Positions 1 to 64,000 of a stretch of 64,000 nucleotides of DNA are shown piece by piece. Position 1 is the first letter of the stretch. Every line of letters starts with the position of its first letter. Origin of the DNA: an uncultured bacterium (GTDB lineage Bacteria > Bacillota_I > Bacilli_A > RF39 > UBA660); assembly GCA_949285875.1 (NCBI GenBank), contig CASDZZ010000001.1, positions 7,110 to 71,109 of the forward strand, in the 5' to 3' direction. The translations under genes and the position numbers were made by a program. A model generated the notes under the pieces. It worked only from the letters and a program-made list of their open reading frames with translations, was not told where the DNA came from and did not search any database.

Positions 1-17
1 TATTTGTAGATTTTCTT

Positions 18-410
18 TTATTTGTTTAACTTTTGTAAAATATCTTCAGGATTACTTATTAATTTATTATTTTTTATAATTTCAATTGTTTTTTTATTAT
101 TATAGTAAGGCTTTATATGTAGATGATAATGTTTAACTTCTTGTATATCTCCGTTATTTTGTACTAAGGAAAAACCATTACAGTTTAGTTTTTCTTCTAA
201 TTTTTTCATTATTTTTTTTGCTATAGTTTGAATGTGAAGAAGTACATTTTCAGGAATATCATAAATATCTTTATAATGGCTTTTTGGCACAATTAAAGTG
301 TGACCATCACAATCTGGGTTAATATCCAAAAAAGCTAAACAAACTTCATCTTCATAAACTTTTAGACAAGGAATTTTATTATTAATTATTTTACAAAAAA
401 TACAATCCAT
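18..410 (-). CDS. HIT-family (histidine triad) protein
   Basis: 130 aa. N-terminal CxxC (DCIFCKI). Histidine triad HYHLHIKP near the C-terminus. Confidence 0.85.
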   Translation of the reverse strand: MDCIFCKIINNKIPCLKVYEDEVCLAFLDINPDCDGHTLIVPKSHYKDIYDIPENVLLHIQTIAKKIMKKLEEKLNCNGFSLVQNNGDIQEVKHYHLHIKPYYNNKKTIEIIKNNKLISNPEDILQKLNK

Positions 411-530
411 ATATATTCACCTCTCTAATTTATTTTATCATATTATTTGTCATTTTAAAATTAAATGTTATAATATTCGTAGCTAAAGAATATATTACTT
501 TAGTAACTTCAAGGAAAGAAGGTTTTTTAT

Positions 531-1241
531 ATGAAAGATTGTGATAAACCGATTATTGGAATCGTACCTAGAACGATGAAAAGTCTTATTAATTCTAATA
601 TTCAGTTAGTTGAAGAAAACTATCGTAACTTTATCTTGAAAAGTGGAGGAATTCCTTTTTTAATTTTACCTCCTCAAATAGTTGATTATGAAGATACCAA
701 ACCTAAAGATGTAACAAAATTAACTGATTTGGATAAACAAAACTTAAATACAATTTTGGATATGTGTGATGGAATTTTGGCGCCTGGAGGACTTAAAGCT
801 TATGAATTTGATTATTATATAAGTAGTTATGCTAAAGAAAAAAATATCCCTTATTTAGGAATTTGCCTTGGTATGCAAGTTATGGCAAGAGAATCAGGTA
901 ATGCTCTAATTGTAAAAAATGAGGAAAGTTGTAATCATCACGTTCCGGAAAAAAAGTATGCTCATGAAATAAAAATTAAAGAAAATTCATTTTTACATGA
1001 TATCTTATTAAAGAAAAATATAAAAGTTAATAGCTTCCATAAATATCATGTAGAAAATTTAGAAAAAATAGATGTTTCAGCTGTTTCTAATGATGGTATT
1101 GTTGAAGCTGTTGAAGAAAAAAATAATAACTTTAGATTAGGGGTGCAGTGGCATCCAGAAAAATTAATGGATGATGAAAATAGTAAGAAAATATTTGATA
1201 AGTTTATAGAAGCATCAAAAGAATTTAAAAAAAGAAAGTAA
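531..1241 (+). CDS. Class I glutamine amidotransferase / gamma-glutamyl hydrolase (peptidase C26 family)
   Basis: Nucleophile elbow GICLGMQ and GVQWHPE His/Glu motif. 236 aa. Confidence 0.8.
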   Translation: MKDCDKPIIGIVPRTMKSLINSNIQLVEENYRNFILKSGGIPFLILPPQIVDYEDTKPKDVTKLTDLDKQNLNTILDMCDGILAPGGLKAYEFDYYISSYAKEKNIPYLGICLGMQVMARESGNALIVKNEESCNHHVPEKKYAHEIKIKENSFLHDILLKKNIKVNSFHKYHVENLEKIDVSAVSNDGIVEAVEEKNNNFRLGVQWHPEKLMDDENSKKIFDKFIEASKEFKKRK

Positions 1242-1275
1242 TGTGTATTCATATTTGTTTAAAAAGAGGATAACT

Positions 1276-1911
1276 ATGAAAGATAAACCAGTTATAGGAG
1301 TAATAAGAAGAAAAGAAGATAATTTTTTAGAAAGATATAAGGTGGCCGTAGAATTTTTTGGTGGTATTTGTAAATATTTACCAAATTATAAAGAAGACAT
1401 TTTGGAAGAAATAAAAAAATGTGATGGCATTATTTTTACCGGGGGAAGTAGCTGGAATTTTACGGAAGAAATAATTTTAGAATACGCTTTAAATAACAAG
1501 TTACCGTTCTTAGGAATATGTTTAGGGATGCAAATGATTGGAAATTATTTTTCTTCCAATCATGAATATGGGGTAGATAAAACTAAAAAAATTAATAGTA
1601 GTATAAATCATAATTGTAAAAAAGAATATTGTCATTCTGTTTTATTAAAAGATGGTCTTCTTACTAAAATTTTTAATACCAATGAGATATTAGTTAATAG
1701 TTACCATAATTTTAAAGTTTCTGATACTATTGATTCAATCATAAAAGGTTATAGTAAAGATGGTGTTATTGAAGCTTTAGAGATAAGTAATCATCCTTTT
1801 GGGGTTGGTGTTCAGTGGCACCCAGAAAAAATAATAAATGACTGTCATAGCATATCTTTATTTAAAAATTTTATTCATGTCGCAAAAGTATATCAAAATA
1901 ATAGAAAATAG
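1276..1911 (+). CDS. Class I glutamine amidotransferase (peptidase C26 family), tandem paralog
   Basis: GICLGMQ and GVQWHPE motifs. Start moved to the ATG at 1276, behind AGAGGA. Confidence 0.75.
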   Translation: MKDKPVIGVIRRKEDNFLERYKVAVEFFGGICKYLPNYKEDILEEIKKCDGIIFTGGSSWNFTEEIILEYALNNKLPFLGICLGMQMIGNYFSSNHEYGVDKTKKINSSINHNCKKEYCHSVLLKDGLLTKIFNTNEILVNSYHNFKVSDTIDSIIKGYSKDGVIEALEISNHPFGVGVQWHPEKIINDCHSISLFKNFIHVAKVYQNNRK

Positions 1912-2023
1912 AGTTTACTCTATTTTTTTTATAGAACAGAGTCAAGTGTAAATACTTAATTTAATAAATAAAATAAAATGTTATAGAAAAAGTTTTTAAG
2001 ATTTCATAATTGGAGGTGAGAAA

Positions 2024-3202
2024 ATGACTTTTAAGGAAGATTTTCCTATGCTAAAAAAAGATTTAATATACTTTGATAATGCTGCAACTTCTTTGAAACC
2101 AAGATGCGTCGTTGAAAAAATGAATGATTATTATTTTAATTATGGTGCAAATGCTCATAGAGGTGATTATCAAATAAGTAAAATTGTAAATGAAAAAGTA
2201 GAAGAAACGAGAAAGAAAGTAGCACAATTTATCAATTCAAAAAATGAAAATGAAGTGATATTTACAAACGGAACAACAGAAAGTTTAAATTTAGTTATAA
2301 ATGGTTATTTTAAAAATTATTTAAATGCTACAGATGAAGTTTTAATAACTAAAGCCGAACATGCTTCAAATATTTTACCTTGGTTTGAACTTGCTAAAAA
2401 AATAGGGATTGTAGTAAAGTATATTGATCTTAATGAAGACTTTACGGTTTCCTTAGATAATGTAGCTAAAGCAATTTCTAAGAAAACAAAAGTTATATCA
2501 CTTGCTCATATTACTAATGTAATAGGTGATATAAGGCCCATAAAAGAAATAATTAAATTAGCTCATAAACTAGGTATTTTAGTAGTTATAGATGGTGCCC
2601 AAAGTGTACCTCATAAAAAAATTGATGTACAAGATTTTGATATTGATTTTCTTTGTTTTTCAGCTCATAAAATGTTAGGTCCAACCGGAGTAGGAGTTCT
2701 TTATGGAAAAGATAATTTGTTAAACAGATTAAAACCTATAAACGTAGGTGGGGGTATGAATTCATACTTTGATAGTTTAATGAATATTGAGTATAAAAAT
2801 TTACCATATAAGTTAGAAGCAGGAACTCCTAATATAGCAGGTATAATAGCATTTTCAAACGCTTTGGATTATTTAGAAAATCTAGGAATGGATAATATAT
2901 GTAAGTATGAAGTTGATTTAAAAAAATATTTAGTAGAAAAGTTATCAAAATTTAATAATATAGTAATGTATAACAAGGATATTGAAAATGGAATACTAAC
3001 CTTTAATGTTAAAAATTTTTCTTCTAGAGATGTAGCTTCTTATTTAGATAAAAACGGAATTTGCGTTAGGGTGGGAAGCCATTGCGCTAAAATTTTATCT
3101 GAAGTAATAGGCATAAATAGTACTTGCAGAATAAGTTTATATTTTTATAATACTAAAGAAGAAGTAGAAAAGTTAGTACAAGTAATTACTGCTATTAATT
3201 AA
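2024..3202 (+). CDS. Cysteine desulfurase, class V aminotransferase (SufS/Csd-like)
   Basis: HRGDYQIS, PLP-lysine region SAHKMLGPTGVGVLYG, catalytic Cys in RVGSHCA, C-terminal YFYNTKEEV. Confidence 0.85.
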   Translation: MTFKEDFPMLKKDLIYFDNAATSLKPRCVVEKMNDYYFNYGANAHRGDYQISKIVNEKVEETRKKVAQFINSKNENEVIFTNGTTESLNLVINGYFKNYLNATDEVLITKAEHASNILPWFELAKKIGIVVKYIDLNEDFTVSLDNVAKAISKKTKVISLAHITNVIGDIRPIKEIIKLAHKLGILVVIDGAQSVPHKKIDVQDFDIDFLCFSAHKMLGPTGVGVLYGKDNLLNRLKPINVGGGMNSYFDSLMNIEYKNLPYKLEAGTPNIAGIIAFSNALDYLENLGMDNICKYEVDLKKYLVEKLSKFNNIVMYNKDIENGILTFNVKNFSSRDVASYLDKNGICVRVGSHCAKILSEVIGINSTCRISLYFYNTKEEVEKLVQVITAIN

Positions 3203-3380
3203 AATTATTGTCGAAGGAAATTATGAAAACAATTTTTATTACAAATTAATTCTTAAAAAATAGAATTTTTGGCAAGAAAATGATGAATTTAGTTAATTTC
3301 TATTCTTAAATACGATACTTTGGAATTTAGCTACAATTCTTTTTTTATAGTATATTTTGTTTCGAAAGGAGAAATAAAAT

Positions 3381-3710
3381 ATGTTAAATCAATTAGTAAT
3401 TATAGGAAGGCTAGTTAAAGATCCAGAACTTAGAAAAACAGAAAATGGAAAAAATGTAACTAATATAACCTTAGCTGTACCAAGAAGTTATAAAAATTCT
3501 GATGGAGAATATGAAACTGATTTTATTGATTGCGTTTTATGGAGCGGGGTTGCTGAATCTACTACGGAATATTGCCGCAAAGGAGACTTATTAGGAGTAA
3601 AGGGAAGGATTCAATCTCGAAAGTATGAATTAGATGATGAAAAAGTTAAGCTTGTTACTGAGGTGGTAGCAGAAAAAGTTACGTTTTTAACAAGTAAGAA
3701 AGATAAATAA
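3381..3710 (+). CDS. ssb: Single-stranded DNA-binding protein, short form without acidic C-terminal tail (SsbB-like)
   Basis: OB-fold N-terminus MLNQLVIIGRLVKDPELRKTENGK. 109 aa, ends ...TSKKDK with no DDxPF tail. Confidence 0.8.
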   Translation: MLNQLVIIGRLVKDPELRKTENGKNVTNITLAVPRSYKNSDGEYETDFIDCVLWSGVAESTTEYCRKGDLLGVKGRIQSRKYELDDEKVKLVTEVVAEKVTFLTSKKDK

Positions 3711-3792
3711 CCAAAAGGTGCTTTAGCATCTTTTTATTTGTTTATAAAAAGATGTATAAAAATTATATAAAGACATATTTTTTAGTAGAGGT

Positions 3793-4484
3793 GTGAAAGT
3801 GAAAAAAATATGTTTTTTTATAATTTGTTTCATTTTATTGATTCCGTTTGTTAATGCAGAGGAAAATGATAAACCAACTGATGAAATTAAAAAAGAAGAA
3901 AAAATAGAAAGTGATAAAAAAGATAGTTTATTAAATGATGGAAAAAGTGCAATTTTAATAGAAAATTCAACAGGTAAAATAATTTATGAAAAAAATTCTC
4001 ATGAAAGATTTGCTCCAGCTTCCATGACAAAAATAATGAGTATGCTTATTTTTATGGAAGAAATAGAAAAGGGTAAGTTAAAATGGAATGATACTTTAGT
4101 AACTAGTGATTATGCATCATCTATGGGGGGATCTCAGATCTTTTTACAACCTAATGAAAAAATGAGTGTTACTGATTTGTTTAAAGCAGTAGCGGTAGGT
4201 TCTGCTAATGATGCAACTATTGTCCTAGCTGAAGCAACCTATGGAACTGAAGAAAAATTTGTAAAAAGAATGAATGAAAAAGTTAAAGAATTAAATCTTA
4301 AAAATACTAATTTTAAAAATGCAGTAGGTTTAGATGAAGCTAATCATTATTCTTCAGCATATGATATGGTAATGATGGCTCGTGAATTAATTAAACATGA
4401 AAAAATTTTCGAATTTACAACCATTTATGAAGATTATCTAAGGCAAAATACTGACAATAAATTTTGGTTAGTAAATACAAATAA
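3793..4484 (+). CDS. D-alanyl-D-alanine carboxypeptidase (PBP5/DacB/DacF family), 5' segment interrupted by a mobile element
   Basis: Signal peptide. SxxK active site (ASMTKIM). The frame runs ...FWLVNTNK, then 11 element-encoded codons and a stop at 4521. The missing KTG half is found in frame at 16294..16821. Confidence 0.85.
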
Positions 4485-4505
4485 AGTCGTATTTACATTT
4501 TGCTA
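4471..4505 (+). repeat. attL (core plus element-side arm GTATTTACATTTTGCTA)
   Basis: Core 4471..4484. The element arm at 4489..4505 is the reverse complement (16/17) of the arm at 16277..16293. Confidence 0.8.
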
Positions 4506-4615
4506 TAAAACATTAATCTAGTATGTTTATAAAAAAAAGTCAATTTAAGTATTATAATAAATTGCATAAATTTATTCATGGTTATCTATACTTTATTAGA
4601 AAGTGGGGAATAACT

Positions 4616-4720
4616 ATGATTGATAATGAAATACCTAGAAAAATTCAAATTGAAATTATGAAGTTTTTTCTAAATACAAGCATACCTAGAATTTTAAAAT
4701 TAAATATCAAATCTATTTAG
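4616..4720 (+). CDS. Small hypothetical protein upstream of the recombinase (34 aa)
   Basis: ATG behind GTGGGGA. The longer 4523 start would begin at the att arm and has no RBS. Function unknown. Confidence 0.3.
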   Translation: MIDNEIPRKIQIEIMKFFLNTSIPRILKLNIKSI

Positions 4721-4741
4721 TAAATAGAGGAGATAACATTT

Positions 4742-6214
4742 ATGGAAGAAAAAATAACAACAGGAATTTATATCAGGGTTTCAACAGAGGACCAAGCAAA
4801 GGATGGATTTTCAATTCATGCTCAAAGGGAAAAATTAACTAAGTATGCAGAGGCTAATGATTGGGGAATTTATGATTACTATGTAGATGATGGAATAAGT
4901 GGTAAAAATTTAGAAGATAGACCCGAAGTATGCAGATTAATTAACGATGTGAAAGAAGGAAAAGTAAACAATATTTTAATTTACAAATTAGATAGATTAA
5001 CACGTAGCGTAAGAGACTTAATATATTTAATTGAATTGTTTGAAAAAAATGGTTGTACTTTTAATTCTCAAACAGAAAAAATTGATACCTCTAATGCTGT
5101 TGGTAGAATGTTTGTAAAGATAATTGGAATTTTCGCAGAGTTTGAAAGAGAAAATTTAGCAGAAAGAGTATCGTTTGGATATGAACAAAAAACAAGAGAG
5201 GGAAATTATACTAACACTTGTGGTGTTTATGGATACGATTATATAGCAGGAAAACAGGAATTAATTGTAAACGAAAAAGAAAAAGAAATTGTTAATAGAA
5301 TTTTTGATTTATATATTGATGGTAATTCTTATTTTAAAATAGCTCGCTTATTTAATGAAGAAGGTATACCAACTAAAAGAGGTGGTCATTGGGCAAGGAG
5401 CACAATAAAGTCCATAATAAATAATCCACTATATATTGGTAAAGTAAGATATGGATTACAACCAAAAAATAAGGATAAGTCATTTACTGTCGATGGTAAA
5501 AATATCGAACATATAATAGATGATGAAAAATGGGAATTAGCTAATAATATAATTACTACAAGAAAAAAATTTTGTGTTAGAAGATACCCAAGTGAAAATT
5601 CATATTTTTTTCATACAATAAAATGTGGAAAATGTGGTGGAAATATATCAGTTAGACAGCAAAAGCAAAATGGTAATTTATATATTACATACAAGTGTTA
5701 TAATGCGATTAGGGGTATTTGTGATTGTACTGGCTTTTCACATAAACTTATGGAAAATGCTTTTATAGAATATTTAGATACTTTTAATGACATGACTCCT
5801 GATATAAATATCATTGAAAAAAGCAATAAAATTAATGATTCTGAAAAGAAAAAAATTGAAATTAACAAAAGAATAGATAAACTTGAAGAAAAAAAGAAAG
5901 TTATCAGAAATCAATTTATTAATGATTTAATCGATGTAGAAGAATATCATAGTATGTTTAATGAAATACAAAACCAGCAGAATATACAAAAAAACAAGTT
6001 ACTAGAACTTGATGAAATTATTAATGAGAGTAAAAGAACATATAATTATGATGAAATAAAGGATATAGTAACAAATATAAAATTAAATTGGGAATATTTA
6101 ACTAATAAAGAAAAACAACAATTTTTAGAACGTTTTGTTGAGATAATTATGGTACAAAAATTTAACAAAAAAGTTATTATTAATTTAGTACAATTTAAAA
6201 ATAAATGTTGTTGA
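4742..6214 (+). CDS. Large serine recombinase (resolvase/invertase N-domain, recombinase domain, zinc ribbon, coiled coil)
   Basis: GIYIRVSTEDQ catalytic Ser motif. CGKCGG...YKCYN zinc ribbon. K/E-rich coiled-coil C-terminus. 490 aa. Confidence 0.9.
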   Translation: MEEKITTGIYIRVSTEDQAKDGFSIHAQREKLTKYAEANDWGIYDYYVDDGISGKNLEDRPEVCRLINDVKEGKVNNILIYKLDRLTRSVRDLIYLIELFEKNGCTFNSQTEKIDTSNAVGRMFVKIIGIFAEFERENLAERVSFGYEQKTREGNYTNTCGVYGYDYIAGKQELIVNEKEKEIVNRIFDLYIDGNSYFKIARLFNEEGIPTKRGGHWARSTIKSIINNPLYIGKVRYGLQPKNKDKSFTVDGKNIEHIIDDEKWELANNIITTRKKFCVRRYPSENSYFFHTIKCGKCGGNISVRQQKQNGNLYITYKCYNAIRGICDCTGFSHKLMENAFIEYLDTFNDMTPDINIIEKSNKINDSEKKKIEINKRIDKLEEKKKVIRNQFINDLIDVEEYHSMFNEIQNQQNIQKNKLLELDEIINESKRTYNYDEIKDIVTNIKLNWEYLTNKEKQQFLERFVEIIMVQKFNKKVIINLVQFKNKCC

Positions 6215-6300
6215 TAAAATAAAATATTTTAATAAGAGAGTGTAATAAAAATGTATAAGTAGTGAAACTTATACATTTTTGTTACTTAATTTATATAATA

Positions 6301-6522
6301 CTAATTTTTTTTATAGTTTTTAAAAAATTCTCTAGTAACAAAATCATAATTTTGAGCAACATAAAATAAGTTGTCCAAGGAAACGCCTGTATCAACGTTT
6401 GGACTATCTATTTGAGATATGAAACTTCTACTCATTTCACAGTCTTCGGCTAATTTTTCTTGAGAACAACCTATTTGTATATGATAATGTTTAACATTTT
6501 TAGTTAATATTTTAAGTATCAT
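6301..6522 (-). CDS. XRE-family helix-turn-helix regulator
   Basis: HTH_3-like IGCSQEKLAEDCEMSRSFISQIDS. 73 aa. Divergent from the cargo operon. Confidence 0.7.
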   Translation of the reverse strand: MILKILTKNVKHYHIQIGCSQEKLAEDCEMSRSFISQIDSPNVDTGVSLDNLFYVAQNYDFVTREFFKNYKKN

Positions 6523-6777
6523 ACAATTACCATCTAATGTTATTATGATAACTTTTTATTTTATTATTTACTACCAAGTCTATCTTACATTTATAAAGGG
6601 GATTTTTATGAAATTGAGGGCGATTATTTTGAATTTAAATATAGATTGGATAAAAACAAAAGAAAATATAATGGATGAAGTAGAAAGGATAATAGCTATT
6701 TTTTTTATAAAATTAATACAAAAATAATAAAAAAATCGGTTTTTAATGAATATTTATAAACTTTTGTAATAAAAGTA

Positions 6778-6899
6778 TTGACATTATATGGCAAATACTG
6801 TATTTTAAAAACAATTAAATCAATCTGGGTGTTGTGTTTGCTCAAATGGTGGCAGTATTTTCATGGTGGCAAACACTTATATGTTTTTGCCACCTTTTT
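6778..6899 (+). ncRNA. Candidate short transcript/leader: promoter TTGACA-17-TATTTT followed by an intrinsic terminator
   Basis: TTGACA at 6778..6783. Stem GGTGGCAAA (6865..6873) / TTTGCCACC (6886..6894) plus a T-run. A second upstream GGTGGCA copy at 6848..6854 could form an alternative pairing. Confidence 0.3.
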
Positions 6900-6951
6900 A
6901 TTATTTTTATAATAAAGGTGATTAATTTAAAATATTTAAGGAGTTGATAGT

Positions 6952-7047
6952 ATGAGAAATAAGAGTCTGCTTTCTAATAATAAAATATATTTAGCTAGTA
7001 AAGTTAGTCTAACTTTCTTATGCCTATTCTGCTTCTTAATCAAATAA
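6952..7047 (+). CDS. Small ORF, 31 aa (MRNKSLLSNNKIYLASKVSLTFLCLFCFLIK): leader peptide or small hydrophobic peptide
   Basis: Strong RBS AAGGAG 8 nt upstream. The stop is 5 nt before the terminator stem. Below the ORF-track size cutoff. Confidence 0.4.
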   Translation: MRNKSLLSNNKIYLASKVSLTFLCLFCFLIK

Positions 7048-7051
7048 CTTT

Positions 7052-7100
7052 AAGACAGTGACTTTTAAGGCCGTATGACCTTTTGAGCTGCTGTCTTTTT
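7052..7100 (+). terminator. Intrinsic terminator/attenuator immediately upstream of the rel-like RBS
   Basis: AAGACAG (7052..7058) / CTGTCTT (7091..7097) plus TTT. There is no room for a promoter before the RBS AAGGAGGTG at 7109. Confidence 0.5.
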
Positions 7101-7122
7101 GCTATATAAAGGAGGTGTTTTT

Positions 7123-8568
7123 ATGGAAAAACAAAATTTAGATATTAATGATTTGATAAGTATTATTAAATCATATAACCCAGATGAAGTTGAAAAAGTA
7201 AAAAGAGCTTATAATATGGCAAATACTCTTCATCAAGGTCAGCAAAGGCAAAGCGGAGAGCCTTACATAATCCATCCGTTAAATGTAGCTTACATATTAG
7301 CGGAATTAAGAGCGGATTCAGATACGGTATGTGCGGGTCTTTTGCATGATACTTTAGAAGATACTAATATTTCTAAAGAAGAAATTGCAGAAAACTTCAA
7401 TAGTGATGTTGCAAACTTGGTTGATGGAGTAACAAAGATAAGTAAGATGAACTTTTCATCAAAACAAGATCAGAATTTGGCTAATACAAGAAAAATAATA
7501 ACAAGTATAACAAACGATGTAAGAATTATTTTAATAAAACTAGCTGATAGGCTTCATAACATGAGGACTTTACAATTTAAAAGTGAGTTTAAACAAAAAG
7601 AAAATGCTCTAGAAACACTTGAAATATTTGTTCCTATGGCATATTACATTGGAGCATATAGAATAAAACAAGAACTAGAAGATTTATCACTTAGGTATTT
7701 AAAACCTGATATGTATAAAACAATTGGTGAAAAGAAAAAAAGGATAGAAGAAGAAAGTGCATCATGCTTAAAAGAAATGTTACAAACGATACAAAGTATG
7801 CTTAATGATGAAGCAATTCCAAATGAAATAAAGGTTAGAACAAAAAATATATATGGAATATATAAAAAGTTAAACGAAGGAGGAAAAATATCTGACATAC
7901 ATGATTTGTTAGCGCTTAAAGTAATGGTTGATACTATTAATAATTGTTATCAAACGTTAAGACTTGTTCATAGTAAATATAACCCGGTAAATGGCAAGTT
8001 TAAAGACTTTATATGCAATCCAAAAACAAATATGTATAGATCACTTCATACTACCGTATTTGCACCAGACGATAGATTAGTACAAACGCAAATAAGAACG
8101 TTTGATATGGATAAAGTAGCATCGTTTGGACTATCAACATATTGGGATATTGAAAAGGGAAATGCAAGAGAAGTGATGCAACAAGAACTAAAAGATAAAT
8201 ATCAGTTTTTTACATCACTAGTTGAAATGGACAAGGTTTTTGGAGACAATAAAGAATTTGTCTATCAAGTAAAAAATGAATTATTTTCAAACAAAATATA
8301 TGTATACACAACTAAAGGAGAAATAGTTGAATTACCGGTAGGTGCAACACCAATAGATTTTGCTTATAAAATACACACTGACATAGGGAACACCATGGTA
8401 GCTGCTATTGTAAATGATGAATATGTAGATGTTGATAAACCACTTAAGAACAAAGATAGAGTAAGAATAATAACAGATGATTTATCATTTGGACCAAGAG
8501 AAGATTGGGAAAGTAAAGCCGTTACAACGTATGCGAAAAGAAGAATAAGAGAATTTAATAAAAAATGA
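7123..8568 (+). CDS. Truncated long RelA/SpoT homolog (HD hydrolase + synthetase-like + TGS; no C-terminal ZFD/ACT domains)
   Basis: HD motifs RQSGEPYIIHP, LLHDTLEDT, DRLHNMRTL. Synthetase-region motifs RTKNIYGIYKKL, DLLALKVMV, YRSLHTTV, but QTQIRT where Rel proteins have EVQIRT. TGS region TTKGEIVELPVGATPIDFAYKIHTDIG. About 481 aa versus about 730 aa for Rel. Confidence 0.8.
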   Translation: MEKQNLDINDLISIIKSYNPDEVEKVKRAYNMANTLHQGQQRQSGEPYIIHPLNVAYILAELRADSDTVCAGLLHDTLEDTNISKEEIAENFNSDVANLVDGVTKISKMNFSSKQDQNLANTRKIITSITNDVRIILIKLADRLHNMRTLQFKSEFKQKENALETLEIFVPMAYYIGAYRIKQELEDLSLRYLKPDMYKTIGEKKKRIEEESASCLKEMLQTIQSMLNDEAIPNEIKVRTKNIYGIYKKLNEGGKISDIHDLLALKVMVDTINNCYQTLRLVHSKYNPVNGKFKDFICNPKTNMYRSLHTTVFAPDDRLVQTQIRTFDMDKVASFGLSTYWDIEKGNAREVMQQELKDKYQFFTSLVEMDKVFGDNKEFVYQVKNELFSNKIYVYTTKGEIVELPVGATPIDFAYKIHTDIGNTMVAAIVNDEYVDVDKPLKNKDRVRIITDDLSFGPREDWESKAVTTYAKRRIREFNKK

Positions 8569-8653
8569 AATTGAGTTTATAGGGATCTCGTAAAAAAAAA
8601 CTAATATCAAATGATAAGGATATCTTTTGATATCAATTTAAGGAGGTGAGATT

Positions 8654-8710
8654 ATGAGAAAATTGATGAAAAAATTCAATAGAAAATATGACATGTTATG
8701 CACTGCATAA
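8654..8710 (+). CDS. Candidate precursor peptide, 18 aa (MRKLMKKFNRKYDMLCTA)
   Basis: Near-consensus RBS AAGGAGGTGA 4 nt upstream. Followed by a perfect hairpin and then the modification-enzyme genes. Below the ORF-track cutoff. Confidence 0.5.
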   Translation: MRKLMKKFNRKYDMLCTA

Positions 8711-8726
8711 ATATCATAAATTAATT

Positions 8727-8750
8727 AAGTCATAGAATTTTCTATGACTT
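8727..8750 (+). promoter_or_regulatory. Perfect stem-loop between the peptide gene and the enzyme genes
   Basis: AAGTCATAG-AATT-CTATGACTT with no long T-run. This resembles the partial terminators seen after RiPP precursor genes. Confidence 0.5.
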
Positions 8751-8768
8751 TGATAGGAGGTTTAATAA

Positions 8769-10382
8769 ATGGAAAATATAAAGAGCAAAATTATTCCAGA
8801 AAATTTAAAAACAAATATTGATGAAGTTATGGAACAACAGTTATTTAATGCTAATAGATATTATGCGGAGTCTAATCCTGAAATAAGTAATTTAATGCAA
8901 AATGAATTACATCAAAGACCAGAGGATTTTTTACAAAAATTAATGGAAAGGTGGAATTGGCATAATACTTATTATGAATTATTATTAGAACCTGCTTTTG
9001 ATAAAATTATTAAAGAAGATTCTATAGAATTATCTCCAGAAGAAATAAATGATATTATAAAAATATATTCTACATCGTGTTTGGTTGATGAGGCAACACT
9101 TGTGATGTCAGGTGTAATAAAGAAATATTTGGAACATAATTATCCAAATATTAACGTAACGGATGAGAATATTCCATTAAGCAAGGCAAATATAATGCTG
9201 ATTACCCCACCAATAGAAACCTTTTTTGCTCAATATCAAATTGACCATTTATATTATATATATCTACTTAAAACTAAAGATGCTGATACATCTAAGTTTA
9301 AAGAATATTTATTAAAAAAATATCATGCTTGTGATGAAAAAATATTTTTGTCTAGATTTACAAGAAAATTCGGTAACAAATTACAAATGTCAGAAAGAGA
9401 AATTTTAGAAGAAATTAGACATTATAAAATATCTGAGTCATATAAAACACAACATTTTTATTTCACATTAGAACATAGTGATAGAAAAGCTATTAGAGAT
9501 ATAATTATTTATGATAACTTAGATGAAAAATTAATAGCATCAAATTTAATTGGAGTTTCAGGATTCTTATTTAGAAGAAAGGTTTTAGAATATTTAAATA
9601 ATAGTGGTATTTTAAGAAATAATGGTTATATATATGAATTTAATAATGATGTAATTATAAATTCATTAGAAATGTTAAAAAATGAAAGGGAAATCAAAAT
9701 GGATAAAAATGTTAGACCATACAAACAAAAAGGAGATACCTGTGCTATCGTTTGTATGATGATGGTGTTAGAATATTATAAAGTAATAGAAAAAGCAAAT
9801 TGGTATGATGAAAGAAGACTATATAAAATATATGGTTCAGAATATATGAATGGAACTCCATTTTCAGCATTAGCATTTCATATGGCAAAAAATGGTTTGA
9901 ATGTTACTATGTATCATGAAAATAAAGATTTGTTTGAAAATAGTCATAATGTTCTTAGAAATGAAGATTTTGAATTTGCAATGAATGAATATAAAGAGTA
10001 TTTAGGCTACGCTAAAAACAAGGGAGTAAAGGTTTTAAATGGAACCCCAATAAATACGGATGTATTAAAGCGAAAATTACAAGATGGTAATTTAGTTATA
10101 TTAGCCGGCGAAATATTTGAAGTATATCATGCAATATTACTTACAGGTTATGATGAAAATGGATTTATAGTTTGTGACCCTTTATATAAAACAAAGCAAA
10201 CAAGGACCTTTGAAGAAATAGAAAGCTTTATGAATACAAGTATTGGGAAATGGTTTATCACAGTTAATGATAAAACAAAAGAGAAAGAAAAATTAATATC
10301 TAATTTAGATAAATTTACCGAAGAAGCAAAAGATTTTATGACTAAAAAAGAGGATAGGAGTCTTCGTCATGTTAAAAAATGA
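8769..10382 (+). CDS. Two-domain protein: unknown N-terminal about 310 aa + papain-like cysteine peptidase (C39-like) domain
   Basis: QKGDTCAIVCMMMVLEYY (Cys) and YHAILLTGYDENGFIVCDP (His) are spaced as in Peptidase_C39-like domains. RBS AGGAGG. Confidence 0.6.
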   Translation: MENIKSKIIPENLKTNIDEVMEQQLFNANRYYAESNPEISNLMQNELHQRPEDFLQKLMERWNWHNTYYELLLEPAFDKIIKEDSIELSPEEINDIIKIYSTSCLVDEATLVMSGVIKKYLEHNYPNINVTDENIPLSKANIMLITPPIETFFAQYQIDHLYYIYLLKTKDADTSKFKEYLLKKYHACDEKIFLSRFTRKFGNKLQMSEREILEEIRHYKISESYKTQHFYFTLEHSDRKAIRDIIIYDNLDEKLIASNLIGVSGFLFRRKVLEYLNNSGILRNNGYIYEFNNDVIINSLEMLKNEREIKMDKNVRPYKQKGDTCAIVCMMMVLEYYKVIEKANWYDERRLYKIYGSEYMNGTPFSALAFHMAKNGLNVTMYHENKDLFENSHNVLRNEDFEFAMNEYKEYLGYAKNKGVKVLNGTPINTDVLKRKLQDGNLVILAGEIFEVYHAILLTGYDENGFIVCDPLYKTKQTRTFEEIESFMNTSIGKWFITVNDKTKEKEKLISNLDKFTEEAKDFMTKKEDRSLRHVKK

Positions 10383-10704
10383 GTATTTATTTTATAGCGA
10401 TTATTTTAAAAAAAGAAATATTAAGAATAAATCAATCATGGTTGCGAAAACTAAAGAATCATATTTAATTGGTCCAATAATAAACTCTGATTTTGATGAA
10501 CAATCATTTTATAAAAGAATTAAATCAAATAGTATATATACAACTAAAATATATAAAAGAATGTTTAGAAATAAATGTAATTTATTAATTAATAAATATA
10601 AAAAAAATTTAAAAAACAATCAAATAATTGAAGTTTACAAAAATGGTGAAATAGTTTTACATTCAATTTTAAAAGTTCCAGGTGAAGATGATGAAAAAAA
10701 ATAA
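10369..10704 (+). CDS. Small basic protein, 111 aa, translationally coupled to the flanking genes (possible YcaO partner/peptide-recognition protein)
   Basis: RBS GGATAGGAG. Overlaps the upstream gene by 14 nt and the YcaO start region. No motif recognised. Confidence 0.5.
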   Translation: MLKNEYLFYSDYFKKRNIKNKSIMVAKTKESYLIGPIINSDFDEQSFYKRIKSNSIYTTKIYKRMFRNKCNLLINKYKKNLKNNQIIEVYKNGEIVLHSILKVPGEDDEKK

Positions 10705-11968
10705 GTTGATATTAAATAGACAAGAAATTATAGATATTTTAGGAAAAGAATATAAAAGTTTAGCAAATATATTTAGTGATAAAGTTGGGATAGTAAATGC
10801 CATGTTAGAAAGGCACGAATTAGATAAATATGACCTTTTTATGTATCAATGTTTGAGTGCCAATGTTACTAAACTATTTGATTTAAACAGAGAAGTTTCA
10901 AGTGGTGGTCTTGGAGTTCATGAAGATAAAAAAACTGCAATGATAAGTTGTTTAGCAGAAGCTTTAGAAAGATATTGCATGTCTTTTATTCCTAAAGGAG
11001 ATTTAATTATTTGTAGAAAAAGAGATTTAAATAATAAATATGTATTTCAATCTTTTTATACTTATAACAAAAATCAATATAATCGAAATAAAAATTTTCT
11101 AGATCCTAATAATGATATTATTGAATGGACAAAAATAATTAGTGTAAATAATAAAAATAATTTTAAATATTGGCCAGCAAGTTTAATATATTTACCATAT
11201 GAAGTAAATTCAGTTGTGGCAGAGACCACGTCAACTGGTATGGCGGCAGGTTTTGATATAAATGAGTGTGTTGAAAGTGGATTAATGGAATTAATTGAAA
11301 GAGATAGTTTAATGATTAATTTTATGCAAAGATTAAATCCTCCAGAAATTAATTTAGATACAATTAGTGGCATAAATCAAAAACTTATTTTAACAATAAA
11401 AAAGGAATATAATATAAAAATATATCAATTATATTCTGATATAGATGTACCAATTTATCTTTCTATAATTTATAAGGGAAATAATAAAGATACGCATTAT
11501 GGTATTGGAGCCTGCGCAAATGTTGATTCAGATTACGCAATTAATAAGTCCTTAAAAGAATGTTTATTTACATATTTTTATTCTTTGAATATAATGGATG
11601 CGAAGGTAGAAAATCCTAATAATATTAAAGCTTTGTATGAACATTTTCTATATTACCAAGGAAACAATTTTAAAGATTTATTATTTGATAGTAAAATTAT
11701 TAAATATGAAAGAAAGAAAACCTCATTAAAAAAAGTGATTGAAAACTTAAAATCTAAAAATATTGATGTATTCTATAAAGAATTAACAACAGATGATATT
11801 AAAGCGACAAAAATAAGAGTATTAAAGGTAATTGCTCCAGGGCTTATAGATATGCATAAAAGTCATATATTACCACGTTTGGGAGCTGAAAGATATTGGA
11901 GTGTTCCTCAAAAATTAGGTTTAAAGTATTTTAAAAAATTATGTGATAAGCCACACCCTTTTCCTTAA
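10688..11968 (+). CDS. YcaO-domain protein (ATP-dependent peptide backbone amide activation / cyclodehydratase family)
   Basis: SSGGLGVHEDKKTAMISCLAEALERYC, ELIERDS, and a proline-rich C-terminus ending PHPFP. Confidence 0.85.
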   Translation: MMKKNKLILNRQEIIDILGKEYKSLANIFSDKVGIVNAMLERHELDKYDLFMYQCLSANVTKLFDLNREVSSGGLGVHEDKKTAMISCLAEALERYCMSFIPKGDLIICRKRDLNNKYVFQSFYTYNKNQYNRNKNFLDPNNDIIEWTKIISVNNKNNFKYWPASLIYLPYEVNSVVAETTSTGMAAGFDINECVESGLMELIERDSLMINFMQRLNPPEINLDTISGINQKLILTIKKEYNIKIYQLYSDIDVPIYLSIIYKGNNKDTHYGIGACANVDSDYAINKSLKECLFTYFYSLNIMDAKVENPNNIKALYEHFLYYQGNNFKDLLFDSKIIKYERKKTSLKKVIENLKSKNIDVFYKELTTDDIKATKIRVLKVIAPGLIDMHKSHILPRLGAERYWSVPQKLGLKYFKKLCDKPHPFP

Positions 11969-11989
11969 TTATTTGTGAGGTGTTTGAAA

Positions 11990-12955
11990 ATGAAAAAAGA
12001 AATATTAACAAACTTATTTGCCGATTTATTAAATGTTATTGATAAAAATGAAATAAATGAAATTAAATTAAAAATTGATTTAAATGATAACAATATTTAT
12101 TCGATACTTGATAAAATTTGTTTGTATTTTTACACATTGTATAATGATAGTGCAATAACTATAGAAAAATACAATATGATATTAAATACTATCAATAAAT
12201 ATTATAACAAGAGTGCTGATTATATTTATAATAGGATAGATTGGATTACTGAAGCCTATTTAAGTAATCCTAAAATTTCTTTAGATTACCATCATCAACA
12301 GTTATTATCATATTTTAAAAAAATAAATATTATTTTGAATAAATATAAAATTGATTATTTTCATGCAAGTGGATTTATAGGGTATATATTATCAGATAAG
12401 AAATTAGAAAGATTTCATCATGATATTGACTTGTATGTAAATGAAAAATGTTTGAATGATTTAATTGATGGCTTTTTAAAAGAAAATTTCGATATTATTT
12501 ATACTCATGAAAAATACAAAGAAAATTTATTTAGACATGGTTTTAAAATAAAAAGTAATGATGTAGATATTCCTATATGGTTATCTTTTTATGAGTGTCT
12601 TTCGAATGGCGCAATATATGTTAAAGAGTACTACGAAGACAAAGATAAAAATCAAATTACAAAAAGGAATTATAATACACCTTTATGCACATTATTGAGT
12701 TTAACTGATGGCAACTATAATGGTATAAAGTTTAAATCCATGAGTTTAGAGGCACTTTATTGTAGTAAAAATGGTAATCGAAAAAAAGATATTTATGACT
12801 GTAAAGTTATAAAAGAGTTAATGGATATGAATAAAGCTGAAATGCTAAAACAGGAATTGATATACGAATGGGAAATACTAAATTATATACCTACTTCGGT
12901 TACAGATGCAATCAATAAAATTACTCGTGGAAAGGAGTTGGCGTATCATAAATAA
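11990..12955 (+). CDS. Pol-beta-fold nucleotidyltransferase (Lnu/ANT(2'')-like) with an N-terminal helical extension
   Basis: HASGFIGYILSDKKLERFHHDIDLYV resembles the GGWAxD...RxHxDIDI nucleotidyltransferase motif. RBS GTGAGGTG. Confidence 0.55.
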   Translation: MKKEILTNLFADLLNVIDKNEINEIKLKIDLNDNNIYSILDKICLYFYTLYNDSAITIEKYNMILNTINKYYNKSADYIYNRIDWITEAYLSNPKISLDYHHQQLLSYFKKINIILNKYKIDYFHASGFIGYILSDKKLERFHHDIDLYVNEKCLNDLIDGFLKENFDIIYTHEKYKENLFRHGFKIKSNDVDIPIWLSFYECLSNGAIYVKEYYEDKDKNQITKRNYNTPLCTLLSLTDGNYNGIKFKSMSLEALYCSKNGNRKKDIYDCKVIKELMDMNKAEMLKQELIYEWEILNYIPTSVTDAINKITRGKELAYHK

Positions 12956-13823
12956 ATTACCAAAAAATGAATATAGAATTTCAATAATATCAGCATGCAA
13001 TATGAGATGCGTATATTGTCACAATGAAGGTAATAAAAAAAATAGCAAACTAAGCGTAAATGATATTAGGTGCATTGTTGAAAATTCGAAAGGATTAAAC
13101 TTAACTAATATGAGATTGACGGGTGGAGAGCCGCTGTTACATCCTGATATTTATAAAATATGTAAAATGCTTTCAGAAGAATATAATCTTAAAGTGGGTA
13201 TTAATACTAATTGTATTGAAATTGATAAAATTATTTATATGATAAAAAAAGGTTGGATTGATAGGGTAATTGTAGGATTAGACTATTTTGATGGGGTTGT
13301 ATCAAAGCAATCGCCAGTAGGAAAAACCTCAAAGGAGATTTTATCTAATATATTAAAAATAAAAAGGCTAGGGTGTAATGTCTCAATTTCAACTGTATAT
13401 AATAATAATTATGACAATATATTTAAATTAGTTGGTTGGTGTGTTAATAATAAAATAAGAATTAAAATTATAGAATTAATAAAAAATGAAATACATGAAA
13501 GTTCTGATTTAAATTATATAAAAATGAGAGATTCAATTATTAAAGATTATAAATTTAAAGTTAAGATTGATGAGTTAGAAGAGTACAATTGTTATATAGA
13601 TAATTTTAATGTGGTCTCTTTTTTTCCGTCATTATGTAGATTAAGAAGATGTGATATATGTAAAAAAATACATCTTAGAATTACAAGTGAAGGTAATATA
13701 AAACAATGTATTCATTATGAAAATAATGATAAAAGTGTAATAGGAAAAAATAGTAGATTAAATATACTAGAAGAAATAAATCGTGATGTTGATTATCATT
13801 ATGAGGTAAAAAATGAAGTATAA
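12906..13823 (+). CDS. Radical SAM enzyme, MoaA-like (twitch-type C-terminal Cys cluster)
   Basis: CNMRCVYC (CxxxCxxC), LTGGEPLLHPD, C-terminal CDICKKIHLRITSEGNIKQC resembling MoaA CxxC..RLTADGKL..C. Lacks the MoaA C-terminal GG. The start is uncertain (12906 ATG overlaps the upstream gene by 50 nt). Confidence 0.8.
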   Translation: MQSIKLLVERSWRIINKLPKNEYRISIISACNMRCVYCHNEGNKKNSKLSVNDIRCIVENSKGLNLTNMRLTGGEPLLHPDIYKICKMLSEEYNLKVGINTNCIEIDKIIYMIKKGWIDRVIVGLDYFDGVVSKQSPVGKTSKEILSNILKIKRLGCNVSISTVYNNNYDNIFKLVGWCVNNKIRIKIIELIKNEIHESSDLNYIKMRDSIIKDYKFKVKIDELEEYNCYIDNFNVVSFFPSLCRLRRCDICKKIHLRITSEGNIKQCIHYENNDKSVIGKNSRLNILEEINRDVDYHYEVKNEV

Positions 13824-14172
13824 AGTATTTTGCCATGGTTTTTTACGAAATAAAAATAGAATTTTATATTTAAAAAGAGAAAAAGATAAAATATATCCAT
13901 GTAAATGGGATTTGCCAGGTGGATTTTGTGAGTCGAATGAAACGTTTGAAGATTGCATTGTGAGAGAATTTAAGGAAGAAACCAACTTAGATATATCTGT
14001 TATAGATTTGATTGATTTAAAATGCCAAATTTATAATAATGAAATTATAATTGTTCTTTTATTTGCTGTTAAGTTAAAATCCAAAAGAAAGATTAACTTG
14101 AATTTTGAACATACAGATTATGAGTATTTAGACTGTTTAAATGGTAAAGATGTTATATGGTATTTAAAATAA
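13813..14172 (+). CDS. Nudix hydrolase
   Basis: Nudix box GFCESNETFEDCIVREFKEETN. Overlaps the radical SAM gene by 11 nt. Confidence 0.85.
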   Translation: MKYKVFCHGFLRNKNRILYLKREKDKIYPCKWDLPGGFCESNETFEDCIVREFKEETNLDISVIDLIDLKCQIYNNEIIIVLLFAVKLKSKRKINLNFEHTDYEYLDCLNGKDVIWYLK

Positions 14173-14189
14173 TTATAGGGGGGTATAGT

Positions 14190-14828
14190 ATGATTAATTA
14201 TTTATTTAGCGGTATTAACTCTGAAAAAGGTTTTACAAAAGAGCAATCTAAATATTTAAAAAAAGATATTAAAAATAACTCAAATATAGTTTTTATTGCT
14301 AGTGTATTTAGTGATTATAAGAAAAATGATGAGTTATTTGAAAGCTATATAAAATGTTTCAGAAACAACAATATTAAATTTAGAAAATCAAGTATTATTG
14401 ATGATAGAATTTCTATTACTTTAGCGCATAAATTAATTAAAGATGCTGATATAATATTCTTACTTGGTGGGAATCCAGAAATGCAAATGAGATCAATTAA
14501 TCAGTATGCTTTAAGAAAGTACATAAAAAAAGTGAATATAGTAATCGGTGTTAGTGCTGGTTCCATGAATCAGTCAAAAAGAGTAATGTACAAAAATGAT
14601 TTTGAAAATTTTGTAATGAAAGATTATGAGGGCCTTGGTTTGGTAACAATAAATATTTTTCCTCACGTAGATTTGAATAATCGAACCATTATTAAAGAAG
14701 TAATGGAAATTAGTGATTATTTACCACTTGTTTTATTACCAAATGATTCTTTTATAAGAATTTCTAATAAAGTTGAATATTTTGGAAAATATTATTTTAT
14801 AAAAAATAGAGAAATTATCAGTAACTAA
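14190..14828 (+). CDS. Peptidase S51 family (dipeptidase E / cyanophycinase-like)
   Basis: ADIIFLLGGNP, nucleophile motif GVSAGSMN, IFPH. Start at the ATG behind AGGGGGG. Confidence 0.75.
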   Translation: MINYLFSGINSEKGFTKEQSKYLKKDIKNNSNIVFIASVFSDYKKNDELFESYIKCFRNNNIKFRKSSIIDDRISITLAHKLIKDADIIFLLGGNPEMQMRSINQYALRKYIKKVNIVIGVSAGSMNQSKRVMYKNDFENFVMKDYEGLGLVTINIFPHVDLNNRTIIKEVMEISDYLPLVLLPNDSFIRISNKVEYFGKYYFIKNREIISN

Positions 14829-15103
14829 AAATCTAGCTTTAAATTAATGCTATATATCTAAATATGATAATAATAATGGGATCTATTTTTTAAAAATTAT
14901 ATAAGCTATAATTGAATTAATATAGTTTTATTAAGAATAATATAAGATTAATTGTATAATTGTAAATGATGTATAATGATAAATTAAAGCATATATAATA
15001 ATTTTGCTCATTAAATGAATATAAAAGCAAAGCCATCTAATTTCAGATTAGCCTTGCTTTTTAAATATTTAAAAAAATTTATTTTTCTTTTTCAATGGTA
15101 ACT

Positions 15104-15295
15104 TTATATCCATATTTTTTTTGCTATTCTCATTAAGGTTTCAAAAGTATATCTTCTTGTTCCTCTTTCATAGCTTTGAATTGCCATGTCACTTAAACCT
15201 ATACTTTTTCCAAAGTCAGGTTGACTTTTATCTGACCATTCTCTTAAAATTTTAATTACTTCTTTTTCTTTATAATCATTTGCAACAATTCTCAT
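15104..15295 (-). CDS. Small HTH regulator (XRE-like), paralog 1
   Basis: 63 aa, about 70% identical to the neighbour. Has an A8 run where the paralog has A6, which changes the C-terminal tail. Confidence 0.6.
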   Translation of the reverse strand: MRIVANDYKEKEVIKILREWSDKSQPDFGKSIGLSDMAIQSYERGTRRYTFETLMRIAKKIWI

Positions 15296-15307
15296 TTTAT
15301 GAACTCC

Positions 15308-15586
15308 TTATGAATCTACAATACTAAAAAAAATTAATATTAAGTCCTTTTCCATACGTAGAGTATGTGCATCATTCATCTTTTTCGATTGTAATTTTAT
15401 ATCCATATTTTTTGCTATTCTTATTAATGTGTCAAAAGTGTATTTTCTTGTTCCTCTTTCATAGCTTTGGATTGTCATGCCACTAAAACCTATACTTTTT
15501 CCAAATTCTGGTTGTTTTAAATTTGTCCATTCGCGTAATATTTTTATTACGTCTTTAGATTCATAGTCATTTGCGATTATCTTCAT
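15308..15586 (-). CDS. Small HTH regulator (XRE-like), paralog 2
   Basis: Start at MKIIANDY behind AAGGAGGGGAG. QPEFGKSIGFSGMTIQSYERGTR HTH. Confidence 0.6.
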   Translation of the reverse strand: MKIIANDYESKDVIKILREWTNLKQPEFGKSIGFSGMTIQSYERGTRKYTFDTLIRIAKNMDIKLQSKKMNDAHTLRMEKDLILIFFSIVDS

Positions 15587-15706
15587 ATATGCTCCCCTCC
15601 TTGACAAACATACTCTAAGTATGTATAATTTTATTAAAATCCATACATCGCGTATGCTTAGACGTGTTAATTAACCAAAATATATGATTTTATAGGAAGT
15701 GGAGTC

Positions 15707-16189
15707 ATGAACAAGGAATTAGAATGGCATAATATAAAAATAAAAATCAAAGATATAGCAACAAAATACATTCAATATTGTTTATTGATAGATATTAATT
15801 CTACTTCAAAAATTTCTAAAGATTATACTTTGGAAATATTAGATATTAATGATATAAATAATTACACTAGGCTCAATAACATAGAATTAGAAAAACGAGT
15901 TAATAAAATAAACTCGTTTAGAATCGCATTTAATAAGTTGACAACAGAAGAAAGAAAAATAATATATTGGACTTATTTGGATAAGATAATTATGAAAGAA
16001 ACGTATAAAAAGTTATATACTCTTTTAAATACAATATTAAGTGACATTGAAAAGAGAGTAATAGAAATGATATATGGAATAAAGGGTAAACAGTACAAAC
16101 AAATTGAAATTTCAGATATTCTCAATATCCGCAGTATAAAGTTTCAAGAATTAAAAAAAAGCTTTAAAACAATTAAAATGTTATATTAA
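15707..16189 (+). CDS. Sigma-70 region-4-like / ArpU-like putative transcription factor
   Basis: TTEERKIIYWTYLDK and LSDIEKRVIEMIYG...QIEISDILNIRSIKFQELKK resemble region 4 HTH segments. Last gene before attR. Confidence 0.4.
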   Translation: MNKELEWHNIKIKIKDIATKYIQYCLLIDINSTSKISKDYTLEILDINDINNYTRLNNIELEKRVNKINSFRIAFNKLTTEERKIIYWTYLDKIIMKETYKKLYTLLNTILSDIEKRVIEMIYGIKGKQYKQIEISDILNIRSIKFQELKKSFKTIKMLY

Positions 16190-16276
16190 TGATACGATTT
16201 AAAAAAATTTTTTTAATATATATCAAAAATTGTATTTAAATGTTATAATAAAGGTACTTGTTAGATTTGATATTTA

Positions 16277-16307
16277 AATTTTTATAGTAAAATGTAAATA
16301 CAAATAA
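16277..16307 (+). repeat. attR (element-side arm TAGTAAAATGTAAATAC overlapping the core)
   Basis: Joining the two ends gives attP = TAGTAAAATGTAAATAC-AAATAAAGTC-GTATTTACATTTTGCTA, with a central non-palindromic AA. Confidence 0.8.
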
Positions 16308-16821
16308 GCTCATTAAAACTTATGAAGGCGCTGATGGGTTAAAAACAGGATATACTAGTGAGGCTGGTTACTGTTTAACAGCAACAGCTAAAAAAAATAA
16401 CATGAGATTAATAGGTACTGTTATGGGGGCTAGTGATAGTAAATCTAGAAATAGTGTGATGACAACCTTATTAAATTATGGGTATAATATGTATGAAATG
16501 CAAGTTGAAATAGAAGAAGGAAAAACGGTTGTGAAGAAAAATTCTCCTAAAGCCCTAAATGAAGAAATTTTAATTGTGCCTAAAACTGATGCAAGTGTAT
16601 TAGTAGAAAAAGGAAATGAAAAGGAAGCTTTAAATTATGAAGTTAAAATTGATAGGTTGAAGTTACCTATAAAAAAGGGCGAAAATGTTGGTACGCTTTT
16701 CTTAAAAGAAGGAAAAAAAGTTGTTAGTAAAGTTCCTTTAACGGTAAGCTGTGATGTAGAAAAAGCAGATATTTTAACGCTTTATAAAAGAAATATAAAG
16801 AAAATATTAAGTGGTGTATAA
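16294..16821 (+). CDS. D-alanyl-D-alanine carboxypeptidase, 3' segment (continues 3793..4484)
   Basis: In-frame VNTNKLIKTYEGADGLKTGYTSEAGYCLTATAKK (KTG motif) and a PBP5 C-terminal domain. A stop codon lies immediately upstream at 16288. Confidence 0.85.
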   Translation, partial: VNTNKLIKTYEGADGLKTGYTSEAGYCLTATAKKNNMRLIGTVMGASDSKSRNSVMTTLLNYGYNMYEMQVEIEEGKTVVKKNSPKALNEEILIVPKTDASVLVEKGNEKEALNYEVKIDRLKLPIKKGENVGTLFLKEGKKVVSKVPLTVSCDVEKADILTLYKRNIKKILSGV

Positions 16822-16831
16822 AGGAGGTATT

Positions 16832-17713
16832 ATGAAAACTTTTGAAGGTGCTATAACAGCCTTAATAACCCCATTTAAAGAAAATTGTGAAATAGACTAT
16901 GAATCATTAAATAATTTATTAAAATATGAAATAGAAAACAACATTGATGGAATCGTAGTATGCGGAACAACTGGAGAAGCATCAACTTTAACTGACGAAG
17001 AACATCTTGATGTTATAAAGTATTGTGTAGAAAAGGTAAGTGGTAATATTCCTGTAATTGCCGGTACAGGTTCTAATAATACTTTACATGCTATCGAAAT
17101 GAGTAAAGAAGCACAAAAGTTAGGGGCAGATGGTATTTTAGCAGTTACACCTTATTACAATAAAACTAACCAAAGAGGTCTTATTAGTTATTACTCAGAT
17201 ATAGCTAAAAGTATAAATATACCTATTATTATGTATAATGTACCAAGTAGGACTGGTGTTAATATTCTTCCTGAAACAGCTCTAGCAATAGCTTCAAAAA
17301 ATGAAAATATAATAGGAATAAAAGAAGCTTCAGGAAATATTTCTCAAGTGTCAAAATTAATGACATTAAGTAGGGAAAAACAGATTCCTATTAAAATGTA
17401 CTCGGGAAATGATGATCAAATATTACCTTTATTATCGTTAGGTGGTAACGGCGTTATTTCGGTAGTTTCAAATATAAAACCGAATCTTGTTCATAATCTT
17501 TGCTCGAAGTATACAGATTTAAACGAAAAAATAAAACTTCAAGATGAAGTAACAAAAATAAGCGAGGTACTATTTAGTGATGTTAATCCAATACCTGTTA
17601 AAGAAGCATGTTACCAATTAGGTTTAATAGAAACTAATAAAGTAAGGAGTCCTTTAATAGAAATGGATAATGAAGGTAAAAAACGTTTGGTTAAAGTTAT
17701 AAAAAATATTTAA
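16832..17713 (+). CDS. dapA: 4-hydroxy-tetrahydrodipicolinate synthase
   Basis: GTTGE, YNVPSRTG, GIKEASG (Schiff-base Lys). RBS AAGGAGG. Confidence 0.9.
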   Translation: MKTFEGAITALITPFKENCEIDYESLNNLLKYEIENNIDGIVVCGTTGEASTLTDEEHLDVIKYCVEKVSGNIPVIAGTGSNNTLHAIEMSKEAQKLGADGILAVTPYYNKTNQRGLISYYSDIAKSINIPIIMYNVPSRTGVNILPETALAIASKNENIIGIKEASGNISQVSKLMTLSREKQIPIKMYSGNDDQILPLLSLGGNGVISVVSNIKPNLVHNLCSKYTDLNEKIKLQDEVTKISEVLFSDVNPIPVKEACYQLGLIETNKVRSPLIEMDNEGKKRLVKVIKNI

Positions 17714-17886
17714 TTTAAGAGATTTAATCATGAGATTTTGATCAAATCTTTTTTAATATATAAAAAAACTTTAAGCATAGATGGTTTAAGTACTATAAGA
17801 CTTAATTAATAAAAGAAAGATTTTGTTATATTTATTGATTATGTTATAAAAATGTGTATAATACTAGGTACTTGGGGGAAAAGAAA

Positions 17887-18960
17887 ATGAAATACGATTT
17901 AAAAACAGTAAATGATTATATTAATGGTAACGATTTAGAATATGATATTGAAGTATTAGAAAATGATAAAGATTTTATGCTAGAAGTTATTATGAATACT
18001 AGGGATAAAAATTTTTATAAGTTATGTTCAGAAGAAGTGAAAAATGATTACACGTTTGTAAAAAAACTAATAGATGAATTTAGACTAGATACCAAATTTA
18101 TAATGGTAGTAACTAATTTTTATTTAAAGTATAATCCTGATAGCCCGGAAAGGCTAGAATTACTTATAATTATGGATAAGTTAACAAGAAATTCTAAATT
18201 TAATGATAAATATAAAATGGAATTGAACTGTGAATTTATGCTTCAAAAACTTAGGTTGGAATCATTTTTGAGAAGTCCAAAACTTAGTAAAGAAACTAAA
18301 GAACAGTTAGGATTAGGGTTCGTTTACTTCCAAGAATTATACTATGATAGTAAATTATCTTTAGATTATTGCGCCAGAAGACAAATAAATGATGTATTTA
18401 TAGATTATAATATTAGTTTAGAAAGGTTATTACATGAAAAATTTAAATTTCCAGAAGAACTTGAGAAGATGGGAATTTATACATTTATGATAAGCTTTAT
18501 TGAGTGTTATGATTCATATCTTGCTTCTTATTTATCTGTAAATAAAGAAATTCTAGATGAATTAGTACTTGATATTACCGGTTACATGAAAAGATGGGAA
18601 GATTTTGAAAGCTTAAACGAAAGAATAAAATATGATAGAATGCTAGATATGGTTCATGAGTATATGGAAAAAAATAGTGACAATTGTAATTTGTTAGAAA
18701 GTGAATTATTGTATTATATCGGAAAGAAATTAGGAGTAAAAGATAAAATTTTTAAATATGACATTATTAGTAAAGATATTTTTGCCGATTTAATTAATAG
18801 GCTAGATGATACTTATTTTGATAGTGAGAATATGAGTTTTAGCGACTTAAGACATTATCAAAACGTTGAAAAAATTATGATTGATAATTTATTTTCTAAA
18901 AACTATGTTAATGTCATAGAAAGAAAAAAGAAAAAAAGTGGAAAGATTATAAAGTTATAA
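17887..18960 (+). CDS. Hypothetical protein (weak DUF4116-like repeat)
   Basis: RBS GGGGGAAAAG. LCSEEVKNDYTFVKKLI resembles the DUF4116 motif. No other motif recognised. Confidence 0.35.
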   Translation: MKYDLKTVNDYINGNDLEYDIEVLENDKDFMLEVIMNTRDKNFYKLCSEEVKNDYTFVKKLIDEFRLDTKFIMVVTNFYLKYNPDSPERLELLIIMDKLTRNSKFNDKYKMELNCEFMLQKLRLESFLRSPKLSKETKEQLGLGFVYFQELYYDSKLSLDYCARRQINDVFIDYNISLERLLHEKFKFPEELEKMGIYTFMISFIECYDSYLASYLSVNKEILDELVLDITGYMKRWEDFESLNERIKYDRMLDMVHEYMEKNSDNCNLLESELLYYIGKKLGVKDKIFKYDIISKDIFADLINRLDDTYFDSENMSFSDLRHYQNVEKIMIDNLFSKNYVNVIERKKKKSGKIIKL

Positions 18961-19039
18961 GTAAAGTGATATTTAAAAAAAAATATATAAAGATCTAACT
19001 TTAATGTTTTGTGTTAGAATTAATAATAGGTGATTAAAC

Positions 19040-19453
19040 TTGAAAAGAATGAATGTAATAGTAGTTTTTAATAATGATATGAGTAAAACTTTAATGTGTA
19101 AAAGGACTAAAGAACCATATAAAGGAATGTATAATTTGGTAGGAGGAAAAATAGAGGTACCTAATGATGGCTTAAACGAGGCCTATAGAGAGTTAAAAGA
19201 AGAGACTAATATTTGCAAACGTGATATAGAACTAACTCATTTTATGAATATAACTTATGTTAAATGGGATAAAGAATTAGAAGTATATTACGGTATATTA
19301 AATAAAGATGTAGAATTGATTGAAGAAGTTAATAAATTAGAATGGGTATCAATAAATGATGATTTTTTCGATATGACTAAATATGCAGGAGAAGGTAATA
19401 TTGGCCATATTATTGAAGAAATTAAAATAGACTTAAATAAAAATTTAAAGTAA
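19040..19453 (+). CDS. Nudix hydrolase
   Basis: Nudix box GGKIEVPNDGLNEAYRELKEETN. Confidence 0.8.
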   Translation: MKRMNVIVVFNNDMSKTLMCKRTKEPYKGMYNLVGGKIEVPNDGLNEAYRELKEETNICKRDIELTHFMNITYVKWDKELEVYYGILNKDVELIEEVNKLEWVSINDDFFDMTKYAGEGNIGHIIEEIKIDLNKNLK

Positions 19454-19684
19454 TTAAGACAATTATTAAATGCGAAGAAAGTTGACTTCAAGTATATAAA
19501 GATACTAATATTAATATAGGTTTAATTTATTCCTGGATTGATAAATGAAGTGATAATAGATTAAATTTTATAAAATTAAAAATGGGAAATTCATTATGAA
19601 GATATCTATTAACTATATAATAACAAATAGAATATGAAAATAATAATCATCTGCTTTTTTATACTTTATTTTAATAATAGTTTC

Positions 19685-19723
19685 TCCCCCCTGAAGAGCC
19701 CATTTTGGGCTCATTTTTGTTTG
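19685..19723 (+). repeat. Structured repeat copy 1: CCCCCTGAAGAG-hairpin-CTCATTTTTGTTT (terminator-like)
   Basis: Hairpin GAGCCCA/TGGGCTC. The flanks are shared with the copy at 23772..23806. Confidence 0.6.
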
Positions 19724-19825
19724 ATTAAGTTTATAATAATTTATTATAGGTTTTCTAAAGTTTAAAAAAGTTTAATTTAGTTCTAATTAGTTTAAATATT
19801 GTGGGTGGTTAAAAATATAAAAATT

Positions 19826-19871
19826 AACCTAATTATACCAAAAAGCGTTGACCAAATGGTATAATTAGGTT
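19826..19871 (+). promoter_or_regulatory. Perfect 14-bp inverted repeat (AACCTAATTATACC N18 GGTATAATTAGGTT) over the abiEi promoter; candidate operator
   Basis: The inverted repeat encloses TTGACC (19847..19852). TAAAAT lies 18 nt downstream. It sits directly upstream of abiEi. Confidence 0.55.
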
Positions 19872-19892
19872 AAAATTATATTGGTGATGAAA

Positions 19893-20435
19893 ATGTTATA
19901 TAATCATAGCGAAATAAAAAATAAATATAAAACAACTTATCAAATACGAAAAGCAATAAGTAATAAAGAAATATATAAAATAGAAAAAGGTATTTATTCA
20001 GATAATCCAGAAGTGCATTATTTAGCAATTTTAATGAAAAAGTATCCTTATGCAGTTATTACAGGAGAATCAGCATATTATTATTATAATTTTACTGATA
20101 TAATACCTTCTAAAATATATTTAGCTACACGTGATGTTAATACAAGAATACATGATAAAGACATTAAACAAATTCGTATGAGGGACAATCTTTATAAATT
20201 AGGCAGTACTCAAATTATATATGAGGGAGTAATTATAAATATTTTTGATAAAGAGCGTTTATTAATTGATTTAGCAAGAAATAAAAATAAAATTGGATAT
20301 GATTTATATAAAGAAATTATATTTAATTATAGAAAAATTGCTGATAAATTGGATGTAAGTAAAATAGAAGAATATTTACAATATTTTTCAAATAGTGATA
20401 AGATACTTGGAATATTACAAGATGAGGTGTTTTAA
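19893..20435 (+). CDS. abiEi: AbiEi-family antitoxin/transcriptional regulator (type IV TA)
   Basis: N-terminal ...IRKAISNKEIYKIEKGIYS resembles the AbiEi wHTH motif. Precedes and abuts the AbiEii gene. Confidence 0.65.
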   Translation: MLYNHSEIKNKYKTTYQIRKAISNKEIYKIEKGIYSDNPEVHYLAILMKKYPYAVITGESAYYYYNFTDIIPSKIYLATRDVNTRIHDKDIKQIRMRDNLYKLGSTQIIYEGVIINIFDKERLLIDLARNKNKIGYDLYKEIIFNYRKIADKLDVSKIEEYLQYFSNSDKILGILQDEVF

Positions 20436-21256
20436 TGAATTTAAGTAAATCAGTAGAACAATATATCCAGATTGGATATAAAAAAGATGATGCTATATCT
20501 AAGGTTGCGCAAGATATAATTCTTTTAAAAATATCAAAGAGTAATTTTTCAGAGTATATTACCATCAAAGATGGAGTTGTAATGCACTCTATATCTAGAG
20601 ATAATCGTAGAGCTACTAGAGATTTAGATATGGATTTTATTAAATACTCTTTAGAAGATAACTCTATTCATAATTTTATATTAAAATTAAATGCAGTAAA
20701 AGATGGTATTAGTATTGAAATAGTAGGTAAAATTGAAAAATTGCACCATCAGGACTATGATGGAAAGAGAGTTAATATAAGACTAATCGATTCTAATGAA
20801 TTTATAATAAATACCAAATTAGATATTGGAGTTCATAAATTATTTGATATAGAACAAGATAATTATTGTTTTGATTTAGGCATTTTTAAAGAAAATGTTA
20901 ATTTACTTATAAATTCAAGGGAACAAATTTTTGCTGAAAAATTAAAGTCATTACTAAAATTTGGAATAACATCAACAAGATATAAAGATGTATTCGATTT
21001 TTATTATTTAATTAATAATGAAAAATTAGATAAAAATAAATTGTTAAAATATATAGATATTCTTATTTTTGAAGATTCACTCGTGAAAGAAAATGATTTT
21101 GAAGGTATAATAACTAGAATTAATTTGATTTTTATAAATAGTAGATATAGATCTATGTTAAATCAAGCAAACAATAATTGGTTAAATTTACCTGTTGATA
21201 TTGTTATAAATAATATTTTAGAATTTCTATCATCTTTAGAAGTGGTGAGTGTCTGA
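20435..21256 (+). CDS. abiEii: AbiEii/AbiGii-family nucleotidyltransferase toxin (DUF1814)
   Basis: RATRDLDMDF nucleotidyltransferase motif. 273 aa. Start overlaps the abiEi stop. Confidence 0.7.
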   Translation: MNLSKSVEQYIQIGYKKDDAISKVAQDIILLKISKSNFSEYITIKDGVVMHSISRDNRRATRDLDMDFIKYSLEDNSIHNFILKLNAVKDGISIEIVGKIEKLHHQDYDGKRVNIRLIDSNEFIINTKLDIGVHKLFDIEQDNYCFDLGIFKENVNLLINSREQIFAEKLKSLLKFGITSTRYKDVFDFYYLINNEKLDKNKLLKYIDILIFEDSLVKENDFEGIITRINLIFINSRYRSMLNQANNNWLNLPVDIVINNILEFLSSLEVVSV

Positions 21257-21257
21257 T

Positions 21258-23624
21258 ATGAGTAAGGAGATAATCAATTTAATAAATGAAAAAGAAGAAC
21301 AAATAAAAAAGCTACAAGAAGAAATTGCAATTTTAAAAAAGAAACTAGAAATTCTTGATAAATCAGATAAATCAACAATCATATTTTCTAAAGAAGAAAA
21401 AGTGAATCTATTTATGAATTATTTTAGGGGGAGAGATGATACATACCCATATTTATCTATTGATAAAAATAATCCAAGCAAGAAATATTATATTCCAGCT
21501 TGCATTAATGAATGGAAACAAGGAATTTGCAATAAGCTTATGAAAAGGCCTTGCAAAACTTGTCAATATAGAGAAAATAAACCATTAACATATGAGGTTT
21601 ATCAAAAACATTTAGAAGGACAAATAATAGGTATTTATCCACTTTTAGATGATGAAACATGTTATTTTCTTGCTTTTGATTTTGATGATAAATTAGAAGA
21701 AAAAAATATAAAAGATGATGTACTTGCTTTTTGGAGTGTTTGTGAAGAGTATCATGTTCCAATATCAGTTGAGAAAAGCAGATCAGGTAAAGGATTTCAT
21801 ATTTGGTTATTCTTTACTGAAAGAGTAAAAGCAATTACAGCTAGAAAATTGGGTAGTCTTCTTTTATCTAAAACTATGGAAGTAAGGGATAATTTAAAAA
21901 TATCTTCTTTTGATAGAATGTTTCCTAGTCAAGACTTTTTACCAAAAGGAGGATATGGTAATTTAATTGTGTTACCATTTCAAAAAGAACCAGCTAGCTA
22001 TGGAAATACTTTATTTATTGATAAATATTTTATACCTTATAAAAACCAGTGGGAATATCTAAAGAATATTAGAAAAATATCTAATGAGGATGTATATGAT
22101 TTGATAAAAATATTATCCGATAATACAATAGATGTTAGTCATGAGGATTTAAATATTAAAGAAGAAATAAAAAGTAAAAAGAAAAATAATTTTAAATTTC
22201 CAAAATCTTTGGATGTTATATTAGATGATATGATTTATATTGACAAGAAAAATTTGTCAGCAGGAGCAAAAAATTGTTTTAGACGATTAGCATCTTTTGC
22301 AAATCCAGAATTTTATAAAAAACAAAGACTTCGTTTATCAACTTATAATGTCCCTATGGTAATAGATTGTAGTAGTGTAGATGATAGATATATTAAATTA
22401 CCACGAGGAACGTATGAGTATTTATTAGACATTTGTAACGAAAAAAAAGTAAAATTGAAAATAAAAGATAAAAGAAATCAAGGATACAAAATAAACATAA
22501 ATTTTAATGGTAGTTTACGTGATGAACAAGAAATGTGTTTAAATAGATTATTGAGTTATGATAATGGAATTTTACATGCACCAACTGGATTTGGAAAAAC
22601 AGTAGTGGCTTGTAATTTAATTGCAAAAAAGAAAGTTAACACATTAATTATTGTTCATAGTTTAAGTTTATTAAAACAATGGCAAGAAAGAATTAAAGAA
22701 TTTTTAGGTGTTGAAAATGTTGGTCAAATTGGAGGAGGAAAAAATACAATTACCAATGTAATAGATGTTGCTAGTATTAAAACTTTGTGGAATAAAGGCG
22801 AATTAAATGAAATAACCAAAAATTATGGAATGATTATAATTGATGAATGTCATCATTTAGCCGCTTTTACTTATGAACAAGCAGTAAACAGTATTAACTC
22901 TAAATATGTCTATGGTTTTACAGCAACACCTAATAGAGAAGATGGACATAGTCCAATTGTTAAAATGCAATGCGGTGATATTAGATATGAAGTTGATTTT
23001 AAAAAGTTTAATGAAAATCTTGGCATTCCTATGATAGTTAAAGTTAAAGAAACTTATTTGAAATTTGCTGATCCATTAATAAACGATTATACAATTAATG
23101 AAATAAATAACTTAATTACGAAAGATATGGATAGAAGTGAAATGATTTTTAACGATGTCAAAAATGAATATAAGAAAGGAAAAAATATTCTTATATTAAC
23201 TGAGAGAATAGAACATTTAGAGTATTTGAGTTCTAGAATGCAAAAAATTATAAATAATGTATTTGTATATAAGGGTGGATTAGGTAAAAAAATATTAAAA
23301 GAATATGATGAAAGTAATAGAATGATATTAAATCAGAACAAAAATAAAATTATTTTAGCAACAGGATCTTATATTGGTGAAGGATTTGATGATTCAAGTT
23401 TAGATGTTTTATTTTTAACCATGCCCATTTCAGGAATTACAAAAGTAACCCAATATACAGGAAGGCTACATAGAAAGAATGATAATAAAAAAGAAATCAT
23501 TATTTATGATTATGTTGATAAAAATTTTAAACAAACAAGAAATATGTTTGAAAAACGAAAAAAGACATATGTAAAATTGGGCTATAAAATAATAGATGAA
23601 AGATCTGTACAATTAACAATATAA
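21258..23624 (+). CDS. Fusion protein: archaeo-eukaryotic primase (AEP/PrimPol)-like N-domain + SF2 DEAD/DEAH-type helicase
   Basis: AEP motifs FLAFDFDD and SRSGKGFHIWLFF, with a Cys-rich CINEW..C..C..C segment. Helicase motifs APTGFGKT, IIIDECHH, TATPNR, QYTGRLHR. The ATG is 2 nt after the abiEii stop. Confidence 0.75.
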   Translation: MSKEIINLINEKEEQIKKLQEEIAILKKKLEILDKSDKSTIIFSKEEKVNLFMNYFRGRDDTYPYLSIDKNNPSKKYYIPACINEWKQGICNKLMKRPCKTCQYRENKPLTYEVYQKHLEGQIIGIYPLLDDETCYFLAFDFDDKLEEKNIKDDVLAFWSVCEEYHVPISVEKSRSGKGFHIWLFFTERVKAITARKLGSLLLSKTMEVRDNLKISSFDRMFPSQDFLPKGGYGNLIVLPFQKEPASYGNTLFIDKYFIPYKNQWEYLKNIRKISNEDVYDLIKILSDNTIDVSHEDLNIKEEIKSKKKNNFKFPKSLDVILDDMIYIDKKNLSAGAKNCFRRLASFANPEFYKKQRLRLSTYNVPMVIDCSSVDDRYIKLPRGTYEYLLDICNEKKVKLKIKDKRNQGYKININFNGSLRDEQEMCLNRLLSYDNGILHAPTGFGKTVVACNLIAKKKVNTLIIVHSLSLLKQWQERIKEFLGVENVGQIGGGKNTITNVIDVASIKTLWNKGELNEITKNYGMIIIDECHHLAAFTYEQAVNSINSKYVYGFTATPNREDGHSPIVKMQCGDIRYEVDFKKFNENLGIPMIVKVKETYLKFADPLINDYTINEINNLITKDMDRSEMIFNDVKNEYKKGKNILILTERIEHLEYLSSRMQKIINNVFVYKGGLGKKILKEYDESNRMILNQNKNKIILATGSYIGEGFDDSSLDVLFLTMPISGITKVTQYTGRLHRKNDNKKEIIIYDYVDKNFKQTRNMFEKRKKTYVKLGYKIIDERSVQLTI

Positions 23625-23771
23625 GAAGAATATCAACCACCCATTCAACCACCAAAATAGGAGATTTTTATTTTAAAGTTATAAACTTGTTTAAACTTTT
23701 GTAAACAAAAATCCTTTGAAAATAAAGGATTTGATAATATAAAATAGTTTAGAGTACGTGATATAAGTTTG

Positions 23772-23806
23772 CCCCCTGAAGAGAGCGAAAGCTCTCATTT
23801 TTGTTT
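23772..23806 (+). repeat. Structured repeat copy 2: CCCCCTGAAGAG-hairpin-CTCATTTTTGTTT
   Basis: Hairpin GAGAGC/GCTCTC. The stem covaries relative to copy 1 while the flanks are identical. Confidence 0.6.
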
Positions 23807-24035
23807 ATATTAAAGGGTTTGAAGCCTGTTAAGTAATTTTAGGTACACTTTTAGGTACACAAATTTAAAAAAATTAATATTTCCTTTGTCAAACATACTG
23901 ATGATTATCTTTTTATCAGTAAATTTGTCAAAGATATAAAAGTGAAAAAATTGTACTTTGAATTTTCTTTTTTTCTGTATATAATACGACAAATAGGAAC
24001 TTTTTTGTTATAATGTTATTAGTGGAGGTGCTAAG

Positions 24036-24884
24036 ATGTCTGAAAGAGAATTGGATTCAAGTATAAATGATTATATTGAAACAGAAACACCTAAAAACTA
24101 CGTAAAACAACTAGAGTGGGATATGGCTATAGGACTTCAAGAAGTTGATAACTTAAAACCATCTAAGTATTTAGAAAAATTGTTACAAGAAAATGTAACA
24201 GGTGAAAAAACAATTTATGAAGTAGAACATGAATTAAAACAATATTATGTAGAAAAAGATAAAACTGATAAAACAATTCAAGATGAATTTGAGTGTGATT
24301 TAGTATCTACTAGGATAGTTCAATTATTAGAAGAAGATAATTTTGAACTATCAGTAGACTATATAAAATATATCCATGAATATTTATTTAAAGATGTTTA
24401 TGAATTTGCAGGAGAATTTAGAAAAGTAGATTTTTCTAAATACGAAAGAATTTTAAATAATGATTCAGTTGCTTATGGCGATTGTAAATTATTAGAACAA
24501 TCATTAGATTATGATATATCATTAGAAAAAAATAAAAACTATAATGAGATGAATATAGTTGATGTAATTAATAATATAACTAACTTTTCTTCAAGTATAT
24601 GGCAAATACATCCATTTAGAGAAGGTAATACTAGAACTACAGCATTATTTATAGAAAAGTATTTAGTATCCCTTGGATATGATGTAGATAACACTATGTT
24701 CAAAGAAAAATCAGTATACTTTAGAAATGCATTAGTAAGAAGTAATTATTTCAATAATTATTTAAATATAAAAGAAGATAATAGTTTCTTGATTAAGTTT
24801 TATGAAAATTTATTATTAGGTAAAAACAATAATTTACATTCAAGAGATTTAATTGTAGAAGAATTATTTAATAAAGAGAATTAA
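24036..24884 (+). CDS. Fic/DOC family protein
   Basis: Fic motif variant HPFREGNTRTT (canonical HxFx[DE]GNGRxxR). RBS GGAGGTG. Confidence 0.85.
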   Translation: MSERELDSSINDYIETETPKNYVKQLEWDMAIGLQEVDNLKPSKYLEKLLQENVTGEKTIYEVEHELKQYYVEKDKTDKTIQDEFECDLVSTRIVQLLEEDNFELSVDYIKYIHEYLFKDVYEFAGEFRKVDFSKYERILNNDSVAYGDCKLLEQSLDYDISLEKNKNYNEMNIVDVINNITNFSSSIWQIHPFREGNTRTTALFIEKYLVSLGYDVDNTMFKEKSVYFRNALVRSNYFNNYLNIKEDNSFLIKFYENLLLGKNNNLHSRDLIVEELFNKEN

Positions 24885-24991
24885 AAAACTTTTCTAGATG
24901 TATAGACATTTTACTATATTTATCTATATTATTAGCACATAAGTAATTATGTTATGCATTTTTGCATATAATAATGCTACTTAGTAGCAAT

Positions 24992-25060
24992 AAAAAAGCT
25001 AGTGATTCCCACTATAAGAGGAACTAAAAAAAGAAGCGATTCCGGCCATAACAGTGAACT
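24992..25060 (+). repeat. Two tandem about 35-nt imperfect repeats; candidate type III antitoxin RNA (antiQ/ToxI-like)
   Basis: Units at 24992..25025 and 25026..25060 share AAAAAAG..AG.GATTCC....ATAA.AG.GAACT. A partial third unit runs into a terminator. Confidence 0.45.
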
Positions 25061-25068
25061 TGAAAAAG

Positions 25069-25096
25069 AAACTAGAGAATAAACTTTAGTTTTTTT
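25069..25096 (+). terminator. Intrinsic terminator between the repeats and the toxin remnant
   Basis: AAACTAGAG / CTTTAGTTT (one G-T pair) plus a T-run. Confidence 0.5.
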
Positions 25097-25132
25097 GTTT
25101 TTAAGTATATAATATTTTTCGAATGTGATATT

Positions 25133-25327
25133 ACGAAAAATTTAATTTTAGTTAGATTGGATTCAAAATATTGTGACTATTTAAGATAATTTGATAAAAG
25201 AGTTCCATATAATTATGATAGAAAAGAATTATATGATTATGCATATGAAGAAACAAAAAAGGTAAAGCTAAAGCAATACCTTTTAAATCTAATAAAAAAT
25301 AATATTCTAACTTGGCTTACTAGCTAG
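25133..25327 (+). pseudogene. Remnant of a ToxN/AbiQ-family type III toxin
   Basis: TKNLILVRLDSKYCDYLR*FDKRVPYNYD versus the remembered ToxN N-terminus MKFYTISSKYIEYLKEFDDKVPN. ACG in place of the start codon, in-frame TAA at 25187, and only about 64 codons remain. Confidence 0.45.
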
Positions 25328-25388
25328 TTTAGAATATTTTTTAATTTTAAATAGTATGGTATACTTAATTATAAAAGAAGGTGATATT

Positions 25389-26286
25389 GTGAGTAATGTT
25401 TCGTTTATAAATAATTGTTATACTATTGATGACTTAAGATTACCGTTAATACATTTTGAATCAAGAAAAAAAGATATTTGTGTTATTTTTATTCATGGGA
25501 TGTGTCAAACAATAATTAATAATTATTTTGCTATAGTTTTAGGAAATACATTATCTCAAAATAATATAGGTTTTTTATATGCACATAATAGAGGACACTC
25601 TATAGAAAACAATCTCTTAACGAAAGATGGGAACTATAAAAGATGCGGATGTATGTATGAAATCTTTGAAGATTGTATTTTTGATATTGATTTGGCTATT
25701 TATTTTTGATATTGATTTGGCTATTAATAAAGCAAAGGAATTGGGTTATAAAAGAATTATTTTGATGGGACATAGTTTTGGTTGTAATAAATTGATTTAC
25801 TATTATTATAAAAAGAAACCAGAAATTATAGGAGTTGTACTACTAAGTGCACCTGATATGGTGGGATTGCATTTAAGTTATGAAAAAGATTATTCTAAAT
25901 TATTAAAGGAAGCTAAAGAGAATATAGGTAGAGGAAATCCCACTAAATTACTTAGTAAATTAATTGAAAATTATATGTATATGAGTTCGCAAACTTATTA
26001 TAATTGGTATAAAAAAAATTCTAATTTAGATAATTTGCCTGTTATGGGGAATTCAGATAATTGGTGTCAGTTAGAATCAATTACAGTACCAGTACTGACT
26101 ATTTCAGGAAGCAAAGAAGAAGATAACTACCATAAGCTAGATTTGTTAAAAGAAAAAGCAAAAAACACATTATCTTTCGAATGTAAAATTATTGAAGGGG
26201 CTAATCATTTTTATGATAATAAAGAGAATGAATTAGCAAGTATTGTTTTAAATTGGATTATTCAAATTAATAATTATATTAAATAA
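25389..26286 (+). pseudogene. Alpha/beta hydrolase disrupted by a 25-bp tandem duplication
   Basis: Removing one copy joins ...EIFEDCIFDIDLAI to NKAKELGYKRIILMGHSFGCN (GxSxG). Confidence 0.7.
25676..25725 (+). repeat. Perfect 25-bp tandem duplication TATTTTTGATATTGATTTGGCTATT x2
   Basis: Read directly: 25676..25700 = 25701..25725. 25 is not a multiple of 3. Confidence 0.95.
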
Positions 26287-26305
26287 TATATTTAAGGAGC
26301 ATACT

Positions 26306-26976
26306 ATGAAAGATTATTATAAAGCTTATGATGAAAGATATAAAAGGGTACATGAAAAAAATTATTATGGGAGTTTAGTAACCCTACTAAAGAAGTAGAA
26401 AACATAATTAATAAATATAATATAGCTAAGCAAGATAAAATATTAGATTTAGGGTGCGGAGAAGGTAGAGATTCAATATATTTATTAGAAAAAGGTTATA
26501 GCGTATTAGCACTTGATTATTCTAAAGAAGCAATTAGAATGTGTAATAAACTGACTAATAATAAATACTTAGATAATTTTAGAAGCTTTGACATATTTGA
26601 AGATGAAATAAATGAAAAGTTTAAGTTTATTTATTCTATGTCGGTTATTCATATGTTTGTATTAGAAGAACATAGATATAAATTTTTAAGGTTTATATAT
26701 GATCATTTAGAAGATGATGGTATAGCTTTTATAACTAGTATGGGTGATGGTATAAAAGAAAGTAAAACAGATATTTCTAAAGCATTTGATAAGGTTTATA
26801 AAAACGTTCAAAGTGCTGACACTTTAGTAAGGGTGACTAATACATCATGTAGGATAGTAAGCTTTGATACATTGTTAAAAGAAGTAAAAGAAAGTAACTT
26901 AACTACGTTAGAAAAATTTATTTCTAATGAAATTCCAGGATTTAATACATCTATGTGCTTAATATTAAAAAAGTAG
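26306..26976 (+). pseudogene. Class I SAM-dependent methyltransferase with a frameshift in an A7 run
   Basis: Motif I ILDLGCGEGRD lies in the +1 frame relative to the ATG at 26306. A8 instead of A7 at 26355..26361 would restore ...HEKKLLWEFSNPTKE... Confidence 0.65.
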
Positions 26977-26985
26977 GTGATTATT

Positions 26986-27544
26986 ATGAAACTAGAGTTA
27001 TACGTTCCTAAGTTAGAAGATTATTGGTATGAAAAACAGTTAAATGAAGATGAGAAAACTATGAGTTATAATGCTGGCTATGATGTATCTTTCCCAGGCT
27101 ATAATTATGATACTGGAATTATTTTATTTCCTAAAGAAAGATGGAAAATAAAATATGATAAAAGAATAAAAGAACGTATGTTTTTTTGCATACATTAAAG
27201 ATACTTCTTTAAATGAATTCGTAGGATACTGTAATTACCAGCTTAATAAAAAACTTAATAGGTATGAATGCGGTGTTGTAATTGAGGCTTCAAAAAGAGG
27301 TAAAGGCTATTCAAAGAAAGCTCTTAAATTATTATGTGAAACTGCTTTTAAAAACGGAGTAGAAGAACTTTATGATAATTTTGAAAAGGATAGAGAAAAC
27401 ACCTTAAAGGTATTTAAAGATGTTGGTTTTAAAATTATAGAAGAAACCAAATGGAAGAAGTTTGGTAAAGATGTTAATGGTGTTACCGTGTTTATTAATA
27501 AAGAATTATTTATGAAAGAAAAGAAAAAAGGCTTAACCAAGTAG
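26986..27544 (+). pseudogene. GNAT N-acetyltransferase with a frameshift in a T7 run
   Basis: T6 instead of T7 at 27181..27187 would join ...KERMFF to AYIKDTSLNEFVGYCNY...GKGYSKKAL... Confidence 0.65.
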
Positions 27545-27551
27545 AATTAGA

Positions 27552-27794
27552 ATGGATAAGATGGAAAAATATTTTAAAAGTATTGGATGTAAGTATGCAT
27601 TAGTAGATGTTTTTGCGTACAATGAAAACGGTTTTAACTTTTATAATAAAAATGGATATCATGAAAGGATGAAAACATTAATTAAAAAAATTGATTATAA
27701 TATTTTGTACAAAATAGAAATTATATGTAAAGCATGTATAATTTTTATTTTTTTATTTTTAATATTTGTTATAATAAAACTGGTGATAATATGA
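27552..27794 (+). pseudogene. C-terminal fragment of a GNAT acetyltransferase
   Basis: Only the ...VFAYNENGFNFYNKNGY segment is GNAT-like. There is no N-terminal half. Confidence 0.4.
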
Positions 27795-30376
27795 AAGAAG
27801 CTTATAAAAAAACATATGAAAGTATAAAAAAAGAATTAGAAGTAAGTGATAAAGGTCTTGATGAAAAAAATGTAGCTAGCTATAGAAAAAAGTATGGAGC
27901 TAACATATTAAAAGAAAAAGATAAAAAAACTAAACTTCAAATTTTTTTGGAGCAATTTAAAAATGTAATGATAATCTTACTTATAATAGTAGGTATTTTA
28001 TCCTTGATATATGCTATTTTAACTGATGGGGATTATTTAGATTCTATCGTTATTTTAGGAACTACGTTAATTAATTGCTTTATGGGTTATATGCAAGAAT
28101 CAAAAGCAGAAGATGCAATTGGTAAATTAAAAAAATATTCTGTTTCCTACGTACTGGTAAAAAGAAACAATAAATATAAAAAAATTGATTCTAAAAAATT
28201 AGTGGTAGGAGATATTATTATGCTTGAAGCAGGAGATAAAGTTCCGGCCGATGCTAGAATAATAAATGCTTATTTTGCTAAAACTGATGAATCAATTTTG
28301 ACTGGAGAAAGTCAAAGCGTAAATAAAGATGAAGCTATAATTGAAAAAGATGTAACAATATCAGAAAGAAAAAACATGATTTATTCAGGTACTATTTTAG
28401 TAGCTGGTAAAGTTGAAGCTATTGTTGTTGCAACCGGAATGAATACTGAATTAGGTAAAATAGCATCTAGTGTTGATACTAATATTGAACCGGTTACCCC
28501 ATTAGAAGTTAAGGTAAATAAAGTTAGTAAATTTATTACTTTTGTAGCAGCTTTTTTAGTTACTTTTGTACTTATTTATGGAATTATAAAAGGTTATGAT
28601 ACGCTTAGCATCGTAATGTTATGTATTTCGATGATTGTAGCTAGCGTTCCAGAATGTCTTCCTATAGCAATAACAGCAACTCTTTCTATTGGAGTTTCTC
28701 AGATGGCTAAAAAGAAGTCTATTGTAAGAAATTTAGCAGCAATTGAAACACTTGGTGCAACAGAAGTAATTTGTACTGATAAAACTGGTACCCTTACTAA
28801 AAATGAATTAGAAATTGTTAAAATGTATCTTTATGATGAAACTTTAAAAGAAAAAATTATTGAATGTATAAATTATAGTAATAACGCAGTTTTATCAAAC
28901 GATAGCTATAATGGAGATGCTGTTGATGTTGCGTTTAAAAAGTATGCTTTATTAAATAAATTTAAAGATAATAATTTAAAAAAGATAGTAGAAATACCAT
29001 TTGATTCTGATAGAAAAATGATGAGTATAGTTTATTCTGATAATTCAAACATGTTTTTGTATGCTAAAGGCGGATTAGAGTCTATACTAAGTAAAACTTC
29101 TTATATTTTAAAAGATGGTAAAAAGGTAAAGATTACTGATAGTATAAAAGAAAAATTTTTAGCTACTGAAAAAGAGTATTCTACTGATGCACTTAAAGTT
29201 TTAGCGGTTGCTTATAAAGATCTTAATAATAAGTATGATGAGGAAGAAGAATATCAAAAAGAGGAAAATGATTTGGTAATAATTGGGTTAGTAGGCTTAA
29301 AAGATCCTGTAAGACCTAACGTAAAAGAAGCTATTAATTTATGTAAAAGTGCTAAAATAAGACCAATAATGGTTACAGGTGATAATTTGCCTACTGCACT
29401 TTCTATTGCAAAAGAAATAGGAATTTGTGTTAGTGATGATGAAGGTATAAATGCTTCTAGTCTTTCTAACCTATCACAAAAAGAACTTGTCAAATATGCT
29501 AATAAGTATTCGGTCTTTGCAAGAGTAAGCCCTGAAAATAAGCTTGAGTTAGTTAAAGCTCTTCAAAGCAAGGGAAAAGTAGTAGCAATGACAGGTGATG
29601 GAGTTAATGATGCTCCTGCTTTAAAATTAGCTAATGTTGGAATAGGAATGGGAAAAAGTGGTACAGAAGTATCTAAAAACGTATCTGACGTTATTTTACT
29701 TGATGATAGTTTTAATACTATTACAACAGCTGTTAAAGAAGGAAGAAGAATATATGATAACGTTATAAGTAATATTTTGTATAACTTATCTAGTAACTTT
29801 ACTGAAATAGCCATTATATTATTTGGATTATTTACTGGAAATACAATTATTTCTGCCATTCATGTTTTGTATATTGATTTGGTCGCAGACACCATTCCTT
29901 CAATTACCTTGGCATTTGAAAAAGCTTCTTTAAATACGATGAAGAGAAAACCAAATGGTCTAAACAAAAGAATATTTACAAAGTTTTTTACAGCATTTTT
30001 ATCTATATCTGTTATATTAGAGACTTTAATAAGTTTAATAGTATATTACCACTTTAAAGATATTTCTGTTTCTCTTGCTCAAACTTTAGCTTTATTTAGT
30101 ATCATAATTAACGAATTTGTATTTGCTTACAACTGTCGTTCTTTAAAGGAAAGAATTCATAAAAGAGGTATTTTTTCAAATAAATACTTGAATATTGGTA
30201 TAATTTTCTTACTTATTATTCAAGCTATTGTATTCTTTACGCCTGTAGGTCGTTTATTCGGCTTAGAAATAATTACCATAAGTCAATTTATATATGTGAT
30301 ATTAATTAATTTAATTTCATTTATTATACTTGAATTGATAAAACCATTAATTGAAAAATATTTTAAAGATGAATAA
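27791..30376 (+). CDS. P-type ATPase, Ca2+-transporting (type IIA-like)
   Basis: CTDKTGTLT, MVTGDN, GDGVNDAPAL, TM4 PECLP. Start moved to MKEAYKK behind GGTGA. Confidence 0.9.
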   Translation: MKEAYKKTYESIKKELEVSDKGLDEKNVASYRKKYGANILKEKDKKTKLQIFLEQFKNVMIILLIIVGILSLIYAILTDGDYLDSIVILGTTLINCFMGYMQESKAEDAIGKLKKYSVSYVLVKRNNKYKKIDSKKLVVGDIIMLEAGDKVPADARIINAYFAKTDESILTGESQSVNKDEAIIEKDVTISERKNMIYSGTILVAGKVEAIVVATGMNTELGKIASSVDTNIEPVTPLEVKVNKVSKFITFVAAFLVTFVLIYGIIKGYDTLSIVMLCISMIVASVPECLPIAITATLSIGVSQMAKKKSIVRNLAAIETLGATEVICTDKTGTLTKNELEIVKMYLYDETLKEKIIECINYSNNAVLSNDSYNGDAVDVAFKKYALLNKFKDNNLKKIVEIPFDSDRKMMSIVYSDNSNMFLYAKGGLESILSKTSYILKDGKKVKITDSIKEKFLATEKEYSTDALKVLAVAYKDLNNKYDEEEEYQKEENDLVIIGLVGLKDPVRPNVKEAINLCKSAKIRPIMVTGDNLPTALSIAKEIGICVSDDEGINASSLSNLSQKELVKYANKYSVFARVSPENKLELVKALQSKGKVVAMTGDGVNDAPALKLANVGIGMGKSGTEVSKNVSDVILLDDSFNTITTAVKEGRRIYDNVISNILYNLSSNFTEIAIILFGLFTGNTIISAIHVLYIDLVADTIPSITLAFEKASLNTMKRKPNGLNKRIFTKFFTAFLSISVILETLISLIVYYHFKDISVSLAQTLALFSIIINEFVFAYNCRSLKERIHKRGIFSNKYLNIGIIFLLIIQAIVFFTPVGRLFGLEIITISQFIYVILINLISFIILELIKPLIEKYFKDE

Positions 30377-30497
30377 ATGTCATAAAAAGGTTTTAGGTTA
30401 GACTTAAAACTTTTTTTAGTAAAATAAATGTATAAAATTATTATTTATAAATAACTGAATGCTATATAATGGTATAATAATGTAAGGAGTTGATAAT

Positions 30498-31472
30498 ATG
30501 AACATAACAATATTAGGTGCTGGGGCTTATGCGTTAGGTCTTGCCCTAAGGTTTAATAAAAATAAAAATAGAATAATAATTTGGAGCAAAGTAAAAGAAG
30601 AAATAGATGTTCTTACTAAAACAAGAATGAATGAAAAAGCATTAAAAGGTGTTAAAATGCCACAAAATTTTATATATACCACTAATACAGAAAAAGCAAT
30701 TGAAGGAAGTGACATTGTTGTAATAGCAGTTGCTACTAAGTTTGTATCAAGTGTTTGTAAAGAAATAAAGCCTTATATTAAAGATAAACATATTGTGATA
30801 GCTTCTAAAGGAATAGAGCAGGATACATATAAATTTGCAAGTAAGATAGTAAAGGAAACCTTAAAAACCAAGAGATTGTGCACCATTTCGGGGCCTTCGT
30901 TTGCTAAAGATATGGCAACAGATGAACTAATTGGTTTATCACTAGCTACTACAAATAAAAAGACTAAAGAAGTTGTTATGGAAGCTTTAGCAAGCGATAC
31001 TTTAAAAATAAGACCTAATGATGACTTTTTAGGAGTTGAATTATGCGGTACAATGAAAAATGTTATAGCACTTGCATCAGGTATGCTTGACGGAATGAAA
31101 GTATCAGAATCAACTAAGGCAATGTTTCTAACAGAAAGTTTGAATGATGTAAGAAAGCTAATAAGAAAATTAGGTGGTAATGAAAAGACTATTATGTCTT
31201 ATGCTGGCTTTGGAGATATTCTTCTAACTTGCACATCATCTAGTAGTAGAAATTATAAATTTGGGAAGATGACGGTAGAGGTAGAAGATAAAAATGAAAT
31301 TAATAAATATTTAAATGAAAATACGGTTGAAGGTGTCTATACACTAAAATCAATATATGGTTTATTAAAAAATAAAAGGGTAAGTCTTCCTATATTAGAT
31401 TTAATATATGACGTGGTATTTGGTTATAGAAAACCTAAGGAAATATTAACTTTTTTAATGGAAAAAGAATAA
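30498..31472 (+). CDS. gpsA: NAD(P)H-dependent glycerol-3-phosphate dehydrogenase
   Basis: ILGAGAYALGLA Rossmann motif, SGPSFA, GTMKNVIALA. Confidence 0.85.
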   Translation: MNITILGAGAYALGLALRFNKNKNRIIIWSKVKEEIDVLTKTRMNEKALKGVKMPQNFIYTTNTEKAIEGSDIVVIAVATKFVSSVCKEIKPYIKDKHIVIASKGIEQDTYKFASKIVKETLKTKRLCTISGPSFAKDMATDELIGLSLATTNKKTKEVVMEALASDTLKIRPNDDFLGVELCGTMKNVIALASGMLDGMKVSESTKAMFLTESLNDVRKLIRKLGGNEKTIMSYAGFGDILLTCTSSSSRNYKFGKMTVEVEDKNEINKYLNENTVEGVYTLKSIYGLLKNKRVSLPILDLIYDVVFGYRKPKEILTFLMEKE

Positions 31473-31534
31473 TGTTTAATTAAAAAGATAATTGTTAAAA
31501 ATGATAAAATATTAATTTGTTTTTAATTCTAAAA

Positions 31535-31560
31535 ACGACACTTATTTAAGTGCCGTTTTT
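31535..31560 (+). terminator. Intrinsic terminator after gpsA
   Basis: ACGACACTT-ATTT-AAGTGCCGT plus a T-run. Confidence 0.6.
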
Positions 31561-31582
31561 ATATAATTAATTTGGTGATAAG

Positions 31583-32389
31583 ATGAAACTATACTTGGAT
31601 TTAATTATTTTACTTAATCTTTTTTTAGATTATGTTTTACTTCTTGTGGTTTCTATAATTTTAAAAAGAAATGTAAAAATGTTAAGAATAGTATTAGGTG
31701 CTTTAGTAGGTGGCGTTAGTGTTTTGGCTTTATTTTTAAGTTTTACTTCTGCTACCTTATTTATTTTTAAAATATTTATATCAATATTAATGGTAATAGT
31801 AGCTTTTTCTTATAAAAATATTAAGTATACCTTAAATAATTTATTTTATTTATATATTATTAGTATTACTTTAGGTGGTTTTTTATATTTTGTAAACGAC
31901 CAATTAGCATATAAAAATAATGGTTTGTTTTTTTATCATTCAGGATTAAGTATAAATTGGATCTTAGTTATAATTTTAACCCCAATTATTACTTTTATTT
32001 ATATATTTCAAACGAAGAAACTTAAAGAAAAATTTTCAAAAATATATAAAGTTAATATAACTTTATTAAATGGAAAAGAATTAAACATTTCAGGATTTTT
32101 AGATACGGGAAATAGCCTTATTGATCCTTATAAAAAAAGACCTATAATAATGGTCAATAAAGAGCTTTTAGATACGTATAACGAAAAATATATTTTAGTT
32201 CCATGCACAACAGTAAATAGCAAAAGCATGCTAAAGTGTTTTAAAATAGAAAAATTACTTATAAATGGTAAAAAAATAGAAGAAGATGTATTATTAGGAA
32301 TAAGCGACAATAATTTTGATTCATTAGGGGTAGAGTGTTTATTACAAAAAAATATTTTAAAAGGAGAAATTTATGAAGAAAATAATTGA
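31583..32389 (+). CDS. spoIIGA: Sigma-E processing aspartic peptidase SpoIIGA
   Basis: Multi-TM N-terminal domain, GFLDTGN active-site motif. Overlaps sigE. Confidence 0.85.
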   Translation: MKLYLDLIILLNLFLDYVLLLVVSIILKRNVKMLRIVLGALVGGVSVLALFLSFTSATLFIFKIFISILMVIVAFSYKNIKYTLNNLFYLYIISITLGGFLYFVNDQLAYKNNGLFFYHSGLSINWILVIILTPIITFIYIFQTKKLKEKFSKIYKVNITLLNGKELNISGFLDTGNSLIDPYKKRPIIMVNKELLDTYNEKYILVPCTTVNSKSMLKCFKIEKLLINGKKIEEDVLLGISDNNFDSLGVECLLQKNILKGEIYEENN

Positions 32390-33062
32390 ATTTATCAAAA
32401 AGTTGTTTTTTAAAGTTAATGAAGTATTTTTTGTTGGTAGTAGTGATGCACTTCCAGAACCTTTAAGTAAAGAAGAAGAAATAAAATATGTTAAAGCGTT
32501 TGAAGAAGGTAGTATAGAAGCTAAAAATAAACTTATTGAACATAATTTAAGATTAGTAGTTTATCTAGCTAAAAAATATGAAAATACTAAGATTGATTTA
32601 GAAGATCTAGTAAGTATTGGAACGATAGGGTTAATAAAAGGTATAAATACATATAAATTAGATAAAAATATAAAGCTAGCTACTTATGCTTCTAGATGTA
32701 TAGATAATGAAATTCTTATGTATTTAAGAAAAAATAGAAAAAGAAGTGGTGACGTATCTTTAGAAGAATCTTTATCTTATGATGCTGAGGGTAATGAATT
32801 ACATCTTGAAGATATTTTGGGTACAGAAGCAGATTTGGTTACTAAAAAATTAGAGGATGATGACTTAAAATATACTTTGATGAATGAAATAGAAAAACTT
32901 CCAGAAAGAGATAGAGAAATTATGAAATTAAGGTATGGCCTTTTTGGAGAAAAAGAGATTACCCAAAAAGAGCTTGCAGAAAAGTTAAATATATCGCAGT
33001 CTTATATCTCAAGAATAGAAAAGAAGGTTATAAGAAAAATTAAAGAAACTATAAAGTTATGA
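32373..33062 (+). CDS. sigE: Sporulation sigma factor SigE (pro-sigma-E)
   Basis: Pro-sequence then VGSSDALPEPLSKEEE, HNLRLVVYLAKKY, region 4.2 ISQSYISRIEKKV. Confidence 0.9.
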   Translation: MKKIIEFIKKLFFKVNEVFFVGSSDALPEPLSKEEEIKYVKAFEEGSIEAKNKLIEHNLRLVVYLAKKYENTKIDLEDLVSIGTIGLIKGINTYKLDKNIKLATYASRCIDNEILMYLRKNRKRSGDVSLEESLSYDAEGNELHLEDILGTEADLVTKKLEDDDLKYTLMNEIEKLPERDREIMKLRYGLFGEKEITQKELAEKLNISQSYISRIEKKVIRKIKETIKL

Positions 33063-33072
33063 TATAATAAAT

Positions 33073-34542
33073 TTGGTGATTTTTGTGTACAAAAAGTTAA
33101 TTTTATTTATAAAAGAAAAAATTTTGAGTTTGGAAGAAGAAAAAAGTATTTATTCTAAAGATTTAGCAAAAATAAGAAATGTATATTTTTTATTAAAACC
33201 CGACGGTAAAGAATTTGATGATAAGAATATGTCTAAACTGCTAAAGAGAGAAGAAATTTTAGATGATATGGTTTCTTTTTTAGAGAAATCAAATGACGTT
33301 ATTGTTAAAGCTTTACAAAAAAATCTGTTAGACCAAGCTAAAACTATAAAAGAACTTGAAGATCCTTTAAAAAGAAAAGGTTTATCTTTTTCTCTTTTAA
33401 ATAATAGTAATTTACTTAATTACTTAAAAATGAAGAATTCAGCAAATTATAGACATGATGATTTATTTGAAAAAGTTGATTCTTTAATTTCTGAATATAA
33501 TACTATTTTGCAAAAGCTAAGCGATATAGTTACATATTTTTGTAAGTTAATAATTAATAGATATGAAAATTTTAATAGCAAAAAAGAGTCTTTAAAAGAG
33601 CAGATAAAATATCTGAAAAATATTTGTAAGGATATTTCAAAAAATAATCAAATAGATATAAAATATATTAATTATTTTTTGAAAGAAATAGAAAATATTG
33701 AGGATCCTATCCTAAAAAAAGAAATATCTGATTTATTTAAACAGTATAATGAAGAACATCTAGTAATAAAAAATAAAGATGAAGAGCCTAAAAAAGAACC
33801 AGTAAAGGTTGTTAGTATTATTTTAGAAGAGAATTTTGATGATAAAAATAGCATCCTAGAAGATAAGACAGATTTAGAGGAAGCCAAAAAATATTTAGAA
33901 GCTTTAAAATGTTTTGAGGAAACATTGGATATTTATGAGTTTTTAAATTCTATTGGCAAATCTAAATTATCTAAGTTAAGTGCTTCACTATTTGGATTAT
34001 TAGGTAATGATAAACAGGATATTATAATTAAGGAAGCTATTAATAAATTACTATGTGATGATTTGGAAGAACCACTTGAAAATGTCTTGCCTTCTGCAGA
34101 AAATAAAATTTTATATTATGATTTTTTGACGGGAAAGAATAAAATATTTTCTGATATTAAGAAAAAAATACCTGAAGAATATTATGAGGATGTTATTAAG
34201 GGATTAAATTTAATTAAAGAAAGAGGTATAATGCAAAGGGTAAATACCATAAGAAAGGTAAGCAAGGTATTTAAAATTAGAATTGGTGATATAAGAATAG
34301 CTTTTAAAAGGCTTAGTAATAACGTTTACATAATATTAGGTATTTATTGTAAAAAAGATGCTAAGGGCTTTGATATTATTGAATCAATTGAAGAAAGAAA
34401 TAAAATTTTATTAGAAAAAGAAATGGATATTGTAGAAGCTATGAAAAATGATACTATATGGAATCTTTATACTGATGTAAATGATGGCTTTGAAAAAGAA
34501 ATAAGAGAAAAATTAAATAAAAAAAAGTTGTTCAAAATCTAA
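33073..34542 (+). CDS. Long coiled-coil protein with a C-terminal RelE/ParE-superfamily-like domain
   Basis: VFKIRIGDIRIAFKRLSNNVYIILGIYCKKD matches the RelE/ParE core pattern (lRvGdyRiiY...v.il.i.hR). The N-terminal about 340 aa are K/E-rich. The start codon is uncertain. Confidence 0.5.
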   Translation: MVIFVYKKLILFIKEKILSLEEEKSIYSKDLAKIRNVYFLLKPDGKEFDDKNMSKLLKREEILDDMVSFLEKSNDVIVKALQKNLLDQAKTIKELEDPLKRKGLSFSLLNNSNLLNYLKMKNSANYRHDDLFEKVDSLISEYNTILQKLSDIVTYFCKLIINRYENFNSKKESLKEQIKYLKNICKDISKNNQIDIKYINYFLKEIENIEDPILKKEISDLFKQYNEEHLVIKNKDEEPKKEPVKVVSIILEENFDDKNSILEDKTDLEEAKKYLEALKCFEETLDIYEFLNSIGKSKLSKLSASLFGLLGNDKQDIIIKEAINKLLCDDLEEPLENVLPSAENKILYYDFLTGKNKIFSDIKKKIPEEYYEDVIKGLNLIKERGIMQRVNTIRKVSKVFKIRIGDIRIAFKRLSNNVYIILGIYCKKDAKGFDIIESIEERNKILLEKEMDIVEAMKNDTIWNLYTDVNDGFEKEIREKLNKKKLFKI

Positions 34543-34575
34543 ATAAGTGTTATTATTTTAATAGAGGTGGCTTTT

Positions 34576-35220
34576 GTGAATAGCAAGAATAATATGAATA
34601 GAATTAAATTCGAGGAATTCCCTGGAAATAAAAAAAATGGTGAACTATTTAAAAATAAGTATTTTAAATATTTAGTGATAATAATTTTCTTTATCTTACT
34701 TATTGGGTCAGGTTTTTTTAATTATTGGTTACTAAATAAGTCAGAAGAAGGAAACTATAAAAAAATTAACGATTTTAAAGAAAATTATGCAACTATTTAC
34801 ATAGAAGAAAGAAAAGATTTATTTCAAAAAATGGGTTTTAGTAATATCACAAATGATAAGGGAATAAAAGATGGAAAAGAATATGATATGACTTATGGGG
34901 ATTATAAAAAATATAATGGTTTTAATATGCTTGATTCTATAAATGTTTATTTTGATAACAATGAAGTGGATTATATAAATTTAAATTTAATATATAAACT
35001 AAATGAATTTAAAACATATAAAGTGTTAAAAGAAAGTAATTCAATACTTAAAAATTTTATAGAAGTTAATTTAAATGATAATGTTATGACGGAGTTAAAA
35101 AATAATGATTATTACTTTTTAAAAGATGATAATTTAAAAGCTAATTTCATATTTAAAGTGTTACCTACTTTAAATGATGATTATATAACTTTAAATATTG
35201 TATTTCAAAAAGATGTTTAA
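34576..35220 (+). CDS. Membrane-anchored hypothetical protein
   Basis: One N-terminal TM (YFKYLVIIIFFILLIGSGFF). RBS AGAGGTGG. Confidence 0.5.
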   Translation: MNSKNNMNRIKFEEFPGNKKNGELFKNKYFKYLVIIIFFILLIGSGFFNYWLLNKSEEGNYKKINDFKENYATIYIEERKDLFQKMGFSNITNDKGIKDGKEYDMTYGDYKKYNGFNMLDSINVYFDNNEVDYINLNLIYKLNEFKTYKVLKESNSILKNFIEVNLNDNVMTELKNNDYYFLKDDNLKANFIFKVLPTLNDDYITLNIVFQKDV

Positions 35221-35270
35221 AATTAATTAAGATTGAAAAAAAACAAGATAAAAGCATAGACTATATTAGG

Positions 35271-35645
35271 GTGATTATCTTGAAAGAAGAATTTAAACTA
35301 TTTGTAAGAAAAAAGCCAGAGCTTATAAAATATGTAAATAAAGGGGATACAACTTGGCAAAAAATTTATGAGCAGTGGTCCTTATATGGAGAAGATGAAA
35401 ACATTTGGAAACAGTATGGTAATTCAAAAGAAGAGTCTTCTGAAACTAATAAATCTAGTACGGATACACTTTCTTTAGCAGGAATTGTTGATATGCTCAA
35501 AAAAGTAGATATGGCTTCTGTTCAAAAAGGTGTAAATAGTTTACAAAAGATGGTTGAATTATTGCAAGGTTTTACTTCAAAAGATGATAATGTAAAGCAA
35601 GATTCATATAAACCGAGACAACTATTTAAGAAGTTTGAGGATTAA
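35271..35645 (+). CDS. YlbD-like (putative spore coat) protein
   Basis: EEFKLFVRKKPELIKYVNKGDTTWQKIYEQWSLYGEDENIW matches the remembered YlbD pattern. Synteny with the ylbE/ylbF/rsmD order of Bacillus. Confidence 0.5.
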   Translation: MIILKEEFKLFVRKKPELIKYVNKGDTTWQKIYEQWSLYGEDENIWKQYGNSKEESSETNKSSTDTLSLAGIVDMLKKVDMASVQKGVNSLQKMVELLQGFTSKDDNVKQDSYKPRQLFKKFED

Positions 35646-35866
35646 TGGATACTAAAATAAAGATATTTCTTGATTCTAACCCTGATTATAAGAATTATTT
35701 AAGATCTAATTCTTACTGGTATAAGATATTAAATAGAAACCCAGATATGATTGGTTCATTTATAGAAGAAGTTAAAGAAAAATATAAACTTAGGACTTCT
35801 GATAAAATAAATAATGTGGTAGAAAAAATAGATATGCTTAGTAAATTTTTAAATGTATTAAGGTGA
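35645..35866 (+). CDS. YlbE-like protein
   Basis: YLRSNSYWYKILNRNP motif. 73 aa. Supported by synteny. Confidence 0.5.
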   Translation: MDTKIKIFLDSNPDYKNYLRSNSYWYKILNRNPDMIGSFIEEVKEKYKLRTSDKINNVVEKIDMLSKFLNVLR

Positions 35867-35870
35867 TGTT

Positions 35871-36173
35871 ATGATAGAAAGTTCATTTGATATAATTGAT
35901 AAAATAGAATCTTCAAAATTAAGTTTAAGACTAAAAGAAGTTAAAAGAATGATAAAGGAAGATGAAAAAATAATTAATTTACTTAATGAATTTAACAAAG
36001 CTAAAGAAGAATATCAGACGTATGGAATAAGTGATAAATATAAATTATTAAAACAAAAATTAATGTGTAATAAAATAGTTAAGGAATATTTGACCATCCA
36101 AAACCAAATAAATTTGCTTTCTTTACATATAAACATGAGGATGAAGTCTTTAATTAAAACTACTTGTAAGTAG
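35871..36173 (+). CDS. YlbF/YmcA-family (Com_YlbF) protein
   Basis: 100-aa helical protein in the ylbF position. Weak pattern match. Confidence 0.4.
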   Translation: MIESSFDIIDKIESSKLSLRLKEVKRMIKEDEKIINLLNEFNKAKEEYQTYGISDKYKLLKQKLMCNKIVKEYLTIQNQINLLSLHINMRMKSLIKTTCK

Positions 36174-36239
36174 TTTTTTTATATACTAATTTATACAATT
36201 ATTATATAATGTATTTGAGTATATTATAAGAGGTGTTAT

Positions 36240-36800
36240 ATGAAAATAATAAGTGGTAAATATAAAGGAAGAAAAATTCAAGGTTTTGATATTATTGGTA
36301 CAAGACCTACGATGGATAGGGTAAAAGAATCTATTTTTGGTATGATACAAAATTATGTAAATGAAGCTACTGTTTTAGACCTTTATGCAGGTTCTGGTAA
36401 TTTGGGTATAGAAGCTTTAAGTAACGGTGCTAGTAAAGCTTATTTTAATGATATTAATAAAGAATCTATAAAAATTATAAAAAATAACATAAATATGCTA
36501 AAAGCTGACAATACTATAATTATAAACCAAGACGCAACTAAGACTTTAAATGATTTACTTAAGCAAAAAGTAATCTTTGATATCATATTTGTAGATCCAC
36601 CATATAATACAGACGAAATCGCTAAAACCCTATGTTTTATAAATAATAACTTAAGTATTTTAAGCGATAACGGTATTATTGTTTGTGAGACAGAGCTTCA
36701 AATTCCTTATGAAAAGTTTAAAAATTTAAATATTATTAAAAGTAGGTCATATGGTAAAAAGAATGTAAATATATTAAAAAAATGTCAAAATGAAAATTAA
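36240..36800 (+). CDS. rsmD: 16S rRNA (guanine966-N2)-methyltransferase RsmD
   Basis: GTRPTMDRVKESIFGMI, LDLYAGSGNLGIEALSNGA, FVDPPY. Confidence 0.85.
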   Translation: MKIISGKYKGRKIQGFDIIGTRPTMDRVKESIFGMIQNYVNEATVLDLYAGSGNLGIEALSNGASKAYFNDINKESIKIIKNNINMLKADNTIIINQDATKTLNDLLKQKVIFDIIFVDPPYNTDEIAKTLCFINNNLSILSDNGIIVCETELQIPYEKFKNLNIIKSRSYGKKNVNILKKCQNEN

Positions 36801-36869
36801 TAATATTGACTATAAAAAATACTCGTGATAGAATAAAATTGTAAATAATAATAGGAGGAGAAAGAAAGT

Positions 36870-37334
36870 ATGAAAAAAAATAACAAAGGTTTTACGTTAA
36901 TTGAATTGTTGGCAGTTATCGTAGTATTAGCAGTAATCATGGTTATTGCAACACAGCAAATAAATCAAGTAATTAAGAAAAATACGGCAGACTCATTCAA
37001 GAGTTCACTAGATATGGTAGCTAAACAAGCTAAAACATATTATGCTTCAGAGGGTATGGATCCTAGTGATGCACAATTAGAGTCTATGGTTGACTATAAT
37101 ACAAGTGAGTATACTATAGAATATGATAGTTCTAAGATTTGTTTAGTGGCTGCTGAAAATGGTAAATTTAAAGGTATAGCAAAAGATGATTTTGGAAAAA
37201 TAACATTTGATAGAGATAAAATTATTGATAAAACAAATACTTATGAGTTTGTAGCTGGAACTAATCCTAAACTATGTGTTATGTTTAGTGGTGGTTCTGT
37301 AGGATCTTATACTACTACTAATTCGACTCCATAA
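36870..37334 (+). CDS. Type IV pilin/pseudopilin with prepilin N-terminal methylation motif, paralog 1
   Basis: KGFTLIELLAVIVVLAVI (G-1, F+1, E+5). 154 aa. Confidence 0.8.
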   Translation: MKKNNKGFTLIELLAVIVVLAVIMVIATQQINQVIKKNTADSFKSSLDMVAKQAKTYYASEGMDPSDAQLESMVDYNTSEYTIEYDSSKICLVAAENGKFKGIAKDDFGKITFDRDKIIDKTNTYEFVAGTNPKLCVMFSGGSVGSYTTTNSTP

Positions 37335-37402
37335 CCATAATAAGCAAGTATTATGGTTAATAATAAAAAAAATACAAATAAAAATAGAAGGAGAAAGAAG
37401 TT

Positions 37403-37852
37403 ATGAAAAAAAATAACAAAGGTTTTACGTTAATTGAATTGTTGGCAGTTATCGTAGTATTAGCAGTAATCATGGTTATTGCAACACAACAAATAAATCA
37501 AGTAATTAAGAAAAATACGGCAGACTCATTCAAGAGTTCACTAGATATGGTAGCTAAACAAGCTAAGACATATTATGCCTCAGAGGGTAGGGATCCAGAC
37601 TTAGATGGTTTAAAAGCTTTGGTTGATTATAATACTAGTGAGTATGATATAACATACACTAGTGGTGAAATTTGCTTAGTAGCCGCTGAAAATGGTAAAT
37701 TTAAAGGTGTGGCAATGAAAGACTTCGGTAAAATAAAATTCAATGATGGAGAAACAGAAGATACAACGGATACATATAAATTTGATGGTAGTACCACTAA
37801 CCAACCTAAATTATGTGTTAAATTTGCTGATGGCTCTGTAGGATCTTACTAA
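37403..37852 (+). CDS. Type IV pilin/pseudopilin, paralog 2
   Basis: The first about 195 nt differ at only 4 positions from paralog 1. The C-terminal half has diverged. Confidence 0.8.
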   Translation: MKKNNKGFTLIELLAVIVVLAVIMVIATQQINQVIKKNTADSFKSSLDMVAKQAKTYYASEGRDPDLDGLKALVDYNTSEYDITYTSGEICLVAAENGKFKGVAMKDFGKIKFNDGETEDTTDTYKFDGSTTNQPKLCVKFADGSVGSY

Positions 37853-37936
37853 CAAAAAAGAAAAAGATATCCTTTTTCTTTTTTTTTATCCTTTTTTTTA
37901 GTATAATAGCTTTGTATTGTGATTGGAAGTGATAGA

Positions 37937-38848
37937 ATGCTACTTATTGGTTCTCATGTTTCTTTTAAAAGCTCTGATCAGTTATATGGAAGCGTAAAAG
38001 AAGCAGTGAGTTATGGTGCTAATACATTTATGTTTTATACTGGAGCACCACAAAATACAAAAAGATGTAAAATAGATTATGATTTGACTTTGAAGGCTAG
38101 AAACTTACTTTATGAAAATAATATTGAGCTTAAGAATATAGTTGTTCATGCACCTTACATAATAAATTTAGCAAATAACGAAAATAAAGAAAAATATGAA
38201 TTTGCTATTAATTTTCTCAAAGAAGAATTAAATAGAGTTTCGATGCTAGGAATAACACTTTTAGTTTTACACCCAGGAAGTTATGTTAATCTAGATGAAA
38301 ACTTAGGTATCCAAAACATAATTAATGCTTTAAATGAAATTATAAAACCTAATCAAGAAATTAAAATATGTTTAGAAACTATGGCGGGTAAAGGAACAGA
38401 GCTATGTTACAAAATAGATCATTTAAAAAGAATTTTTGATGGATTAAAGTTTCCTGATAAGGTTTTTGTTTGTCTTGATACTTGCCATCTTAATGACGCT
38501 GGTTATGACTTAAATGATTTTGATTCTTATTTAAAGAAATTTGATGATAAAATTGGTTTAAATAAGATTGCTTGTATTCATGTCAATGATTCAAAAAATG
38601 TTATTGGATCACATAAGGATAGACATGAAAATATAGGTTATGGTACGATTGGTTTTGATAACTTACTAAAAATTATATATGATGAAAGATTTAAAGATAT
38701 TCCTAAAATTTTAGAAACTCCTTACGTTTCAGACTGTGAAAGTAGTAAAAATAAAACTTATCCTCCTTATAAATTTGAAATAGAAATGATAAAGGATAAG
38801 AAAATAAATGATAATTTAATAGAAGAAATAAAAAAATTTTATAATTAA
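37937..38848 (+). CDS. nfo: Deoxyribonuclease IV (endonuclease IV)
   Basis: IGSHVS, HAPYIINLA, VLHPGS, LETMAGKG, CLDTCH, HVNDS. Confidence 0.85.
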   Translation: MLLIGSHVSFKSSDQLYGSVKEAVSYGANTFMFYTGAPQNTKRCKIDYDLTLKARNLLYENNIELKNIVVHAPYIINLANNENKEKYEFAINFLKEELNRVSMLGITLLVLHPGSYVNLDENLGIQNIINALNEIIKPNQEIKICLETMAGKGTELCYKIDHLKRIFDGLKFPDKVFVCLDTCHLNDAGYDLNDFDSYLKKFDDKIGLNKIACIHVNDSKNVIGSHKDRHENIGYGTIGFDNLLKIIYDERFKDIPKILETPYVSDCESSKNKTYPPYKFEIEMIKDKKINDNLIEEIKKFYN

Positions 38849-38860
38849 TTTTGCATAACA

Positions 38861-38892
38861 AAACCACTAACATAATATATTGTTAGTGGTTT
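38861..38892. terminator. Bidirectional intrinsic terminator between convergent genes
   Basis: 12-bp perfect stem AAACCACTAACA / TGTTAGTGGTTT. Confidence 0.6.
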
Positions 38893-39481
38893 AATTATTT
38901 TGATTAATTATTTCTTGTATAATTTTATATACATTCTCCAAAGAATCATCGTATTTAAAGTCTTTATATTCTTTGTTATCTAAACTATCTGATACTATTT
39001 TTATAGAATAATATTTTTTAAAAGGAAAATTAACTATTCCGTTTAACTCCATATCAAATATAGCTTCTTCTTTGATAGGAGTTTTAAGGACAAAACCATC
39101 CGAGGTGTAACAGTCTACGGCTTTTATATTTTTAATTAAATTCATTTTAAAAGGAGAATTTAAAGAATAATATAAAGGATCTCCAAATGAGGTTAAATCA
39201 AAATGATAACCAAAACTTTGTCTTGCTAAAACTGTTTCTCCAACTTTCAAGTTATTTGAGCCACACATTCCAATGTTAATCATAATATATTCTTTAAAAT
39301 TCAAGTTATATTTATATATTAAATTAACTAAGGAACTTGTTATTCCGTTTCTTGATATATCAGTAACAATAAGTTCTCTATTATCATTTTTATAATAATT
39401 ATCATCTATTTTTTTTAACTTATAATGCTTTATTATTTTTTGAGCTTCTTTTTCCATTGCAATAACAAATAAATATTTCAT
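38891..39481 (-). CDS. Nucleoside phosphorylase/nucleosidase superfamily (PNP_UDP_1-like) protein
   Basis: VIAMEKEA, INIGMCGS and DMELNGI resemble MTA/SAH nucleosidase motifs. The match is weak. Confidence 0.4.
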   Translation of the reverse strand: MKYLFVIAMEKEAQKIIKHYKLKKIDDNYYKNDNRELIVTDISRNGITSSLVNLIYKYNLNFKEYIMINIGMCGSNNLKVGETVLARQSFGYHFDLTSFGDPLYYSLNSPFKMNLIKNIKAVDCYTSDGFVLKTPIKEEAIFDMELNGIVNFPFKKYYSIKIVSDSLDNKEYKDFKYDDSLENVYKIIQEIINQNN

Positions 39482-39613
39482 AATCTCTCCTAACAAAATA
39501 ATTATAGCATATATCGGTAAACATTTAAAACAAAAAAGAAATAAAAGAAGACTTAAAATATATTGTAAAAATGCATAAAAAATAGTATAATTATGACGCG
39601 GTGGTGATTGTGC

Positions 39614-40093
39614 ATGATTATTGATTTAACTAAGTTAATGTATGGTCAAATATATAAATTACCGGTCGAAGGTAAGCTAGTAATTCCAACTGATATATTA
39701 AAAAATACAGATATAAGAAGTATATCTCCTGTTAAGGTAAGTGGTTTCATTTACAATAATGAGGAAGAGCTAGATTTAGAGGTAGTTGTTAGTGGGGTTA
39801 TGGTACTACCTTGTGCTAGAACGTTAAAAGATGTAGAAAGACCTTTTAGTATTGAAATAAATGAGTCTATTGATGAAAATGATGACAAATATTTAAAAAT
39901 TATTCAAAATAGACTTGATATTTTTCCAATTATATGGCAATATATATTAGTGGATGTTCCTTTAAGAGTTCTTCATCCTGATGCTAAAGAAGAACCTATT
40001 TATGGTAATGGATGGTGTCTTATTACTGAAGATGATACGAAGGAAGTAATTGATCCAAGACTCGCAAAACTAAAAGAATATGAGAAAGAGTAA
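39614..40093 (+). CDS. YceD/DUF177 family protein
   Basis: Acidic protein in the conserved position directly upstream of rpmF. Confidence 0.7.
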   Translation: MIIDLTKLMYGQIYKLPVEGKLVIPTDILKNTDIRSISPVKVSGFIYNNEEELDLEVVVSGVMVLPCARTLKDVERPFSIEINESIDENDDKYLKIIQNRLDIFPIIWQYILVDVPLRVLHPDAKEEPIYGNGWCLITEDDTKEVIDPRLAKLKEYEKE

Positions 40094-40108
40094 GGAAGGA
40101 GTGAGAAT

Positions 40109-40315
40109 ATGTTAAAGTTGGATATCCAAACATTTGCAGTTCCATTCAGAAAAATTAGTAAGACAAGAAAAAGAATGCGTCGTACTCATTATAAGATTGA
40201 AGCTAACGGAACAGTAAAATGTCCTAAATGTGGAGAAATGATTAGACCACATAGAGTATGCCCATACTGTGGCAACTATAAAGGAAAAGAAGTTGTTAAG
40301 AAAGAAGCTGAGTAA
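40109..40315 (+). CDS. rpmF: 50S ribosomal protein L32 with a 9-residue N-terminal extension
   Basis: [18 protein letters not shown] plus zinc ribbon CPKCG...CPYCG. Preceded in frame by MLKLDIQTF from an ATG behind GGAAGGAGTGAG. Confidence 0.9.
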
Positions 40316-40356
40316 TAGCTTTTTTTTTATCCCTAAAAGTAAAAAGGAGGTTAAAG

Positions 40357-40707
40357 ATGAAGTCTATAGATATAAAAAGGGAATTAGACGATAATAACAA
40401 TGTTTATAATATATTTGTAGATGGAAAAAGATGTGGTAAATTTACGGTAATAAATGATAGCACTAGTATAGAAATACTATTTTTAGAAGAAATTACATAT
40501 AACAAGTTTAGTTTATATTGGAATATAATTTTAAGAGAAATACTTTATTTTGTTTTAGAAAATAATGAACTAGTTGGTAGCGTTTATTACTATGATGATT
40601 CTATTAGAGAAAATTCTTATGATGATGATTTTAAATTTAATTATGATGAAAAAAATAAAGTTTACTATTTACGTAGAAAGAAAATTAATGACAAGCTAGA
40701 TTTTTAA
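40357..40707 (+). CDS. Hypothetical protein
   Basis: RBS AAGGAGG. No motif recognised. Confidence 0.5.
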   Translation: MKSIDIKRELDDNNNVYNIFVDGKRCGKFTVINDSTSIEILFLEEITYNKFSLYWNIILREILYFVLENNELVGSVYYYDDSIRENSYDDDFKFNYDEKNKVYYLRRKKINDKLDF

Positions 40708-40736
40708 TGATATTATTATAATAGTGGTGGTATTTT

Positions 40737-41642
40737 ATGAAACATATAAAAAAAATATTATTAATTTTAGTTGGTGTTATTTTCCTTTTTTTTAGTATTA
40801 TATTTGGTAATCAGTATAATGATTCTGCTTCAGCTAGTGTATCTAATATTAATAATAAAGAAGAAAAAACACTTAATAACGAGCTAGTAATTTATTATTT
40901 CGATGTTGGACAAGCTGATGCTATTTTACTTCAAGATGGAGATAAAAATATGATTATCGATGCTGGCAATAATGAAGATGGAGAAAGGTTAACTAACTTT
41001 TTAAAGAATAATTTAGGTATTGGTTCTTTAAATTATGTATTCGCTACTCATCCTCATGAGGATCATATTGGGGGAATGGATGATATCATTAATAATTTTA
41101 ATATAGAAAATTTTTATATGCCAGAAGTTATTACTACGACAAAAACGTTTGAAGATATGCTTGATGCTTTAGAAAATAAAAACATGAGTTTTACGGTTCC
41201 TAAAGAAGATGATAGTTTTATGTTAGGAAGTAGTAAAATAGATGTCTTGCATGTTGGTAATAATGCTAAAGAGTTAAATGATGCATCTATTATTTTAAAA
41301 GTTACTCACGGAGATAATACGTTTTTATTTACCGGGGATGCTAGCAGTAAAGTGGAAAAAGAAATATTAAATAAGAATATAGAAAGTGATGTATTAAAAG
41401 TAGGACATCATGGTTCGTATTATAGTACTTGTGATGAGTTTTTAGATAAGGTAAATCCTAAGTATGCAGTTATTTCGGTAGGAAAAGGAAACTCTTATAA
41501 GCATCCTTCTTTTGAGACCTTAAAAAAGTTAGAAAATAAAAATATCGAAATTTATAGAACTGATGAGGCTGGTACTATTAAGATAACAAGTGATGGTAGT
41601 AATTTAAAAGTTGATAGTGAAAGGACTAATATTGATGGATAA
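40737..41642 (+). CDS. Secreted/membrane-anchored MBL-fold hydrolase (ComEC C-terminal-domain-like)
   Basis: N-terminal TM, FDVGQADAILL, HPHEDHIGG, GHHGS. Confidence 0.8.
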   Translation: MKHIKKILLILVGVIFLFFSIIFGNQYNDSASASVSNINNKEEKTLNNELVIYYFDVGQADAILLQDGDKNMIIDAGNNEDGERLTNFLKNNLGIGSLNYVFATHPHEDHIGGMDDIINNFNIENFYMPEVITTTKTFEDMLDALENKNMSFTVPKEDDSFMLGSSKIDVLHVGNNAKELNDASIILKVTHGDNTFLFTGDASSKVEKEILNKNIESDVLKVGHHGSYYSTCDEFLDKVNPKYAVISVGKGNSYKHPSFETLKKLENKNIEIYRTDEAGTIKITSDGSNLKVDSERTNIDG

Positions 41643-41853
41643 ATTTGCAGTTGATCAAGTTGAAAATGATATTGTTATTTTAGAAAATATTTTAACAAAA
41701 GAAAAAAGAGAGTTAAGCATAAACAATTTTAACTTTAAAATAAATGAAAAAGATGTATTAGTTTTTGATGGCAAGAGTTACTTTTTAGATAATAAATTAA
41801 AAGAAGAAAGACTAAATAAAATAAAAGAAAAATTTAATAGATTGAAAGGATAA
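41635..41853 (+). CDS. DUF3006-like small protein
   Basis: MDKFAVDQVENDIVILEN. This is the typical partner downstream of ComEC-like MBL genes. Confidence 0.55.
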   Translation: MDKFAVDQVENDIVILENILTKEKRELSINNFNFKINEKDVLVFDGKSYFLDNKLKEERLNKIKEKFNRLKG

Positions 41854-41875
41854 TATAAGGTATATTATCCTTTTT
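41848..41875 (+). terminator. Intrinsic terminator
   Basis: GGATAATATA-AGG-TATATTATCC plus TTTTT. Confidence 0.65.
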
Positions 41876-41924
41876 GCTTGAAAAAAATATGTAAAAATGT
41901 TAATATAAGCATGTTTTTAAGGGA

Positions 41925-43682
41925 GTGATGGTTGTGAAGAAAGAAAGTATTGTTTTAAAGCTTTATAAAATGTTAACTAAAAGACAAAAATTTAGTTTTA
42001 TTATAATTATATTTATTATGATTATATCCGCTGTATTAGGACAGTTATTACCGCTTGCAATAGGTAAATTAACTGATGATATATTAGTTAGTGAAGATAT
42101 ATCATTTGTATCTATTATTCCATTTTTATTATTCATATTAGTAATAACTGTTGTAAATGAAATAATTAAGGTAATACGAAGATTAATTGTAGAAGATACT
42201 TGTACAAGGTGTGAAAAAACTGCAAGAAGTAATGCTATATCATCTCTTCTTCATGCACCTTTATCCTATTTTAAAAAAAATATGACAGGAAATATTCATG
42301 GTAGATTAAACAGAAGTTTGGAAGGCACAATAAGATTATTGAAGCTAGTTTTTATGGATTTTGCTCCAGCTATTTTTAGTGGTGGGGCTGCAATTATTGT
42401 TATTTTTTCTAAATTACCTTTTTTTCTTGCACTTGCTATGCTTCTTGTTATTCCAATTGGGGTTATTATTGTTTTTAGACAAATTTCTACGCAAAAGGGT
42501 ATAAGAGTAGAATTAATGGAAGAAAAATCATCCATGGATGGAACAATGGTTGAATTAATTAATGGTATAGAAGTTATTAGGGTTTTTGATAACGTTGATT
42601 ACGAAGTTGATAATTTTACTAATAAATCAGAATTTTTAAGATCTAAAGAAATGAAACATCATAAATCAATGGCTCTATATGATTGTTTAAAATTTATTAA
42701 TGAAGCAGTATTTACGGTTTTAATAATAGGTATATCTGCTTATTTAGCAGGAGAAAAAATAATAACCGTAGGAACTGTTTTAACAGCTTATTTATGTTTT
42801 ACTCAGCTTACAACACCACTTAGGGAGTTACATAGAATTTTTGATGAATTATCAGAGTCTACAATTTTAGCTAAAGAATATTTTAAGATAACTGAACTTG
42901 ATAAAGATTTTTCTTATAAAACGGTAGCTGGTCAAAAAATAAATAGCAGTAGCATAATTAATATTTCAAATTTGGATTTCAGATATAATGATAATTCAAA
43001 ATTAATTTTGGATGATTTAAATCTAAACATAGAAGAAGGAAAATTTATCGGGATAGCTGGTCCTTCAGGGTGTGGTAAATCTTCTTTAATAAAAATCATA
43101 ACAAGATTAGAGAAGGCTAAAGGAAGCATAATAATAAATAATTATGATATCAATTCTTTATCAAGAAAGACTATTGCTAAGTTAATTGCATTAGTACCTC
43201 AATCACCATTTTTAGTATCAGGAACTATAAGAGAAAATATATGTTATGGTATTAATAAGAAGGTAACCGAAAAAGAATTAAAGGAAGCTGCTAAAAGAGC
43301 TTTTATAGATGAATTTATAGAAAATCTTCCAAATAAATATGATTCATTGGTAGCAGAAGGAGGAAGTAATTTATCTGGAGGTCAAAGACAAAGAGTAGCT
43401 TTAGCTAGGATATTTTTAAGAAAACCTAAAATTTTGATATTAGATGAGGCTACTTCAGCTTTAGATAATACTTCTGAAAAATATATCCAAAAAGAAATTG
43501 AAAAATTACAAAAAGAAAATAATACTACAATAATATCAATTGCACATAGATTAACCACTCTAAAAAACTGTGATGAAATTTATGTTTTTGACAAAGGAAA
43601 AATAATTCAAAAAGGTAAGTATGATGATCTATCAAAAGAAGAAGGTATGTTTAAAGACATGGTTAGAGGGGTAATAAAGTAG
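41925..43682 (+). CDS. ABC exporter, fused permease/ATPase (type 1 exporter)
   Basis: Six-TM N-domain. GPSGCGKSS, LSGGQRQR, ILILDEATS. Confidence 0.85.
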   Translation: MMVVKKESIVLKLYKMLTKRQKFSFIIIIFIMIISAVLGQLLPLAIGKLTDDILVSEDISFVSIIPFLLFILVITVVNEIIKVIRRLIVEDTCTRCEKTARSNAISSLLHAPLSYFKKNMTGNIHGRLNRSLEGTIRLLKLVFMDFAPAIFSGGAAIIVIFSKLPFFLALAMLLVIPIGVIIVFRQISTQKGIRVELMEEKSSMDGTMVELINGIEVIRVFDNVDYEVDNFTNKSEFLRSKEMKHHKSMALYDCLKFINEAVFTVLIIGISAYLAGEKIITVGTVLTAYLCFTQLTTPLRELHRIFDELSESTILAKEYFKITELDKDFSYKTVAGQKINSSSIINISNLDFRYNDNSKLILDDLNLNIEEGKFIGIAGPSGCGKSSLIKIITRLEKAKGSIIINNYDINSLSRKTIAKLIALVPQSPFLVSGTIRENICYGINKKVTEKELKEAAKRAFIDEFIENLPNKYDSLVAEGGSNLSGGQRQRVALARIFLRKPKILILDEATSALDNTSEKYIQKEIEKLQKENNTTIISIAHRLTTLKNCDEIYVFDKGKIIQKGKYDDLSKEEGMFKDMVRGVIK

Positions 43683-43712
43683 TATTAAATAAAATAAAAA
43701 GGTGGTATTAAA

Positions 43713-44471
43713 ATGAAGGCACTTTTTCTAACAAGTTCTTTAAGTACTAATATAAAGGATGAAAACAATAATAAAATTCCGATAAAATTTGAAAATACTA
43801 ATATGATTTTAGATAATTTTAAAAAGTATATAAAAAAGTATGATAATTTTTTATATATAGCTAGTAATCCGAATGATAACTTAGTAACTGACTTATATTC
43901 GGATGTTGTGTTTAAATCTTTTGATTTAACTTTACCTTTTAGAAGTTATAAAGTTTTAGATAATAGAAATATTAATGATGCAGATAAGCTGGTTTCAGAA
44001 GCAGATTTTATTTATTTAGCTGGTGGACATGTTCCTACTCAAAATAAATTCTTTAATGATATTAATTTGAAAGATTTATTAGCTAAAAATGATGATGTAG
44101 TAATATGTGGTGTGTCTGCGGGAAGTATGAACTGTTCTTTTAATGTTTATTCTCCTCCTGAAGAAGAAGGTGAGGCAAAAGATAAGAATTATAATAAATA
44201 TCTAAAAGGGTTAGAACTTACTAAAATAAGTATATATCCTCATTATAATGAGGATGAGGTAATCATACTAGATAATTTGGATATGAAAAATGATATACTA
44301 CTTATAGACAGTAATAAAAGGCCTTTTTTTGCATATCCTGATGGAACTTATATTTTAAAGACAAATGCTGCTGTTAAATTATATGGTTTATCATATCGAT
44401 TTGAAAATGGTAAATATTATAAATTTAGTGATGATTTAGAGGCTAAAGATATAAAAAAATATGATATGTAA
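43713..44471 (+). CDS. Peptidase S51 family protein
   Basis: ADFIYLAGGH, GVSAGSMN, IYPH. Paralogous architecture to 14190..14828. Confidence 0.7.
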   Translation: MKALFLTSSLSTNIKDENNNKIPIKFENTNMILDNFKKYIKKYDNFLYIASNPNDNLVTDLYSDVVFKSFDLTLPFRSYKVLDNRNINDADKLVSEADFIYLAGGHVPTQNKFFNDINLKDLLAKNDDVVICGVSAGSMNCSFNVYSPPEEEGEAKDKNYNKYLKGLELTKISIYPHYNEDEVIILDNLDMKNDILLIDSNKRPFFAYPDGTYILKTNAAVKLYGLSYRFENGKYYKFSDDLEAKDIKKYDM

Positions 44472-44601
44472 AAAATGTTTTAATTAAAAGTGATTTTATT
44501 TGTAACGTGTTTTTTAGTAAATGCGTTATTTTTTTATATACATAGTGTCTGCAAATCTTATATTATGTTATAATTAAATAAGTTAGAGGAGGTAATTAGC
44601 T

Positions 44602-45423
44602 ATGATACATAAAATGAAATTACAAGAAGATCCATTTATAAAAATAAAAGAAAAAACAAAAACAATCGAAATGAGATTATATGATGAAAAAAGAAGAAAA
44701 ATTAATATTGGTGATTTAATAGAGTTTACTAACGTAGTTACCAAAGAAAAAATGGTTTCAGAAGTTAAAAATATGTATATATATAGTAGTTTTGAAGAGC
44801 TTTATAAAAATCATGATAAAATATCAATAGGCTATGATAAAGAAGATACTCCTGACCCAAAAGATATGTCTATTTATTATAAAGAAAAAGATATAAAGAA
44901 AAATGGTGTTGTAGGAATTGAAATTGCGCTTATTAGTAATGATATAAGTGTTAAAAATGAATATGGTAATTTTAAACTAAGAGTGGCAGCTATCATAGAA
45001 AATGAAAATAAGATCTTGCTTTGCAAAGCGAAGAAATTTAGTGGATACGTTTTTCCAGGAGGACATATAAAGCTAGGAGAAACAAGTAAGGAAGCAATGC
45101 TTAGAGAGGCAAAAGAAGAGTTACAAATTAATTTTAAAATAGAAAGGTTATTTTGCATTCATGAAAATTTATATGAGATAAAAGAAGATAAAATAGCTAG
45201 TGAAATAGTTTACTACTACATGTTAAAGCCATTAGAAAATTTAGATTCTAATAATTTTATTGTAACAGAAAATGATAAGGGAATTATTAAAAAGCATGAG
45301 TACGAATGGATAGATAAAAATAGTTTATTAAATGTAAATGCAAATCCAAAAGATTTATGTAAGTTAATTACTAATTCTCTTGAAAGTTCGAATAATATTT
45401 TATTTACTGATGAAAGAATTTAG
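44602..45423 (+). CDS. ASCH-like domain fused to a Nudix hydrolase
   Basis: N-terminal KLQEDPFIKIKEKTKTIEMRLYDEKRRKINIGDLIEF (ASCH-like). Nudix box GGHIKLGETSKEAMLREAKEELQ. Confidence 0.65.
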   Translation: MIHKMKLQEDPFIKIKEKTKTIEMRLYDEKRRKINIGDLIEFTNVVTKEKMVSEVKNMYIYSSFEELYKNHDKISIGYDKEDTPDPKDMSIYYKEKDIKKNGVVGIEIALISNDISVKNEYGNFKLRVAAIIENENKILLCKAKKFSGYVFPGGHIKLGETSKEAMLREAKEELQINFKIERLFCIHENLYEIKEDKIASEIVYYYMLKPLENLDSNNFIVTENDKGIIKKHEYEWIDKNSLLNVNANPKDLCKLITNSLESSNNILFTDERI

Positions 45424-45560
45424 TTATTATTAAAAAAAAACTTGAAAAATAATAATTTTTATAGTATATTTTAAGTGACGTTTTTGCAAAAAAGTTATAT
45501 ATTTTATACCCACTGCATAGAAATATGTGGCTTTTTTGCTGTAGAAAGGAGAGTGGTAAA

Positions 45561-46541
45561 ATGTCGTTCATCAAAGTTGAAAGCGTAAGTAAAACATTTA
45601 AGGTTGCTAAAAGAGAAAGTGGGCTTAAAAACGCGATTAAGTCTTTTTTTAAGCGTGATTATAAGTTTATAAAAGCAATTGATAATATTTCTTTTTCAAT
45701 TGAAAAAGGAGAAATAGTTGGCTATATAGGCCCTAATGGTGCTGGTAAATCTACTACCATTAAAATACTAAGTGGAATACTTATTCCTGATAAAGGAAAG
45801 TGCACCATAAATAATATGACACCTTGGTTAGATAGAAAAAAGTATGTTAAACAAATAGGTGTTGTTTTTGGTCAAAGAAGTCAGCTATGGTGGGATATTC
45901 CTGCTAGTGATACTTTTGATTTATTAAAAGATGTATATGATATTGATGAGGAAGAATATCAAAAAACTAAGGATGATTTAATTAAAAAATTAAATTTGGA
46001 AGATATAATAAATGTACCAGTTAGACAACTTAGTTTAGGTCAAAGGATGCGCTGTGAAATAGCAGCATCTCTTCTTCATTCTCCAGAGATTTTATTCTTA
46101 GATGAGCCTACTATAGGCCTTGATGCGGTATCTAAGCAGATAGTTAGAGAGTTTGTTAAGAAATTAAATAAAGAAAAGAAAGTAACGGTAATATTAACTA
46201 CACATGATATGTCTGATATAGAAGCGTTAGCGAAAAGAATCATTTTAATAGGAAAAGGAAAAGTACTTTATGATGGTTCTTTAAAAACACTAAAGAATAA
46301 GTATGATGTAAATAAATACGTAACAATAATTACTAAAGATAAGTTAGAAATTAAAAATAAAGGAATAATAAAAAAAGAAAAGATTAAAGAAGGTTATAAA
46401 TTTATAATTGATTCTAAAATAATTAATATATCTGATTTTCTTAATTTGGTATCTAAAAAAATATCAATTGATGATGTAGAAATTGATAATGAAAATATAG
46501 ATGATATAATCGTAAAATTATATAAGGAATATCAAATATGA
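45561..46541 (+). CDS. ABC transporter ATP-binding protein (ABC-2 type), module A
   Basis: GPNGAGKST, LSLGQRMR, LFLDEPTIGLD. Confidence 0.85.
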   Translation: MSFIKVESVSKTFKVAKRESGLKNAIKSFFKRDYKFIKAIDNISFSIEKGEIVGYIGPNGAGKSTTIKILSGILIPDKGKCTINNMTPWLDRKKYVKQIGVVFGQRSQLWWDIPASDTFDLLKDVYDIDEEEYQKTKDDLIKKLNLEDIINVPVRQLSLGQRMRCEIAASLLHSPEILFLDEPTIGLDAVSKQIVREFVKKLNKEKKVTVILTTHDMSDIEALAKRIILIGKGKVLYDGSLKTLKNKYDVNKYVTIITKDKLEIKNKGIIKKEKIKEGYKFIIDSKIINISDFLNLVSKKISIDDVEIDNENIDDIIVKLYKEYQI

Positions 46542-47341
46542 GATTTTATTTATCATACTTTAAATTAAGATTTATAACTTCTTTACAATATAGACAAGCT
46601 GCTTTAGCAGGAATTGCAACCCAGTTTTTCTTTGGAATGGTATTCATTATGGTATATCTTGCTTTTTATGAATCAGGAAGTGCAAGCCTGCCTATGAAGG
46701 TAAATGAACTAGTTTCATATTTATGGCTTAATCAGGCATTCTTTTCGTTAATATACATGTTTTATCAGGATAACGAAATATTTAACATAATAAAAAACGG
46801 GGATATAGCTTATGAATTAGTAAGACCTAAAAAAATATATTTTATGTGGTTTTCTAAAATAATAGGACAAAGACTAGCTAATGTCACTTTAAGATTTATA
46901 CCGGTTTTAGTTGTAGCATTTATCTTACCTAGACCATATAATTTAGGTTTACCTTTATCTTTTAATCATTTTTTTATGTTTTTATTAACATTAGCAGTTG
47001 GTACGCTTTTAATGACAGCTATTATTACTTTATATCATGTATTAGCACTTAGTACTTTAAATGAAAAAGGTATAACTAGTATATTTGTTGTAGTAGCTGA
47101 TATATTATCTGGAGGAGTTGTTCCAATTCCATTTTTTCCATTATTTTTGCAAAAGGTAGCGAACGTTCTTCCTTTTAGATATATATTTGATCTTCCGTTT
47201 AGATTGTATTCTGGAAACGTATCCATAAGTGAAGGTTTATTAGGTCTATTAGTTCAATTTATTTGGTTAATTATAATAGTTATATTAGGAAATGTAATAC
47301 TTAAAAAGATACTTAAGAAAGTAGTAGTGCAAGGAGGTTAA
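46538..47341 (+). CDS. ABC-2 family permease, module A
   Basis: Polytopic membrane protein. 4-nt overlap with the ATPase gene. Confidence 0.7.
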   Translation: MRFYLSYFKLRFITSLQYRQAALAGIATQFFFGMVFIMVYLAFYESGSASLPMKVNELVSYLWLNQAFFSLIYMFYQDNEIFNIIKNGDIAYELVRPKKIYFMWFSKIIGQRLANVTLRFIPVLVVAFILPRPYNLGLPLSFNHFFMFLLTLAVGTLLMTAIITLYHVLALSTLNEKGITSIFVVVADILSGGVVPIPFFPLFLQKVANVLPFRYIFDLPFRLYSGNVSISEGLLGLLVQFIWLIIIVILGNVILKKILKKVVVQGG

Positions 47342-47342
47342 G

Positions 47343-48119
47343 ATGAAATTATATATTAAGTCATATAAAATGCATTTAAAATCTATTTTAGAATATAAAG
47401 CTTCTTTTATAATATCCTTTTTATCTCAAATACTAGTTTTCTTTTCTTACTATTTTATAATTTTAGCTTTATTTAATAGGTTTAGTAACATAAAAGGTTT
47501 TACTTTATACGAAGTCCTTTTATGCTTTTCAATAATTCAATTTGGCTATGCTTTTTGTGAAACTTTTGCAAGAGGTATAGATAAATTTGACAGATTGATA
47601 ATAAAAGGGGATTTCGATAGAATCCTTCTAAGACCTAAAGGAGTTATTTTACAAGTTTTATGCTCAGATGCTGATTACGTTAAAATATCAAGATTAATTC
47701 AAGCAATAATTATAATGGTAATAGCCTTAGTTAATTTAGATATAACTTTAACACCACTTAAAATAATTACTTTACTTCTTATGATTATAAGTGCTATAAC
47801 AATTTTCTTCGGTATCTTTTTACTTGCTGCATCTTACTGCTTTTTTACCGTGCAAGGGTTAGAGGTAAGAAACTTATTTACTGATGGAGGAAAGCATATG
47901 GCTCAGTATCCAATAGGTGTATTTAAGAAGGGATTCGTGATGTTTTTTACGTTTGTAATTCCTTATGCGTTTGTTAATTATTATCCGCTTTTATATTTTT
48001 TAGGTAAAAATAATAACGTTTTATATGCTTTTTCTCCTCTTATTGTATTTGTTTATTTAATTCCTTGTTTCATAATGTTTAATATTGGCTCTAAAAGGTA
48101 TGCTTCTGTTGGATCTTAA
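47343..48119 (+). CDS. ABC-2 family permease, module A
   Basis: Polytopic membrane protein. Adjacent to the preceding permease. Confidence 0.7.
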   Translation: MKLYIKSYKMHLKSILEYKASFIISFLSQILVFFSYYFIILALFNRFSNIKGFTLYEVLLCFSIIQFGYAFCETFARGIDKFDRLIIKGDFDRILLRPKGVILQVLCSDADYVKISRLIQAIIIMVIALVNLDITLTPLKIITLLLMIISAITIFFGIFLLAASYCFFTVQGLEVRNLFTDGGKHMAQYPIGVFKKGFVMFFTFVIPYAFVNYYPLLYFLGKNNNVLYAFSPLIVFVYLIPCFIMFNIGSKRYASVGS

Positions 48120-48186
48120 TTAATAAATAAAAAATAATCTTTTTATGATATAATTAGTTTAATATACATACTAGGAGGTACAATTT

Positions 48187-48399
48187 ATGGAAAATACTGA
48201 AAATTCTATAGTTCAAAAGTTAGTTTTGTTTTATGCTGGGCTTTTTAATCCTTTACTAGGATTTGCTATATATTTTATTATTAAAGATGATGAAAAGAAA
48301 AAACATATGGCCGAATTTATCCAAAGAGGTTCTATATTTGGAGTAGCTTTTATAATTATTGGATTAATAATTTATTCTATTTTTTTGATAATTATATAA
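48187..48399 (+). CDS. Small two-TM membrane protein
   Basis: RBS AGGAGGT. 70 aa. Confidence 0.5.
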   Translation: MENTENSIVQKLVLFYAGLFNPLLGFAIYFIIKDDEKKKHMAEFIQRGSIFGVAFIIIGLIIYSIFLIII

Positions 48400-48549
48400 T
48401 GCTTTCTAAAAAAATGACAACTGAAATATGTAAGGTTCTTGAGTATGTACTTATATAAAAAAAATAGTACATGTATGATAATCCTGATAAAAAAATAATT
48501 TATTTAGTTTCTAAAAAAGAAAGAAATATAATAATTTAATTTAAATATC

Positions 48550-48712
48550 TTGACATAAAAAAATATTTTAGTATAATTAAGGGCAAGTGAGAGGGTGTAA
48601 GTATAATGTTTGATGCTATATATATGAGCCATCCTGGGTTAATTGCCTACACGTACTTTTAGATTATAAAGCACGGAGTCACAAATAGAGGTTTGTGTTT
48701 CTGTGCTTTTTT
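48550..48712 (+). promoter_or_regulatory. Promoter + 18-aa leader ORF + intrinsic terminator upstream of a GNAT gene (candidate attenuator)
   Basis: TTGACA-16-TATAAT (48550..48577). Leader ORF at 48606..48662 (MFDAIYMSHPGLIAYTYF) behind GAGAGGGTG. Long hairpin at 48668..48709 plus a T-run. Confidence 0.4.
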
Positions 48713-48746
48713 GTTTGGAGCATAAACTTAGAAAGAAGGCAAAAAG

Positions 48747-49277
48747 ATGAAATATTTTGAAAAAATTAAAGGGGAAAGAATATATCTATCTCCAGTAAGT
48801 TAAGAAGATGCTGAAATTTACACTAAGTGGTTTAAAAACAAAAAATTAGCTGAAAGTTTAGGCAAAAATTATAAAGAAGAAAATTTAGGTAACCAAAAAA
48901 AATGGATTTCTGAAGCATTAAAAAAGGGATATCACACTTTTGGAATTGTTAAATATAGTGATGATACGCTTTTAGGAAATATTAGCATTATGGATGTCGA
49001 AACAGTAAACAAAATTGGCACTTTATCTATTTTTGTTGGAGAAGAAAAAGAAAGAAATAAGGGTTATGGGACTGAAGCTTTAAAATTATTACTTGATTAT
49101 GGATTTAATGTTTTAAATCTTAATAATATAAATTTGTCAGTTTTTAGCTTTAATAAAAGAGCAATAGATTTTTATAAAAATATTGGTTTTAAAGAGTATG
49201 GTGTAAGACATGAAAGTTATTTTTTGAATGGAGAATATCATGATGAAATATTTATGGAAATATTGAAGAAAGATTAA
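48747..49277 (+). pseudogene. GNAT (RimJ/RimL-like) acetyltransferase with an in-frame TAA at codon 19
   Basis: MKYFEKIKGERIYLSPVS*EDAEIYTKWF... The stop is at 48801..48803. The GNAT core (NKGYGTEAL) is downstream. Confidence 0.65.
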
Positions 49278-49333
49278 GTGGAATATAAGAATATGTGATT
49301 TTAATATAAAGAAAATTAAAGAGGTAATGGTTT

Positions 49334-49864
49334 ATGAAAGATTTAATTAGAAAAGCAAAAATAGAGGATGCTAAGAAAATTGCCGCTGTAGTTGCAACTG
49401 CATGGCAAGAAACTTATAGAGGAATAGTAAATGATGAGTACTTGGATAATTTGACTAATGAGATTCCAAATATGACTGAAAGATATATAAAAAAAATAAA
49501 AGAAGGGGTAGATTTAGTTCTGGTTTTAGAGGTTGATGAAAAAATAGTTGGATTTACAAGTTATGGTAAAGCTAAAAATGAAGAAAAATATCCTTCATAT
49601 GGAGAAATATATGCCCTTTATATAATTGATGGTTATAAGGGCTTGAGGTTTGGAAAAAAATTAGTTATTGAAGCAGCTAAGGGATTAATAAACTTAGGTT
49701 ATAAAGAAATGGTGATAGGTTGTCTTGTAGGTAATCCTTCCAACAGTTTTTATAAATATTTGGGTGGTATAAAAAAAGATAAAGCTATATTTAAAAGAGC
49801 TGGTCAAGACTTAGACGAAAATTATTATTACTATGATAATATAAAATCATTAGTTAAAAAGTAA
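49334..49864 (+). CDS. GNAT N-acetyltransferase
   Basis: YIIDGYKGLRFGKKLV and NSFYKYLGG motifs. 176 aa. Confidence 0.75.
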   Translation: MKDLIRKAKIEDAKKIAAVVATAWQETYRGIVNDEYLDNLTNEIPNMTERYIKKIKEGVDLVLVLEVDEKIVGFTSYGKAKNEEKYPSYGEIYALYIIDGYKGLRFGKKLVIEAAKGLINLGYKEMVIGCLVGNPSNSFYKYLGGIKKDKAIFKRAGQDLDENYYYYDNIKSLVKK

Positions 49865-49891
49865 TTATTGTAAGAAATTAAAGAAAGGTAA

Positions 49892-50881
49892 GTGAGTAGT
49901 GTGAACATAATTGAAATAAAGCATTTATCTAAAACGTTTAAAATAAAGGAAAAAGAAAAAGGTTTTATTGGTAGTTTAAAATCTATTTTTAAACCAAAAT
50001 ATAAAATTAAAAAAGCAGTTAATAACATTAATTTAACCGTAGAAAAAGGTGAAATACTAGCGTTTATCGGACCTAATGGAGCAGGGAAGTCTACTACTAT
50101 AAAAATGCTTACTGGAATTCTTATGCCAACTAAAGGAGAATCGTTAGTAGCGGGTATAAATCCAGCTAGGCAAAGAAAAAAGCTAGCATATAAAATAGGT
50201 ACGGTATTTGGGCAAAAAGAACAGCTATGGACCCATTTAACCCCATATGATAATTTTAAGTTTTTTGGAGCAATCTATGATCTTAAAAATTATGAGATAG
50301 ATAAAAGAATTAAAGAACTAAGTGATACTTTAGAACTAGATGATTTTATTAATACACCAGTTAGAAACTTATCTTTAGGCCAAAGAATAAGATGTGAAAT
50401 AGCAGCTAGCTTAATCCATAATCCAAATATTTTATTTTTAGATGAACCTACCATTGGTCTTGATCCTGTTGTTAAAGAAAATATTAGGGTTTTAATTAAA
50501 CGAATGAATAAAGAATTTGGTACAACTATTTTTTTAACATCACATGACGTAGGAGATATAGAAAAACTATGCAAAAGGGTTGTAATAATAAATGATGGAA
50601 AAGTAGTACTTGATGATTCTATGGAAAATTTAAAGTATCACTATTTAAATAAAAAAATAGTCGAAGTTAAGATGAAGGAAAAAGTTAATTTAAAAGACGA
50701 AGAAGGTATCACAATTTTAAAAGATAAAGGTTATAACTTAAAACTTTCTATTGATATAGAAAAGAAGAATATTACTGACGTAATTAAATTACTTAATCCA
50801 GACAACCTAATAGATATTAACATATCTAATGAACCACTTGAAAACATTATTTCAAATATATATAAGGAAAGCAAAAAATAA
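49892..50881 (+). CDS. ABC transporter ATP-binding protein (ABC-2 type), module B
   Basis: GPNGAGKST, LSLGQRIR, LFLDEPTIGLD. Paralog of 45561..46541. Confidence 0.85.
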   Translation: MSSVNIIEIKHLSKTFKIKEKEKGFIGSLKSIFKPKYKIKKAVNNINLTVEKGEILAFIGPNGAGKSTTIKMLTGILMPTKGESLVAGINPARQRKKLAYKIGTVFGQKEQLWTHLTPYDNFKFFGAIYDLKNYEIDKRIKELSDTLELDDFINTPVRNLSLGQRIRCEIAASLIHNPNILFLDEPTIGLDPVVKENIRVLIKRMNKEFGTTIFLTSHDVGDIEKLCKRVVIINDGKVVLDDSMENLKYHYLNKKIVEVKMKEKVNLKDEEGITILKDKGYNLKLSIDIEKKNITDVIKLLNPDNLIDINISNEPLENIISNIYKESKK

Positions 50882-51675
50882 TGAGAAAATATTTTTCAAT
50901 TTATAAAGCTACTTTATTAGAAAATTTACAGTACACTAAGGGTATATTTCTTTCTTTTATAGGTACTGGTATTCATATTTTTATATTTTTTGCATTATGG
51001 AAATATTTATATTCAAGTGGTGATAAAGAAATAATTAATGGTTATACTTTTGTTCAAATGATTTGGTATGTTACCTTTACTGAGTTTTTAACTCATTTTT
51101 CTAATAGTATAATATTAAGAAAACAGCCTTCCACTGATATAAGTAATGGTAATATTGCTTACGTAATAAATAAACCATATAGTTATACTGGTTATATATT
51201 TTCAAGATTTTTTGGTGAAAGTACCATTAAATTAGTGGTAACTTTACTGTGTTCTTTAACTTTAGGAATTATTCTAATTGGACCACTTAGTACTTTTTCC
51301 GTTAAATATTTACCATTAATTATAATAACAATGTTTTTTGGTGTAATAATTTCTGCTTTAATTAGACTTATTATTAGCTATTTATCTTTTTGGGTAGAAA
51401 ACTCTGAACCGTTTCAGTGGCTTTTTAAAACAGTATTTTTAATATTTGGAGTTACTTTTCCTTTAGAAATGTTTCCCGTATGGTTACAGCCGGTAATAAG
51501 ATATTCTCCTATTTATGCGGCTTTATCTGGTCCAGTTAAAATGATAGTTGATTTTAATATTTCTGAATATTTGCTTGTTGTTATATCTCAATTATTTTAT
51601 ATTGTTTTATTACTTGCAATACTTGTTTTTGAATATAAGAAAGGAGTTGAAAAACTAAATGTTAACGGTGGCTAA
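50881..51675 (+). CDS. ABC-2 family permease, module B
   Basis: Polytopic membrane protein. Same order as module A. Confidence 0.7.
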   Translation: MRKYFSIYKATLLENLQYTKGIFLSFIGTGIHIFIFFALWKYLYSSGDKEIINGYTFVQMIWYVTFTEFLTHFSNSIILRKQPSTDISNGNIAYVINKPYSYTGYIFSRFFGESTIKLVVTLLCSLTLGIILIGPLSTFSVKYLPLIIITMFFGVIISALIRLIISYLSFWVENSEPFQWLFKTVFLIFGVTFPLEMFPVWLQPVIRYSPIYAALSGPVKMIVDFNISEYLLVVISQLFYIVLLLAILVFEYKKGVEKLNVNGG

Positions 51676-52450
51676 AAATCAATTTAAAGTTTCTTTATTA
51701 TCTATTAAATATAACATACTAAGGTCAATGGTAAATAAGTCGTCATTTTTATTTAGCGTACTTTTAATGTTTATTTCTAATGCGTCTTTTCTTATTCAGT
51801 GGGTAGTTATATTTTCAGTTTCAGACGGAGCGGATTTTACGATGAAACAGGTACTTCTTTTGTGGGGAGTAATAGCTTGTTCATATGGACTTTCTAATAT
51901 AATTTTTGGTGGTGTTCATTACTTACCTGAATATATTATAAATGGAAAGTTAGATGCTTACTTAGTTCAACCTAAAAACGTTTTACTTAGTGTTATGACT
52001 TCACATACTTCGGTAAGTGCATTTGGTGATGTGATATATGGCTATGTAGTTATTTTATTAGCATCACCTAACTTAGTAAGTTTTATGTATGCTACGTTAT
52101 TTTCCATAACTGGTGCAATTATATATGCTTGCTTTATTATAATCTTATATTCCTCTATATTTTATAGTATAAATTATAGAGAACTGGTTGGGAGTTTGAC
52201 TAGAATTCCAACTTCCTTTGGTACTTACCCTGATAATATTTTTGATGGAGTTCTAAAAATCCTATTATATACTATTTTCCCAATAGGATTTATTGTTTAT
52301 CTTCCGGTAAAAGTTTTATTATATAATAACATTTTGTTTGCTATTTACATAGTTTTATTTGCTTTATTTATCGTGTTATTAGCTTCTACCATCTTTTATT
52401 TAGGACTAAAAAGATATTCATCTACTAATTTAATGAGTGCAAGAGTATAA
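51659..52450 (+). CDS. ABC-2 family permease, module B
   Basis: Polytopic membrane protein. 17-nt overlap with the preceding gene. Confidence 0.7.
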   Translation: MLTVAKNQFKVSLLSIKYNILRSMVNKSSFLFSVLLMFISNASFLIQWVVIFSVSDGADFTMKQVLLLWGVIACSYGLSNIIFGGVHYLPEYIINGKLDAYLVQPKNVLLSVMTSHTSVSAFGDVIYGYVVILLASPNLVSFMYATLFSITGAIIYACFIIILYSSIFYSINYRELVGSLTRIPTSFGTYPDNIFDGVLKILLYTIFPIGFIVYLPVKVLLYNNILFAIYIVLFALFIVLLASTIFYLGLKRYSSTNLMSARV

Positions 52451-52463
52451 AAAGAAATGAAAA

Positions 52464-52973
52464 CTAATTAATTTTCATTTCTTTTATTATGTTATCATAA
52501 ATATCTTTAATAATAATTTTATTATTATTAAAAATTATATAGCTTTTATTATAACCAAGTCTAGGTTTTCCTAAACTTCCGGGATTAGCATATATTATAT
52601 TTTCTTTATATAATAATGGTACGTGGGTATGACCTGATATAAATATATCGCCATGATTATTAGGTAAAAAATCTTTAGAATACTTATAGCCATGAGTTAA
52701 TGTAATGTTATGGTTATTTAATAGTAAAGTAATAACTTCGTTGTAACTAACATTATATTTTTCATAATTTATTTGATAGTCACAATTTCCTTTAATTAAA
52801 ATAAGTTTATCTTTGTATTCGGTTATTAACTTCATAACATTTTCATTATTTGGGTTATAATCATAAGAAAATAAGTCTCCTAATACTATTAATTTATCAA
52901 ATTTTTCTTTCTCTAGTACTTTATTTAAGCTAATGTAATCACCGTGTATATCTGAAACTATTAGTAGATGCAT
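52464..52973 (-). CDS. YfcE-type metallophosphoesterase
   Basis: VSDIHGD, GDLF, GNCD, LTHG, GHTH. Confidence 0.8.
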   Translation of the reverse strand: MHLLIVSDIHGDYISLNKVLEKEKFDKLIVLGDLFSYDYNPNNENVMKLITEYKDKLILIKGNCDYQINYEKYNVSYNEVITLLLNNHNITLTHGYKYSKDFLPNNHGDIFISGHTHVPLLYKENIIYANPGSLGKPRLGYNKSYIIFNNNKIIIKDIYDNIIKEMKIN

Positions 52974-53154
52974 TTAAATCACCATAACTATTATATCATA
53001 ATTAACTTTTTTACAAAAATTTACATTTTTATTATAAATTTTATAAAATACTTAAATTTATTGTTTTAATTTATAATATTTTTGATATAATGAAAAAGCC
53101 CCTAAAAAACGGAGGCTATTTTTAACTAAACAACAGTGAATAGGGAGTGGATAT

Positions 53155-53319
53155 ATGGATATAATTTTAAATATAAAAAATAGTGCATTAAGCACTTTAT
53201 CAATTGTAAAAGAAGCAGTTAATGAAAATAATAACCAAGGAATTGTTATTATTGGAATGATTGTTGTAATTGTATGCCTTATTATTTATACGATTGCAAA
53301 AAATAAGGGTAAGTGTTGA
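53155..53319 (+). CDS. Small single-TM protein, 54 aa
   Basis: RBS GGGAGTGG. MDIILNIK...QGIVIIGMIVVIVCLIIYTIAKNKGKC. Followed by hairpins and a terminator at about 53377..53408. Confidence 0.4.
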   Translation: MDIILNIKNSALSTLSIVKEAVNENNNQGIVIIGMIVVIVCLIIYTIAKNKGKC

Positions 53320-53549
53320 CGTAAATTTGTGTCAACGCTGTTTATCATTAATAAAAAAATTAAAGTTTAAATAATGGGGCTAATTACTGTGGTAATTAGT
53401 TTTTTTTAAATAGAGTAAATTTTACATGTAGATGGTATGTATATTGTTTTGTTTATCTTTTTATGTTAAATTATAATTGTAATAAAACTATCACATAATA
53501 GGCTGTATCAAGTAGGTGATAGAAATGAAAATGAGGGGAGGCTTTATTT

Positions 53550-53585
53550 ATGGGCTGGTTAAATATGTTACTTAGATGGATCTAG
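53550..53585 (+). CDS. Mini-ORF, 11 aa (MGWLNMLLRWI), with its own terminator
   Basis: RBS GAGGGGAGG 8 nt upstream. A terminator at 53599..53632 follows. Confidence 0.3.
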   Translation: MGWLNMLLRWI

Positions 53586-53598
53586 TGTGTAGTATTAT

Positions 53599-53632
53599 AA
53601 GGAAGGTATGTTTACATATCTTTCTTTTTTTT
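53599..53632 (+). terminator. Intrinsic terminator after the mini-ORF
   Basis: AAGGAAGGTATG-TTTA-CATATCTTTCTT (two G-T pairs) plus a T-run. Confidence 0.55.
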
Positions 53633-53682
53633 ATTGATTTTAACAGCTGATTTTGCTAATATTAAATTAGTGGAGGCTTGAA

Positions 53683-54330
53683 ATGAAAGAAAAAGAAAAG
53701 AGTAATATTTTTATTAAATCAATATTAGTTATAATATCATATTTTGCGTTACCATACATAATTGCACTTATATCTAATTCTAAATTAATTGATATAATGC
53801 TATATTTGTTATACGGTCTTATATTGATATTTTTGTACAAACAAGTTTTTATTTCTGATTTTAAAGATATCAGGAAAAATTGGAAGAAGCTTTTAAAAAG
53901 TATGTTTATAAGCATAATTTTAATATTTGTTTCAATGGTTTTGATAAACTTAATAGTTAGTGTTTTATTTAATGTTAAAGAAACTTCTGAAAATGATTAT
54001 TCACTGCTTAATATGTTTAATGAAAATCCTATAATTATTATTGTATTGACATGTGTTTATTATCCTTTAGTTGAAGGTATAATTTTTAGAAAAACTGTAA
54101 GGGACATAATTGATAAAAAATGGTTTTTTATAATATTTTCTTCTTTATTTTATTTCTTTTTTAATGTTGTTTATACGTCCTTAAGTTTTGATAATATATT
54201 AGCTTCGTTATGTTACATAACAACCATGATGATTGTTTCAAATTTATATTGGAAAACAAATAATTTTACGCTTAGCATATTTGCAATGGCTTTATTTAAC
54301 TTAATAGTTTGCGCATTAAGATTTTTATAA
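53683..54330 (+). CDS. CPBP (CAAX protease/bacteriocin-processing)-like intramembrane protein with degenerate motifs
   Basis: Multi-TM. PLVEGIIFRK resembles the EExxxR motif with one Glu. The His motifs were not recognised. Confidence 0.45.
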   Translation: MKEKEKSNIFIKSILVIISYFALPYIIALISNSKLIDIMLYLLYGLILIFLYKQVFISDFKDIRKNWKKLLKSMFISIILIFVSMVLINLIVSVLFNVKETSENDYSLLNMFNENPIIIIVLTCVYYPLVEGIIFRKTVRDIIDKKWFFIIFSSLFYFFFNVVYTSLSFDNILASLCYITTMMIVSNLYWKTNNFTLSIFAMALFNLIVCALRFL

Positions 54331-54347
54331 AATAAGGAGGCGTGCTT

Positions 54348-54938
54348 ATGGAAAGAAAAACTCTAATTATTTTCTTAGCTATAGTCTTATTTTTTGCTGG
54401 CATGAGCAGTATTAGTGCCTCAAGTAATTTATTAAAAACAGAAACAAAAGACAAAGTTATATTTATTCAAGGAGAAAAAGGCCATTTTAATTATTCTTGG
54501 ACCTTTGATAAAAATGAGTTTAAAAAAAATGAATTTGAATTTGATATGAATATTAAATTTGAAAGTCCAAATATAACAAGAATAAATAAACTAATTAATA
54601 ATAATATAAAAAAACAGATGATATCATTTGATTATCATGGTAATTTACCATCTTTAGCTACCATTAAAGTTCCTGTTAGCAAAAACTTTAAAGATGGTGA
54701 TAGACTTAATTTGTATTATTATAATGATTTGACAAATAAGATAGAAGAAGTAGATACTAATTTAAAAGTAATAAATGGATTTGTTTCTTTTGATATAAAA
54801 CACTGTTCTGATTATTTCCTTACTTTATCAATAGTTAAAGAAGCAGGAGCAAAAAGTAATAACGGAATAATCATTATTGGGATGCTAGTTATAATTGTAG
54901 GTTTAATTGGCTATACTTTTTTTAAAAATAAAAAATAA
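54348..54938 (+). CDS. Secreted protein with a C-terminal TM anchor, hypothetical
   Basis: Signal peptide, C-terminal IIIIGMLVIIVGLIGYTFF. RBS AAGGAGG. Confidence 0.5.
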   Translation: MERKTLIIFLAIVLFFAGMSSISASSNLLKTETKDKVIFIQGEKGHFNYSWTFDKNEFKKNEFEFDMNIKFESPNITRINKLINNNIKKQMISFDYHGNLPSLATIKVPVSKNFKDGDRLNLYYYNDLTNKIEEVDTNLKVINGFVSFDIKHCSDYFLTLSIVKEAGAKSNNGIIIIGMLVIIVGLIGYTFFKNKK

Positions 54939-55020
54939 TGGATTGACATTATTTTTTTATTTTGATTGTAAAGTTAAATTTTATTTGCTATAATTAACAT
55001 GATAATAGGGGTGATATTTT

Positions 55021-55371
55021 ATGAAGTCTAATAAAGGTCAAGCACTGGTTGAATTTGCAATTATATTACCAATAACTTTGATTTTAATTTTCACGATAAT
55101 TGATTTTGGTAGGATTATAACTTTAAAAAATGATTTACAAAGTGTTACTTCTGATGTTGTTACTTTTTATCAAAATGGAAAAGAAGAAGCAGAAATAAAA
55201 AATATAATAAATGAAAATAGAAAAGATAAATTAGATATTATAATTACTGTAAAGGGTGAGTATGCTACCGTAAGTGTTAGTAAAAAAATAAAACCTATCA
55301 CCCCAGGGTTAAGTTATATTAGTGATTCAATTTTTAATGTGTCTGTGTCAAGGGTAATAAGAAATGAATAG
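55021..55371 (+). CDS. TadE-like pilus assembly protein
   Basis: KGQALVEFAIILPITLILIF N-terminus. Confidence 0.7.
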   Translation: MKSNKGQALVEFAIILPITLILIFTIIDFGRIITLKNDLQSVTSDVVTFYQNGKEEAEIKNIINENRKDKLDIIITVKGEYATVSVSKKIKPITPGLSYISDSIFNVSVSRVIRNE

Positions 55372-55396
55372 TTAAAATAGTTTGAGGGTGATATAT

Positions 55397-55798
55397 ATGA
55401 AAAAATTATCCAGTAAAGGACAAGCTTTAGTAATTTTTGTAATATTTGTCCCGGTAATTATTATGGTAGGAACATTAATTATTGATGTTGGTTTTGCTAG
55501 ATATAATTCTAATAATCTGAATGATATAACTAAGTTGGTTATTAGATATGGGCTTAAAAATATTGATTCTGATCCATATAATAAAATGGTTGATTTGTTA
55601 TATCAGAATGATAGTGATATTGATAATTATAGTATTGAAATAGACGTAGAAAATAAAACTATTAAGATGAGCGTTGATAAAGCTACAAAAGGTTTTTTTG
55701 GAAGTATTGTAGGAAAAGAAATATATAAAGAAAAAAGTTCTTATATAGGCTATATAAAAGATGAAAAATATATTATAGAAAAGGATGATTTAAAATGA
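55397..55798 (+). CDS. TadE/TadG-like pilus assembly protein
   Basis: KGQALVIFVIFVPVIIMVGTLIIDVG N-terminus. Confidence 0.6.
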   Translation: MKKLSSKGQALVIFVIFVPVIIMVGTLIIDVGFARYNSNNLNDITKLVIRYGLKNIDSDPYNKMVDLLYQNDSDIDNYSIEIDVENKTIKMSVDKATKGFFGSIVGKEIYKEKSSYIGYIKDEKYIIEKDDLK

Positions 55799-56583
55799 AA
55801 AAAGGTGCTGCAAAGGTAATAACTGTATTTTCTTGTAAGGGTGGGGTAGGAAAAACTACCACAACGCTTAACCTAGCTGGTATTTATAGTTTAATGGATA
55901 AAAAAGTTTTGATAATGGATTTGGATTTAAATAGTGGTGGCATTGGTGTTAGCCTAAATATAGATATTAATAAGACTATTTATAATGTAGTTGATGATAT
56001 GAGCAATAATAGATTTGAAAGTATATATAACTATATTTCAAGATATAATGAAAAAATAGATGTTCTTGCGGCTCCTAAAGATCCAAGAAATGCTCTTAAA
56101 ATAGACTCTAAATATTTAAAGTTAATTATAACTTCATGTATTTATAAGTATGATGTTATCTTGATTGATACTTCTCATAATTTAACTCCTATTTCTCTAA
56201 CAGCTTTAGATAATAGTGATAATACATTATTTATGATTACTAATGATCCGGTTGATTTAAAAAATGCTCGTAGTATGATAGCAATTTTTGAAGATACTGA
56301 AAATAAAAACTATAAAGTTGTTTACAATTCTTCAAAAGATACAGGAAAAGACTATTTTTCTTTGTTCGATATTAGAAATATTATAAAACATAATATAGAT
56401 TATACAATTGATAAGAGTTTTTACATTAAGGATATAGATAAATATGTAATAGATGGTAAAATTATTACTTTAGATAGTAAGATAAGAAGTAATAAGAAAA
56501 GTGACGTTATGAAGCTTACTAAATTAGCTACTTCTTTAATTGAACCTAGAAAGTTAGAAAAGGGGGAAAATAAGAATGTCTAA
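55795..56583 (+). CDS. ParA/MinD-type ATPase (CpaE/TadZ-like)
   Basis: Deviant Walker A FSCKGGVGKTTT. Confidence 0.75.
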   Translation: MKKGAAKVITVFSCKGGVGKTTTTLNLAGIYSLMDKKVLIMDLDLNSGGIGVSLNIDINKTIYNVVDDMSNNRFESIYNYISRYNEKIDVLAAPKDPRNALKIDSKYLKLIITSCIYKYDVILIDTSHNLTPISLTALDNSDNTLFMITNDPVDLKNARSMIAIFEDTENKNYKVVYNSSKDTGKDYFSLFDIRNIIKHNIDYTIDKSFYIKDIDKYVIDGKIITLDSKIRSNKKSDVMKLTKLATSLIEPRKLEKGENKNV

Positions 56584-57910
56584 GAAAAAATTGATGGACT
56601 TTTTTGAAGTCAAGGAAGAAAAAGTACAAACTAAACCAGTAGCAGATTATGATATTTTTAAAGATAAGGAACTTTTGGATAATTTAAGAAATACTATAAT
56701 TTCTAATCTTATTGACGATAAAATTCCTAATAATAAGCTTCTTCATGAATATATAAATGATGAAATTGATAAAGCCTTATTGGGTTATGATTTGACGAAT
56801 CTTGAAAGAAGTCATATTTTTAACCTTATTGATAACGAGATAAATGGTTATGGGCCAATTACTGAACTTTTGGAAGACCCTAATATTACCGAAATAATGG
56901 TAAATGGAAAAAATGAGGTATATGTTGAGATAGATGGACAAATAAGTAAAGATGATTCGGTTTCATTTATAAATGATGAGCATATTGTTAGAACAATTCA
57001 AAAAATAGTACAGCCTTTAGGAAGAACTATTGATACCGCTAACCCTATGGTTGATGCCAGATTAGAAGATGGTTCAAGATTAAATGCTGTTATACCACCT
57101 CTTTCTTTAAAAGGGCCTGTTGTTACCATAAGAAAGTTTAGAAGGGACATGGAATCTATCGAGGATTTTTTAAGAACAGGTGCTATGACTCCTTATATGG
57201 CAAGGTTTTTGGATGCTGCAGTTAGAGCCAAGCTTAATATTATAATATGTGGTGGAACGGGTAGTGGTAAAACAACTCTTTTAAATGCGTTATCTTCTTT
57301 TATTGGAAACCATGAAAGAATAATTACCATAGAGGATGCTGCGGAGTTAAGATTACATCAGAGCCACGTAATTAGTCTTGAAACAAGATTGGTTAATTAT
57401 GAAGGAACTGGAGAAGTTACAATTAGAGATTTAGTAATAAATTCTCTTCGTATGAGACCAGATAGAATAATAGTAGGTGAAGTTCGTGGTAAAGAAGCTT
57501 TTGATATGCTTCAAGCTATGAATACGGGACATGATGGATCTCTTACAACAATGCATGCTAATAGTCCCACCGATGCTTTAAATAGGCTTGAAACAATGGT
57601 CTTGATGGCCGGAATGGAAATACCTATTAAAGCAATACGTGAATATATTGAAAACGCTATAGACTTAGTTATAAATATTACGAGACTATCAGACGGAAGA
57701 AGAAAAGTAACAAGTATTTGTGAAGTTGATGGTTTTAAAGATGACATAATAGAATTAAAAGAAATTTTCTCATTTAAACAAACAGGTTTAACTTCTAATG
57801 GTGAAGTTGATGGCGCTTTTGATTTAAAAAAGAGGATGCCTTCTGTATACAAGAAGATAAAGAGTAAAGGCATTGATGATTTGGAAGATATTTTTAAATT
57901 TAAAAACTAA
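56576..57910 (+). CDS. CpaF/TadA-family secretion ATPase
   Basis: [36 protein letters not shown]. Confidence 0.9.
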
Positions 57911-57925
57911 AGGAAGTGAAATATT

Positions 57926-58918
57926 ATGAATATTTTTATTACTCAAACTATTATAATGATATTTTTAGCATTTGTAATATTTTATTTGATAATGTATAAC
58001 AAAGCCTTGAAATTAGAAAAAAGAATATCAAAATATAGTATAGAATCAATAAAAGATCATTCTATTTCATTTTTTGATGCTCTTTCAAATTCTTATTCTA
58101 AAATGGTACAGAATTTATCAAGAATAATAAAAAAGTCAATTTTAATTAGTAAATATGCTTCTAAATATAATAAATATATTTCCTATGATAATATAAAAGA
58201 AGTAAGTTCGGTTGACTTTGTAAGCAACAAAATATATATAAGTTTAGGTTTTATGTTTATAGTTTCTTTTGCAAGAGTTATTGAAGGTGTCTTTCCTAGT
58301 ATTTTTGATTTATTATTATCAGGTTTAGTAGGGTTCTTTTTAATAGATATTGTGTTTAAAATAAATGATTATGTTAAAAAGAAGCAAGTTGAACAAGAAC
58401 TTTTAAATGCAATAATAATAATGAATAATGCTTTTAGATCTGGAAGAAGCACAATTCAAGCTATTGAAATAGTAGCAAATGAACTTAAGGGACCTATAAA
58501 ACAAGAGTTTAAAAAAATGCATCTAGAAATTAGTTATGGGTTATCATTAGATGTTGTTTTTGAAAGATTTAGTAAAAGGGTTGACTCTGAGGAAGTAAGT
58601 TATATTACCTCATCACTTAGCATTTTAAATAAAACAGGAGGTAATATTATAAAGGTTTTTGCCTCCATAGAAAAGATGCTATTTAATAAAAGAAAATTAA
58701 AGCAAGAAATGAAGTCTCTTACTTCTAGTGCAAATATGATTAGTAAAATACTTCTTATAATGCCATTTATATTCGTTATTTTGATTTCACTTTTAAATAA
58801 AAATTATTTCTTAGTTTTGCTTAACACTACTTTAGGTAATATTTTATTAGCACTAATTATTATTATCTATTCAGCTTATGCATTTATTGTTAGTAAAATA
58901 ATGAAAGTGAGGTTTTAA
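57926..58918 (+). CDS. TadB-like type II secretion system F-domain protein
   Basis: T2SSF-like topology and position after the ATPase. Confidence 0.7.
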   Translation: MNIFITQTIIMIFLAFVIFYLIMYNKALKLEKRISKYSIESIKDHSISFFDALSNSYSKMVQNLSRIIKKSILISKYASKYNKYISYDNIKEVSSVDFVSNKIYISLGFMFIVSFARVIEGVFPSIFDLLLSGLVGFFLIDIVFKINDYVKKKQVEQELLNAIIIMNNAFRSGRSTIQAIEIVANELKGPIKQEFKKMHLEISYGLSLDVVFERFSKRVDSEEVSYITSSLSILNKTGGNIIKVFASIEKMLFNKRKLKQEMKSLTSSANMISKILLIMPFIFVILISLLNKNYFLVLLNTTLGNILLALIIIIYSAYAFIVSKIMKVRF

Positions 58919-58920
58919 TA

Positions 58921-59625
58921 ATGAAAGATAAGAGAACTTTTATTTATAGAGTATATAGAAAAAAAGACATAAATAAAGTAGAAAGTAAGATAAATCTATT
59001 TGGAATATCTAAGAAGTTTGATACAGAATATTTTATGAATTATAGATTTTATACTTCTTTACTTGTTTTTGTAATCCTTTTTATATTTGCTGAATCTGGC
59101 CCTCTTGTTGCACCAATTGTTACAACTATTTGGTACTGGTTTGTTGGGTATTATATGTTAGACCTCCCTTTAAAAAGAAGAGAAAAAAAACTTGATAATG
59201 AAGCTTATTATTATTTTGAGGTTTTAACCCTTGCTTTAGAATCTGGAAGAAATTTGGAAAATGCGATTAAAATGGCTTGTAAGTATATAGATTCTGAAAT
59301 ATCTTCTGAATTTAAAGAAACCTTAAAACAAGTTAACTTTGGAAAGTCTCTAAACGAAAGTTTGTCACTAATGAGTTATAGAATACCTAGTTTAACAATA
59401 AATAACATAATTTTAAATATGCAGCAATCAAATTTATTTGGTAATAGCATTATTGAGACAATGTATAACCAGCTAGACTTTTTAAAAGATAAACAAATTA
59501 TGGATATCAAAGAGCAAATTAATAAAATTCCTAATAAGATAAGTATATTTTCGGTTATATTTTTTATCCCTCTTATATTATTAATAATTTTGGGACCAGT
59601 ACTTATTGAGTTCATGATAGGATAA
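58921..59625 (+). CDS. TadC-like type II secretion system F-domain protein
   Basis: T2SSF-like topology and position. Confidence 0.65.
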   Translation: MKDKRTFIYRVYRKKDINKVESKINLFGISKKFDTEYFMNYRFYTSLLVFVILFIFAESGPLVAPIVTTIWYWFVGYYMLDLPLKRREKKLDNEAYYYFEVLTLALESGRNLENAIKMACKYIDSEISSEFKETLKQVNFGKSLNESLSLMSYRIPSLTINNIILNMQQSNLFGNSIIETMYNQLDFLKDKQIMDIKEQINKIPNKISIFSVIFFIPLILLIILGPVLIEFMIG

Positions 59626-59744
59626 AGCAATTAATTTGCTTTTTTTATTAACGATATACTTTACGCTTTGAATAAAAACTAATTGATTGGGAATATTTAA
59701 AATGATATGATTATAATAGGTTATAGTAGAAAAGGAGTGTTCTC

Positions 59745-60794
59745 ATGAAAAAAATTAATACTTTTTTTACTGATGATGGTGTTGAAAAAAATAAAGTGGG
59801 AAGGCCAAAATTAGCTGATGAAGAAACTAAAAGAAAATCCCTGATAATTGCCGGTATTTCTTTTGTTGCTGTAATACTTTTACTAGTATTTGGGTATGGT
59901 ACTTTATTTGGTTTTAAAGGATTAAATTTATCTGGTAATATATTTTCGGCAAATAATGGTGAGAACGTATTAATTTCTGAACTTAGGCCTTTAATAAAAG
60001 ATATAACAATTAAAGAAGGAACCGCAAGAAAAGTTTATGTTTCTATATCTCCTGCTAATGCAACAAACAAAAAAATAGAATATAGAAGTTCTGATTCTAG
60101 TGTTGCTAGCGTTGATGAAACAGGAAAGGTTATAGGACTAAGCGAAGGGCAAACATTAATTACTGCGTCTACAACAGATGGAAGTGATATAGACACGACT
60201 TTTAAAGTAACAGTAATAAAAGATGCTTCTGGGAAATGCGCTTTTGATTATTTAAAAGAAGGCGAAGGTGGTTTATCTTATTCGATTTCCTGTGATAATG
60301 CTAAAATAAAAGAAATACAGTATAAGGTTGGAGAAGATAACTTTAAAAAAATAGCTAGTAAGAAATCTAGCGGGCTAATAGAATTTTCAGATGAGCAATT
60401 AAAAGAAGATATTACTTTAAAGGTGATTTATAATTCAAATAATAGTAAAGTTTCAAAGTATAGTGTAAAAACTTTTAAGTATAAAGATATATCTGAAGAA
60501 AATAAAAAGGGCAAATGTGATCTTAAGTTATATGATGAAAAAATAAATAGTGTTCGTTATGATATAACTTGTGAAAATGCAACGGTATCTTCAATTTCTT
60601 ATAAAATTGGAAATGGTAGTTATGTAGAAATAGATAAAAGTAATTTAGCTAATATAATTCTTTTTGAAGAAGCTACAATGACTAGGCCTTTGTATTTTAA
60701 TGTAGAGTATATAATTGATGAAACAAGTGTTAAGAAAAATATCTCTGAAAGCATGGTTATACCTAAAAAAGAGAATTTAGAAAGTGGTGAGTAA
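59745..60794 (+). CDS. Membrane-anchored Big_2 (bacterial Ig-like) domain protein with an N-terminal KNKVGRPKLAD motif
   Basis: Big_2 segment VSISPANATNKKIEYRSSDSSVASVDETGKVIGLSEGQTLITAST. One TM after a basic N-terminus. Confidence 0.65.
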   Translation: MKKINTFFTDDGVEKNKVGRPKLADEETKRKSLIIAGISFVAVILLLVFGYGTLFGFKGLNLSGNIFSANNGENVLISELRPLIKDITIKEGTARKVYVSISPANATNKKIEYRSSDSSVASVDETGKVIGLSEGQTLITASTTDGSDIDTTFKVTVIKDASGKCAFDYLKEGEGGLSYSISCDNAKIKEIQYKVGEDNFKKIASKKSSGLIEFSDEQLKEDITLKVIYNSNNSKVSKYSVKTFKYKDISEENKKGKCDLKLYDEKINSVRYDITCENATVSSISYKIGNGSYVEIDKSNLANIILFEEATMTRPLYFNVEYIIDETSVKKNISESMVIPKKENLESGE

Positions 60795-60795
60795 A

Positions 60796-61176
60796 ATGAA
60801 AAAAAATATTATAAAAAATAAGGTGGGAAGACCTAAGCTAGCCGACAAAAAAATAATTAAGGAATCTTTACTTGTTTGTTTGTTTTTGGTTGTAACAATT
60901 TGTGCAATAGGATACTTCGGTTTTAAAATATTAACTATTAATTCTAATCCAAAATATTACGTAGGTACGGTTTATAATACACATGTTAATTCATGTTTAT
61001 TAGAAGATGATAAAATAGATTGTGGACCTGGGGTAACTTATTTAAAGTATAAAACTGAAGGAACTCTTAAAGAAGTAAATAAAGAATATGATAGTATAAA
61101 AGTTGATCTAGATGGAAAGAAAGCAACTGAAATATGTTATAAAACTAACAGTAGTGAACTTAAATGTATAAAATAA
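60796..61176 (+). CDS. Small membrane-anchored protein with the same N-terminal KNKVGRPKLAD motif
   Basis: MKKNIIKNKVGRPKLADKK followed by a TM. Confidence 0.55.
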   Translation: MKKNIIKNKVGRPKLADKKIIKESLLVCLFLVVTICAIGYFGFKILTINSNPKYYVGTVYNTHVNSCLLEDDKIDCGPGVTYLKYKTEGTLKEVNKEYDSIKVDLDGKKATEICYKTNSSELKCIK

Positions 61177-61240
61177 GAATAATTCAATTTCTTATTTTAT
61201 ATTTTTTTTATTTTGGGTTAAAAATATAATTGGTGATAGT

Positions 61241-61978
61241 ATGATTAACGATATTTTAACAACTAATTGGTATGAAATAAGCGTGGTTGCAGAACGTGCG
61301 GTATTTTCTCTTTTAACTTTGTTTTTAGTTACAAAAATGATAGGTAATAAACAGGTCTCTGAATTAAGTTTATTTGACTATGTAATAAGTATTTCTATTG
61401 GTAATTTTGCTGCGGAAATGACTATGAATACGGATTCACAGGTACTTAATGGATTAACTTCTTTGATGATATTTGGCTTTATAGCTATTTTTGTTTCTAT
61501 AATTACCATGAAAAGTATTTTCTTTAGAAGAGTAATTATTGGCACACCAACCTTATTAATGCAGGAAGGTAAAATTTTATATAAAAATTTAAAAAAGGTA
61601 AAAATAGATATTAATGATTTTTTAGAAGTATGTAGATCACAAGGGTATTTTGACATTAGTGAAATAAAATATGCAATCATGGAAGTAAGTGGTAAAGTTA
61701 GTTTTTTGTTAAAAGAAGATTATTTGCCAGTAAATAATAAAGGCTTAAATATAAAAAATACTAGTCAAGGATTGTGCGCAAATATTATTATAGATGGTAA
61801 AATTATGAAAAATAATTTAAAGTTGGTTAATAAGGATTTAAAATGGTTGGAAAAGGAATTAAAACAAAAAGGTTATAATAATACTAAAAACATATTGTTA
61901 GCTACTGTTGATATAAACGAAAAATTAGTTATATATAATAAAAAAGAAATTAATTTTGAAAGAAATGTATTAGAGTAA
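61241..61978 (+). CDS. DUF421 (YetF-like) membrane protein
   Basis: VTKMIGNKQVSELSLFDYVISISIGNFAA motif. Confidence 0.75.
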   Translation: MINDILTTNWYEISVVAERAVFSLLTLFLVTKMIGNKQVSELSLFDYVISISIGNFAAEMTMNTDSQVLNGLTSLMIFGFIAIFVSIITMKSIFFRRVIIGTPTLLMQEGKILYKNLKKVKIDINDFLEVCRSQGYFDISEIKYAIMEVSGKVSFLLKEDYLPVNNKGLNIKNTSQGLCANIIIDGKIMKNNLKLVNKDLKWLEKELKQKGYNNTKNILLATVDINEKLVIYNKKEINFERNVLE

Positions 61979-62032
61979 TTTTACTTTATTGTTTTGAGTT
62001 TATTTTTATGATATTATAATTCTGGTGATATT

Positions 62033-64000
62033 ATGAAAGATAAAGTAAAAAAACTAGTAAAAGAAAATAAATGGGTACTACTTACTTTTCTCTTTTCGGC
62101 TATTGTAGTATCTATTATTTATACTTTACAAAAAATAGCCCCATTTGGAAATAATTCTATGCTTGATGTTGATTTTTATCATCAGTATGGGCCTTTATTA
62201 AACGAACTCTGTGATAGAATAAAAAGTGGGGAAAGCTTGCTTTATTCTTTTAATACTGGTGGCGGATTACCGTTTTACCGAAACTTTTTAAATTATTTAT
62301 CTAGTCCTTTTAATCTTATTTTATTTTTATTTGATAAAAATAATATAGTAATGGCTTTTTCTATTGTAATAGCGTTAAAGGTTATTTTTGCATCAGTAAC
62401 AATGGCTTTTTACTTAAAGAAGACTTTTAATAAAGACGGGATTTTAACTGCTATTTTTGGAATACTATATGCATTTTCTGGTTACTTTTGTGCTTATTAC
62501 TGGAATATAATGTGGTTGGATGGAATGGTATTTCTTCCTTTAATTATGTTAGGAATTAATAACATAATTAATAAAAATAATTGTAAATTATATATTGTTA
62601 GTTTAGCTATAATGCTATTTGCAAATTACTTTATAGCTTATATGATTTGTATTTTCTCTGTTTTATATTTCTGCGGCTATTTTTGGTATAAAAAGAATTT
62701 TAAAATAAAAAATATTATAAAAAAAGGTTTATTATTTGCAGGTGCTTCCTTTTTAGCGGCTGGGTTAGTTGCGGTAGCTTTGATTCCTCTATATTATTCT
62801 TTATCAAGTATCTCGGCAACTTCAGATAGTTTTCCTAAATTAGCTTTTAATTTTAATATTTTTAACTATTTATTCAATCATATTTCCGCTGTTAACAGAA
62901 CTGTTTTTGCAAGTGATGCACTTCCTCTTCCAAATATGTATCCTGGGTTAGCTACTTTAGTACTTATAATTTTATTATTTTTTAATAAAAAAATTAATCG
63001 TAGATTTAAAATTATTTCAGCTATATCGCTTTTTACTTTTTATTGCTTTTTTAATATAAATGCACTTGATTTTATATGGCATGCTTTTCATGTTCCTAAT
63101 GATTTGCCATGGAGGTATTCTTTTCTTTATGTTTTTATATTAATTGTAATTGGTTATTATTCTGCTATTAATATAAAACATACTAACTTTAATATGGTTT
63201 CTATTTCTTTTTTAATTATTTTGGCTTTAATACTATTATCGGTTAAGTTAAACTTTCCAAACATAACGGAAAAGAAAGCTATTATTTGTATAATACTTTT
63301 AATTTCTTACTATATACTATATAGTATCTATGATCTTAAATTAAAACATTCTTCCAAAGTTAAGTATGCGTTTTTAGTTATAGTTTGTGTTGAATGTATA
63401 TATGGAATAGATTCAAATTGGCTTATAAACCATGATATTAAGACATTTATGTCTAATAAAAAACCTTATACTGATTTAATAAAAATAGCTAAAATAGAAG
63501 ATAATGACTTATATAGAATAGAAAAAACAGATTATTTAACTTTAAATGACGGGGCTTGGTATGACTTTAATGGTATTTCTATTTTTAGTTCTATGGCTTA
63601 TGAAAGTGTAGCTAAATTGCAGAGAAATCTTGGTATGCCTGGTAATAACATAAATAGTTATTATTATAGAAATTATCAAACTCCAATTTATAATACTATG
63701 TTTAATATAAAATATATAATGGGTAATTACATAGAAAACAAATATTATACGCCATTAGCTTCTTCTGACACGTATAATTTAATAGGTTATAATTATTCTT
63801 CTTCCTTCGTTTATATGGTAAATGAGGATATAAAAAAATGGAAATTAAACAGTTATATGCCTTTTGAAAATCAAGAAAACTTTGTTTCGTTAGCAACTGG
63901 TAAAGATAATATTTTTTCTCCTATTAAGGTAAAAAAAGTAGCAGGGGGAAAAATACTGTCAAATAATTTTGAACTTAATTCTAATGGTGAATTTTATTAT
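62033..64000 (+). CDS. YfhO-family polytopic membrane protein (partial; runs off the 3' end of the window)
   Basis: Open frame from the ATG at 62033 to the window end (656 codons). DVDFYHQYGPLL, NTGGGLPFY, YYWNIMWLDG. Absent from the ORF track because it has no stop. Confidence 0.75.
   Translation, partial: MKDKVKKLVKENKWVLLTFLFSAIVVSIIYTLQKIAPFGNNSMLDVDFYHQYGPLLNELCDRIKSGESLLYSFNTGGGLPFYRNFLNYLSSPFNLILFLFDKNNIVMAFSIVIALKVIFASVTMAFYLKKTFNKDGILTAIFGILYAFSGYFCAYYWNIMWLDGMVFLPLIMLGINNIINKNNCKLYIVSLAIMLFANYFIAYMICIFSVLYFCGYFWYKKNFKIKNIIKKGLLFAGASFLAAGLVAVALIPLYYSLSSISATSDSFPKLAFNFNIFNYLFNHISAVNRTVFASDALPLPNMYPGLATLVLIILLFFNKKINRRFKIISAISLFTFYCFFNINALDFIWHAFHVPNDLPWRYSFLYVFILIVIGYYSAINIKHTNFNMVSISFLIILALILLSVKLNFPNITEKKAIICIILLISYYILYSIYDLKLKHSSKVKYAFLVIVCVECIYGIDSNWLINHDIKTFMSNKKPYTDLIKIAKIEDNDLYRIEKTDYLTLNDGAWYDFNGISIFSSMAYESVAKLQRNLGMPGNNINSYYYRNYQTPIYNTMFNIKYIMGNYIENKYYTPLASSDTYNLIGYNYSSSFVYMVNEDIKKWKLNSYMPFENQENFVSLATGKDNIFSPIKVKKVAGGKILSNNFELNSNGEFYY

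Follow-up and report, generated by a model that had tools for sequence, protein, structure and literature searches.

A split carboxypeptidase gene and its att sites

Does an element that interrupts a cell-wall enzyme gene simply knock it out, or does it leave the chromosome when the gene is needed? This question is raised by a stretch of 64,000 nucleotides from an uncultured bacterium of the Bacilli (the window), in which a PBP5-type carboxypeptidase gene (dac) is split by a precise in-frame insertion at 4485..16307 (Table 1). The element is about 11.8 kb long and, with one core copy, measures 11823 nt, that is 3 x 3941. The dac frame is open through ...FWLVNTNK to 4484/4485; the next 12 codons are unrelated, with a stop at 4521. 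It picks up again at 16294 (VNTNKLIKTYEG...), and (16294-3793) mod 3 = 0.

Joining 3793..4484 to 16308..16821 in silico yields a protein of 401 aa, in which the Pfam domain Peptidase_S11 covers residues 49-273 unbroken over the junction and is followed by PBP5_C. The rejoined protein carries the motifs SMTK77, SAN137 and KTG243, and the crossover, in the codons for ...N-T-N-K..., leaves SxxK and SxN on one side and KTG on the other. Its closest homologues are full-length proteins of 402 aa (76% identity, 99% query coverage). In a PDB search it scores 183 bits against PBP5/DacA-type enzymes and 121 against B. subtilis DacB, and it is, by sequence, nearer to the former. The first-pass annotation had proposed a split dac with a collinear 401-aa product; the frame, the single-stretch Peptidase_S11 alignment and the 402-aa homologues bear this out, and intact orthologues with the same junction are present in relatives.

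The 14-bp core GTAAATACAAATAA is found exactly twice in the window, for a chance expectation of 0.41 with one mismatch allowed. The inverted arms are 22 bp long and match at 21/22 positions (4489-4510 compared with the reverse complement of 16280-16301), so that the first proposal of 17-bp arms (16/17) and a 44-bp attP had to be extended, while the core at both junctions, the reconstructable attB and attP and the dyad symmetry around a central AA were retained. Reconstruction gives an attP of about 54 bp (22-bp arm, AAAT, AA, AGTC, 22-bp arm), with the central AA at the right edge of the core. Across 25 complete elements, the identity common to attL and attR shrinks to a minimum of AA, which is thus the likely crossover dinucleotide. 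The left end, GTCGTRT..., is kept in almost all related elements.

The large serine recombinase (LSR) adjoins attL and is intact and full-length, as first described, with three Pfam domains; its catalytic R12-S14 block is invariant across 30 relatives and it matches the phrog_95 integrase (E = 6e-125). The 34-aa ORF that precedes it matches phrog_30936, whose function is unknown there (E = 1e-4), and was called as a gene independently in two related loci (L263 and L275). The promoter pattern of this recombination module in two LSR subfamilies is G[CA]ATA-N17/18-TATA[CA]T. The other genes are less shared: the 73-aa HTH protein is common to only 2 other elements, the cargo operon is absent from other family members except for a Nudix-type protein, and 6 other elements encode homologues of the sigma-70 region-4-like protein, one of these with Sigma70_r2. 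None of the element ORFs matched phage structural, relaxase or conjugation families, and the absence of phage structural genes agrees with the earlier annotation. The insertion is an active-type, non-phage integrative element, whose LSR recombined attP with attB inside dac.

Table 1. Features of the interrupted dac locus (positions in the window)
Feature	Position	Strand	Remarks
dac promoter-like element, putative sigmaE-type	3754..3781	+	GTATA-N15-CATATTTT
dac 5' part	3793..4484	+	Signal peptide, SxxK and SxN motifs, up to ...FWLVNTN(K)
attL core copy, 14 bp	4471..4484	+	Putative crossover AA at 4483-4484
P' half-site of attP	4485..4510	+	AGTC, then 22-bp arm GTATTTACATTTTGCTATAAAA
Promoter-like element of recombination module	4564..4592	+	GCATA-N18-TATACT; conserved in two LSR subfamilies
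34-aa ORF	4616..4720	+	MIDNEIPRKIQIEIMKFFLNTSIPRILKLNIKSI; conserved LSR partner; candidate recombination directionality factor (RDF)
LSR, 490 aa	4742..6214	+	Pfam Resolvase, Recombinase, Zn_ribbon_recom
Terminator-like hairpin	6242..6285	+	Closes small-ORF/LSR unit
Small HTH protein, 73 aa	6301..6522	-	Weak HTH_19 match; convergent with LSR
Putative cargo operon, 8 ORFs	7099..14828	+
RelA/SpoT-type HD-synthetase-TGS protein	7099-8568	+	Cargo operon
C39-like peptidase protein	8769-10382	+	Cargo operon
111-aa ORF	10369-10704	+	Cargo operon
YcaO	10682-11968	+	Cargo operon
326-aa protein	11975-12955	+	Cargo operon; no Pfam match
MoaA-like radical SAM protein	12906-13823	+	Cargo operon
Nudix protein	13813-14172	+	Cargo operon
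Peptidase S51 protein	14157-14828	+	Cargo operon
Two tandem XRE-type HTH genes	15104..15607 (15104-15295, 15308-15607)	-	70% identical to each other
Sigma-70 region-4-like protein, 160 aa	15707..16189	+	Pfam Sigma70_r4 just below cut-off; phrog_351 match
P half-site	16280..16307	+	Arm 16280-16301 overlaps attR core 16294-16307; crossover AA 16306-16307
dac 3' part	16308..16821	+	KTG motif and PBP5 C-terminal domain
Host spoIIGA and sigE homologues	31583..33062	+	spoIIGA 31583-32389, sigE 32373-33062

A mobile family at one codon of dac

Among GTDB species representatives, 76 of the 80 LSR relatives are inserted in dac at the identical codon, 231/232. These related elements span 1.9 to 11 kb and share the LSR and the 34-aa ORF only, with an accessory cargo that varies and includes Fic, RhuM, Bro-N, Schlafen/AlbA_2 and TyrRS. 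An HMM search covered 86 sequences, namely the window, 81 LSR loci and four loci with an intact dac, and found the 34-aa ORF in 75 of them; most of the seven LSR loci that lack it are truncated near the LSR. The ORF typically ends about 20 nt 5' of the LSR. In some species dac also contains a second LSR element, unrelated to the first, at the SxN motif; both dac insertion sites encode active-site motifs. This LSR element family of dac is widespread and previously unreported, with a new target and a new lineage: a literature search found no paper naming dac as a target, in keeping with the first impression that the target was undescribed.

Over its first 1750 nt the element is 95-100% identical from host to host, whereas the adjacent 5' part of dac (dacN) of these hosts is about 63-76% identical. 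LSR distance and Dac distance are nearly uncorrelated (r = 0.11), and a 96%-identical LSR lies in another host beside wholly different cargo. Near-identical LSR modules amid diverged dac flanks therefore indicate that the family is actively mobile and no dead insertion. To judge from these comparisons, it is now spreading horizontally among uncultured low-GC Bacilli species of the gut. The dac element is not, as skin is, a domesticated insert fixed in its lineage. Furthermore, empty sites exist in close relatives. For example, an intact Dac (P0242) and a rejoined protein (L046) share 98.75% identity, and an intact locus (L265) is 98.8% identical to a split one (L275) over 2190 nt of flank. In a near-conspecific of the host of one sister element, the attB of the empty site equals attL-left plus attR-right exactly, and presence of the element is polymorphic inside one species-level cluster.

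KTG is kept and stop codons are absent in all 25 rejoined Dacs (the window's and those of 24 relatives), SxxK is retained wherever the N-terminal part was recovered, and dN/dS of split dacN is 0.05-0.22. Because the transfer is recent, the intact halves and low dN/dS mostly reflect the time before insertion. Pairs in which the LSR and dacN have similar dS (0.69 and 0.67; 1.05 and 0.87) suggest long co-residence under selection, an argument drawn from only two or three pairs.

Sporulation signals and competing explanations

The first-pass annotation took the host for a spore former. Homologues of spoIIGA and sigE lie in the window and match their models over the full length, but both score somewhat under the curated cut-offs (spoIIGA, 141 bits against NCBIfam TIGR02854, cut-off 210; sigE, 301 bits against SigE PRK08301, cut-off 339). 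The host orders include species predicted to be non-sporulating, and loss of most PBPs is reported for the host lineage (PMC10868615).

The dac promoter was compared with the sigmaE consensus of B. subtilis, ZHATAXX-N14-CATACAHT. In 37 non-redundant upstream regions, CATA lies 22-26 nt 5' of the dac start in 28 and within -33..-21 in 33. The pattern [TG][ACT]ATA-N15/16-CATA was found at 18/37 dac genes versus 5/740 other genes (p = 4e-22); in the window, the dac motif is the sole such site with an RBS and an ORF, and a terminator-like hairpin 3' of ssb (3713-3734) isolates the region. The promoter thus appears to be of the sigmaE type, by consensus sequences taken from B. subtilis as well as C. 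difficile and applied to the 25% GC DNA of uncultured hosts. The short dac leader that the motif implies has a precedent in the sigmaE-dependent RDF gene CD1234, whose TSS lies 14 nt 5' of the start codon (PMC5025042). Because this sigmaE-type promoter is conserved, dac may be a mother-cell sporulation gene, a role deduced from the promoter alone.

The orientation of the elements is biased (55 forward-type, 12 reverse-type), and a terminator separates dacN from the LSR in 1/54 cases, whereas one lies 3' of the LSR in 13/48. In reverse-type elements the small ORF is a separate unit, and CATAwnTT is found 16-36 nt 5' of its start in 5/7, compared with 15/37 dac genes and 4/740 other genes. The -35 part of the motif is not conserved upstream of these reverse-type small ORFs. 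In forward-type elements the promoter of the recombination module is not sigmaE-like, and a small ORF acting as RDF and co-transcribed with the LSR from it would be awkward for stable integration. Taken together, the sigmaE-like dac promoter, the lack of terminators from dac to the recombination module and the -10-like motif at the reverse-type small ORF favour developmental excision in the mother cell.

The whole reading, a mobile LSR element in dac that is excised in the mother cell to restore the gene, is given a probability of about 0.5. Growing cells would tolerate the insertion. Once the dac promoter is switched on, the transcript would continue from the 5' dac fragment through the small ORF to the LSR, with no terminator on the way. 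The LSR and the small protein, as directionality factor, could then recombine attL with attR. This would release the element in circular form and leave the terminal mother cell with an intact dac, while the forespore chromosome would retain the element. For integration following transfer to a new host, the module would use its own weak promoter.

A serious contender, somewhat short of even odds, is an ordinary site-specific mobile element that uses a conserved dac stretch as attB, knocks out a dispensable carboxypeptidase and is occasionally excised for transfer. Many serine integrases target conserved coding sequences, and the two sites at active-site motifs could be simply the most conserved dac DNA. 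The massive recent horizontal spread, the presence/absence polymorphism, the varied cargo typical for mobile elements and a module promoter that is not sigmaE-like all fit this explanation. So does the absence of attB or attP junctions of the host species from the protein collection and from one metagenome scan, which also counts against excision in the mother cell. It leaves unexplained, however, the convergence of two unrelated LSR families on dac, the sigmaE-like promoter of this gene, the strong forward bias without terminators, the dac-like -10 motif at the separately transcribed small ORF and the purifying selection in co-diverged LSR/dac pairs. It would also be surprising to find dac permanently knocked out in at least 76 species of a lineage from which most PBPs are reportedly gone (PMC10868615).

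It is improbable that the insertion is fixed and dead, with excision ended and dac a pseudogene. No intact dac of the same species is on record in 5.8 billion protein clusters (best match 76%), the metagenome scan lacks attB and attP, and in one relative (L025) a remnant of 1.85 kb is left, its LSR truncated. Against this stand the full-length LSR with invariant catalytic residues, both intact att sites (arms 21/22), both open dac halves with all motifs, the 96%-identical LSR relatives in other hosts and the demonstrable mobility of the family. A chimeric contig, fusing the dac halves to foreign DNA during assembly or binning, is scarcely credible. The sources are metagenome-type assemblies and related contigs often end exactly at the junction (L020, L038, L045), but the attL junction recurs in an independent ENA contig (L005) and is shared by dozens of independent assemblies of other species, GC is equal inside (0.246) and outside (0.25-0.26), and the junctions share a core and rejoin exactly in frame.

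Comparison with known intervening and mobile elements

By analogy, the behaviour of the dac element is probably that of the intervening elements known to be excisable from sporulation genes. The top-scoring NCBIfam models for its LSR are CcrB and CcrC (E = 8.5e-55 and 3.7e-51), at 186 bits far below the equivalog cut-off of 900. Like the dac element, the staphylococcal SCC is a cargo cassette moved by LSRs to a single chromosomal site, but its insertion at the 3' end of rlmH leaves that gene functional. XisF/fdxN, XisA/nifD and XisC/hupL of heterocystous cyanobacteria are several elements that interrupt functionally linked genes and are developmentally excised in terminally differentiated cells. 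They belong to another phylum and another developmental programme, and the LSR match to NCBIfam XisF (E = 6e-45, 154 bits, cut-off 375) is a family-level resemblance only.

The skin elements in sigK (SpoIVCA in B. subtilis; CD1231 with the RDF CD1234 in C. difficile, PMC5025042) are precisely excised by an LSR, which restores the gene, as is predicted for dac. They differ in size and have only the recombinase in common (Galperin et al., bioRxiv 10.1101/2022.02.25.481979); like the dac elements, they use different recombinases at different positions of one gene across lineages. Cell-type specificity in C. difficile comes from a small RDF that depends on sigmaE. Skin is a largely vertical, defective prophage in a regulatory gene, with proven mother-cell timing, whereas the dac elements are horizontally mobile, lie in a cell-wall enzyme gene and would share this timing.

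In Bacillus cereus ATCC 10987, gerE is interrupted by gin, which is also a non-prophage insertion in a coding sequence without conjugation or phage structural genes, and is excised by an LSR, GirC, with a very small RDF, GirX (42 aa; 34 aa for the ORF here) (Abe et al. 2017, PMC5595907). Identical copies across strains point to recent transfer of gin by an unknown route, and transfer is likewise recent here. Besides the target gene and the host (Bacillus for gin, uncultured low-GC gut Bacilli for dac), the two differ in distribution: gin is in few strains, the dac family in at least 76 species with very variable cargo. Excision and the RDF role were demonstrated experimentally for gin and are predicted for dac, GirX being likened to the 34-aa ORF by size and putative role only.

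SPbeta in spsM and phi3T in kamA (SprA/SprB) are likewise mobile; a mother-cell sporulation gene serves each as attB, and their excision takes place for transfer and also in sporulation, their RDF being driven by sigmaE/K and stress promoters (PMC4191935, PMC6957869). At about 130 kb, both are complete temperate phages, unlike the dac-family elements of 1.9-11 kb, which have no virion genes. They show that being mobile and being developmentally excised are compatible.

The dac gene and the element that splits it

The PBP5-type gene dac of the window is interrupted in frame by an element of about 11.8 kb, and the coordinates proposed for both in the first-pass annotation hold up on re-examination. 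The 5' fragment reads ...DNKFWLVNTNK up to 4484/4485 and is followed by 12 unrelated codons and a stop at 4521; the gene resumes in the same frame at 16294 with VNTNKLIKTYEGADGLKTGY... The 14-bp core found at both junctions, GTAAATACAAATAA, occurs exactly twice in the 64-kb window. Deletion of the element gives, as predicted, a collinear carboxypeptidase of 401 aa, in which the Pfam Peptidase_S11 match runs unbroken over the joint (residues 49-273) and is followed by PBP5_C, and the best database relatives are unsplit proteins of 402 aa sharing 76% identity over 99% of the length. As in intervening elements, a coding sequence is interrupted and its in-frame rejoining restores a full-length gene.

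The rejoined protein, with the motifs SMTK77, SAN137 and KTG243 and with matches to PF00768 (E = 1e-76) and PF07943, is a PBP5-type DD-carboxypeptidase (MEROPS S11). Its PDB relatives are PBP5/DacA/DacC-type enzymes and it is closer to PBP5/DacA than to DacB of B. subtilis. A finer assignment to DacA, DacB or DacF was not retained, PDB and NCBIfam giving generic PBP5-type matches only.

The inverted arms described at the element ends are present but extend over 22 bp instead of 17 (21 of 22 positions matching); likewise, the dyad-symmetric attP with a central AA exists but covers roughly 54 bp and not 44 bp. The circular junction can be reconstructed as TTTTATAGTAAAATGTAAATAC-AAAT-AA-AGTC-GTATTTACATTTTGCTATAAAA, its arms being symmetric about AAAT-AA-AGTC with AA in the centre. 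An imperfect attP dyad of about 50 bp, a shorter and different attB, crossover at a central non-palindromic dinucleotide and the lack of any duplication other than the shared core are the features of elements integrated by large serine recombinases (LSRs), and the element shows them. The attL junction of the window is also found in an independent ENA assembly (L005) and is therefore not an artefact of one assembly. The element and its surroundings do not differ in G+C content.

An additional P'-like arm pairs with the P arm close to the right end. Furthermore, many relatives (L006, L008 and L012 among them) carry, about 40-100 nt inside the left end and directly upstream of the module promoter, a second near-complete attP-like dyad with a changed central dinucleotide. 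These extra sites may be LSR operators or scars of tandem insertions.

The LSR beside attL is intact, as first noticed, and comprises Resolvase (PF00239, E = 4.8e-42), Recombinase (PF07508) and Zn-ribbon (PF13408) domains. In an alignment of 30 relatives, R12, S14 and the DRLTR block do not vary, and the predicted organisation (resolvase catalytic domain with its serine, recombinase, zinc ribbon and C-terminal extension) is that of an LSR. Also in agreement with the first-pass annotation, no ORF of the element has a virion, packaging or lysis match (Pfam, PHROG), and a prophage was set aside on this ground. None of them has a relaxase or T4SS domain (Pfam), which speaks against an integrative conjugative or mobilisable element.

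The cargo operon, which is not common to other members of the family, could specify a pathway for a nucleotide- or peptide-derived metabolite, or a defence system. Its RelA/SpoT-type protein is truncated and its YcaO protein is of the SagD type, below the cut-off. The 326-aa protein has no Pfam match and shows, by eye, a nucleotidyltransferase-like GS...DxD motif. Identification as a known defence system was rejected, the PADLOC matches being weak (PDC-S07 for the Nudix protein, E = 6e-18; pVip for the radical SAM protein, weaker than its match to MoaA; PDC-S33 for RelA/SpoT). Capture from the host was also discarded since the S51 and Nudix proteins share only about 30% identity with their paralogues on the chromosome (43.7-45.4 kb). 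Small sigma-70-like proteins (160-181 aa) are carried by seven elements (window, L041, L008, L026, L040, L052 and L080), with region 4 in the window and region 2 in L041; such an element-borne sigma factor could be relevant to regulation.

Features of the split dac locus, its surroundings and related loci (window coordinates unless a locus is named)
Feature	Coordinates	Remarks
dac, 5' part (dacN)	3793-4484	joined in silico to the 3' part
Core, left copy	4471-4484
Element	4485-16307
P' half-site		left end of element
Left inverted arm	4489-4510
34-aa ORF	4616-4720	beside P' half-site, before LSR
LSR gene	4742-6214	490 aa
Terminator-like hairpin	6242-6285	after LSR
Small HTH gene		after the hairpin, strand opposite to LSR
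Cargo operon, eight genes	7099-14828	after small HTH gene; order: RelA/SpoT-type HD-synthetase-TGS, C39-like peptidase domain protein, 111-aa ORF, YcaO, 326-aa protein, MoaA-like radical SAM, Nudix hydrolase, peptidase S51
Two tandem XRE-type repressor-like genes		after cargo operon
160-aa sigma-70 region 4-like protein	15707-16189	just before P half-site
Extra P'-like arm	16230-16252	pairs with P arm, 83% over 23 nt
Right inverted arm	16280-16301	as reverse complement
P half-site		right end of element
Core, right copy	16294-16307
dac, 3' part	16308-16821
Apparent further accessory island	19881-24884	just downstream of dapA
AbiEi/AbiEii-like pair	19881-21256	by eye
791-aa primase-polymerase/helicase fusion	21249-23624	NCBIfam
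Fic-domain protein	24036-24884	NCBIfam
Two tandem pilin/pseudopilin-like genes	36870-37852	by eye; N-terminal halves near-identical
Tad/Flp-type pilus assembly cluster	55021-59625	by eye; CpaF-like ATPase at 56576-57910, TadB/C-like membrane proteins
Element at the second dac site	L075:3797-9700	also proteins P0243, P0245, P0249
Element with near-identical LSR	L263:11900-20300	cargo: radical SAM/SPASM, Vut_1, GT2, QueC, His_Phos_1, DUF6270, IS256-type transposase fragment
Class B PBP gene before dac	L265/L275:1-1455	707 aa, PASTA domains, SpoVD/PBP2B-like
Element with unrecognised flank	L010:9600-10000	Candidatus Scybalousia intestinigallinarum

A mobile family at one site of dac

The scan of one genome per GTDB species retrieved 206 relatives of the LSR. 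Among the best 80 of them, 76 adjoin a dac fragment, and in each the break falls at residue 231/232. Of the remaining four, three lie on contigs that begin exactly at the junction, and the flank of the last one, L010, is not recognisably dac. This latter element is of the same type, with a left end GTCGTG..., and tblastn did not recognise dac in its flank ...CTATACAAACGAATAAA. This flank is a dac that has decayed or else a secondary attB; the lineage is predicted to have no peptidoglycan. The host side of the junction always reads ...GTnAATACnAATAA(A), the element side begins with GTCGTRT... and the right ends are ...ACATAC-AAnnAAA. When each of 25 complete elements is compared within itself, the identity shared by attL and attR goes down to AAA in some, and the window excludes the last base; AA is thus the sole possible crossover dinucleotide (4483-4484 and 16306-16307 in the window).

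The complete elements span 1.85 to 11.8 kb, and all-against-all comparison of their ORFs of at least 45 aa reveals that the LSR alone is universal. Elsewhere in the family, the cargo includes Schlafen/AlbA_2-HATPase, Fic, RhuM and Bro-N proteins, a tyrosyl-tRNA synthetase, a methyltransferase and small sigma factors. By label, the hosts comprise uncultured Bacilli, Clostridium sp. CAG:433, CAG:914, CAG:1193, Mycoplasma sp. CAG:611, Tenericutes, Candidatus Scybalousia and Haloplasma; they are reduced-genome Bacilli of the RF39/RFN20/ML615J-28 type. These orders are predicted to be a mix of sporulating and non-sporulating species that have lost most PBPs (2024 study, PMC10868615).

A smaller ORF of 34 aa, with the core motif EIMKFFLxTSxPxIL, was found with an HMM built from 21 copies in 75 of 86 sequences, i.e., 81 LSR loci, the window and four loci with an intact dac. 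All four intact loci lack it, and so do seven LSR loci, most of them truncated close to the LSR. It is annotated by two independent gene callers, and its sole library match is phrog_30936, a phage family with no assigned function (E = 1e-4). Excision by LSRs requires a recombination directionality factor (RDF). Because the elements evidently move out of their hosts and share no other conserved ORF, this small ORF is the best candidate for the RDF; if confirmed, it could rank among the smallest known. The proven RDF of the gin element, GirX, has 42 aa (PMC5595907).

Several comparisons show that the family is mobile at present. LSRs with 96-100% protein identity reside in hosts in which the N-terminal parts of Dac share only 47-78%, and LSR and Dac identities are nearly uncorrelated (r = 0.11). 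In the same way, DNA identity reaches 94-100% over the first 1750 nt of the element where the adjacent 540 nt of dac are 63-76% identical. For example, a 96%-identical LSR and the 34-aa ORF are found in the dac of another host (L263), with other neighbours and quite different cargo. The content of this cargo is suggestive of 7-deazaguanine or nucleoside modification.

Empty sites were also found. In one species (L046), the Dac cluster at 90% protein identity includes full-length alleles of 400 aa, 98.75% identical to the rejoined protein, as well as N-terminal fragments terminating at the insertion site. Furthermore, the 2190 nt of flank compared between intact locus L265 and split locus L275 are 98.8% identical, and the intact sequence equals, to the base, the left part of attL plus the right part of attR. 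For the family, the incongruence of LSR and Dac and these empty sites in near-conspecifics exclude a fixed, dead insertion. For the window, such an insertion appears unlikely since the LSR, both att sites and both dac halves are intact. The rejoined protein has no match above 76% in the protein collection, i.e., no intact dac of the same species, and neither attB nor attP of this species was found in the protein and metagenome collections searched. The metagenome scan with a degenerate junction pattern retrieved 97 loci, almost all of them one unrelated abundant gut sequence because the pattern allowed GGTC; its only matches to the family were one foreign attL and one foreign attB. A phage origin was rejected: IMG/VR contains only one member of the family, itself in dac, and the other viral matches are at most 41% identical and lack dac flanks.

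In L016, L041, L061, L075, L025 and L086, this dac carries another insertion, which lies at the SxN motif (...SAND|A...). The elements at this second site have a distantly related LSR of their own (25-32% identity; 563 aa in L075), their own inverted arms GTTACTAAAAAGCAGT and other cargo. In some species two LSR elements are thus present in one dac, which is left in three pieces, and in the L046 species cluster alleles P0243 and P0245 are split at the second site only. This recalls skin in sigK, where different recombinases act at different positions in Bacillus and Clostridioides. A tolerated and restorable harbour would explain the convergence of two unrelated LSR families more easily than a random conserved target. 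The same cluster also contains a Dac variant of 489 aa (P0248) that is identical up to residue 364 and then unrelated, which may point to a third site of insertion close to the 3' end of dac.

Is excision linked to sporulation?

The dac promoter region is set apart by a terminator-like hairpin after ssb. Of 37 non-redundant dac genes with varied upstream neighbours, 28 have CATA 22-26 nt ahead of the start codon and 33 have it within -33..-21; [TG][ACT]ATA stands 15-16 nt upstream of it. This combined pattern precedes 18 of the 37 dac genes versus 5 of 740 other genes of the same loci (p = 4e-22); in the window, the pattern with RBS and ORF is found for dac only. The B. subtilis consensus sequences are ZHATAXX-14-CATACAHT for sigmaE, AC-17-CATAnnnTA for sigmaK and GHATR-18-CATXHTA for sigmaG. 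Against such consensus, taken from distant model organisms and applied to very AT-rich DNA, the putative dac promoter fits sigmaE, and less well sigmaK, sigmaG, sigmaF or sigmaA. Transcription of dac would accordingly start about 13-16 nt before the start codon. The sigmaE-dependent RDF gene CD1234 of C. difficile, whose transcription starts 14 nt before the start codon, is a precedent for such a short leader (PMC5025042). A class B PBP gene precedes dac by 46 nt in the L046 species, so that the sigmaE-like promoter is located inside the end of this gene. The window also carries spoIIGA and sigE homologues, below curated cut-offs.

Most elements (55 versus 12) are of a forward type, in which the 5' part of dac, the small ORF and the LSR are on one strand and the small ORF ends about 20 nt upstream of the LSR. 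Terminator-like hairpins separate the dac fragment from the LSR in 1 of 54 cases and directly follow the LSR in 13 of 48. Given their near-absence before the LSR, transcripts initiated at the dac promoter are expected to extend into the recombination module. In the reverse type, the LSR adjoins the 3' dac fragment on the opposite strand and the small ORF lies elsewhere, sometimes on the other strand. There, as a separate unit, it is preceded at 16-36 nt by CATAwnTT in five of seven cases, a motif also seen before 15/37 dac genes versus 4/740 other genes; the -35 part is not conserved before these ORFs.

The split gene may be under selection. In all 25 rejoined Dacs (that of the window and those of 24 relatives) the reading frame is open and KTG is retained, as is SxxK in every case in which the N-terminal part could be recovered; dN/dS of the N-terminal parts of split dac is 0.05-0.22. 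This range includes pairs in which LSR and dac have a similar synonymous divergence (0.69 vs 0.67 for L044/L082; 1.05 vs 0.87 for L028/L080), which weakly suggests long co-residence under purifying selection, most insertions being recent.

The recombination module has a conserved promoter of its own, G[CA]ATA-N17/18-TATA[CA]T. A sporulation sigma factor was considered for it but not assigned: its -35 agrees with GHATR and its spacing with sigmaG, but the -10 TATA[CA]T fits sigmaA better. A generic sigma-70 promoter scan gave 30 sites versus 28.8 expected and is uninformative in DNA of 25% GC.

Two main explanations can be proposed. Excision could be tied to sporulation, to which we give a probability of about one half; four indirect lines favour it, i.e., the dac promoter, the orientation of the module together with the distribution of terminators, the motif before the reverse-type small ORFs and the selection on the split gene. 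That the element is simply mobile and inactivates a gene the host can spare is slightly less probable. Several points count against a developmental excision: the failure to find attB or attP of the window species in the collections searched, a module promoter that is not sigmaE-like, a Dac that resembles PBP5/DacA more than DacB of B. subtilis, and the borrowing of the sigma assignment from distant models for very AT-rich DNA.

A broader and rather doubtful proposal can also be made. In a whole radiation of uncultured, genome-reduced gut Bacilli, the sporulation dac would be a "safe harbour" shared by two unrelated families of serine-recombinase cassettes, one entering the DNA of the SxN motif and the other the VNTNK stretch just upstream of KTG. 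These cassettes would spread horizontally with defence or metabolic cargo and would be harmless because their excision is hard-wired to the mother-cell promoter of dac. This wiring could consist of read-through from the dac promoter into the 34-aa directionality factor and the integrase, or of a copy of the same type of promoter before the 34-aa factor. If true, this would be a self-timing gene switch with no regulator of its own.

Implications and comparison with known systems

If excision is tied to sporulation, dac would join sigK, spoVFB, spoVR, gerE, spsM and kamA, the targets of intervening elements in the literature searched, as a gene rebuilt by programmed excision. This would be the first case in uncultured RF39/RFN20-type Bacilli, whose sporulation is predicted from genomes only, and the ratio of attB/attP to attL/attR reads in stool or spore-enriched fractions would provide a simple readout of their sporulation. 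Even without a developmental link, the family marks a dominant hotspot of integration and brings varied cargo into a part of the gut microbiota about which little is known. Besides, the family extends over at least 76 species and has near-identical integrase modules in hosts with differing attB flanks. It is thus a natural experiment on att-site recognition by serine integrases, which are in use as genome-engineering tools.

With all the defining features readable in its sequence, the element is mechanistically a serine-integrase element. The class of sporulation intervening elements (skin, SPbeta, phi3T, vfbin, vrin and gin) additionally requires a host that forms endospores, expression of the interrupted gene in the mother cell (sigmaE or sigmaK regulon) and sporulation-specific excision confined to that cell, the spore genome retaining the element. 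As the first-pass annotation had supposed, dac is not known to be a described target: no link of dac to a serine recombinase or an intervening element appears in the literature searched. What seems new in the dac family is its scale (at least 76 species), its dual sites, the diversity of its cargo and a possible wiring by promoter read-through. The nearest known system is gin in gerE, which is likewise not a phage, was recently transferred and combines an LSR with a tiny RDF, to which the candidate RDF corresponds in the dac element; skin, SPbeta and phi3T come after gin in their likeness to it.

Follow-up and report, generated by a model that had tools for sequence, protein, structure and literature searches.

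What kind of product is made by an operon that sets an 18-aa peptide beside a YcaO enzyme, a cysteine protease, a radical SAM enzyme and candidate nucleotide-handling enzymes? The question is raised by one locus in the window, by which we mean the whole 64,000-nucleotide stretch analysed here. The eight genes described there by the initial annotation are real: all eight ORFs, each on the + strand, together with the ribosome-binding site, the hairpin and the domain types, were found in the window at the positions listed here.

8654..8710, + strand: 18-aa peptide MRKLMKKFNRKYDMLCTA, a putative precursor or scaffold
8727..8750, + strand: hairpin 3' of the peptide stop codon, with a 10 bp stem and a 4-nt loop
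8769..10382, + strand: 537-aa protein with an all-helical domain and a C39 peptidase domain
10369..10704, + strand: basic 111-aa protein with translational coupling to both neighbours
10682..11968, + strand: YcaO; ATP/Mg motifs intact, PHPFP tail
11975..12955, + strand: 326-aa divergent nucleotidyltransferase (NTase)-like protein (long form)
12906..13823, + strand: MoaA-like radical SAM enzyme; C-terminal auxiliary-cluster motif of MoaA type
13813..14172, + strand: MutT-like Nudix hydrolase
14157..14828, + strand: S51 (PepE-like) serine peptidase

These genes form a single, tightly packed operon in which a genuine conserved short peptide, a YcaO and a C39-type protease are joined by NTase-like, MoaA-like radical SAM, Nudix and S51 genes, as domain and motif searches bear out. 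The 326-aa gene and the radical SAM gene share 50 nt when the longest ORFs are taken. Gaps of 20 nt or less, or overlaps, had been reported throughout; the tight packing stands, except for the 58 nt, with the hairpin inside, between the peptide gene and the 537-aa gene. The operon had also been said to lack a SagB dehydrogenase, TfuA, a recognisable E1-like partner and a transporter, and to match no described RiPP class or defence system. Both statements agree with our searches, which detected none of these genes, and no exporter or immunity gene, in the operon, and found no matching characterised cluster and no publication or family model that describes it.

The claim that the eight genes belong together is true of a core but not of the whole set. 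The core, consisting of the peptide, the 537-aa and 111-aa proteins and the YcaO, is syntenic in 38 non-redundant loci from uncultured gut bacteria and one distant lineage, which argues against chance juxtaposition. The tail varies. Among the 32 loci with enough downstream DNA to be informative, an NTase-like gene lies 3' of the YcaO in 25, and it is translationally coupled to the thiamine-phosphate synthase ThiE in 15, including divergent Clostridia-labelled loci without Rel/SpoT; a MoaA-like radical SAM tail, with or without Nudix and peptidase, occurs in 8/32, the window included, and all tail genes are missing in seven.

The peptide gene has a ribosome-binding site, AAGGAGG, 7 nt 5' of its ATG, and the short peptide ending in CTA is indeed conserved upstream of the enzymes: across loci it is 17-18 aa long and almost invariant (consensus MRKLMKKFNRKYDMLCTA), taking the form MKFIKKFDKKYDLLCTA in the distant lineage (38-41% GC, no Shine-Dalgarno sequences). 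It stays nearly identical while its partner enzymes drop to 33-53% identity (33% for the 537-aa protein, 53% for the YcaO), and the ORF, with a pN/pS of 0.215 at a pS of 0.58, is under purifying selection. Residues K7, F8, K11, D13 and T17 are invariant, with synonymous codon variation at all of them but K7, which is always AAA; all four codons occur at Thr17, and both codons at Asp13 and at Cys16. This selection and the strong ribosome-binding site indicate that the short peptide is genuine, translated and conserved. Position 16, which is Cys in all loci but one and Ser in that one, behaves like a cyclisation nucleophile, while the C-terminal residue may be Ala, Ser, Gly or Val. The structure of the hairpin is kept in 30/30 loci examined, its stems being built from many unrelated sequences, and it does not sequester the ribosome-binding site of the next gene; this layout of peptide gene and hairpin fits a RiPP precursor. 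A further signal lies upstream:

8573..8589, + strand: 17-nt element GAGTTTATAGGGATCTC, then an A-run, 3' of the Rel/SpoT stop and 5' of the ribosome-binding site of the peptide gene

In all 24 fetched loci where it occurs, this element is present as a single copy, always 5' of the peptide gene, and it persists in two loci (L004 and L037) although Rel/SpoT is missing there. In the lineage of 38-41% GC, the peptide gene is placed between the 537-aa and 111-aa genes, with promoter-like and terminator-like signals of its own. Because the gene changes position between lineages and yet keeps its sequence, the peptide would appear to act in trans.

The 537-aa protein joins an all-helical domain (residues 1-309), which has many invariant polar residues (RWNWHNxYYExLLEPA and others) and no PDB match, to a C39 papain-like peptidase domain (residues 310-523; Peptidase_C39_2, E 3e-10, over residues 314-471). 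The triad of the latter (Cys325, His454, Asp470) is invariant, and its fold matches the leader-peptidase domains of ComA and PCAT1 with a probability of 1.0; judged by motif and predicted structure, the protease looks active. The 111-aa protein (pI 9.7) has a confident predicted fold, also with no PDB match (best E 0.9). The YcaO (family match E 2e-40) retains ExxER, ExxERD and a C-terminal PxPxP, with EALERY, ELIERD and PHPFP invariant in 16 orthologues; its best model is the SagD-type TIGR03604, at 193 bits and hence below the 219 cut-off, and among solved structures the azoline-forming MusD, TruD and LynD are the closest to it. It looks like an active azoline former. No E1-like, ThiF-like or RRE partner was recognised in the operon.

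The absence of a recognised RRE or E1 partner would suit a different reading, in which the 18-aa ORF serves as a cis-regulatory leader or an arrest peptide and the substrate of the YcaO is a cellular protein, as ribosomal protein uL16 is for E. coli YcaO and McrA for a methanogen YcaO. YcaOs acting on protein substrates exist (PMC13063428), and the peptide is conserved through the last residues before its stop, as arrest peptides are. We nevertheless consider a leader quite unlikely, given that the peptide gene moves within the operon with its sequence kept, that the hairpin leaves the next ribosome-binding site free, that the sole change at position 16 is from Cys to Ser, and that the YcaO is SagD/cyanobactin-like with PxPxP rather than TfuA-associated.

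The explanation we prefer, to which we would give an even chance, is an undescribed YcaO-dependent RiPP-type pathway with the 18-aa peptide as its substrate or reusable scaffold. The N-terminal two-thirds of the peptide, which are basic (MRKLMKKFNRKYD), would form a recognition handle, whose probable binding partners are the 111-aa protein, the helical domain of the 537-aa protein or both. The YcaO would use ATP to activate the backbone carbonyl of Leu15, allowing the Cys16 thiol to close a thiazoline, and Thr17 may likewise yield a methyloxazoline; since no dehydrogenase is present, the ring would stay an azoline. The C39 domain would cleave the peptide, and the NTase-like protein and variable tail (MoaA-like radical SAM, Nudix and S51 in the window, ThiE in most relatives) would then tailor or process the C-terminal fragment. 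From the substrate relationship through the azoline and the cleavage to all of the tail chemistry, these are steps that we infer. Some points count against the pathway: classical C39 domains cut at a Gly-Gly site, which the peptide lacks; azoline-forming YcaOs mostly need an E1-like, ThiF-like or RRE partner, and neither the 111-aa fold nor the helical domain matched one in the PDB; the YcaO stays under the SagD cut-off; the operon has neither exporter nor immunity gene; and whole-peptide conservation is atypical for RiPP antibiotics.

As in the TOMM systems (streptolysin S, SagBCD) and those of LynD, TruD and MusD, a short precursor with cyclisable Cys and Ser/Thr adjoins a YcaO with intact ATP-binding motifs and a PxPxP tail, SagD-type in its best model and LynD-, TruD- and MusD-like in its nearest solved structures, and the cluster encodes a cysteine protease. 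Unlike them, the operon has no E1-like/ocin-ThiF partner, recognisable RRE, FMN dehydrogenase or exporter; its peptide offers at most one or two cyclisable residues, at the extreme C-terminus, and is nearly invariant across phyla rather than hypervariable; and two partner proteins are of unmatched fold. Bottromycin biosynthesis offers a likeness in its stand-alone YcaO, which without an E1-like partner closes just one thiazoline, at a Cys close to the C-terminal end of a short core, and in the separate hydrolases that trim the peptide. Its follower peptide, second YcaO, radical SAM methyltransferases and P450 are all missing from the operon, and no sequence relationship of the operon YcaO to bottromycin YcaOs closer than the superfamily emerged here. 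In the PQQ, mycofactocin and pearlin/3-thiaglutamate pathways, too, the C-terminal residues of a small, strongly conserved peptide are modified, a small product is set free by dedicated peptidases, and the distribution is conserved and largely chromosomal. Their enzymology, however, relies on radical SAM/SPASM proteins with an RRE or on tRNA-dependent ligases, as against the YcaO here, and in our loci the entire peptide is conserved, not just a C-terminal motif.

The tail enzymes bring nucleotide chemistry into consideration. The 326-aa protein has no family match above threshold, but carries an invariant SG...HHDxD nucleotidyltransferase motif, and sub-threshold NTP_transf_5 / ANT(2'') matches were obtained for 6/16 aligned members of its family and for distant relatives. 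The radical SAM enzyme (Radical_SAM, E 1e-20) resembles MoaA (GTP 3',8-cyclase) in its CxxxCxxC motif (CNMRCVYC) and in a conserved C-terminal auxiliary-cluster motif, CxxC-x15-19-C with LR[ILV]xSxG, corresponding to the CxxC-x(n)-C and LRxT/S-x-G context of MoaA. It differs in reaching only 110-118 bits against cut-offs of 231-325 for the MoaA models, its best named ones, in having no terminal Gly-Gly, in its lack of other molybdopterin genes nearby and in its presence in only a quarter of loci. The Nudix (NUDIX, E 5e-16) and S51 (Peptidase_S51, E 1e-16) assignments rest on family matches. In relatives, Nudix is fused to S51 (L018) or to a C39 domain (L028), fusions that would link nucleotide and peptide hydrolysis. 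Enzymes of the S51, S66, C39 or S33/S9-like type recur among operon tails, and this recurrence, like the fusions, also speaks for the YcaO-dependent pathway that we prefer; in L031 an S66 LdcA/MccF-family peptidase replaces Nudix/S51, and in L032 a CMP-kinase/NadR-like protein follows the NTase-like gene.

The frequency of the NTase-like gene, the conserved auxiliary-cluster motif, the fusions and the L031 and L032 tails, as well as the invariant Thr17, would be accommodated by a peptide-nucleotide conjugate, be it a Trojan horse like microcin C or a signal tagged with a nucleotide. The NTase-like protein would add an NMP to the Thr17 hydroxyl or the C-terminus, the radical SAM enzyme would remodel a purine nucleotide, and the Nudix and S51/S66/C39 hydrolases would serve either to process the product or to keep the producer safe from it. 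Microcin C likewise involves a ribosomally synthesised peptide that is very short and basic, an enzyme that transfers nucleotides (here suspected) and self-immunity hydrolases of a type seen in some tails (S66 MccF/LdcA family, L031). However, it has no YcaO, and the operon has no MccB or other E1-type adenylyltransferase, no exporter and no C-terminal Asn. Seven loci have the core without NTase or tail, so nucleotide chemistry is optional and not essential to the core; with a sub-threshold NTase assignment and an invariant peptide unlike warfare molecules, we regard a conjugate as rather unlikely.

ThiE suggests another ending for the pathway. It is genuine (TIGR00693, 206 bits against a cut-off of 145), no TPP riboswitch, thiM or thiD adjoins the loci that bear it, and ThiE and radical SAM tails interleave on the YcaO tree. 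YcaO chemistry gives thiazolines, and ThiE alkylates a thiazole nitrogen. A peptide thiazol(in)e, or the Cys16 sulfur, might then feed ThiE condensation to thiamine phosphate or a thiamine-like thiazolium, with the radical SAM/Nudix tail as an alternative ending; the coupling of ThiE to the NTase-like gene, also in the divergent loci, and Cys-rich leader-type ORFs 5' of the operon (5.4% Cys in 16 loci vs 1.22% background, p = 3e-12) would fit. But a Cys-derived peptide thiazoline is substituted at C2 and C4, whereas the thiazole of thiamine is 4-methyl-5-hydroxyethyl with C2 free, and for this reason the peptide ring cannot be a normal ThiE substrate. The operon of the window has no ThiE, seven loci have no tail, and ThiE could be merely a co-transcribed salvage gene, all of which makes a thiamine link distinctly unlikely.

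In the window, the operon and Rel/SpoT ride together on a serine-recombinase element, confirming the mobile setting described initially.

4471..4484, no strand: 14-bp direct repeat GTAAATACAAATAA at the element junction, left copy
4485..16307, no strand: 11.8-kb integrative element carrying the whole operon
4742..6214, + strand: large serine recombinase (Resolvase + Recombinase + Zn_ribbon_recom), within the element and close to its left end
6952..7047, + strand: 31-aa Cys-containing leader ORF MRNKSLLSNNKIYLASKVSLTFLCLFCFLIK, 5' of Rel/SpoT
7052..7100, + strand: terminator hairpin and T-run, 5 nt past the leader stop and just 5' of the Rel/SpoT ribosome-binding site
7123..8568, + strand: Rel/SpoT homologue (HD + RelA_SpoT + TGS), ending after TGS
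16294..16307, no strand: right copy of the 14-bp direct repeat

The element, whose GC of 25% equals that of its flanks and whose ends carry a 28-nt inverted repeat (4489-4516 / 16274-16301), splits a D-Ala-D-Ala carboxypeptidase gene into an N-terminal part (3793-4521) and a C-terminal part (16402-16821); in silico removal of 4485-16307 restores an intact 401-aa S11 carboxypeptidase ORF. Rel/SpoT, which probably starts at ATG 7123 and not at TTG 7099, had been read as a sign of nucleotide chemistry. It offers no such evidence, because it is missing from divergent loci, also adjoins loci without YcaO, and has Gln329 (numbered from the TTG 7099 ORF start) in place of the catalytic synthetase Glu, as do 40/40 copies. 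The proposal of a nucleotide-signalling anti-phage or conflict system could draw on the element itself, on weak pVip matches for the radical SAM enzyme (E 3e-12) and on a PDC-S07 match for the Nudix, but it gained no support and we hold it to be very improbable. PADLOC detected only generic radical SAM and Nudix similarity, with no match for the YcaO, the 537-aa, 111-aa and 326-aa proteins or the S51 peptidase; the radical SAM enzyme, MoaA-like with its auxiliary cluster, scores 38 against a viperin cut-off of 180 bits; the nucleotide genes are dispensable; no relatives were found on phage, plasmid or viral contigs; and most copies are chromosomal, among housekeeping genes, with no adjoining recombinase.

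For the YcaO-dependent pathway that we favour, the fact that the whole peptide hardly varies across phyla suggests a product whose cellular partner is itself conserved. Such a product does not look like a fast-evolving antibiotic; it could serve as a signal, resemble a cofactor or be the ligand of some conserved machine.

Four genes, encoding an 18-aa peptide, a 537-aa protein, a 111-aa protein and a YcaO, form the conserved core of this operon: they co-occur in 38 of 38 non-redundant YcaO loci, in an order that is constant save for the position of the peptide gene in one lineage of 38-41% GC. The loci (designated L below, and lying on other contigs fetched for comparison) were collected from the contigs of YcaO homologues, then by a scan of one genome per species, and then from metagenomes by way of the 537-aa family. 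The host bacteria are Bacilli of the gut, uncultured and with chromosomes in the range of 1.2-1.5 Mb, deposited with their MAG records under labels such as ‘Mycoplasma sp. CAG:472/776’, ‘Tenericutes’ and ‘Bacilli bacterium’, a group that we take to be RF39 of GTDB. The initial annotation had treated all eight genes of the window as one unit whose co-conservation would have to be confirmed elsewhere; this holds for the core, which is syntenic across the 38 loci, but not for the tail of genes 3' of YcaO, which differs from locus to locus.

In the window, all eight ORFs are present on the + strand between 8654 and 14828. The tight packing first described, with gaps of 20 nt or less, is broken by the spacer after the peptide gene, which measures 58 nt, and the genes for the 326-aa protein and the radical SAM protein overlap by 50 nt if the longest ORFs are taken. 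Two features stand at the 5' end:

8654-8710, + strand: 18-codon peptide ORF MRKLMKKFNRKYDMLCTA, with AAGGAGG 7 nt 5' of the ATG
8727-8750: hairpin 3' of the peptide gene, with a 10-bp stem and a 4-nt loop

Pfam and NCBIfam back the domain calls originally made without database searches, save for that of a nucleotidyltransferase (NTase) in the 326-aa protein: they place a Peptidase_C39_2 domain at residues 314-471 of the 537-aa protein, identify the Nudix protein as MutT-like and the product of the final gene as an S51 peptidase, and return no family match for the window's 111-aa (pI 9.7) and 326-aa proteins. With Rfam, the mobile element and seven related loci gave one tRNA and a chance snoRNA match, but no riboswitch and no other known RNA, and a scan for promoter and terminator consensus sequences was uninformative at 25% GC (68 promoter-like sites against 66 expected). 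Beyond this domain content, function is inferred throughout.

The peptide is the most conserved component of the module. All Bacilli peptides have 18 residues and conform to M[RK][RK][LI][ML][RK]KF[NDE][RK]K[YFCLM]D[ML][LMI][CS]T[AGVS], with K7, F8, K11, D13 and T17 invariant among 27 genes. Codons nevertheless vary at F8, K11, D13 and T17 (position 17 uses all four Thr codons, position 13 both GAC and GAT, and position 16 both TGC and TGT; K7 is always AAA), and this variation, with a pN/pS of 0.215 at a pS of 0.58, indicates that the ORF is selected as protein. Position 16 is Cys in every locus but L031, where it is Ser (...MLSTV), the other residue that a cyclodehydratase can use. The ...CTA peptide noticed in the window has its counterparts upstream at the related loci, the C-terminus being [CS]-T-[AGVS] in all of them, which gives the candidate precursor the cyclisable core looked for in TOMM clusters. 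Clostridia-labelled MAGs carry M[KR]KLF[KR]KFNKKFDLLCTA beside a 537-aa protein that is only 45-51% identical. The 38-41% GC lineage (JGI environmental contigs L066, L067, L072 and L079), which has no Shine-Dalgarno sequences, carries a 17-aa peptide, MKFIKKFDKKYDLLCT[A/S], at identities of 33% for the 537-aa protein and 53% for YcaO; from GC content and the missing Shine-Dalgarno sequences alone we infer that it is Bacteroidota-like. There the peptide is encoded after the 537-aa protein and before the 111-aa protein, by a gene with its own promoter-like signal 5' and a terminator-like hairpin 3'. A gene that has moved while keeping its sequence is not expected of a cis-acting leader, which argues that the peptide works in trans, as substrate or product. 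A hairpin follows the peptide stop in 30/30 loci examined, with stems of many unrelated sequences, and ends before the next ribosome-binding site; a hairpin directly after the precursor gene is the usual RiPP layout. The alternative is a regulatory uORF, with YcaO modifying a protein instead; a proteome-wide search for YcaO partners has been made in E. coli (PMC13063428). Here the mobile position of the gene and the Cys/Ser pattern at position 16 speak against such an arrangement, and we regard it as very unlikely.

The YcaO itself resembles the azoline-forming enzymes. It matches the Pfam family at E 2e-40, its best NCBIfam model is SagD/TOMM TIGR03604, at 193 bits just under the cut-off of 219, and the closest solved YcaO structures are the azoline-forming MusD, TruD and LynD. 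E93/E96/R97 (ExxER), E203/E206/R207/D208 (ExxERD) and the C-terminal PHPFP are invariant, distant lineage included; the window YcaO has both the ATP/Mg motifs and the proline-rich C-terminus of TOMM/LAP clusters. Unlike those clusters, however, the locus has neither a recognisable partner protein nor a dehydrogenase. No E1-like (C protein) or ocin-ThiF-like RRE partner was found, neither the 111-aa protein nor the N-terminal part of its 537-aa neighbour having a match in Pfam or NCBIfam, and no SagB-type FMN dehydrogenase occurs among the operon proteins, the scanned element proteins or the related loci; the initial annotation had likewise listed both components as absent. A cryptic, highly divergent peptide-binding fold could be hidden in the 111-aa protein or in the helical domain of the 537-aa protein.

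Structures of these two proteins were predicted as single-protein models. In that of the 537-aa protein (pLDDT 92), residues 310-523 form a papain-like C39 domain, with a Foldseek probability of 1.0 to 3erv and to the leader-peptidase domains of ComA and PCAT1 and TM-scores against those targets of 0.5-0.75 (normalised on target); Cys325, His454 and Asp470 are invariant in the family. Residues 1-309 are all-helical and have no match by PDB sequence-profile search or Foldseek. They are rich in invariant polar residues (RWNWHNxYYExLLEPA, VDxATL, QYxxDH, YHAxDExIF, YDNxxEK), a density that suggests a catalytic or tight binding site here, rather than a spacer. For the 111-aa protein, AF2 gives a model (pLDDT 84.5) whose elements run strand-helix-strand-strand-helix-helix-strand-strand. 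Its best Foldseek match in the PDB has an E of 0.9, the TM-score with ThiF is only 0.39 and not significant, and PDB profile searches were empty; since Foldseek gave no significant match, we dropped the idea of an RRE or E1 remnant. The family is small, with 106 clusters in 5.8 billion. Stand-alone C39 proteins of about 195 aa, whose identity to the corresponding domain of the 537-aa protein reaches 71%, were also seen in related bacteria without YcaO (L061, L062, L065, L068, L069, L071, L073, L074 and L076).

The analysis establishes that the peptide is selected and translated, that it has precursor-style expression signals, and that it strictly co-occurs with a YcaO that looks like an active azoline former, a C39 protease domain and two partners of unmatched fold. 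That a YcaO RiPP-like pathway acts on the peptide we hold to have about an even chance of being correct; of any specific chemistry for the tail we are far less sure. In such a pathway the peptide's basic N-terminal segment would be the recognition handle, Cys16 would attack the Leu15 carbonyl and YcaO would phosphorylate the hemiorthoamide to give a thiazoline, cyclisation at Thr17 also being possible; because a dehydrogenase is absent, the ring would be left at the azoline level. The C39 domain and the extra exopeptidase-like hydrolases may then trim or free a C-terminal fragment, and the NTase-like protein and tail enzymes may attach or process a nucleotide- or pyrimidine-derived group. Because the entire peptide is conserved across phyla, we think a product that acts on a conserved partner in the cell likelier than a variable antibiotic.

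The tail was classified in the 32 loci with sufficient DNA downstream of YcaO:

15 of 32 loci: short form of the 326-aa protein, translationally coupled to ThiE
8 of 32 loci, the window among them: long form of the 326-aa protein with a MoaA-like radical SAM protein, with or without Nudix and S51
2 of 32 loci: 326-aa homologue alone
7 of 32 loci: none of these genes

From these counts, the eight genes of the window consist of the conserved core and a tail of which there are at least two alternative kinds; the two are interleaved on a YcaO neighbour-joining tree, which carries no support values. The rare 326-aa family (68 relatives in 1.84 billion representatives) has an invariant SG-x12-HHDxD motif. 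Its first reading as an Lnu/ANT-like NTase is plausible but falls below formal thresholds: the window protein has no Pfam match, sub-threshold matches to NTP_transf_5 or ANT(2'') appear in 6/16 orthologues and 7/10 distant relatives, and a single relative passes the gathering score of ANT(2''). A PDB sequence-profile search with the 326-aa protein returned only noise.

ThiE, absent from the window operon, is genuine in the relatives (TIGR00693, 206 bits against a cut-off of 145). It overlaps the NTase-like gene by 4-20 nt and is the last gene of the operon, followed by varied neighbours (L008 9998-11507, L010 11293-12779, L035 12189-13755, L036 12183-13755 and 11 more). A thiamine biosynthesis or salvage operon would pair ThiE with thiM/thiD or with thiazole or HMP synthesis genes, usually under a TPP riboswitch; here, in contrast, no thiM or thiD was recognised beside ThiE in the minority of downstream ORFs scanned. 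The lack of a TPP riboswitch in the seven loci examined with Rfam would suit a thiazole- or thiamine-linked pathway of another kind, as would the robust coupling of ThiE to the NTase-like gene, kept in divergent lineages, and the thiazole chemistry common to YcaO and ThiE. We nonetheless find this decidedly improbable, as a Cys-derived thiazoline is substituted wrongly for thiamine and the window has no ThiE; direct formation of the thiamine thiazole from Cys-Thr was discarded for the same misfit in substitution pattern. The best NCBIfam model for the window Nudix is PRK08999, a Nudix-ThiE-like fusion family.

The best models for the radical SAM protein are those of MoaA, at 110-118 bits against cut-offs of 231-325, and its family keeps CxxxCxxC and the MoaA-type C-terminal CxxC-x15-19-C, the latter with LR[ILV]xSxG as its context. 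It differs from MoaA in falling short of the equivalog score, in ending ...EVKNEV, with no Gly-Gly, and in having no moa genes nearby. The remaining tail genes are mostly hydrolases:

Window and L006: S51 peptidase
L018, 13135-14175: Nudix-S51 fusion
L028, 5658-6614: Nudix-C39 fusion, its C39 part paralogous to the C-terminal domain of the 537-aa protein
L031, 13304-14278: S66 peptidase (LdcA/MccF family)
L032, 4872-6044: CMP-kinase/NadR-like protein after the NTase-like gene
38-41% GC lineage: S33/S9-like alpha/beta hydrolase after YcaO

The fusions would tie the Nudix functionally to peptide hydrolysis. A second, chromosomal S51 peptidase adjoins an ASCH-Nudix protein in the window (43713-44471 and 44602-45423, with ABC transporters on either side), so that the S51-Nudix pairing recurs outside the operon. 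Aminoacyl-tRNA synthetase genes near L004, L006, L037 and L079, considered as a resistance hallmark, were no commoner than chance.

The recurrent nucleotide enzymes and their fusions fit a peptide-nucleotide conjugate, yet seven loci are tail-less and the MccB and Asn hallmarks are missing: unlike the microcin C cluster, the operon has no ThiF/E1 domain, and the last residue of the peptide is Ala, Gly, Val or Ser, not Asn. We think such a conjugate unlikely. A more elaborate form of our own proposal, which we consider quite unlikely as a whole, would have the near-invariant peptide serve as ribosomally made precursor, or as scaffold, for a small molecule that is conserved and is not an antibiotic. 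YcaO would form a thiazol(in)e fragment at the C-terminus, and the peptidases would free it; it would then be joined to a nucleotide- or pyrimidine-derived moiety by the NTase-like enzyme, working either with ThiE (HMP transferred to the nitrogen of the thiazole, to yield a thiamine-like thiazolium) or with the MoaA-like radical SAM protein and Nudix (a GTP-derived moiety), in a new cofactor or signal family of unrelated anaerobes.

The adjacent Rel/SpoT, first counted among the nucleotide enzymes of the pathway, was rejected as one of them. It lies 5' of the peptide gene in 22/31 informative loci, is missing from the divergent lineages, and also adjoins stand-alone C39 paralogues in L071 and L073, which are loci without YcaO. 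In 40/40 Rel/SpoT copies from the fetched loci a Gln (Gln329 in the window, numbered from TTG 7099) aligns with E324 of B. subtilis Rel, where the change E324V abolishes synthetase activity (PMC7098656). Its HD domain keeps the hydrolase motifs, and its C-terminus comes after TGS, at about residue 483 of the aligned B. subtilis Rel. Compared with bifunctional long RelA/SpoT enzymes it lacks the synthetase Glu and the C-terminal regulatory domains; going by its sequence, it is probably a hydrolase-only, C-terminally truncated long RSH of this lineage, and we read it as a syntenic neighbour. Its most likely start is ATG 7123, behind AGGAGG, as TTG 7099 falls in the T-run of a terminator.

Three further elements were noted in this upstream region. 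A leader ORF of 25-48 aa precedes Rel/SpoT in the window (ORF at 6952-7047, with its terminator reaching 7100) and in L001, L006, L009-L015, L018, L020, L023, L027, L029 and L031; it is unconserved in sequence but Cys-rich (5.4% against a background of 1.22%, p = 3e-12) and ends at or within the 5' arm of a strong terminator just 5' of the Rel/SpoT ribosome-binding site. The pair looks like a Cys-codon attenuator, in which translation to the leader end would break the terminator. A 17-nt element, GAGTTTATAGNGANCTC, followed by AAAAAAACTA (window 8573-8589, with an A-run to about 8605), is shared by 24 fetched loci, each with a single copy and always 25-70 nt 5' of the ribosome-binding site of the peptide gene; L004 and L037, both without Rel/SpoT, are among them. 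The element has no Rfam match and could be a promoter, operator or mRNA-processing site. Lastly, the stretch 6778-6899 has a promoter-like TTGACA-17-TATTTT and, about 60 nt further on, a hairpin rich in GC (GGTGGCAAA...TTTGCCACC) with a T-run; another GGTGGCA copy lies 17 nt upstream. A small RNA is one possibility here, an extra attenuator ahead of the leader ORF another.

The proposal that the operon sits on a mobile element is borne out for the window. The insertion divides a D-Ala-D-Ala carboxypeptidase gene, leaving its S11 part at 3793-4521 and its PBP5_C part at 16402-16821. A direct repeat of 14 bp, GTAAATACAAATAA, lies at 4471-4484 and 16294-16307, and in silico removal of 4485-16307 restores a 401-aa ORF. 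The insert is flanked by a 28-nt inverted repeat and carries a large serine recombinase gene just inside its left end (4742-6214). The split gene, repeats and recombinase make the operon and Rel/SpoT cargo of an 11.8-kb integrative element, which at 25% GC does not differ from its host. At its right end we also noted two tandem HTH-like paralogues on the - strand (15104-15295 and 15308-15607; 182 nt at 82% identity) and a small + strand protein resembling sigma-70 region 4 (15707-16189). At the other loci the module sits in the chromosome, in surroundings that vary and are often of housekeeping genes, with no recombinase alongside. The element is the sole positive evidence for a nucleotide-signalling defence system, an alternative first raised beside a biosynthetic role, and the searches went against it. 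PADLOC gave no system; its matches were limited to pVip for the radical SAM protein (44 bits), PDC-S07 for the Nudix and PDC-S33 for Rel/SpoT, with nothing for the other five proteins; the radical SAM protein scores 38 bits against the NCBIfam viperin model, far short of the cut-off of 180; a megablast of 8600-14900 against plasmids and phages found no match; and IMG/VR viral contigs held no YcaO relatives. A role in defence is, in our view, barely credible.

No described cluster was found to match this one, in line with the initial annotation. The 111-aa protein, the 326-aa protein and the helical domain have no model in Pfam, NCBIfam, PADLOC or Rfam. Searches of a literature library found neither the peptide sequence nor such a gene combination, nothing that joins YcaO with RF39, YcaO with NTase, Nudix or radical SAM, or RF39 with RiPPs, and nothing relevant on YcaO with ThiE or with ppGpp; the words Mycoplasma, Tenericutes, nucleotidyl and thiamin are missing from a 2015 TOMM survey. 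Should YcaO act on the peptide, this would be a new RiPP-type family, in which a precursor of 17-18 residues would be nearly unchanged between uncultured low-GC gut Bacilli and a 40% GC lineage without Shine-Dalgarno sequences, a YcaO would work without a known partner protein alongside two new folds or domains, and an interchangeable tail would join peptide chemistry to thiamine-phosphate synthase or to MoaA-like and Nudix nucleotide enzymes. It could be categorically new if the product is a peptide-derived cofactor or a nucleotide or thiamine hybrid. With four to eight genes, the locus is a compact test case for new YcaO partner logic, directly synthesisable and expressible, and the conservation of the peptide suggests a physiologically important molecule in a major uncultured gut group with very small genomes.

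Follow-up and report, generated by a model that had tools for sequence, protein, structure and literature searches.

A candidate Prp-type propeptide on ribosomal protein L32 in a lineage of uncultured Bacilli

The rpmF gene and its translation start

The window, by which we mean the whole 64,000-nucleotide stretch of bacterial DNA analysed here, carries on its forward strand a yceD gene (39608-40093; Pfam PF02620 YceD, E 8.3e-15) for the large-subunit rRNA accumulation protein (DUF177), a gene that commonly accompanies rpmF on its upstream side. The yceD stop codon, TAA, occupies 40091-40093, and the ATG of rpmF lies 15 nt downstream of it. Immediately after the stop comes a ribosome-binding site (RBS) on the same strand, GGAAGGAGTGAG (40094-40105), whose core AAGGAG (40096-40101) precedes the ATG at 40109 by 7 nt; AAT fills the remaining gap. 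The rpmF reading frame (40109-40315, forward strand) encodes an L32 precursor of 68 amino acids, MLKLDIQTF/AVPFRK... (a slash marks actual or predicted cut sites throughout), and its codons from 40109 read ATG TTA AAG TTG GAT ATC CAA ACA TTT / GCA GTT CCA TTC AGA. We divide the product into a leader, MLKLDIQTF (codons 1-9, 40109-40135), which is a putative propeptide with a predicted Prp cut after Phe9, and a mature bL32 of 59 amino acids, AVPFRKISK... (40136-40312), which contains the zinc-ribbon cysteines C38, C41, C51 and C54 (precursor numbering). The TAA stop codon of rpmF (40313-40315) is followed by a run of T.

The boundary between leader and mature protein coincides with the boundary of the protein family. 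The Ribosomal_L32p profile (PF01783, E 5e-26, 91.1 bits, the cut-off being 21.3) matches residues 10-65 at its positions 1-56, so that it begins at Ala10 and the nine leader residues fall outside it. All 29 distinct bL32 chains from solved ribosomes in the PDB (E <= 1e-8) align from residue 10 or 11 of the precursor, and none of the 29 aligns to leader residues 1-9. Identity of the mature part to B. subtilis bL32 chains is about 60%, the alignment beginning at Ala2 of the latter. In the Thermus and Deinococcus chains 10px_15, 4v68_B5 and 1j5a_M it is residue 4 or 5 that aligns to Ala10, the mature bL32 of these bacteria retaining about three extra N-terminal residues in solved ribosomes. PF01783 has a single match in the genome, making rpmF its only L32 gene, and on this ground we reject a second, leaderless L32 paralogue.

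Could translation start beside Ala10 instead? The codon preceding Ala10 is TTT and the two preceding it are ACA TTT, so no start codon adjoins the canonical N-terminus. The leader has just one further start-type codon, the TTG of codon 4, which is separated from the RBS by 16 nt; Ala10 itself is 34 nt away, as against 7 nt for the ATG at 40109. Codons and RBS geometry together reject an alternative start next to Ala10. The annotated, long rpmF start is real and trimming it is unwarranted; for annotation, this means that mature L32 should be predicted from Ala10. A sequence-only reading of the locus had claimed that the ATG at 40109 is the only RBS-supported start, that no start codon stands at the canonical L32 N-terminus and that nine extra residues precede canonical L32, and all three statements hold up against the RBS spacing, the TTT codon, and the family profile and PDB chains.

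Downstream of rpmF the window continues with an open reading frame of 116 amino acids (40357-40707, forward strand), which has a strong RBS (AAAGGAGG) and no Pfam match at E <= 0.01. Beyond it, a frame of 301 amino acids (40737-41642, forward strand) combines an N-terminal membrane or signal segment with HPHEDHIGG, a motif that, judged by eye, looks characteristic of the metallo-beta-lactamase fold, as in the C-terminal domain of ComEC.

L27, Prp and the leader motif

The assembly from which the window is taken, that of an uncultured and very AT-rich gut bacterium, amounts to 1.10 Mb in 46 contigs, with 26.8% GC and about 91% completeness. On its contig C9 it contains the gene order rplU-prp-rpmA, with L27 encoded directly downstream of prp; both the protease gene and the L27 propeptide for which the sequence-only reading had suggested looking are therefore present. 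The product of prp, 101 amino acids long, matches PF04327 with 73.6 bits (cut-off 27), and its residues 5-99 align to S. aureus Prp (4PEO/7KLD) with retention of the His/Cys dyad in GHA...DIVCA; the literature identifies the catalytic dyad of Prp as His22/Cys34. The protein is identified as a Prp (MEROPS C108, PF04327) by its profile match, its retained His and Cys and the location of its gene between rplU and rpmA. It is the single Prp gene found in the 1.1-Mb genome. A genome without Prp would have spoken against the proposal that L32 is processed by this enzyme; here Prp is encoded and its dyad intact.

The N-terminus of the genome's own L27 reads (MLL)MLKLNIQLF/AHVKAQGSTHNGRDS, the cut site being followed by AHVKAQGST. 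The L27 and L32 leaders agree at six of nine residues and have their cut sites in the same register. The L27 frame (L001:1812-2102, contig C9) may start either at GTG 1812 (MLLMLKLNIQLF) or at ATG 1821 (MLKLNIQLF), giving a leader of 12 or 9 residues, respectively. The L27 leader of relatives usually has about 12 residues (M-x-x-L-x-L-N-I-Q-L-F) and the L32 leader 8-9.

Published Prp propeptides include those of S. aureus L27 (MLKLNLQFF/ASK) and B. subtilis L27 (MLRLDLQFF), and a review condenses the substrate motif to MLxx(D/N)LQ(F/L)F/A(S/H)KK, with S. aureus Prp contacting the Phe at P1, the Gln at P3, the two Leu (P6 and P4) and a small residue at P1'. The L32 leader, MLKLDIQTF/A, fits this motif up to P1', with Ile in place of Leu at P4 and Thr at P2; Ile at P4 is also seen in the L27 of the window's family. 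The likeness to the Firmicute L27 propeptide, including the F/A junction, which had been proposed from the rpmF sequence, is thus upheld both by the literature sequences and by the L27 of the same genome. Beyond P1' the fit ends. The review argues that small residues occupy P1'-P2' in Prp substrates, whereas in L32 Ala is followed by Val-Pro-Phe rather than by (S/H)KK; in the L27 of the window's family P2' is His. That the L32 residues after the cut are unlike those of known Prp substrates is a counterpoint to the reading of the leader as a Prp-type propeptide.

How readily might such a motif arise by chance? A six-frame translation of the whole genome contains exactly two matches to L-[ND]-[IL]-Q-x-F-[AS], at the N-termini of L27 and L32, and both are in register with the mature Ala. 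From six-frame residue frequencies about 0.95 matches are expected anywhere in the 2.2 million residues and, assuming some 1100 proteins, about 0.002 at N-termini, where two are observed. The strict motif finds no further Prp-tagged proteins in the genome, and matches to a looser motif are unconvincing as N-terminal sites.

Conservation and patchy occurrence of the leader

The leader is shared by many related genomes. We scanned one genome per prokaryotic species with a DNA pattern for L-[ND]-x-Q-x-F-A-V-P-F-[RH...], which returned at least 119 stretches; 113 of the 119 matches listed are genuine pre-L32 genes, so that at least 113 species-representative genomes carry the leader. Among the matches listed, every carrier is an uncultured gut or rumen metagenome-assembled genome (MAG) between 0.6 and 1.9 Mb in size, and the labels are Bacilli, Tenericutes or Mollicutes; 'Mycoplasma sp. 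CAG:877' and 'Candidatus Fimihabitans intestinipullorum' are among these genomes. Similarly, about 100 of the best 120 database homologues have (M)[ML]KL[DN][IL]Q[LMT]F preceding AVPF, the rest being leaderless or outside the simple AVPF pattern used. As a separate observation, pre-L32 genes of the type found in these small-genome Bacilli occur at L081, L083, L098, L102, L104, L113, L124, L126, L139, L143, L186 and L187 on contigs of species-representative MAGs labelled otherwise, as Muribaculaceae, Paratractidigestivibacter (Actinomycetota) or Ignavibacteriales; the pre-L32 of L098 is nearly identical to that of the window, and these bins look mislabelled or contaminated.

Codon alignments reveal synonymous variation within the leader (TTA/TTG/CTA/CTT, GAT/GAC, ATT/ATC, TTT/TTC and AAA/AAG), the residues being unchanged, and an RBS consistently precedes the leader ATG in leader-bearing genes. 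Because residues are kept in spite of synonymous change and the RBS sits before the leader ATG, we conclude that the leader is translated and under purifying selection; comparison of L32 N-termini across relatives, as the sequence-only reading had advised, places conservation of the extension at the amino-acid level in more than 100 species. Had relatives initiated at a non-canonical codon beside AVPF, the extension would have lost its footing. Instead, TTT or TTC stands directly before Ala in leader-bearing relatives, and ATG or GTG stands there in leaderless ones. In most related rpmF genes, whether or not they have a leader, the same AGGAGTGA element precedes the start codon by 4-7 nt.

Two details of these start regions deserve recording. 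A GTG start directly before the Ala codon occurs in leaderless L017 (G102), L018 (G113) and L029 (G122). Further, many leader-bearing rpmF genes (within L080-L197, for example L081, L085 and L088) have Met at P2, which places an ATG two codons before Ala10 and creates a possible internal start giving MF-AVPF; it has no suitably placed RBS, and the window's gene has Thr (ACA) at this position.

Within a sample of 300 genomes of the class, and among the better matches listed, the leader is found only in the window's family, in 13 of 35 genomes (30 loci read). Relatives lacking the leader share the RBS but continue from it with ATG-GCA. The leaderless genome G182, for example, reads ggagtgagaatATG/GCAGTTCCATTTAGA where the window reads ggagtgagaatATG-TTAAAGTTGGATATCCAAACATTT/GCAGTTCCATTCAGA: the two states are separated by a clean 24-nt difference, exactly eight codons, between Met1 and Ala2. 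When the leader is placed on a tree of 74 genomes built from L21, Prp and mature L27, its distribution implies at least seven changes, four of which are forced by well-supported branches, and a 34-genome tree agrees with this picture.

Patchiness of this kind could be produced by horizontal swapping of rpmF. We reject this cause: the mature L32 types ...RRSHNA..., ...RRTHLKKE... and ...RRTHYKI... (the last being that of the window) track species clades, and each of the three clades contains both leader-bearing and leaderless genes. Since mature L32 follows species clade and not leader status, the tag is, as read from these alignments and trees, gained or lost in place, repeatedly (at least four to seven times), with the mature N-terminus AVP[FA] unchanged. 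Such repeated gain or loss without change in the mature protein fits a removable module; from an extension that is an integral part of the structure, it would hardly be expected. Recurrent loss also means that the tag is dispensable.

Does the L32 leader keep company with Prp and long L27? All 34 family genomes with a recovered L27 locus have rplU-prp-rpmA, the Prp dyad and long L27; as every family genome has Prp, co-occurrence is non-discriminating within the family. We also considered 45 further leader-bearing genomes, chosen for leader diversity: L27 is detectable in 42 of them, in its long form in 42 of 42, and prp adjoins rpmA in 40 of 40 sequenced L27 loci. Among the 52 genomes in which L27 and L32 each have a leader, both proteins show Phe at P1 and Gln at P3 without exception. 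P6 is Leu in 52 of 52 L27 and 51 of 52 L32 leaders, P4 is only Ile or Leu, and P5 is occupied by Asn or Asp apart from four cases, all in L27.

The variable positions change together to some degree. Leu at P4 of L32 is confined to genomes whose L27 likewise has Leu there (10 of 13 genomes versus 0 of 39; Fisher 1.8e-8 as a raw association), an association that comes down to about two phylogenetically independent contrasts, pointing in the same direction, for which a sign test cannot reach 0.05 and which is therefore not significant. Likewise, L32 has Arg at P2 only where L27 has it (3 of 6 versus 0 of 46), the shared residue being limited to one clade. This co-variation, phylogenetically underpowered as it is, may be taken as a hint. 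The leaders of rpmA and rpmF are slightly more alike at the nucleotide level within genomes (17.75 of 24 positions) than between them (17.06 of 24; permutation p 0.0004, phylogeny uncorrected). Yet where residues agree, codon identity is 0.68 within genomes versus 0.70 between, and the shared P2 Arg is encoded by AGA in rpmF versus CGT or CGA in rpmA. With within-genome codon identity no higher and Arg codons that differ, the match is not copied from one gene to the other, and ongoing gene conversion between rpmA and rpmF finds no support as the source of the likeness.

A model of L32 maturation and its relation to known systems

Taking motif, co-resident protease and conservation together, we consider that the nine-residue L32 leader is probably a Prp-type propeptide, and that Prp probably cuts it between Phe9 and Ala10. 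Under this model, translation of rpmF from the ATG at 40109 would yield a pre-bL32 of 68 amino acids, the first nine of which, MLKLDIQTF, would serve as the propeptide. The genome's single Prp cysteine protease would recognise P6 Leu, P4 Ile, P3 Gln, P1 Phe and P1' Ala, as in pre-bL27, and its cut between Phe9 and Ala10 would leave a product beginning AVPFRK. Leaderless relatives, B. subtilis and E. coli arrive at the same kind of N-terminus simply through removal of the initiator Met (the E. coli bL32 N-terminus after Met removal being AVQQNKPTR). This evidence favours the suggestion of the sequence-only reading that L32 is a second ribosomal substrate of Prp in this lineage.

A number of other scenarios might account for the leader. 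It might be removed by a protease other than Prp, or by Prp only incidentally, and be a functionless, neutral passenger tolerated because Prp is present. S. pneumoniae TIGR4 does possess an unrelated alternative protease able to mature bL27, and the repeated loss of the L32 leader shows that it can be dispensed with. If another enzyme were at work, however, we would not expect the leader motif to be the Prp motif in a 1.1-Mb genome where a single Prp was found; and invariant Gln and Phe under strong purifying selection in more than 100 species exceed what neutrality predicts, even though selection to stay cleavable could suffice. On balance we think this scenario unlikely, if the best placed of the alternatives.

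Somewhat less likely again is that the extension, once translated, stays on mature bL32 and forms a structural element peculiar to the lineage, its likeness to the L27 leader reflecting convergence, or shared ancestry with no cleavage. Lineage-specific tails are frequent among ribosomal proteins, and the three extra N-terminal residues of Thermus and Deinococcus bL32 in solved structures indicate that the site tolerates a short extension, which weakens any steric case for obligatory removal of the leader. Retention nevertheless leaves it unexplained why the conserved positions are exactly those recognised by Prp, why the junction lines up with the canonical Ala, and why a structural element should come and go among close relatives at least four to seven times next to a constant AVP[FA]. 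Moreover, the hydrophobic LxLxIQxF segment has little in common with the basic tail after it, which binds rRNA.

Alternatively, the leader might be selected mainly at the level of mRNA, with an AT-rich, unstructured 5' coding region boosting initiation and the peptide irrelevant. Unstructured starts are favoured in highly expressed genes, and the leader codons are very AT-rich. In a genome of 26.8% GC, AT-richness is not special to the leader; and the residues are conserved, with Gln and Phe invariant, where third positions vary. We regard this as very improbable. A wrong start, with translation at or near Ala10 and the upstream codons being untranslated leader RNA, is the least credible reading of all: many leader-bearing genes do have an ATG at P2, but in the window ACA TTT precedes Ala10 and the RBS is spaced for the upstream ATG, leader residues are conserved with synonymous change, and leaderless relatives put the same RBS before ATG-GCA.

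If the leader is a Prp-type propeptide, as we favour, what might it do? bL32 adjoins uL22, its N-terminal part contacts bL17 and bL20, and absence of bL32 together with uL22 accompanies misrouted 50S assembly. Given these contacts and the misrouting, a timing or chaperoning role is conceivable, and we infer that the leader may influence when bL32 enters the 50S subunit. One could go further and picture Prp as a ribosome-maturation protease with two clients and a portable tag that has repeatedly been placed on and removed from bL32; the leader would hold back the rRNA-binding N-terminal tail, and Prp would gate both the bL32 and the bL27 steps of 50S assembly. We offer this larger picture tentatively and think it doubtful as a whole; were it true, it would constitute a bacterial counterpart of the m-AAA-dependent maturation of mitochondrial MrpL32.

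The closest known system is pre-bL27 with Prp, present in Firmicutes, Fusobacteria, Synergistetes and some Tenericutes and Thermotogae and typified by S. aureus Prp (MEROPS C108, rplU-prp-rpmA). It shares with pre-L32 an N-terminal leader of 8-9 residues of the form ML-x-L-(D/N)-(I/L)-Q-x-F/A, situated exactly between the initiator Met and the residue that is the mature N-terminal Ala in other bacteria, and a Prp with the His/Cys dyad encoded in the same genome. The differences are that the carrier here is bL32, that VPF rather than (S/H)KK follows the cut, that cleavage of L32 is predicted from sequence, and that the L32 leader is patchy in the family whereas the L27 leader occurs in every family genome with a recovered L27 locus. 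L32 would thus be a new candidate client of the known Prp/long-L27 system, and its second ribosomal one.

L27 is not the only protein known to bear the motif. The capsid (gp47) and scaffold (gp46) proteins of phage 80alpha, which are not ribosomal, have it at their N-termini and are cut in S. aureus and left uncut in E. coli. A 2022 review of Prp proposes FlhB of B. subtilis as a substrate from a motif match; like L32 here, FlhB is a motif-based proposal only, and it too is not ribosomal. The searchable literature, outside which most subscription journals lie, holds no description of a bacterial L32 propeptide or of L32 as a Prp client. The novelty that the sequence-only reading had supposed therefore stands as far as L32 is concerned, and is to be qualified in that FlhB had already been put forward as a cellular candidate other than L27. 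Prp is seen as an enzyme dedicated to bL27 maturation, and narrow-spectrum antibiotics are being sought against it. If it indeed has another substrate in the ribosome, the picture of Prp in ribosome assembly would change, and close genomes with and without the L32 tag would form a natural series in which to ask what propeptides do.

Mitochondria provide a more distant parallel. Mitochondrial bL32m (MrpL32) is likewise an L32-family precursor, and its N-terminal processing, a task of the m-AAA protease, is needed for mitochondrial translation. The protease in that case is an unrelated membrane AAA+ metalloprotease, the long presequence also serves import, and the Prp motif is not related to it in sequence, so that the analogy is one of logic only. 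Within that limit, if pre-L32 is indeed cleaved in the window's lineage, N-terminal maturation in the L32 family would be a bacterial as well as a mitochondrial process.
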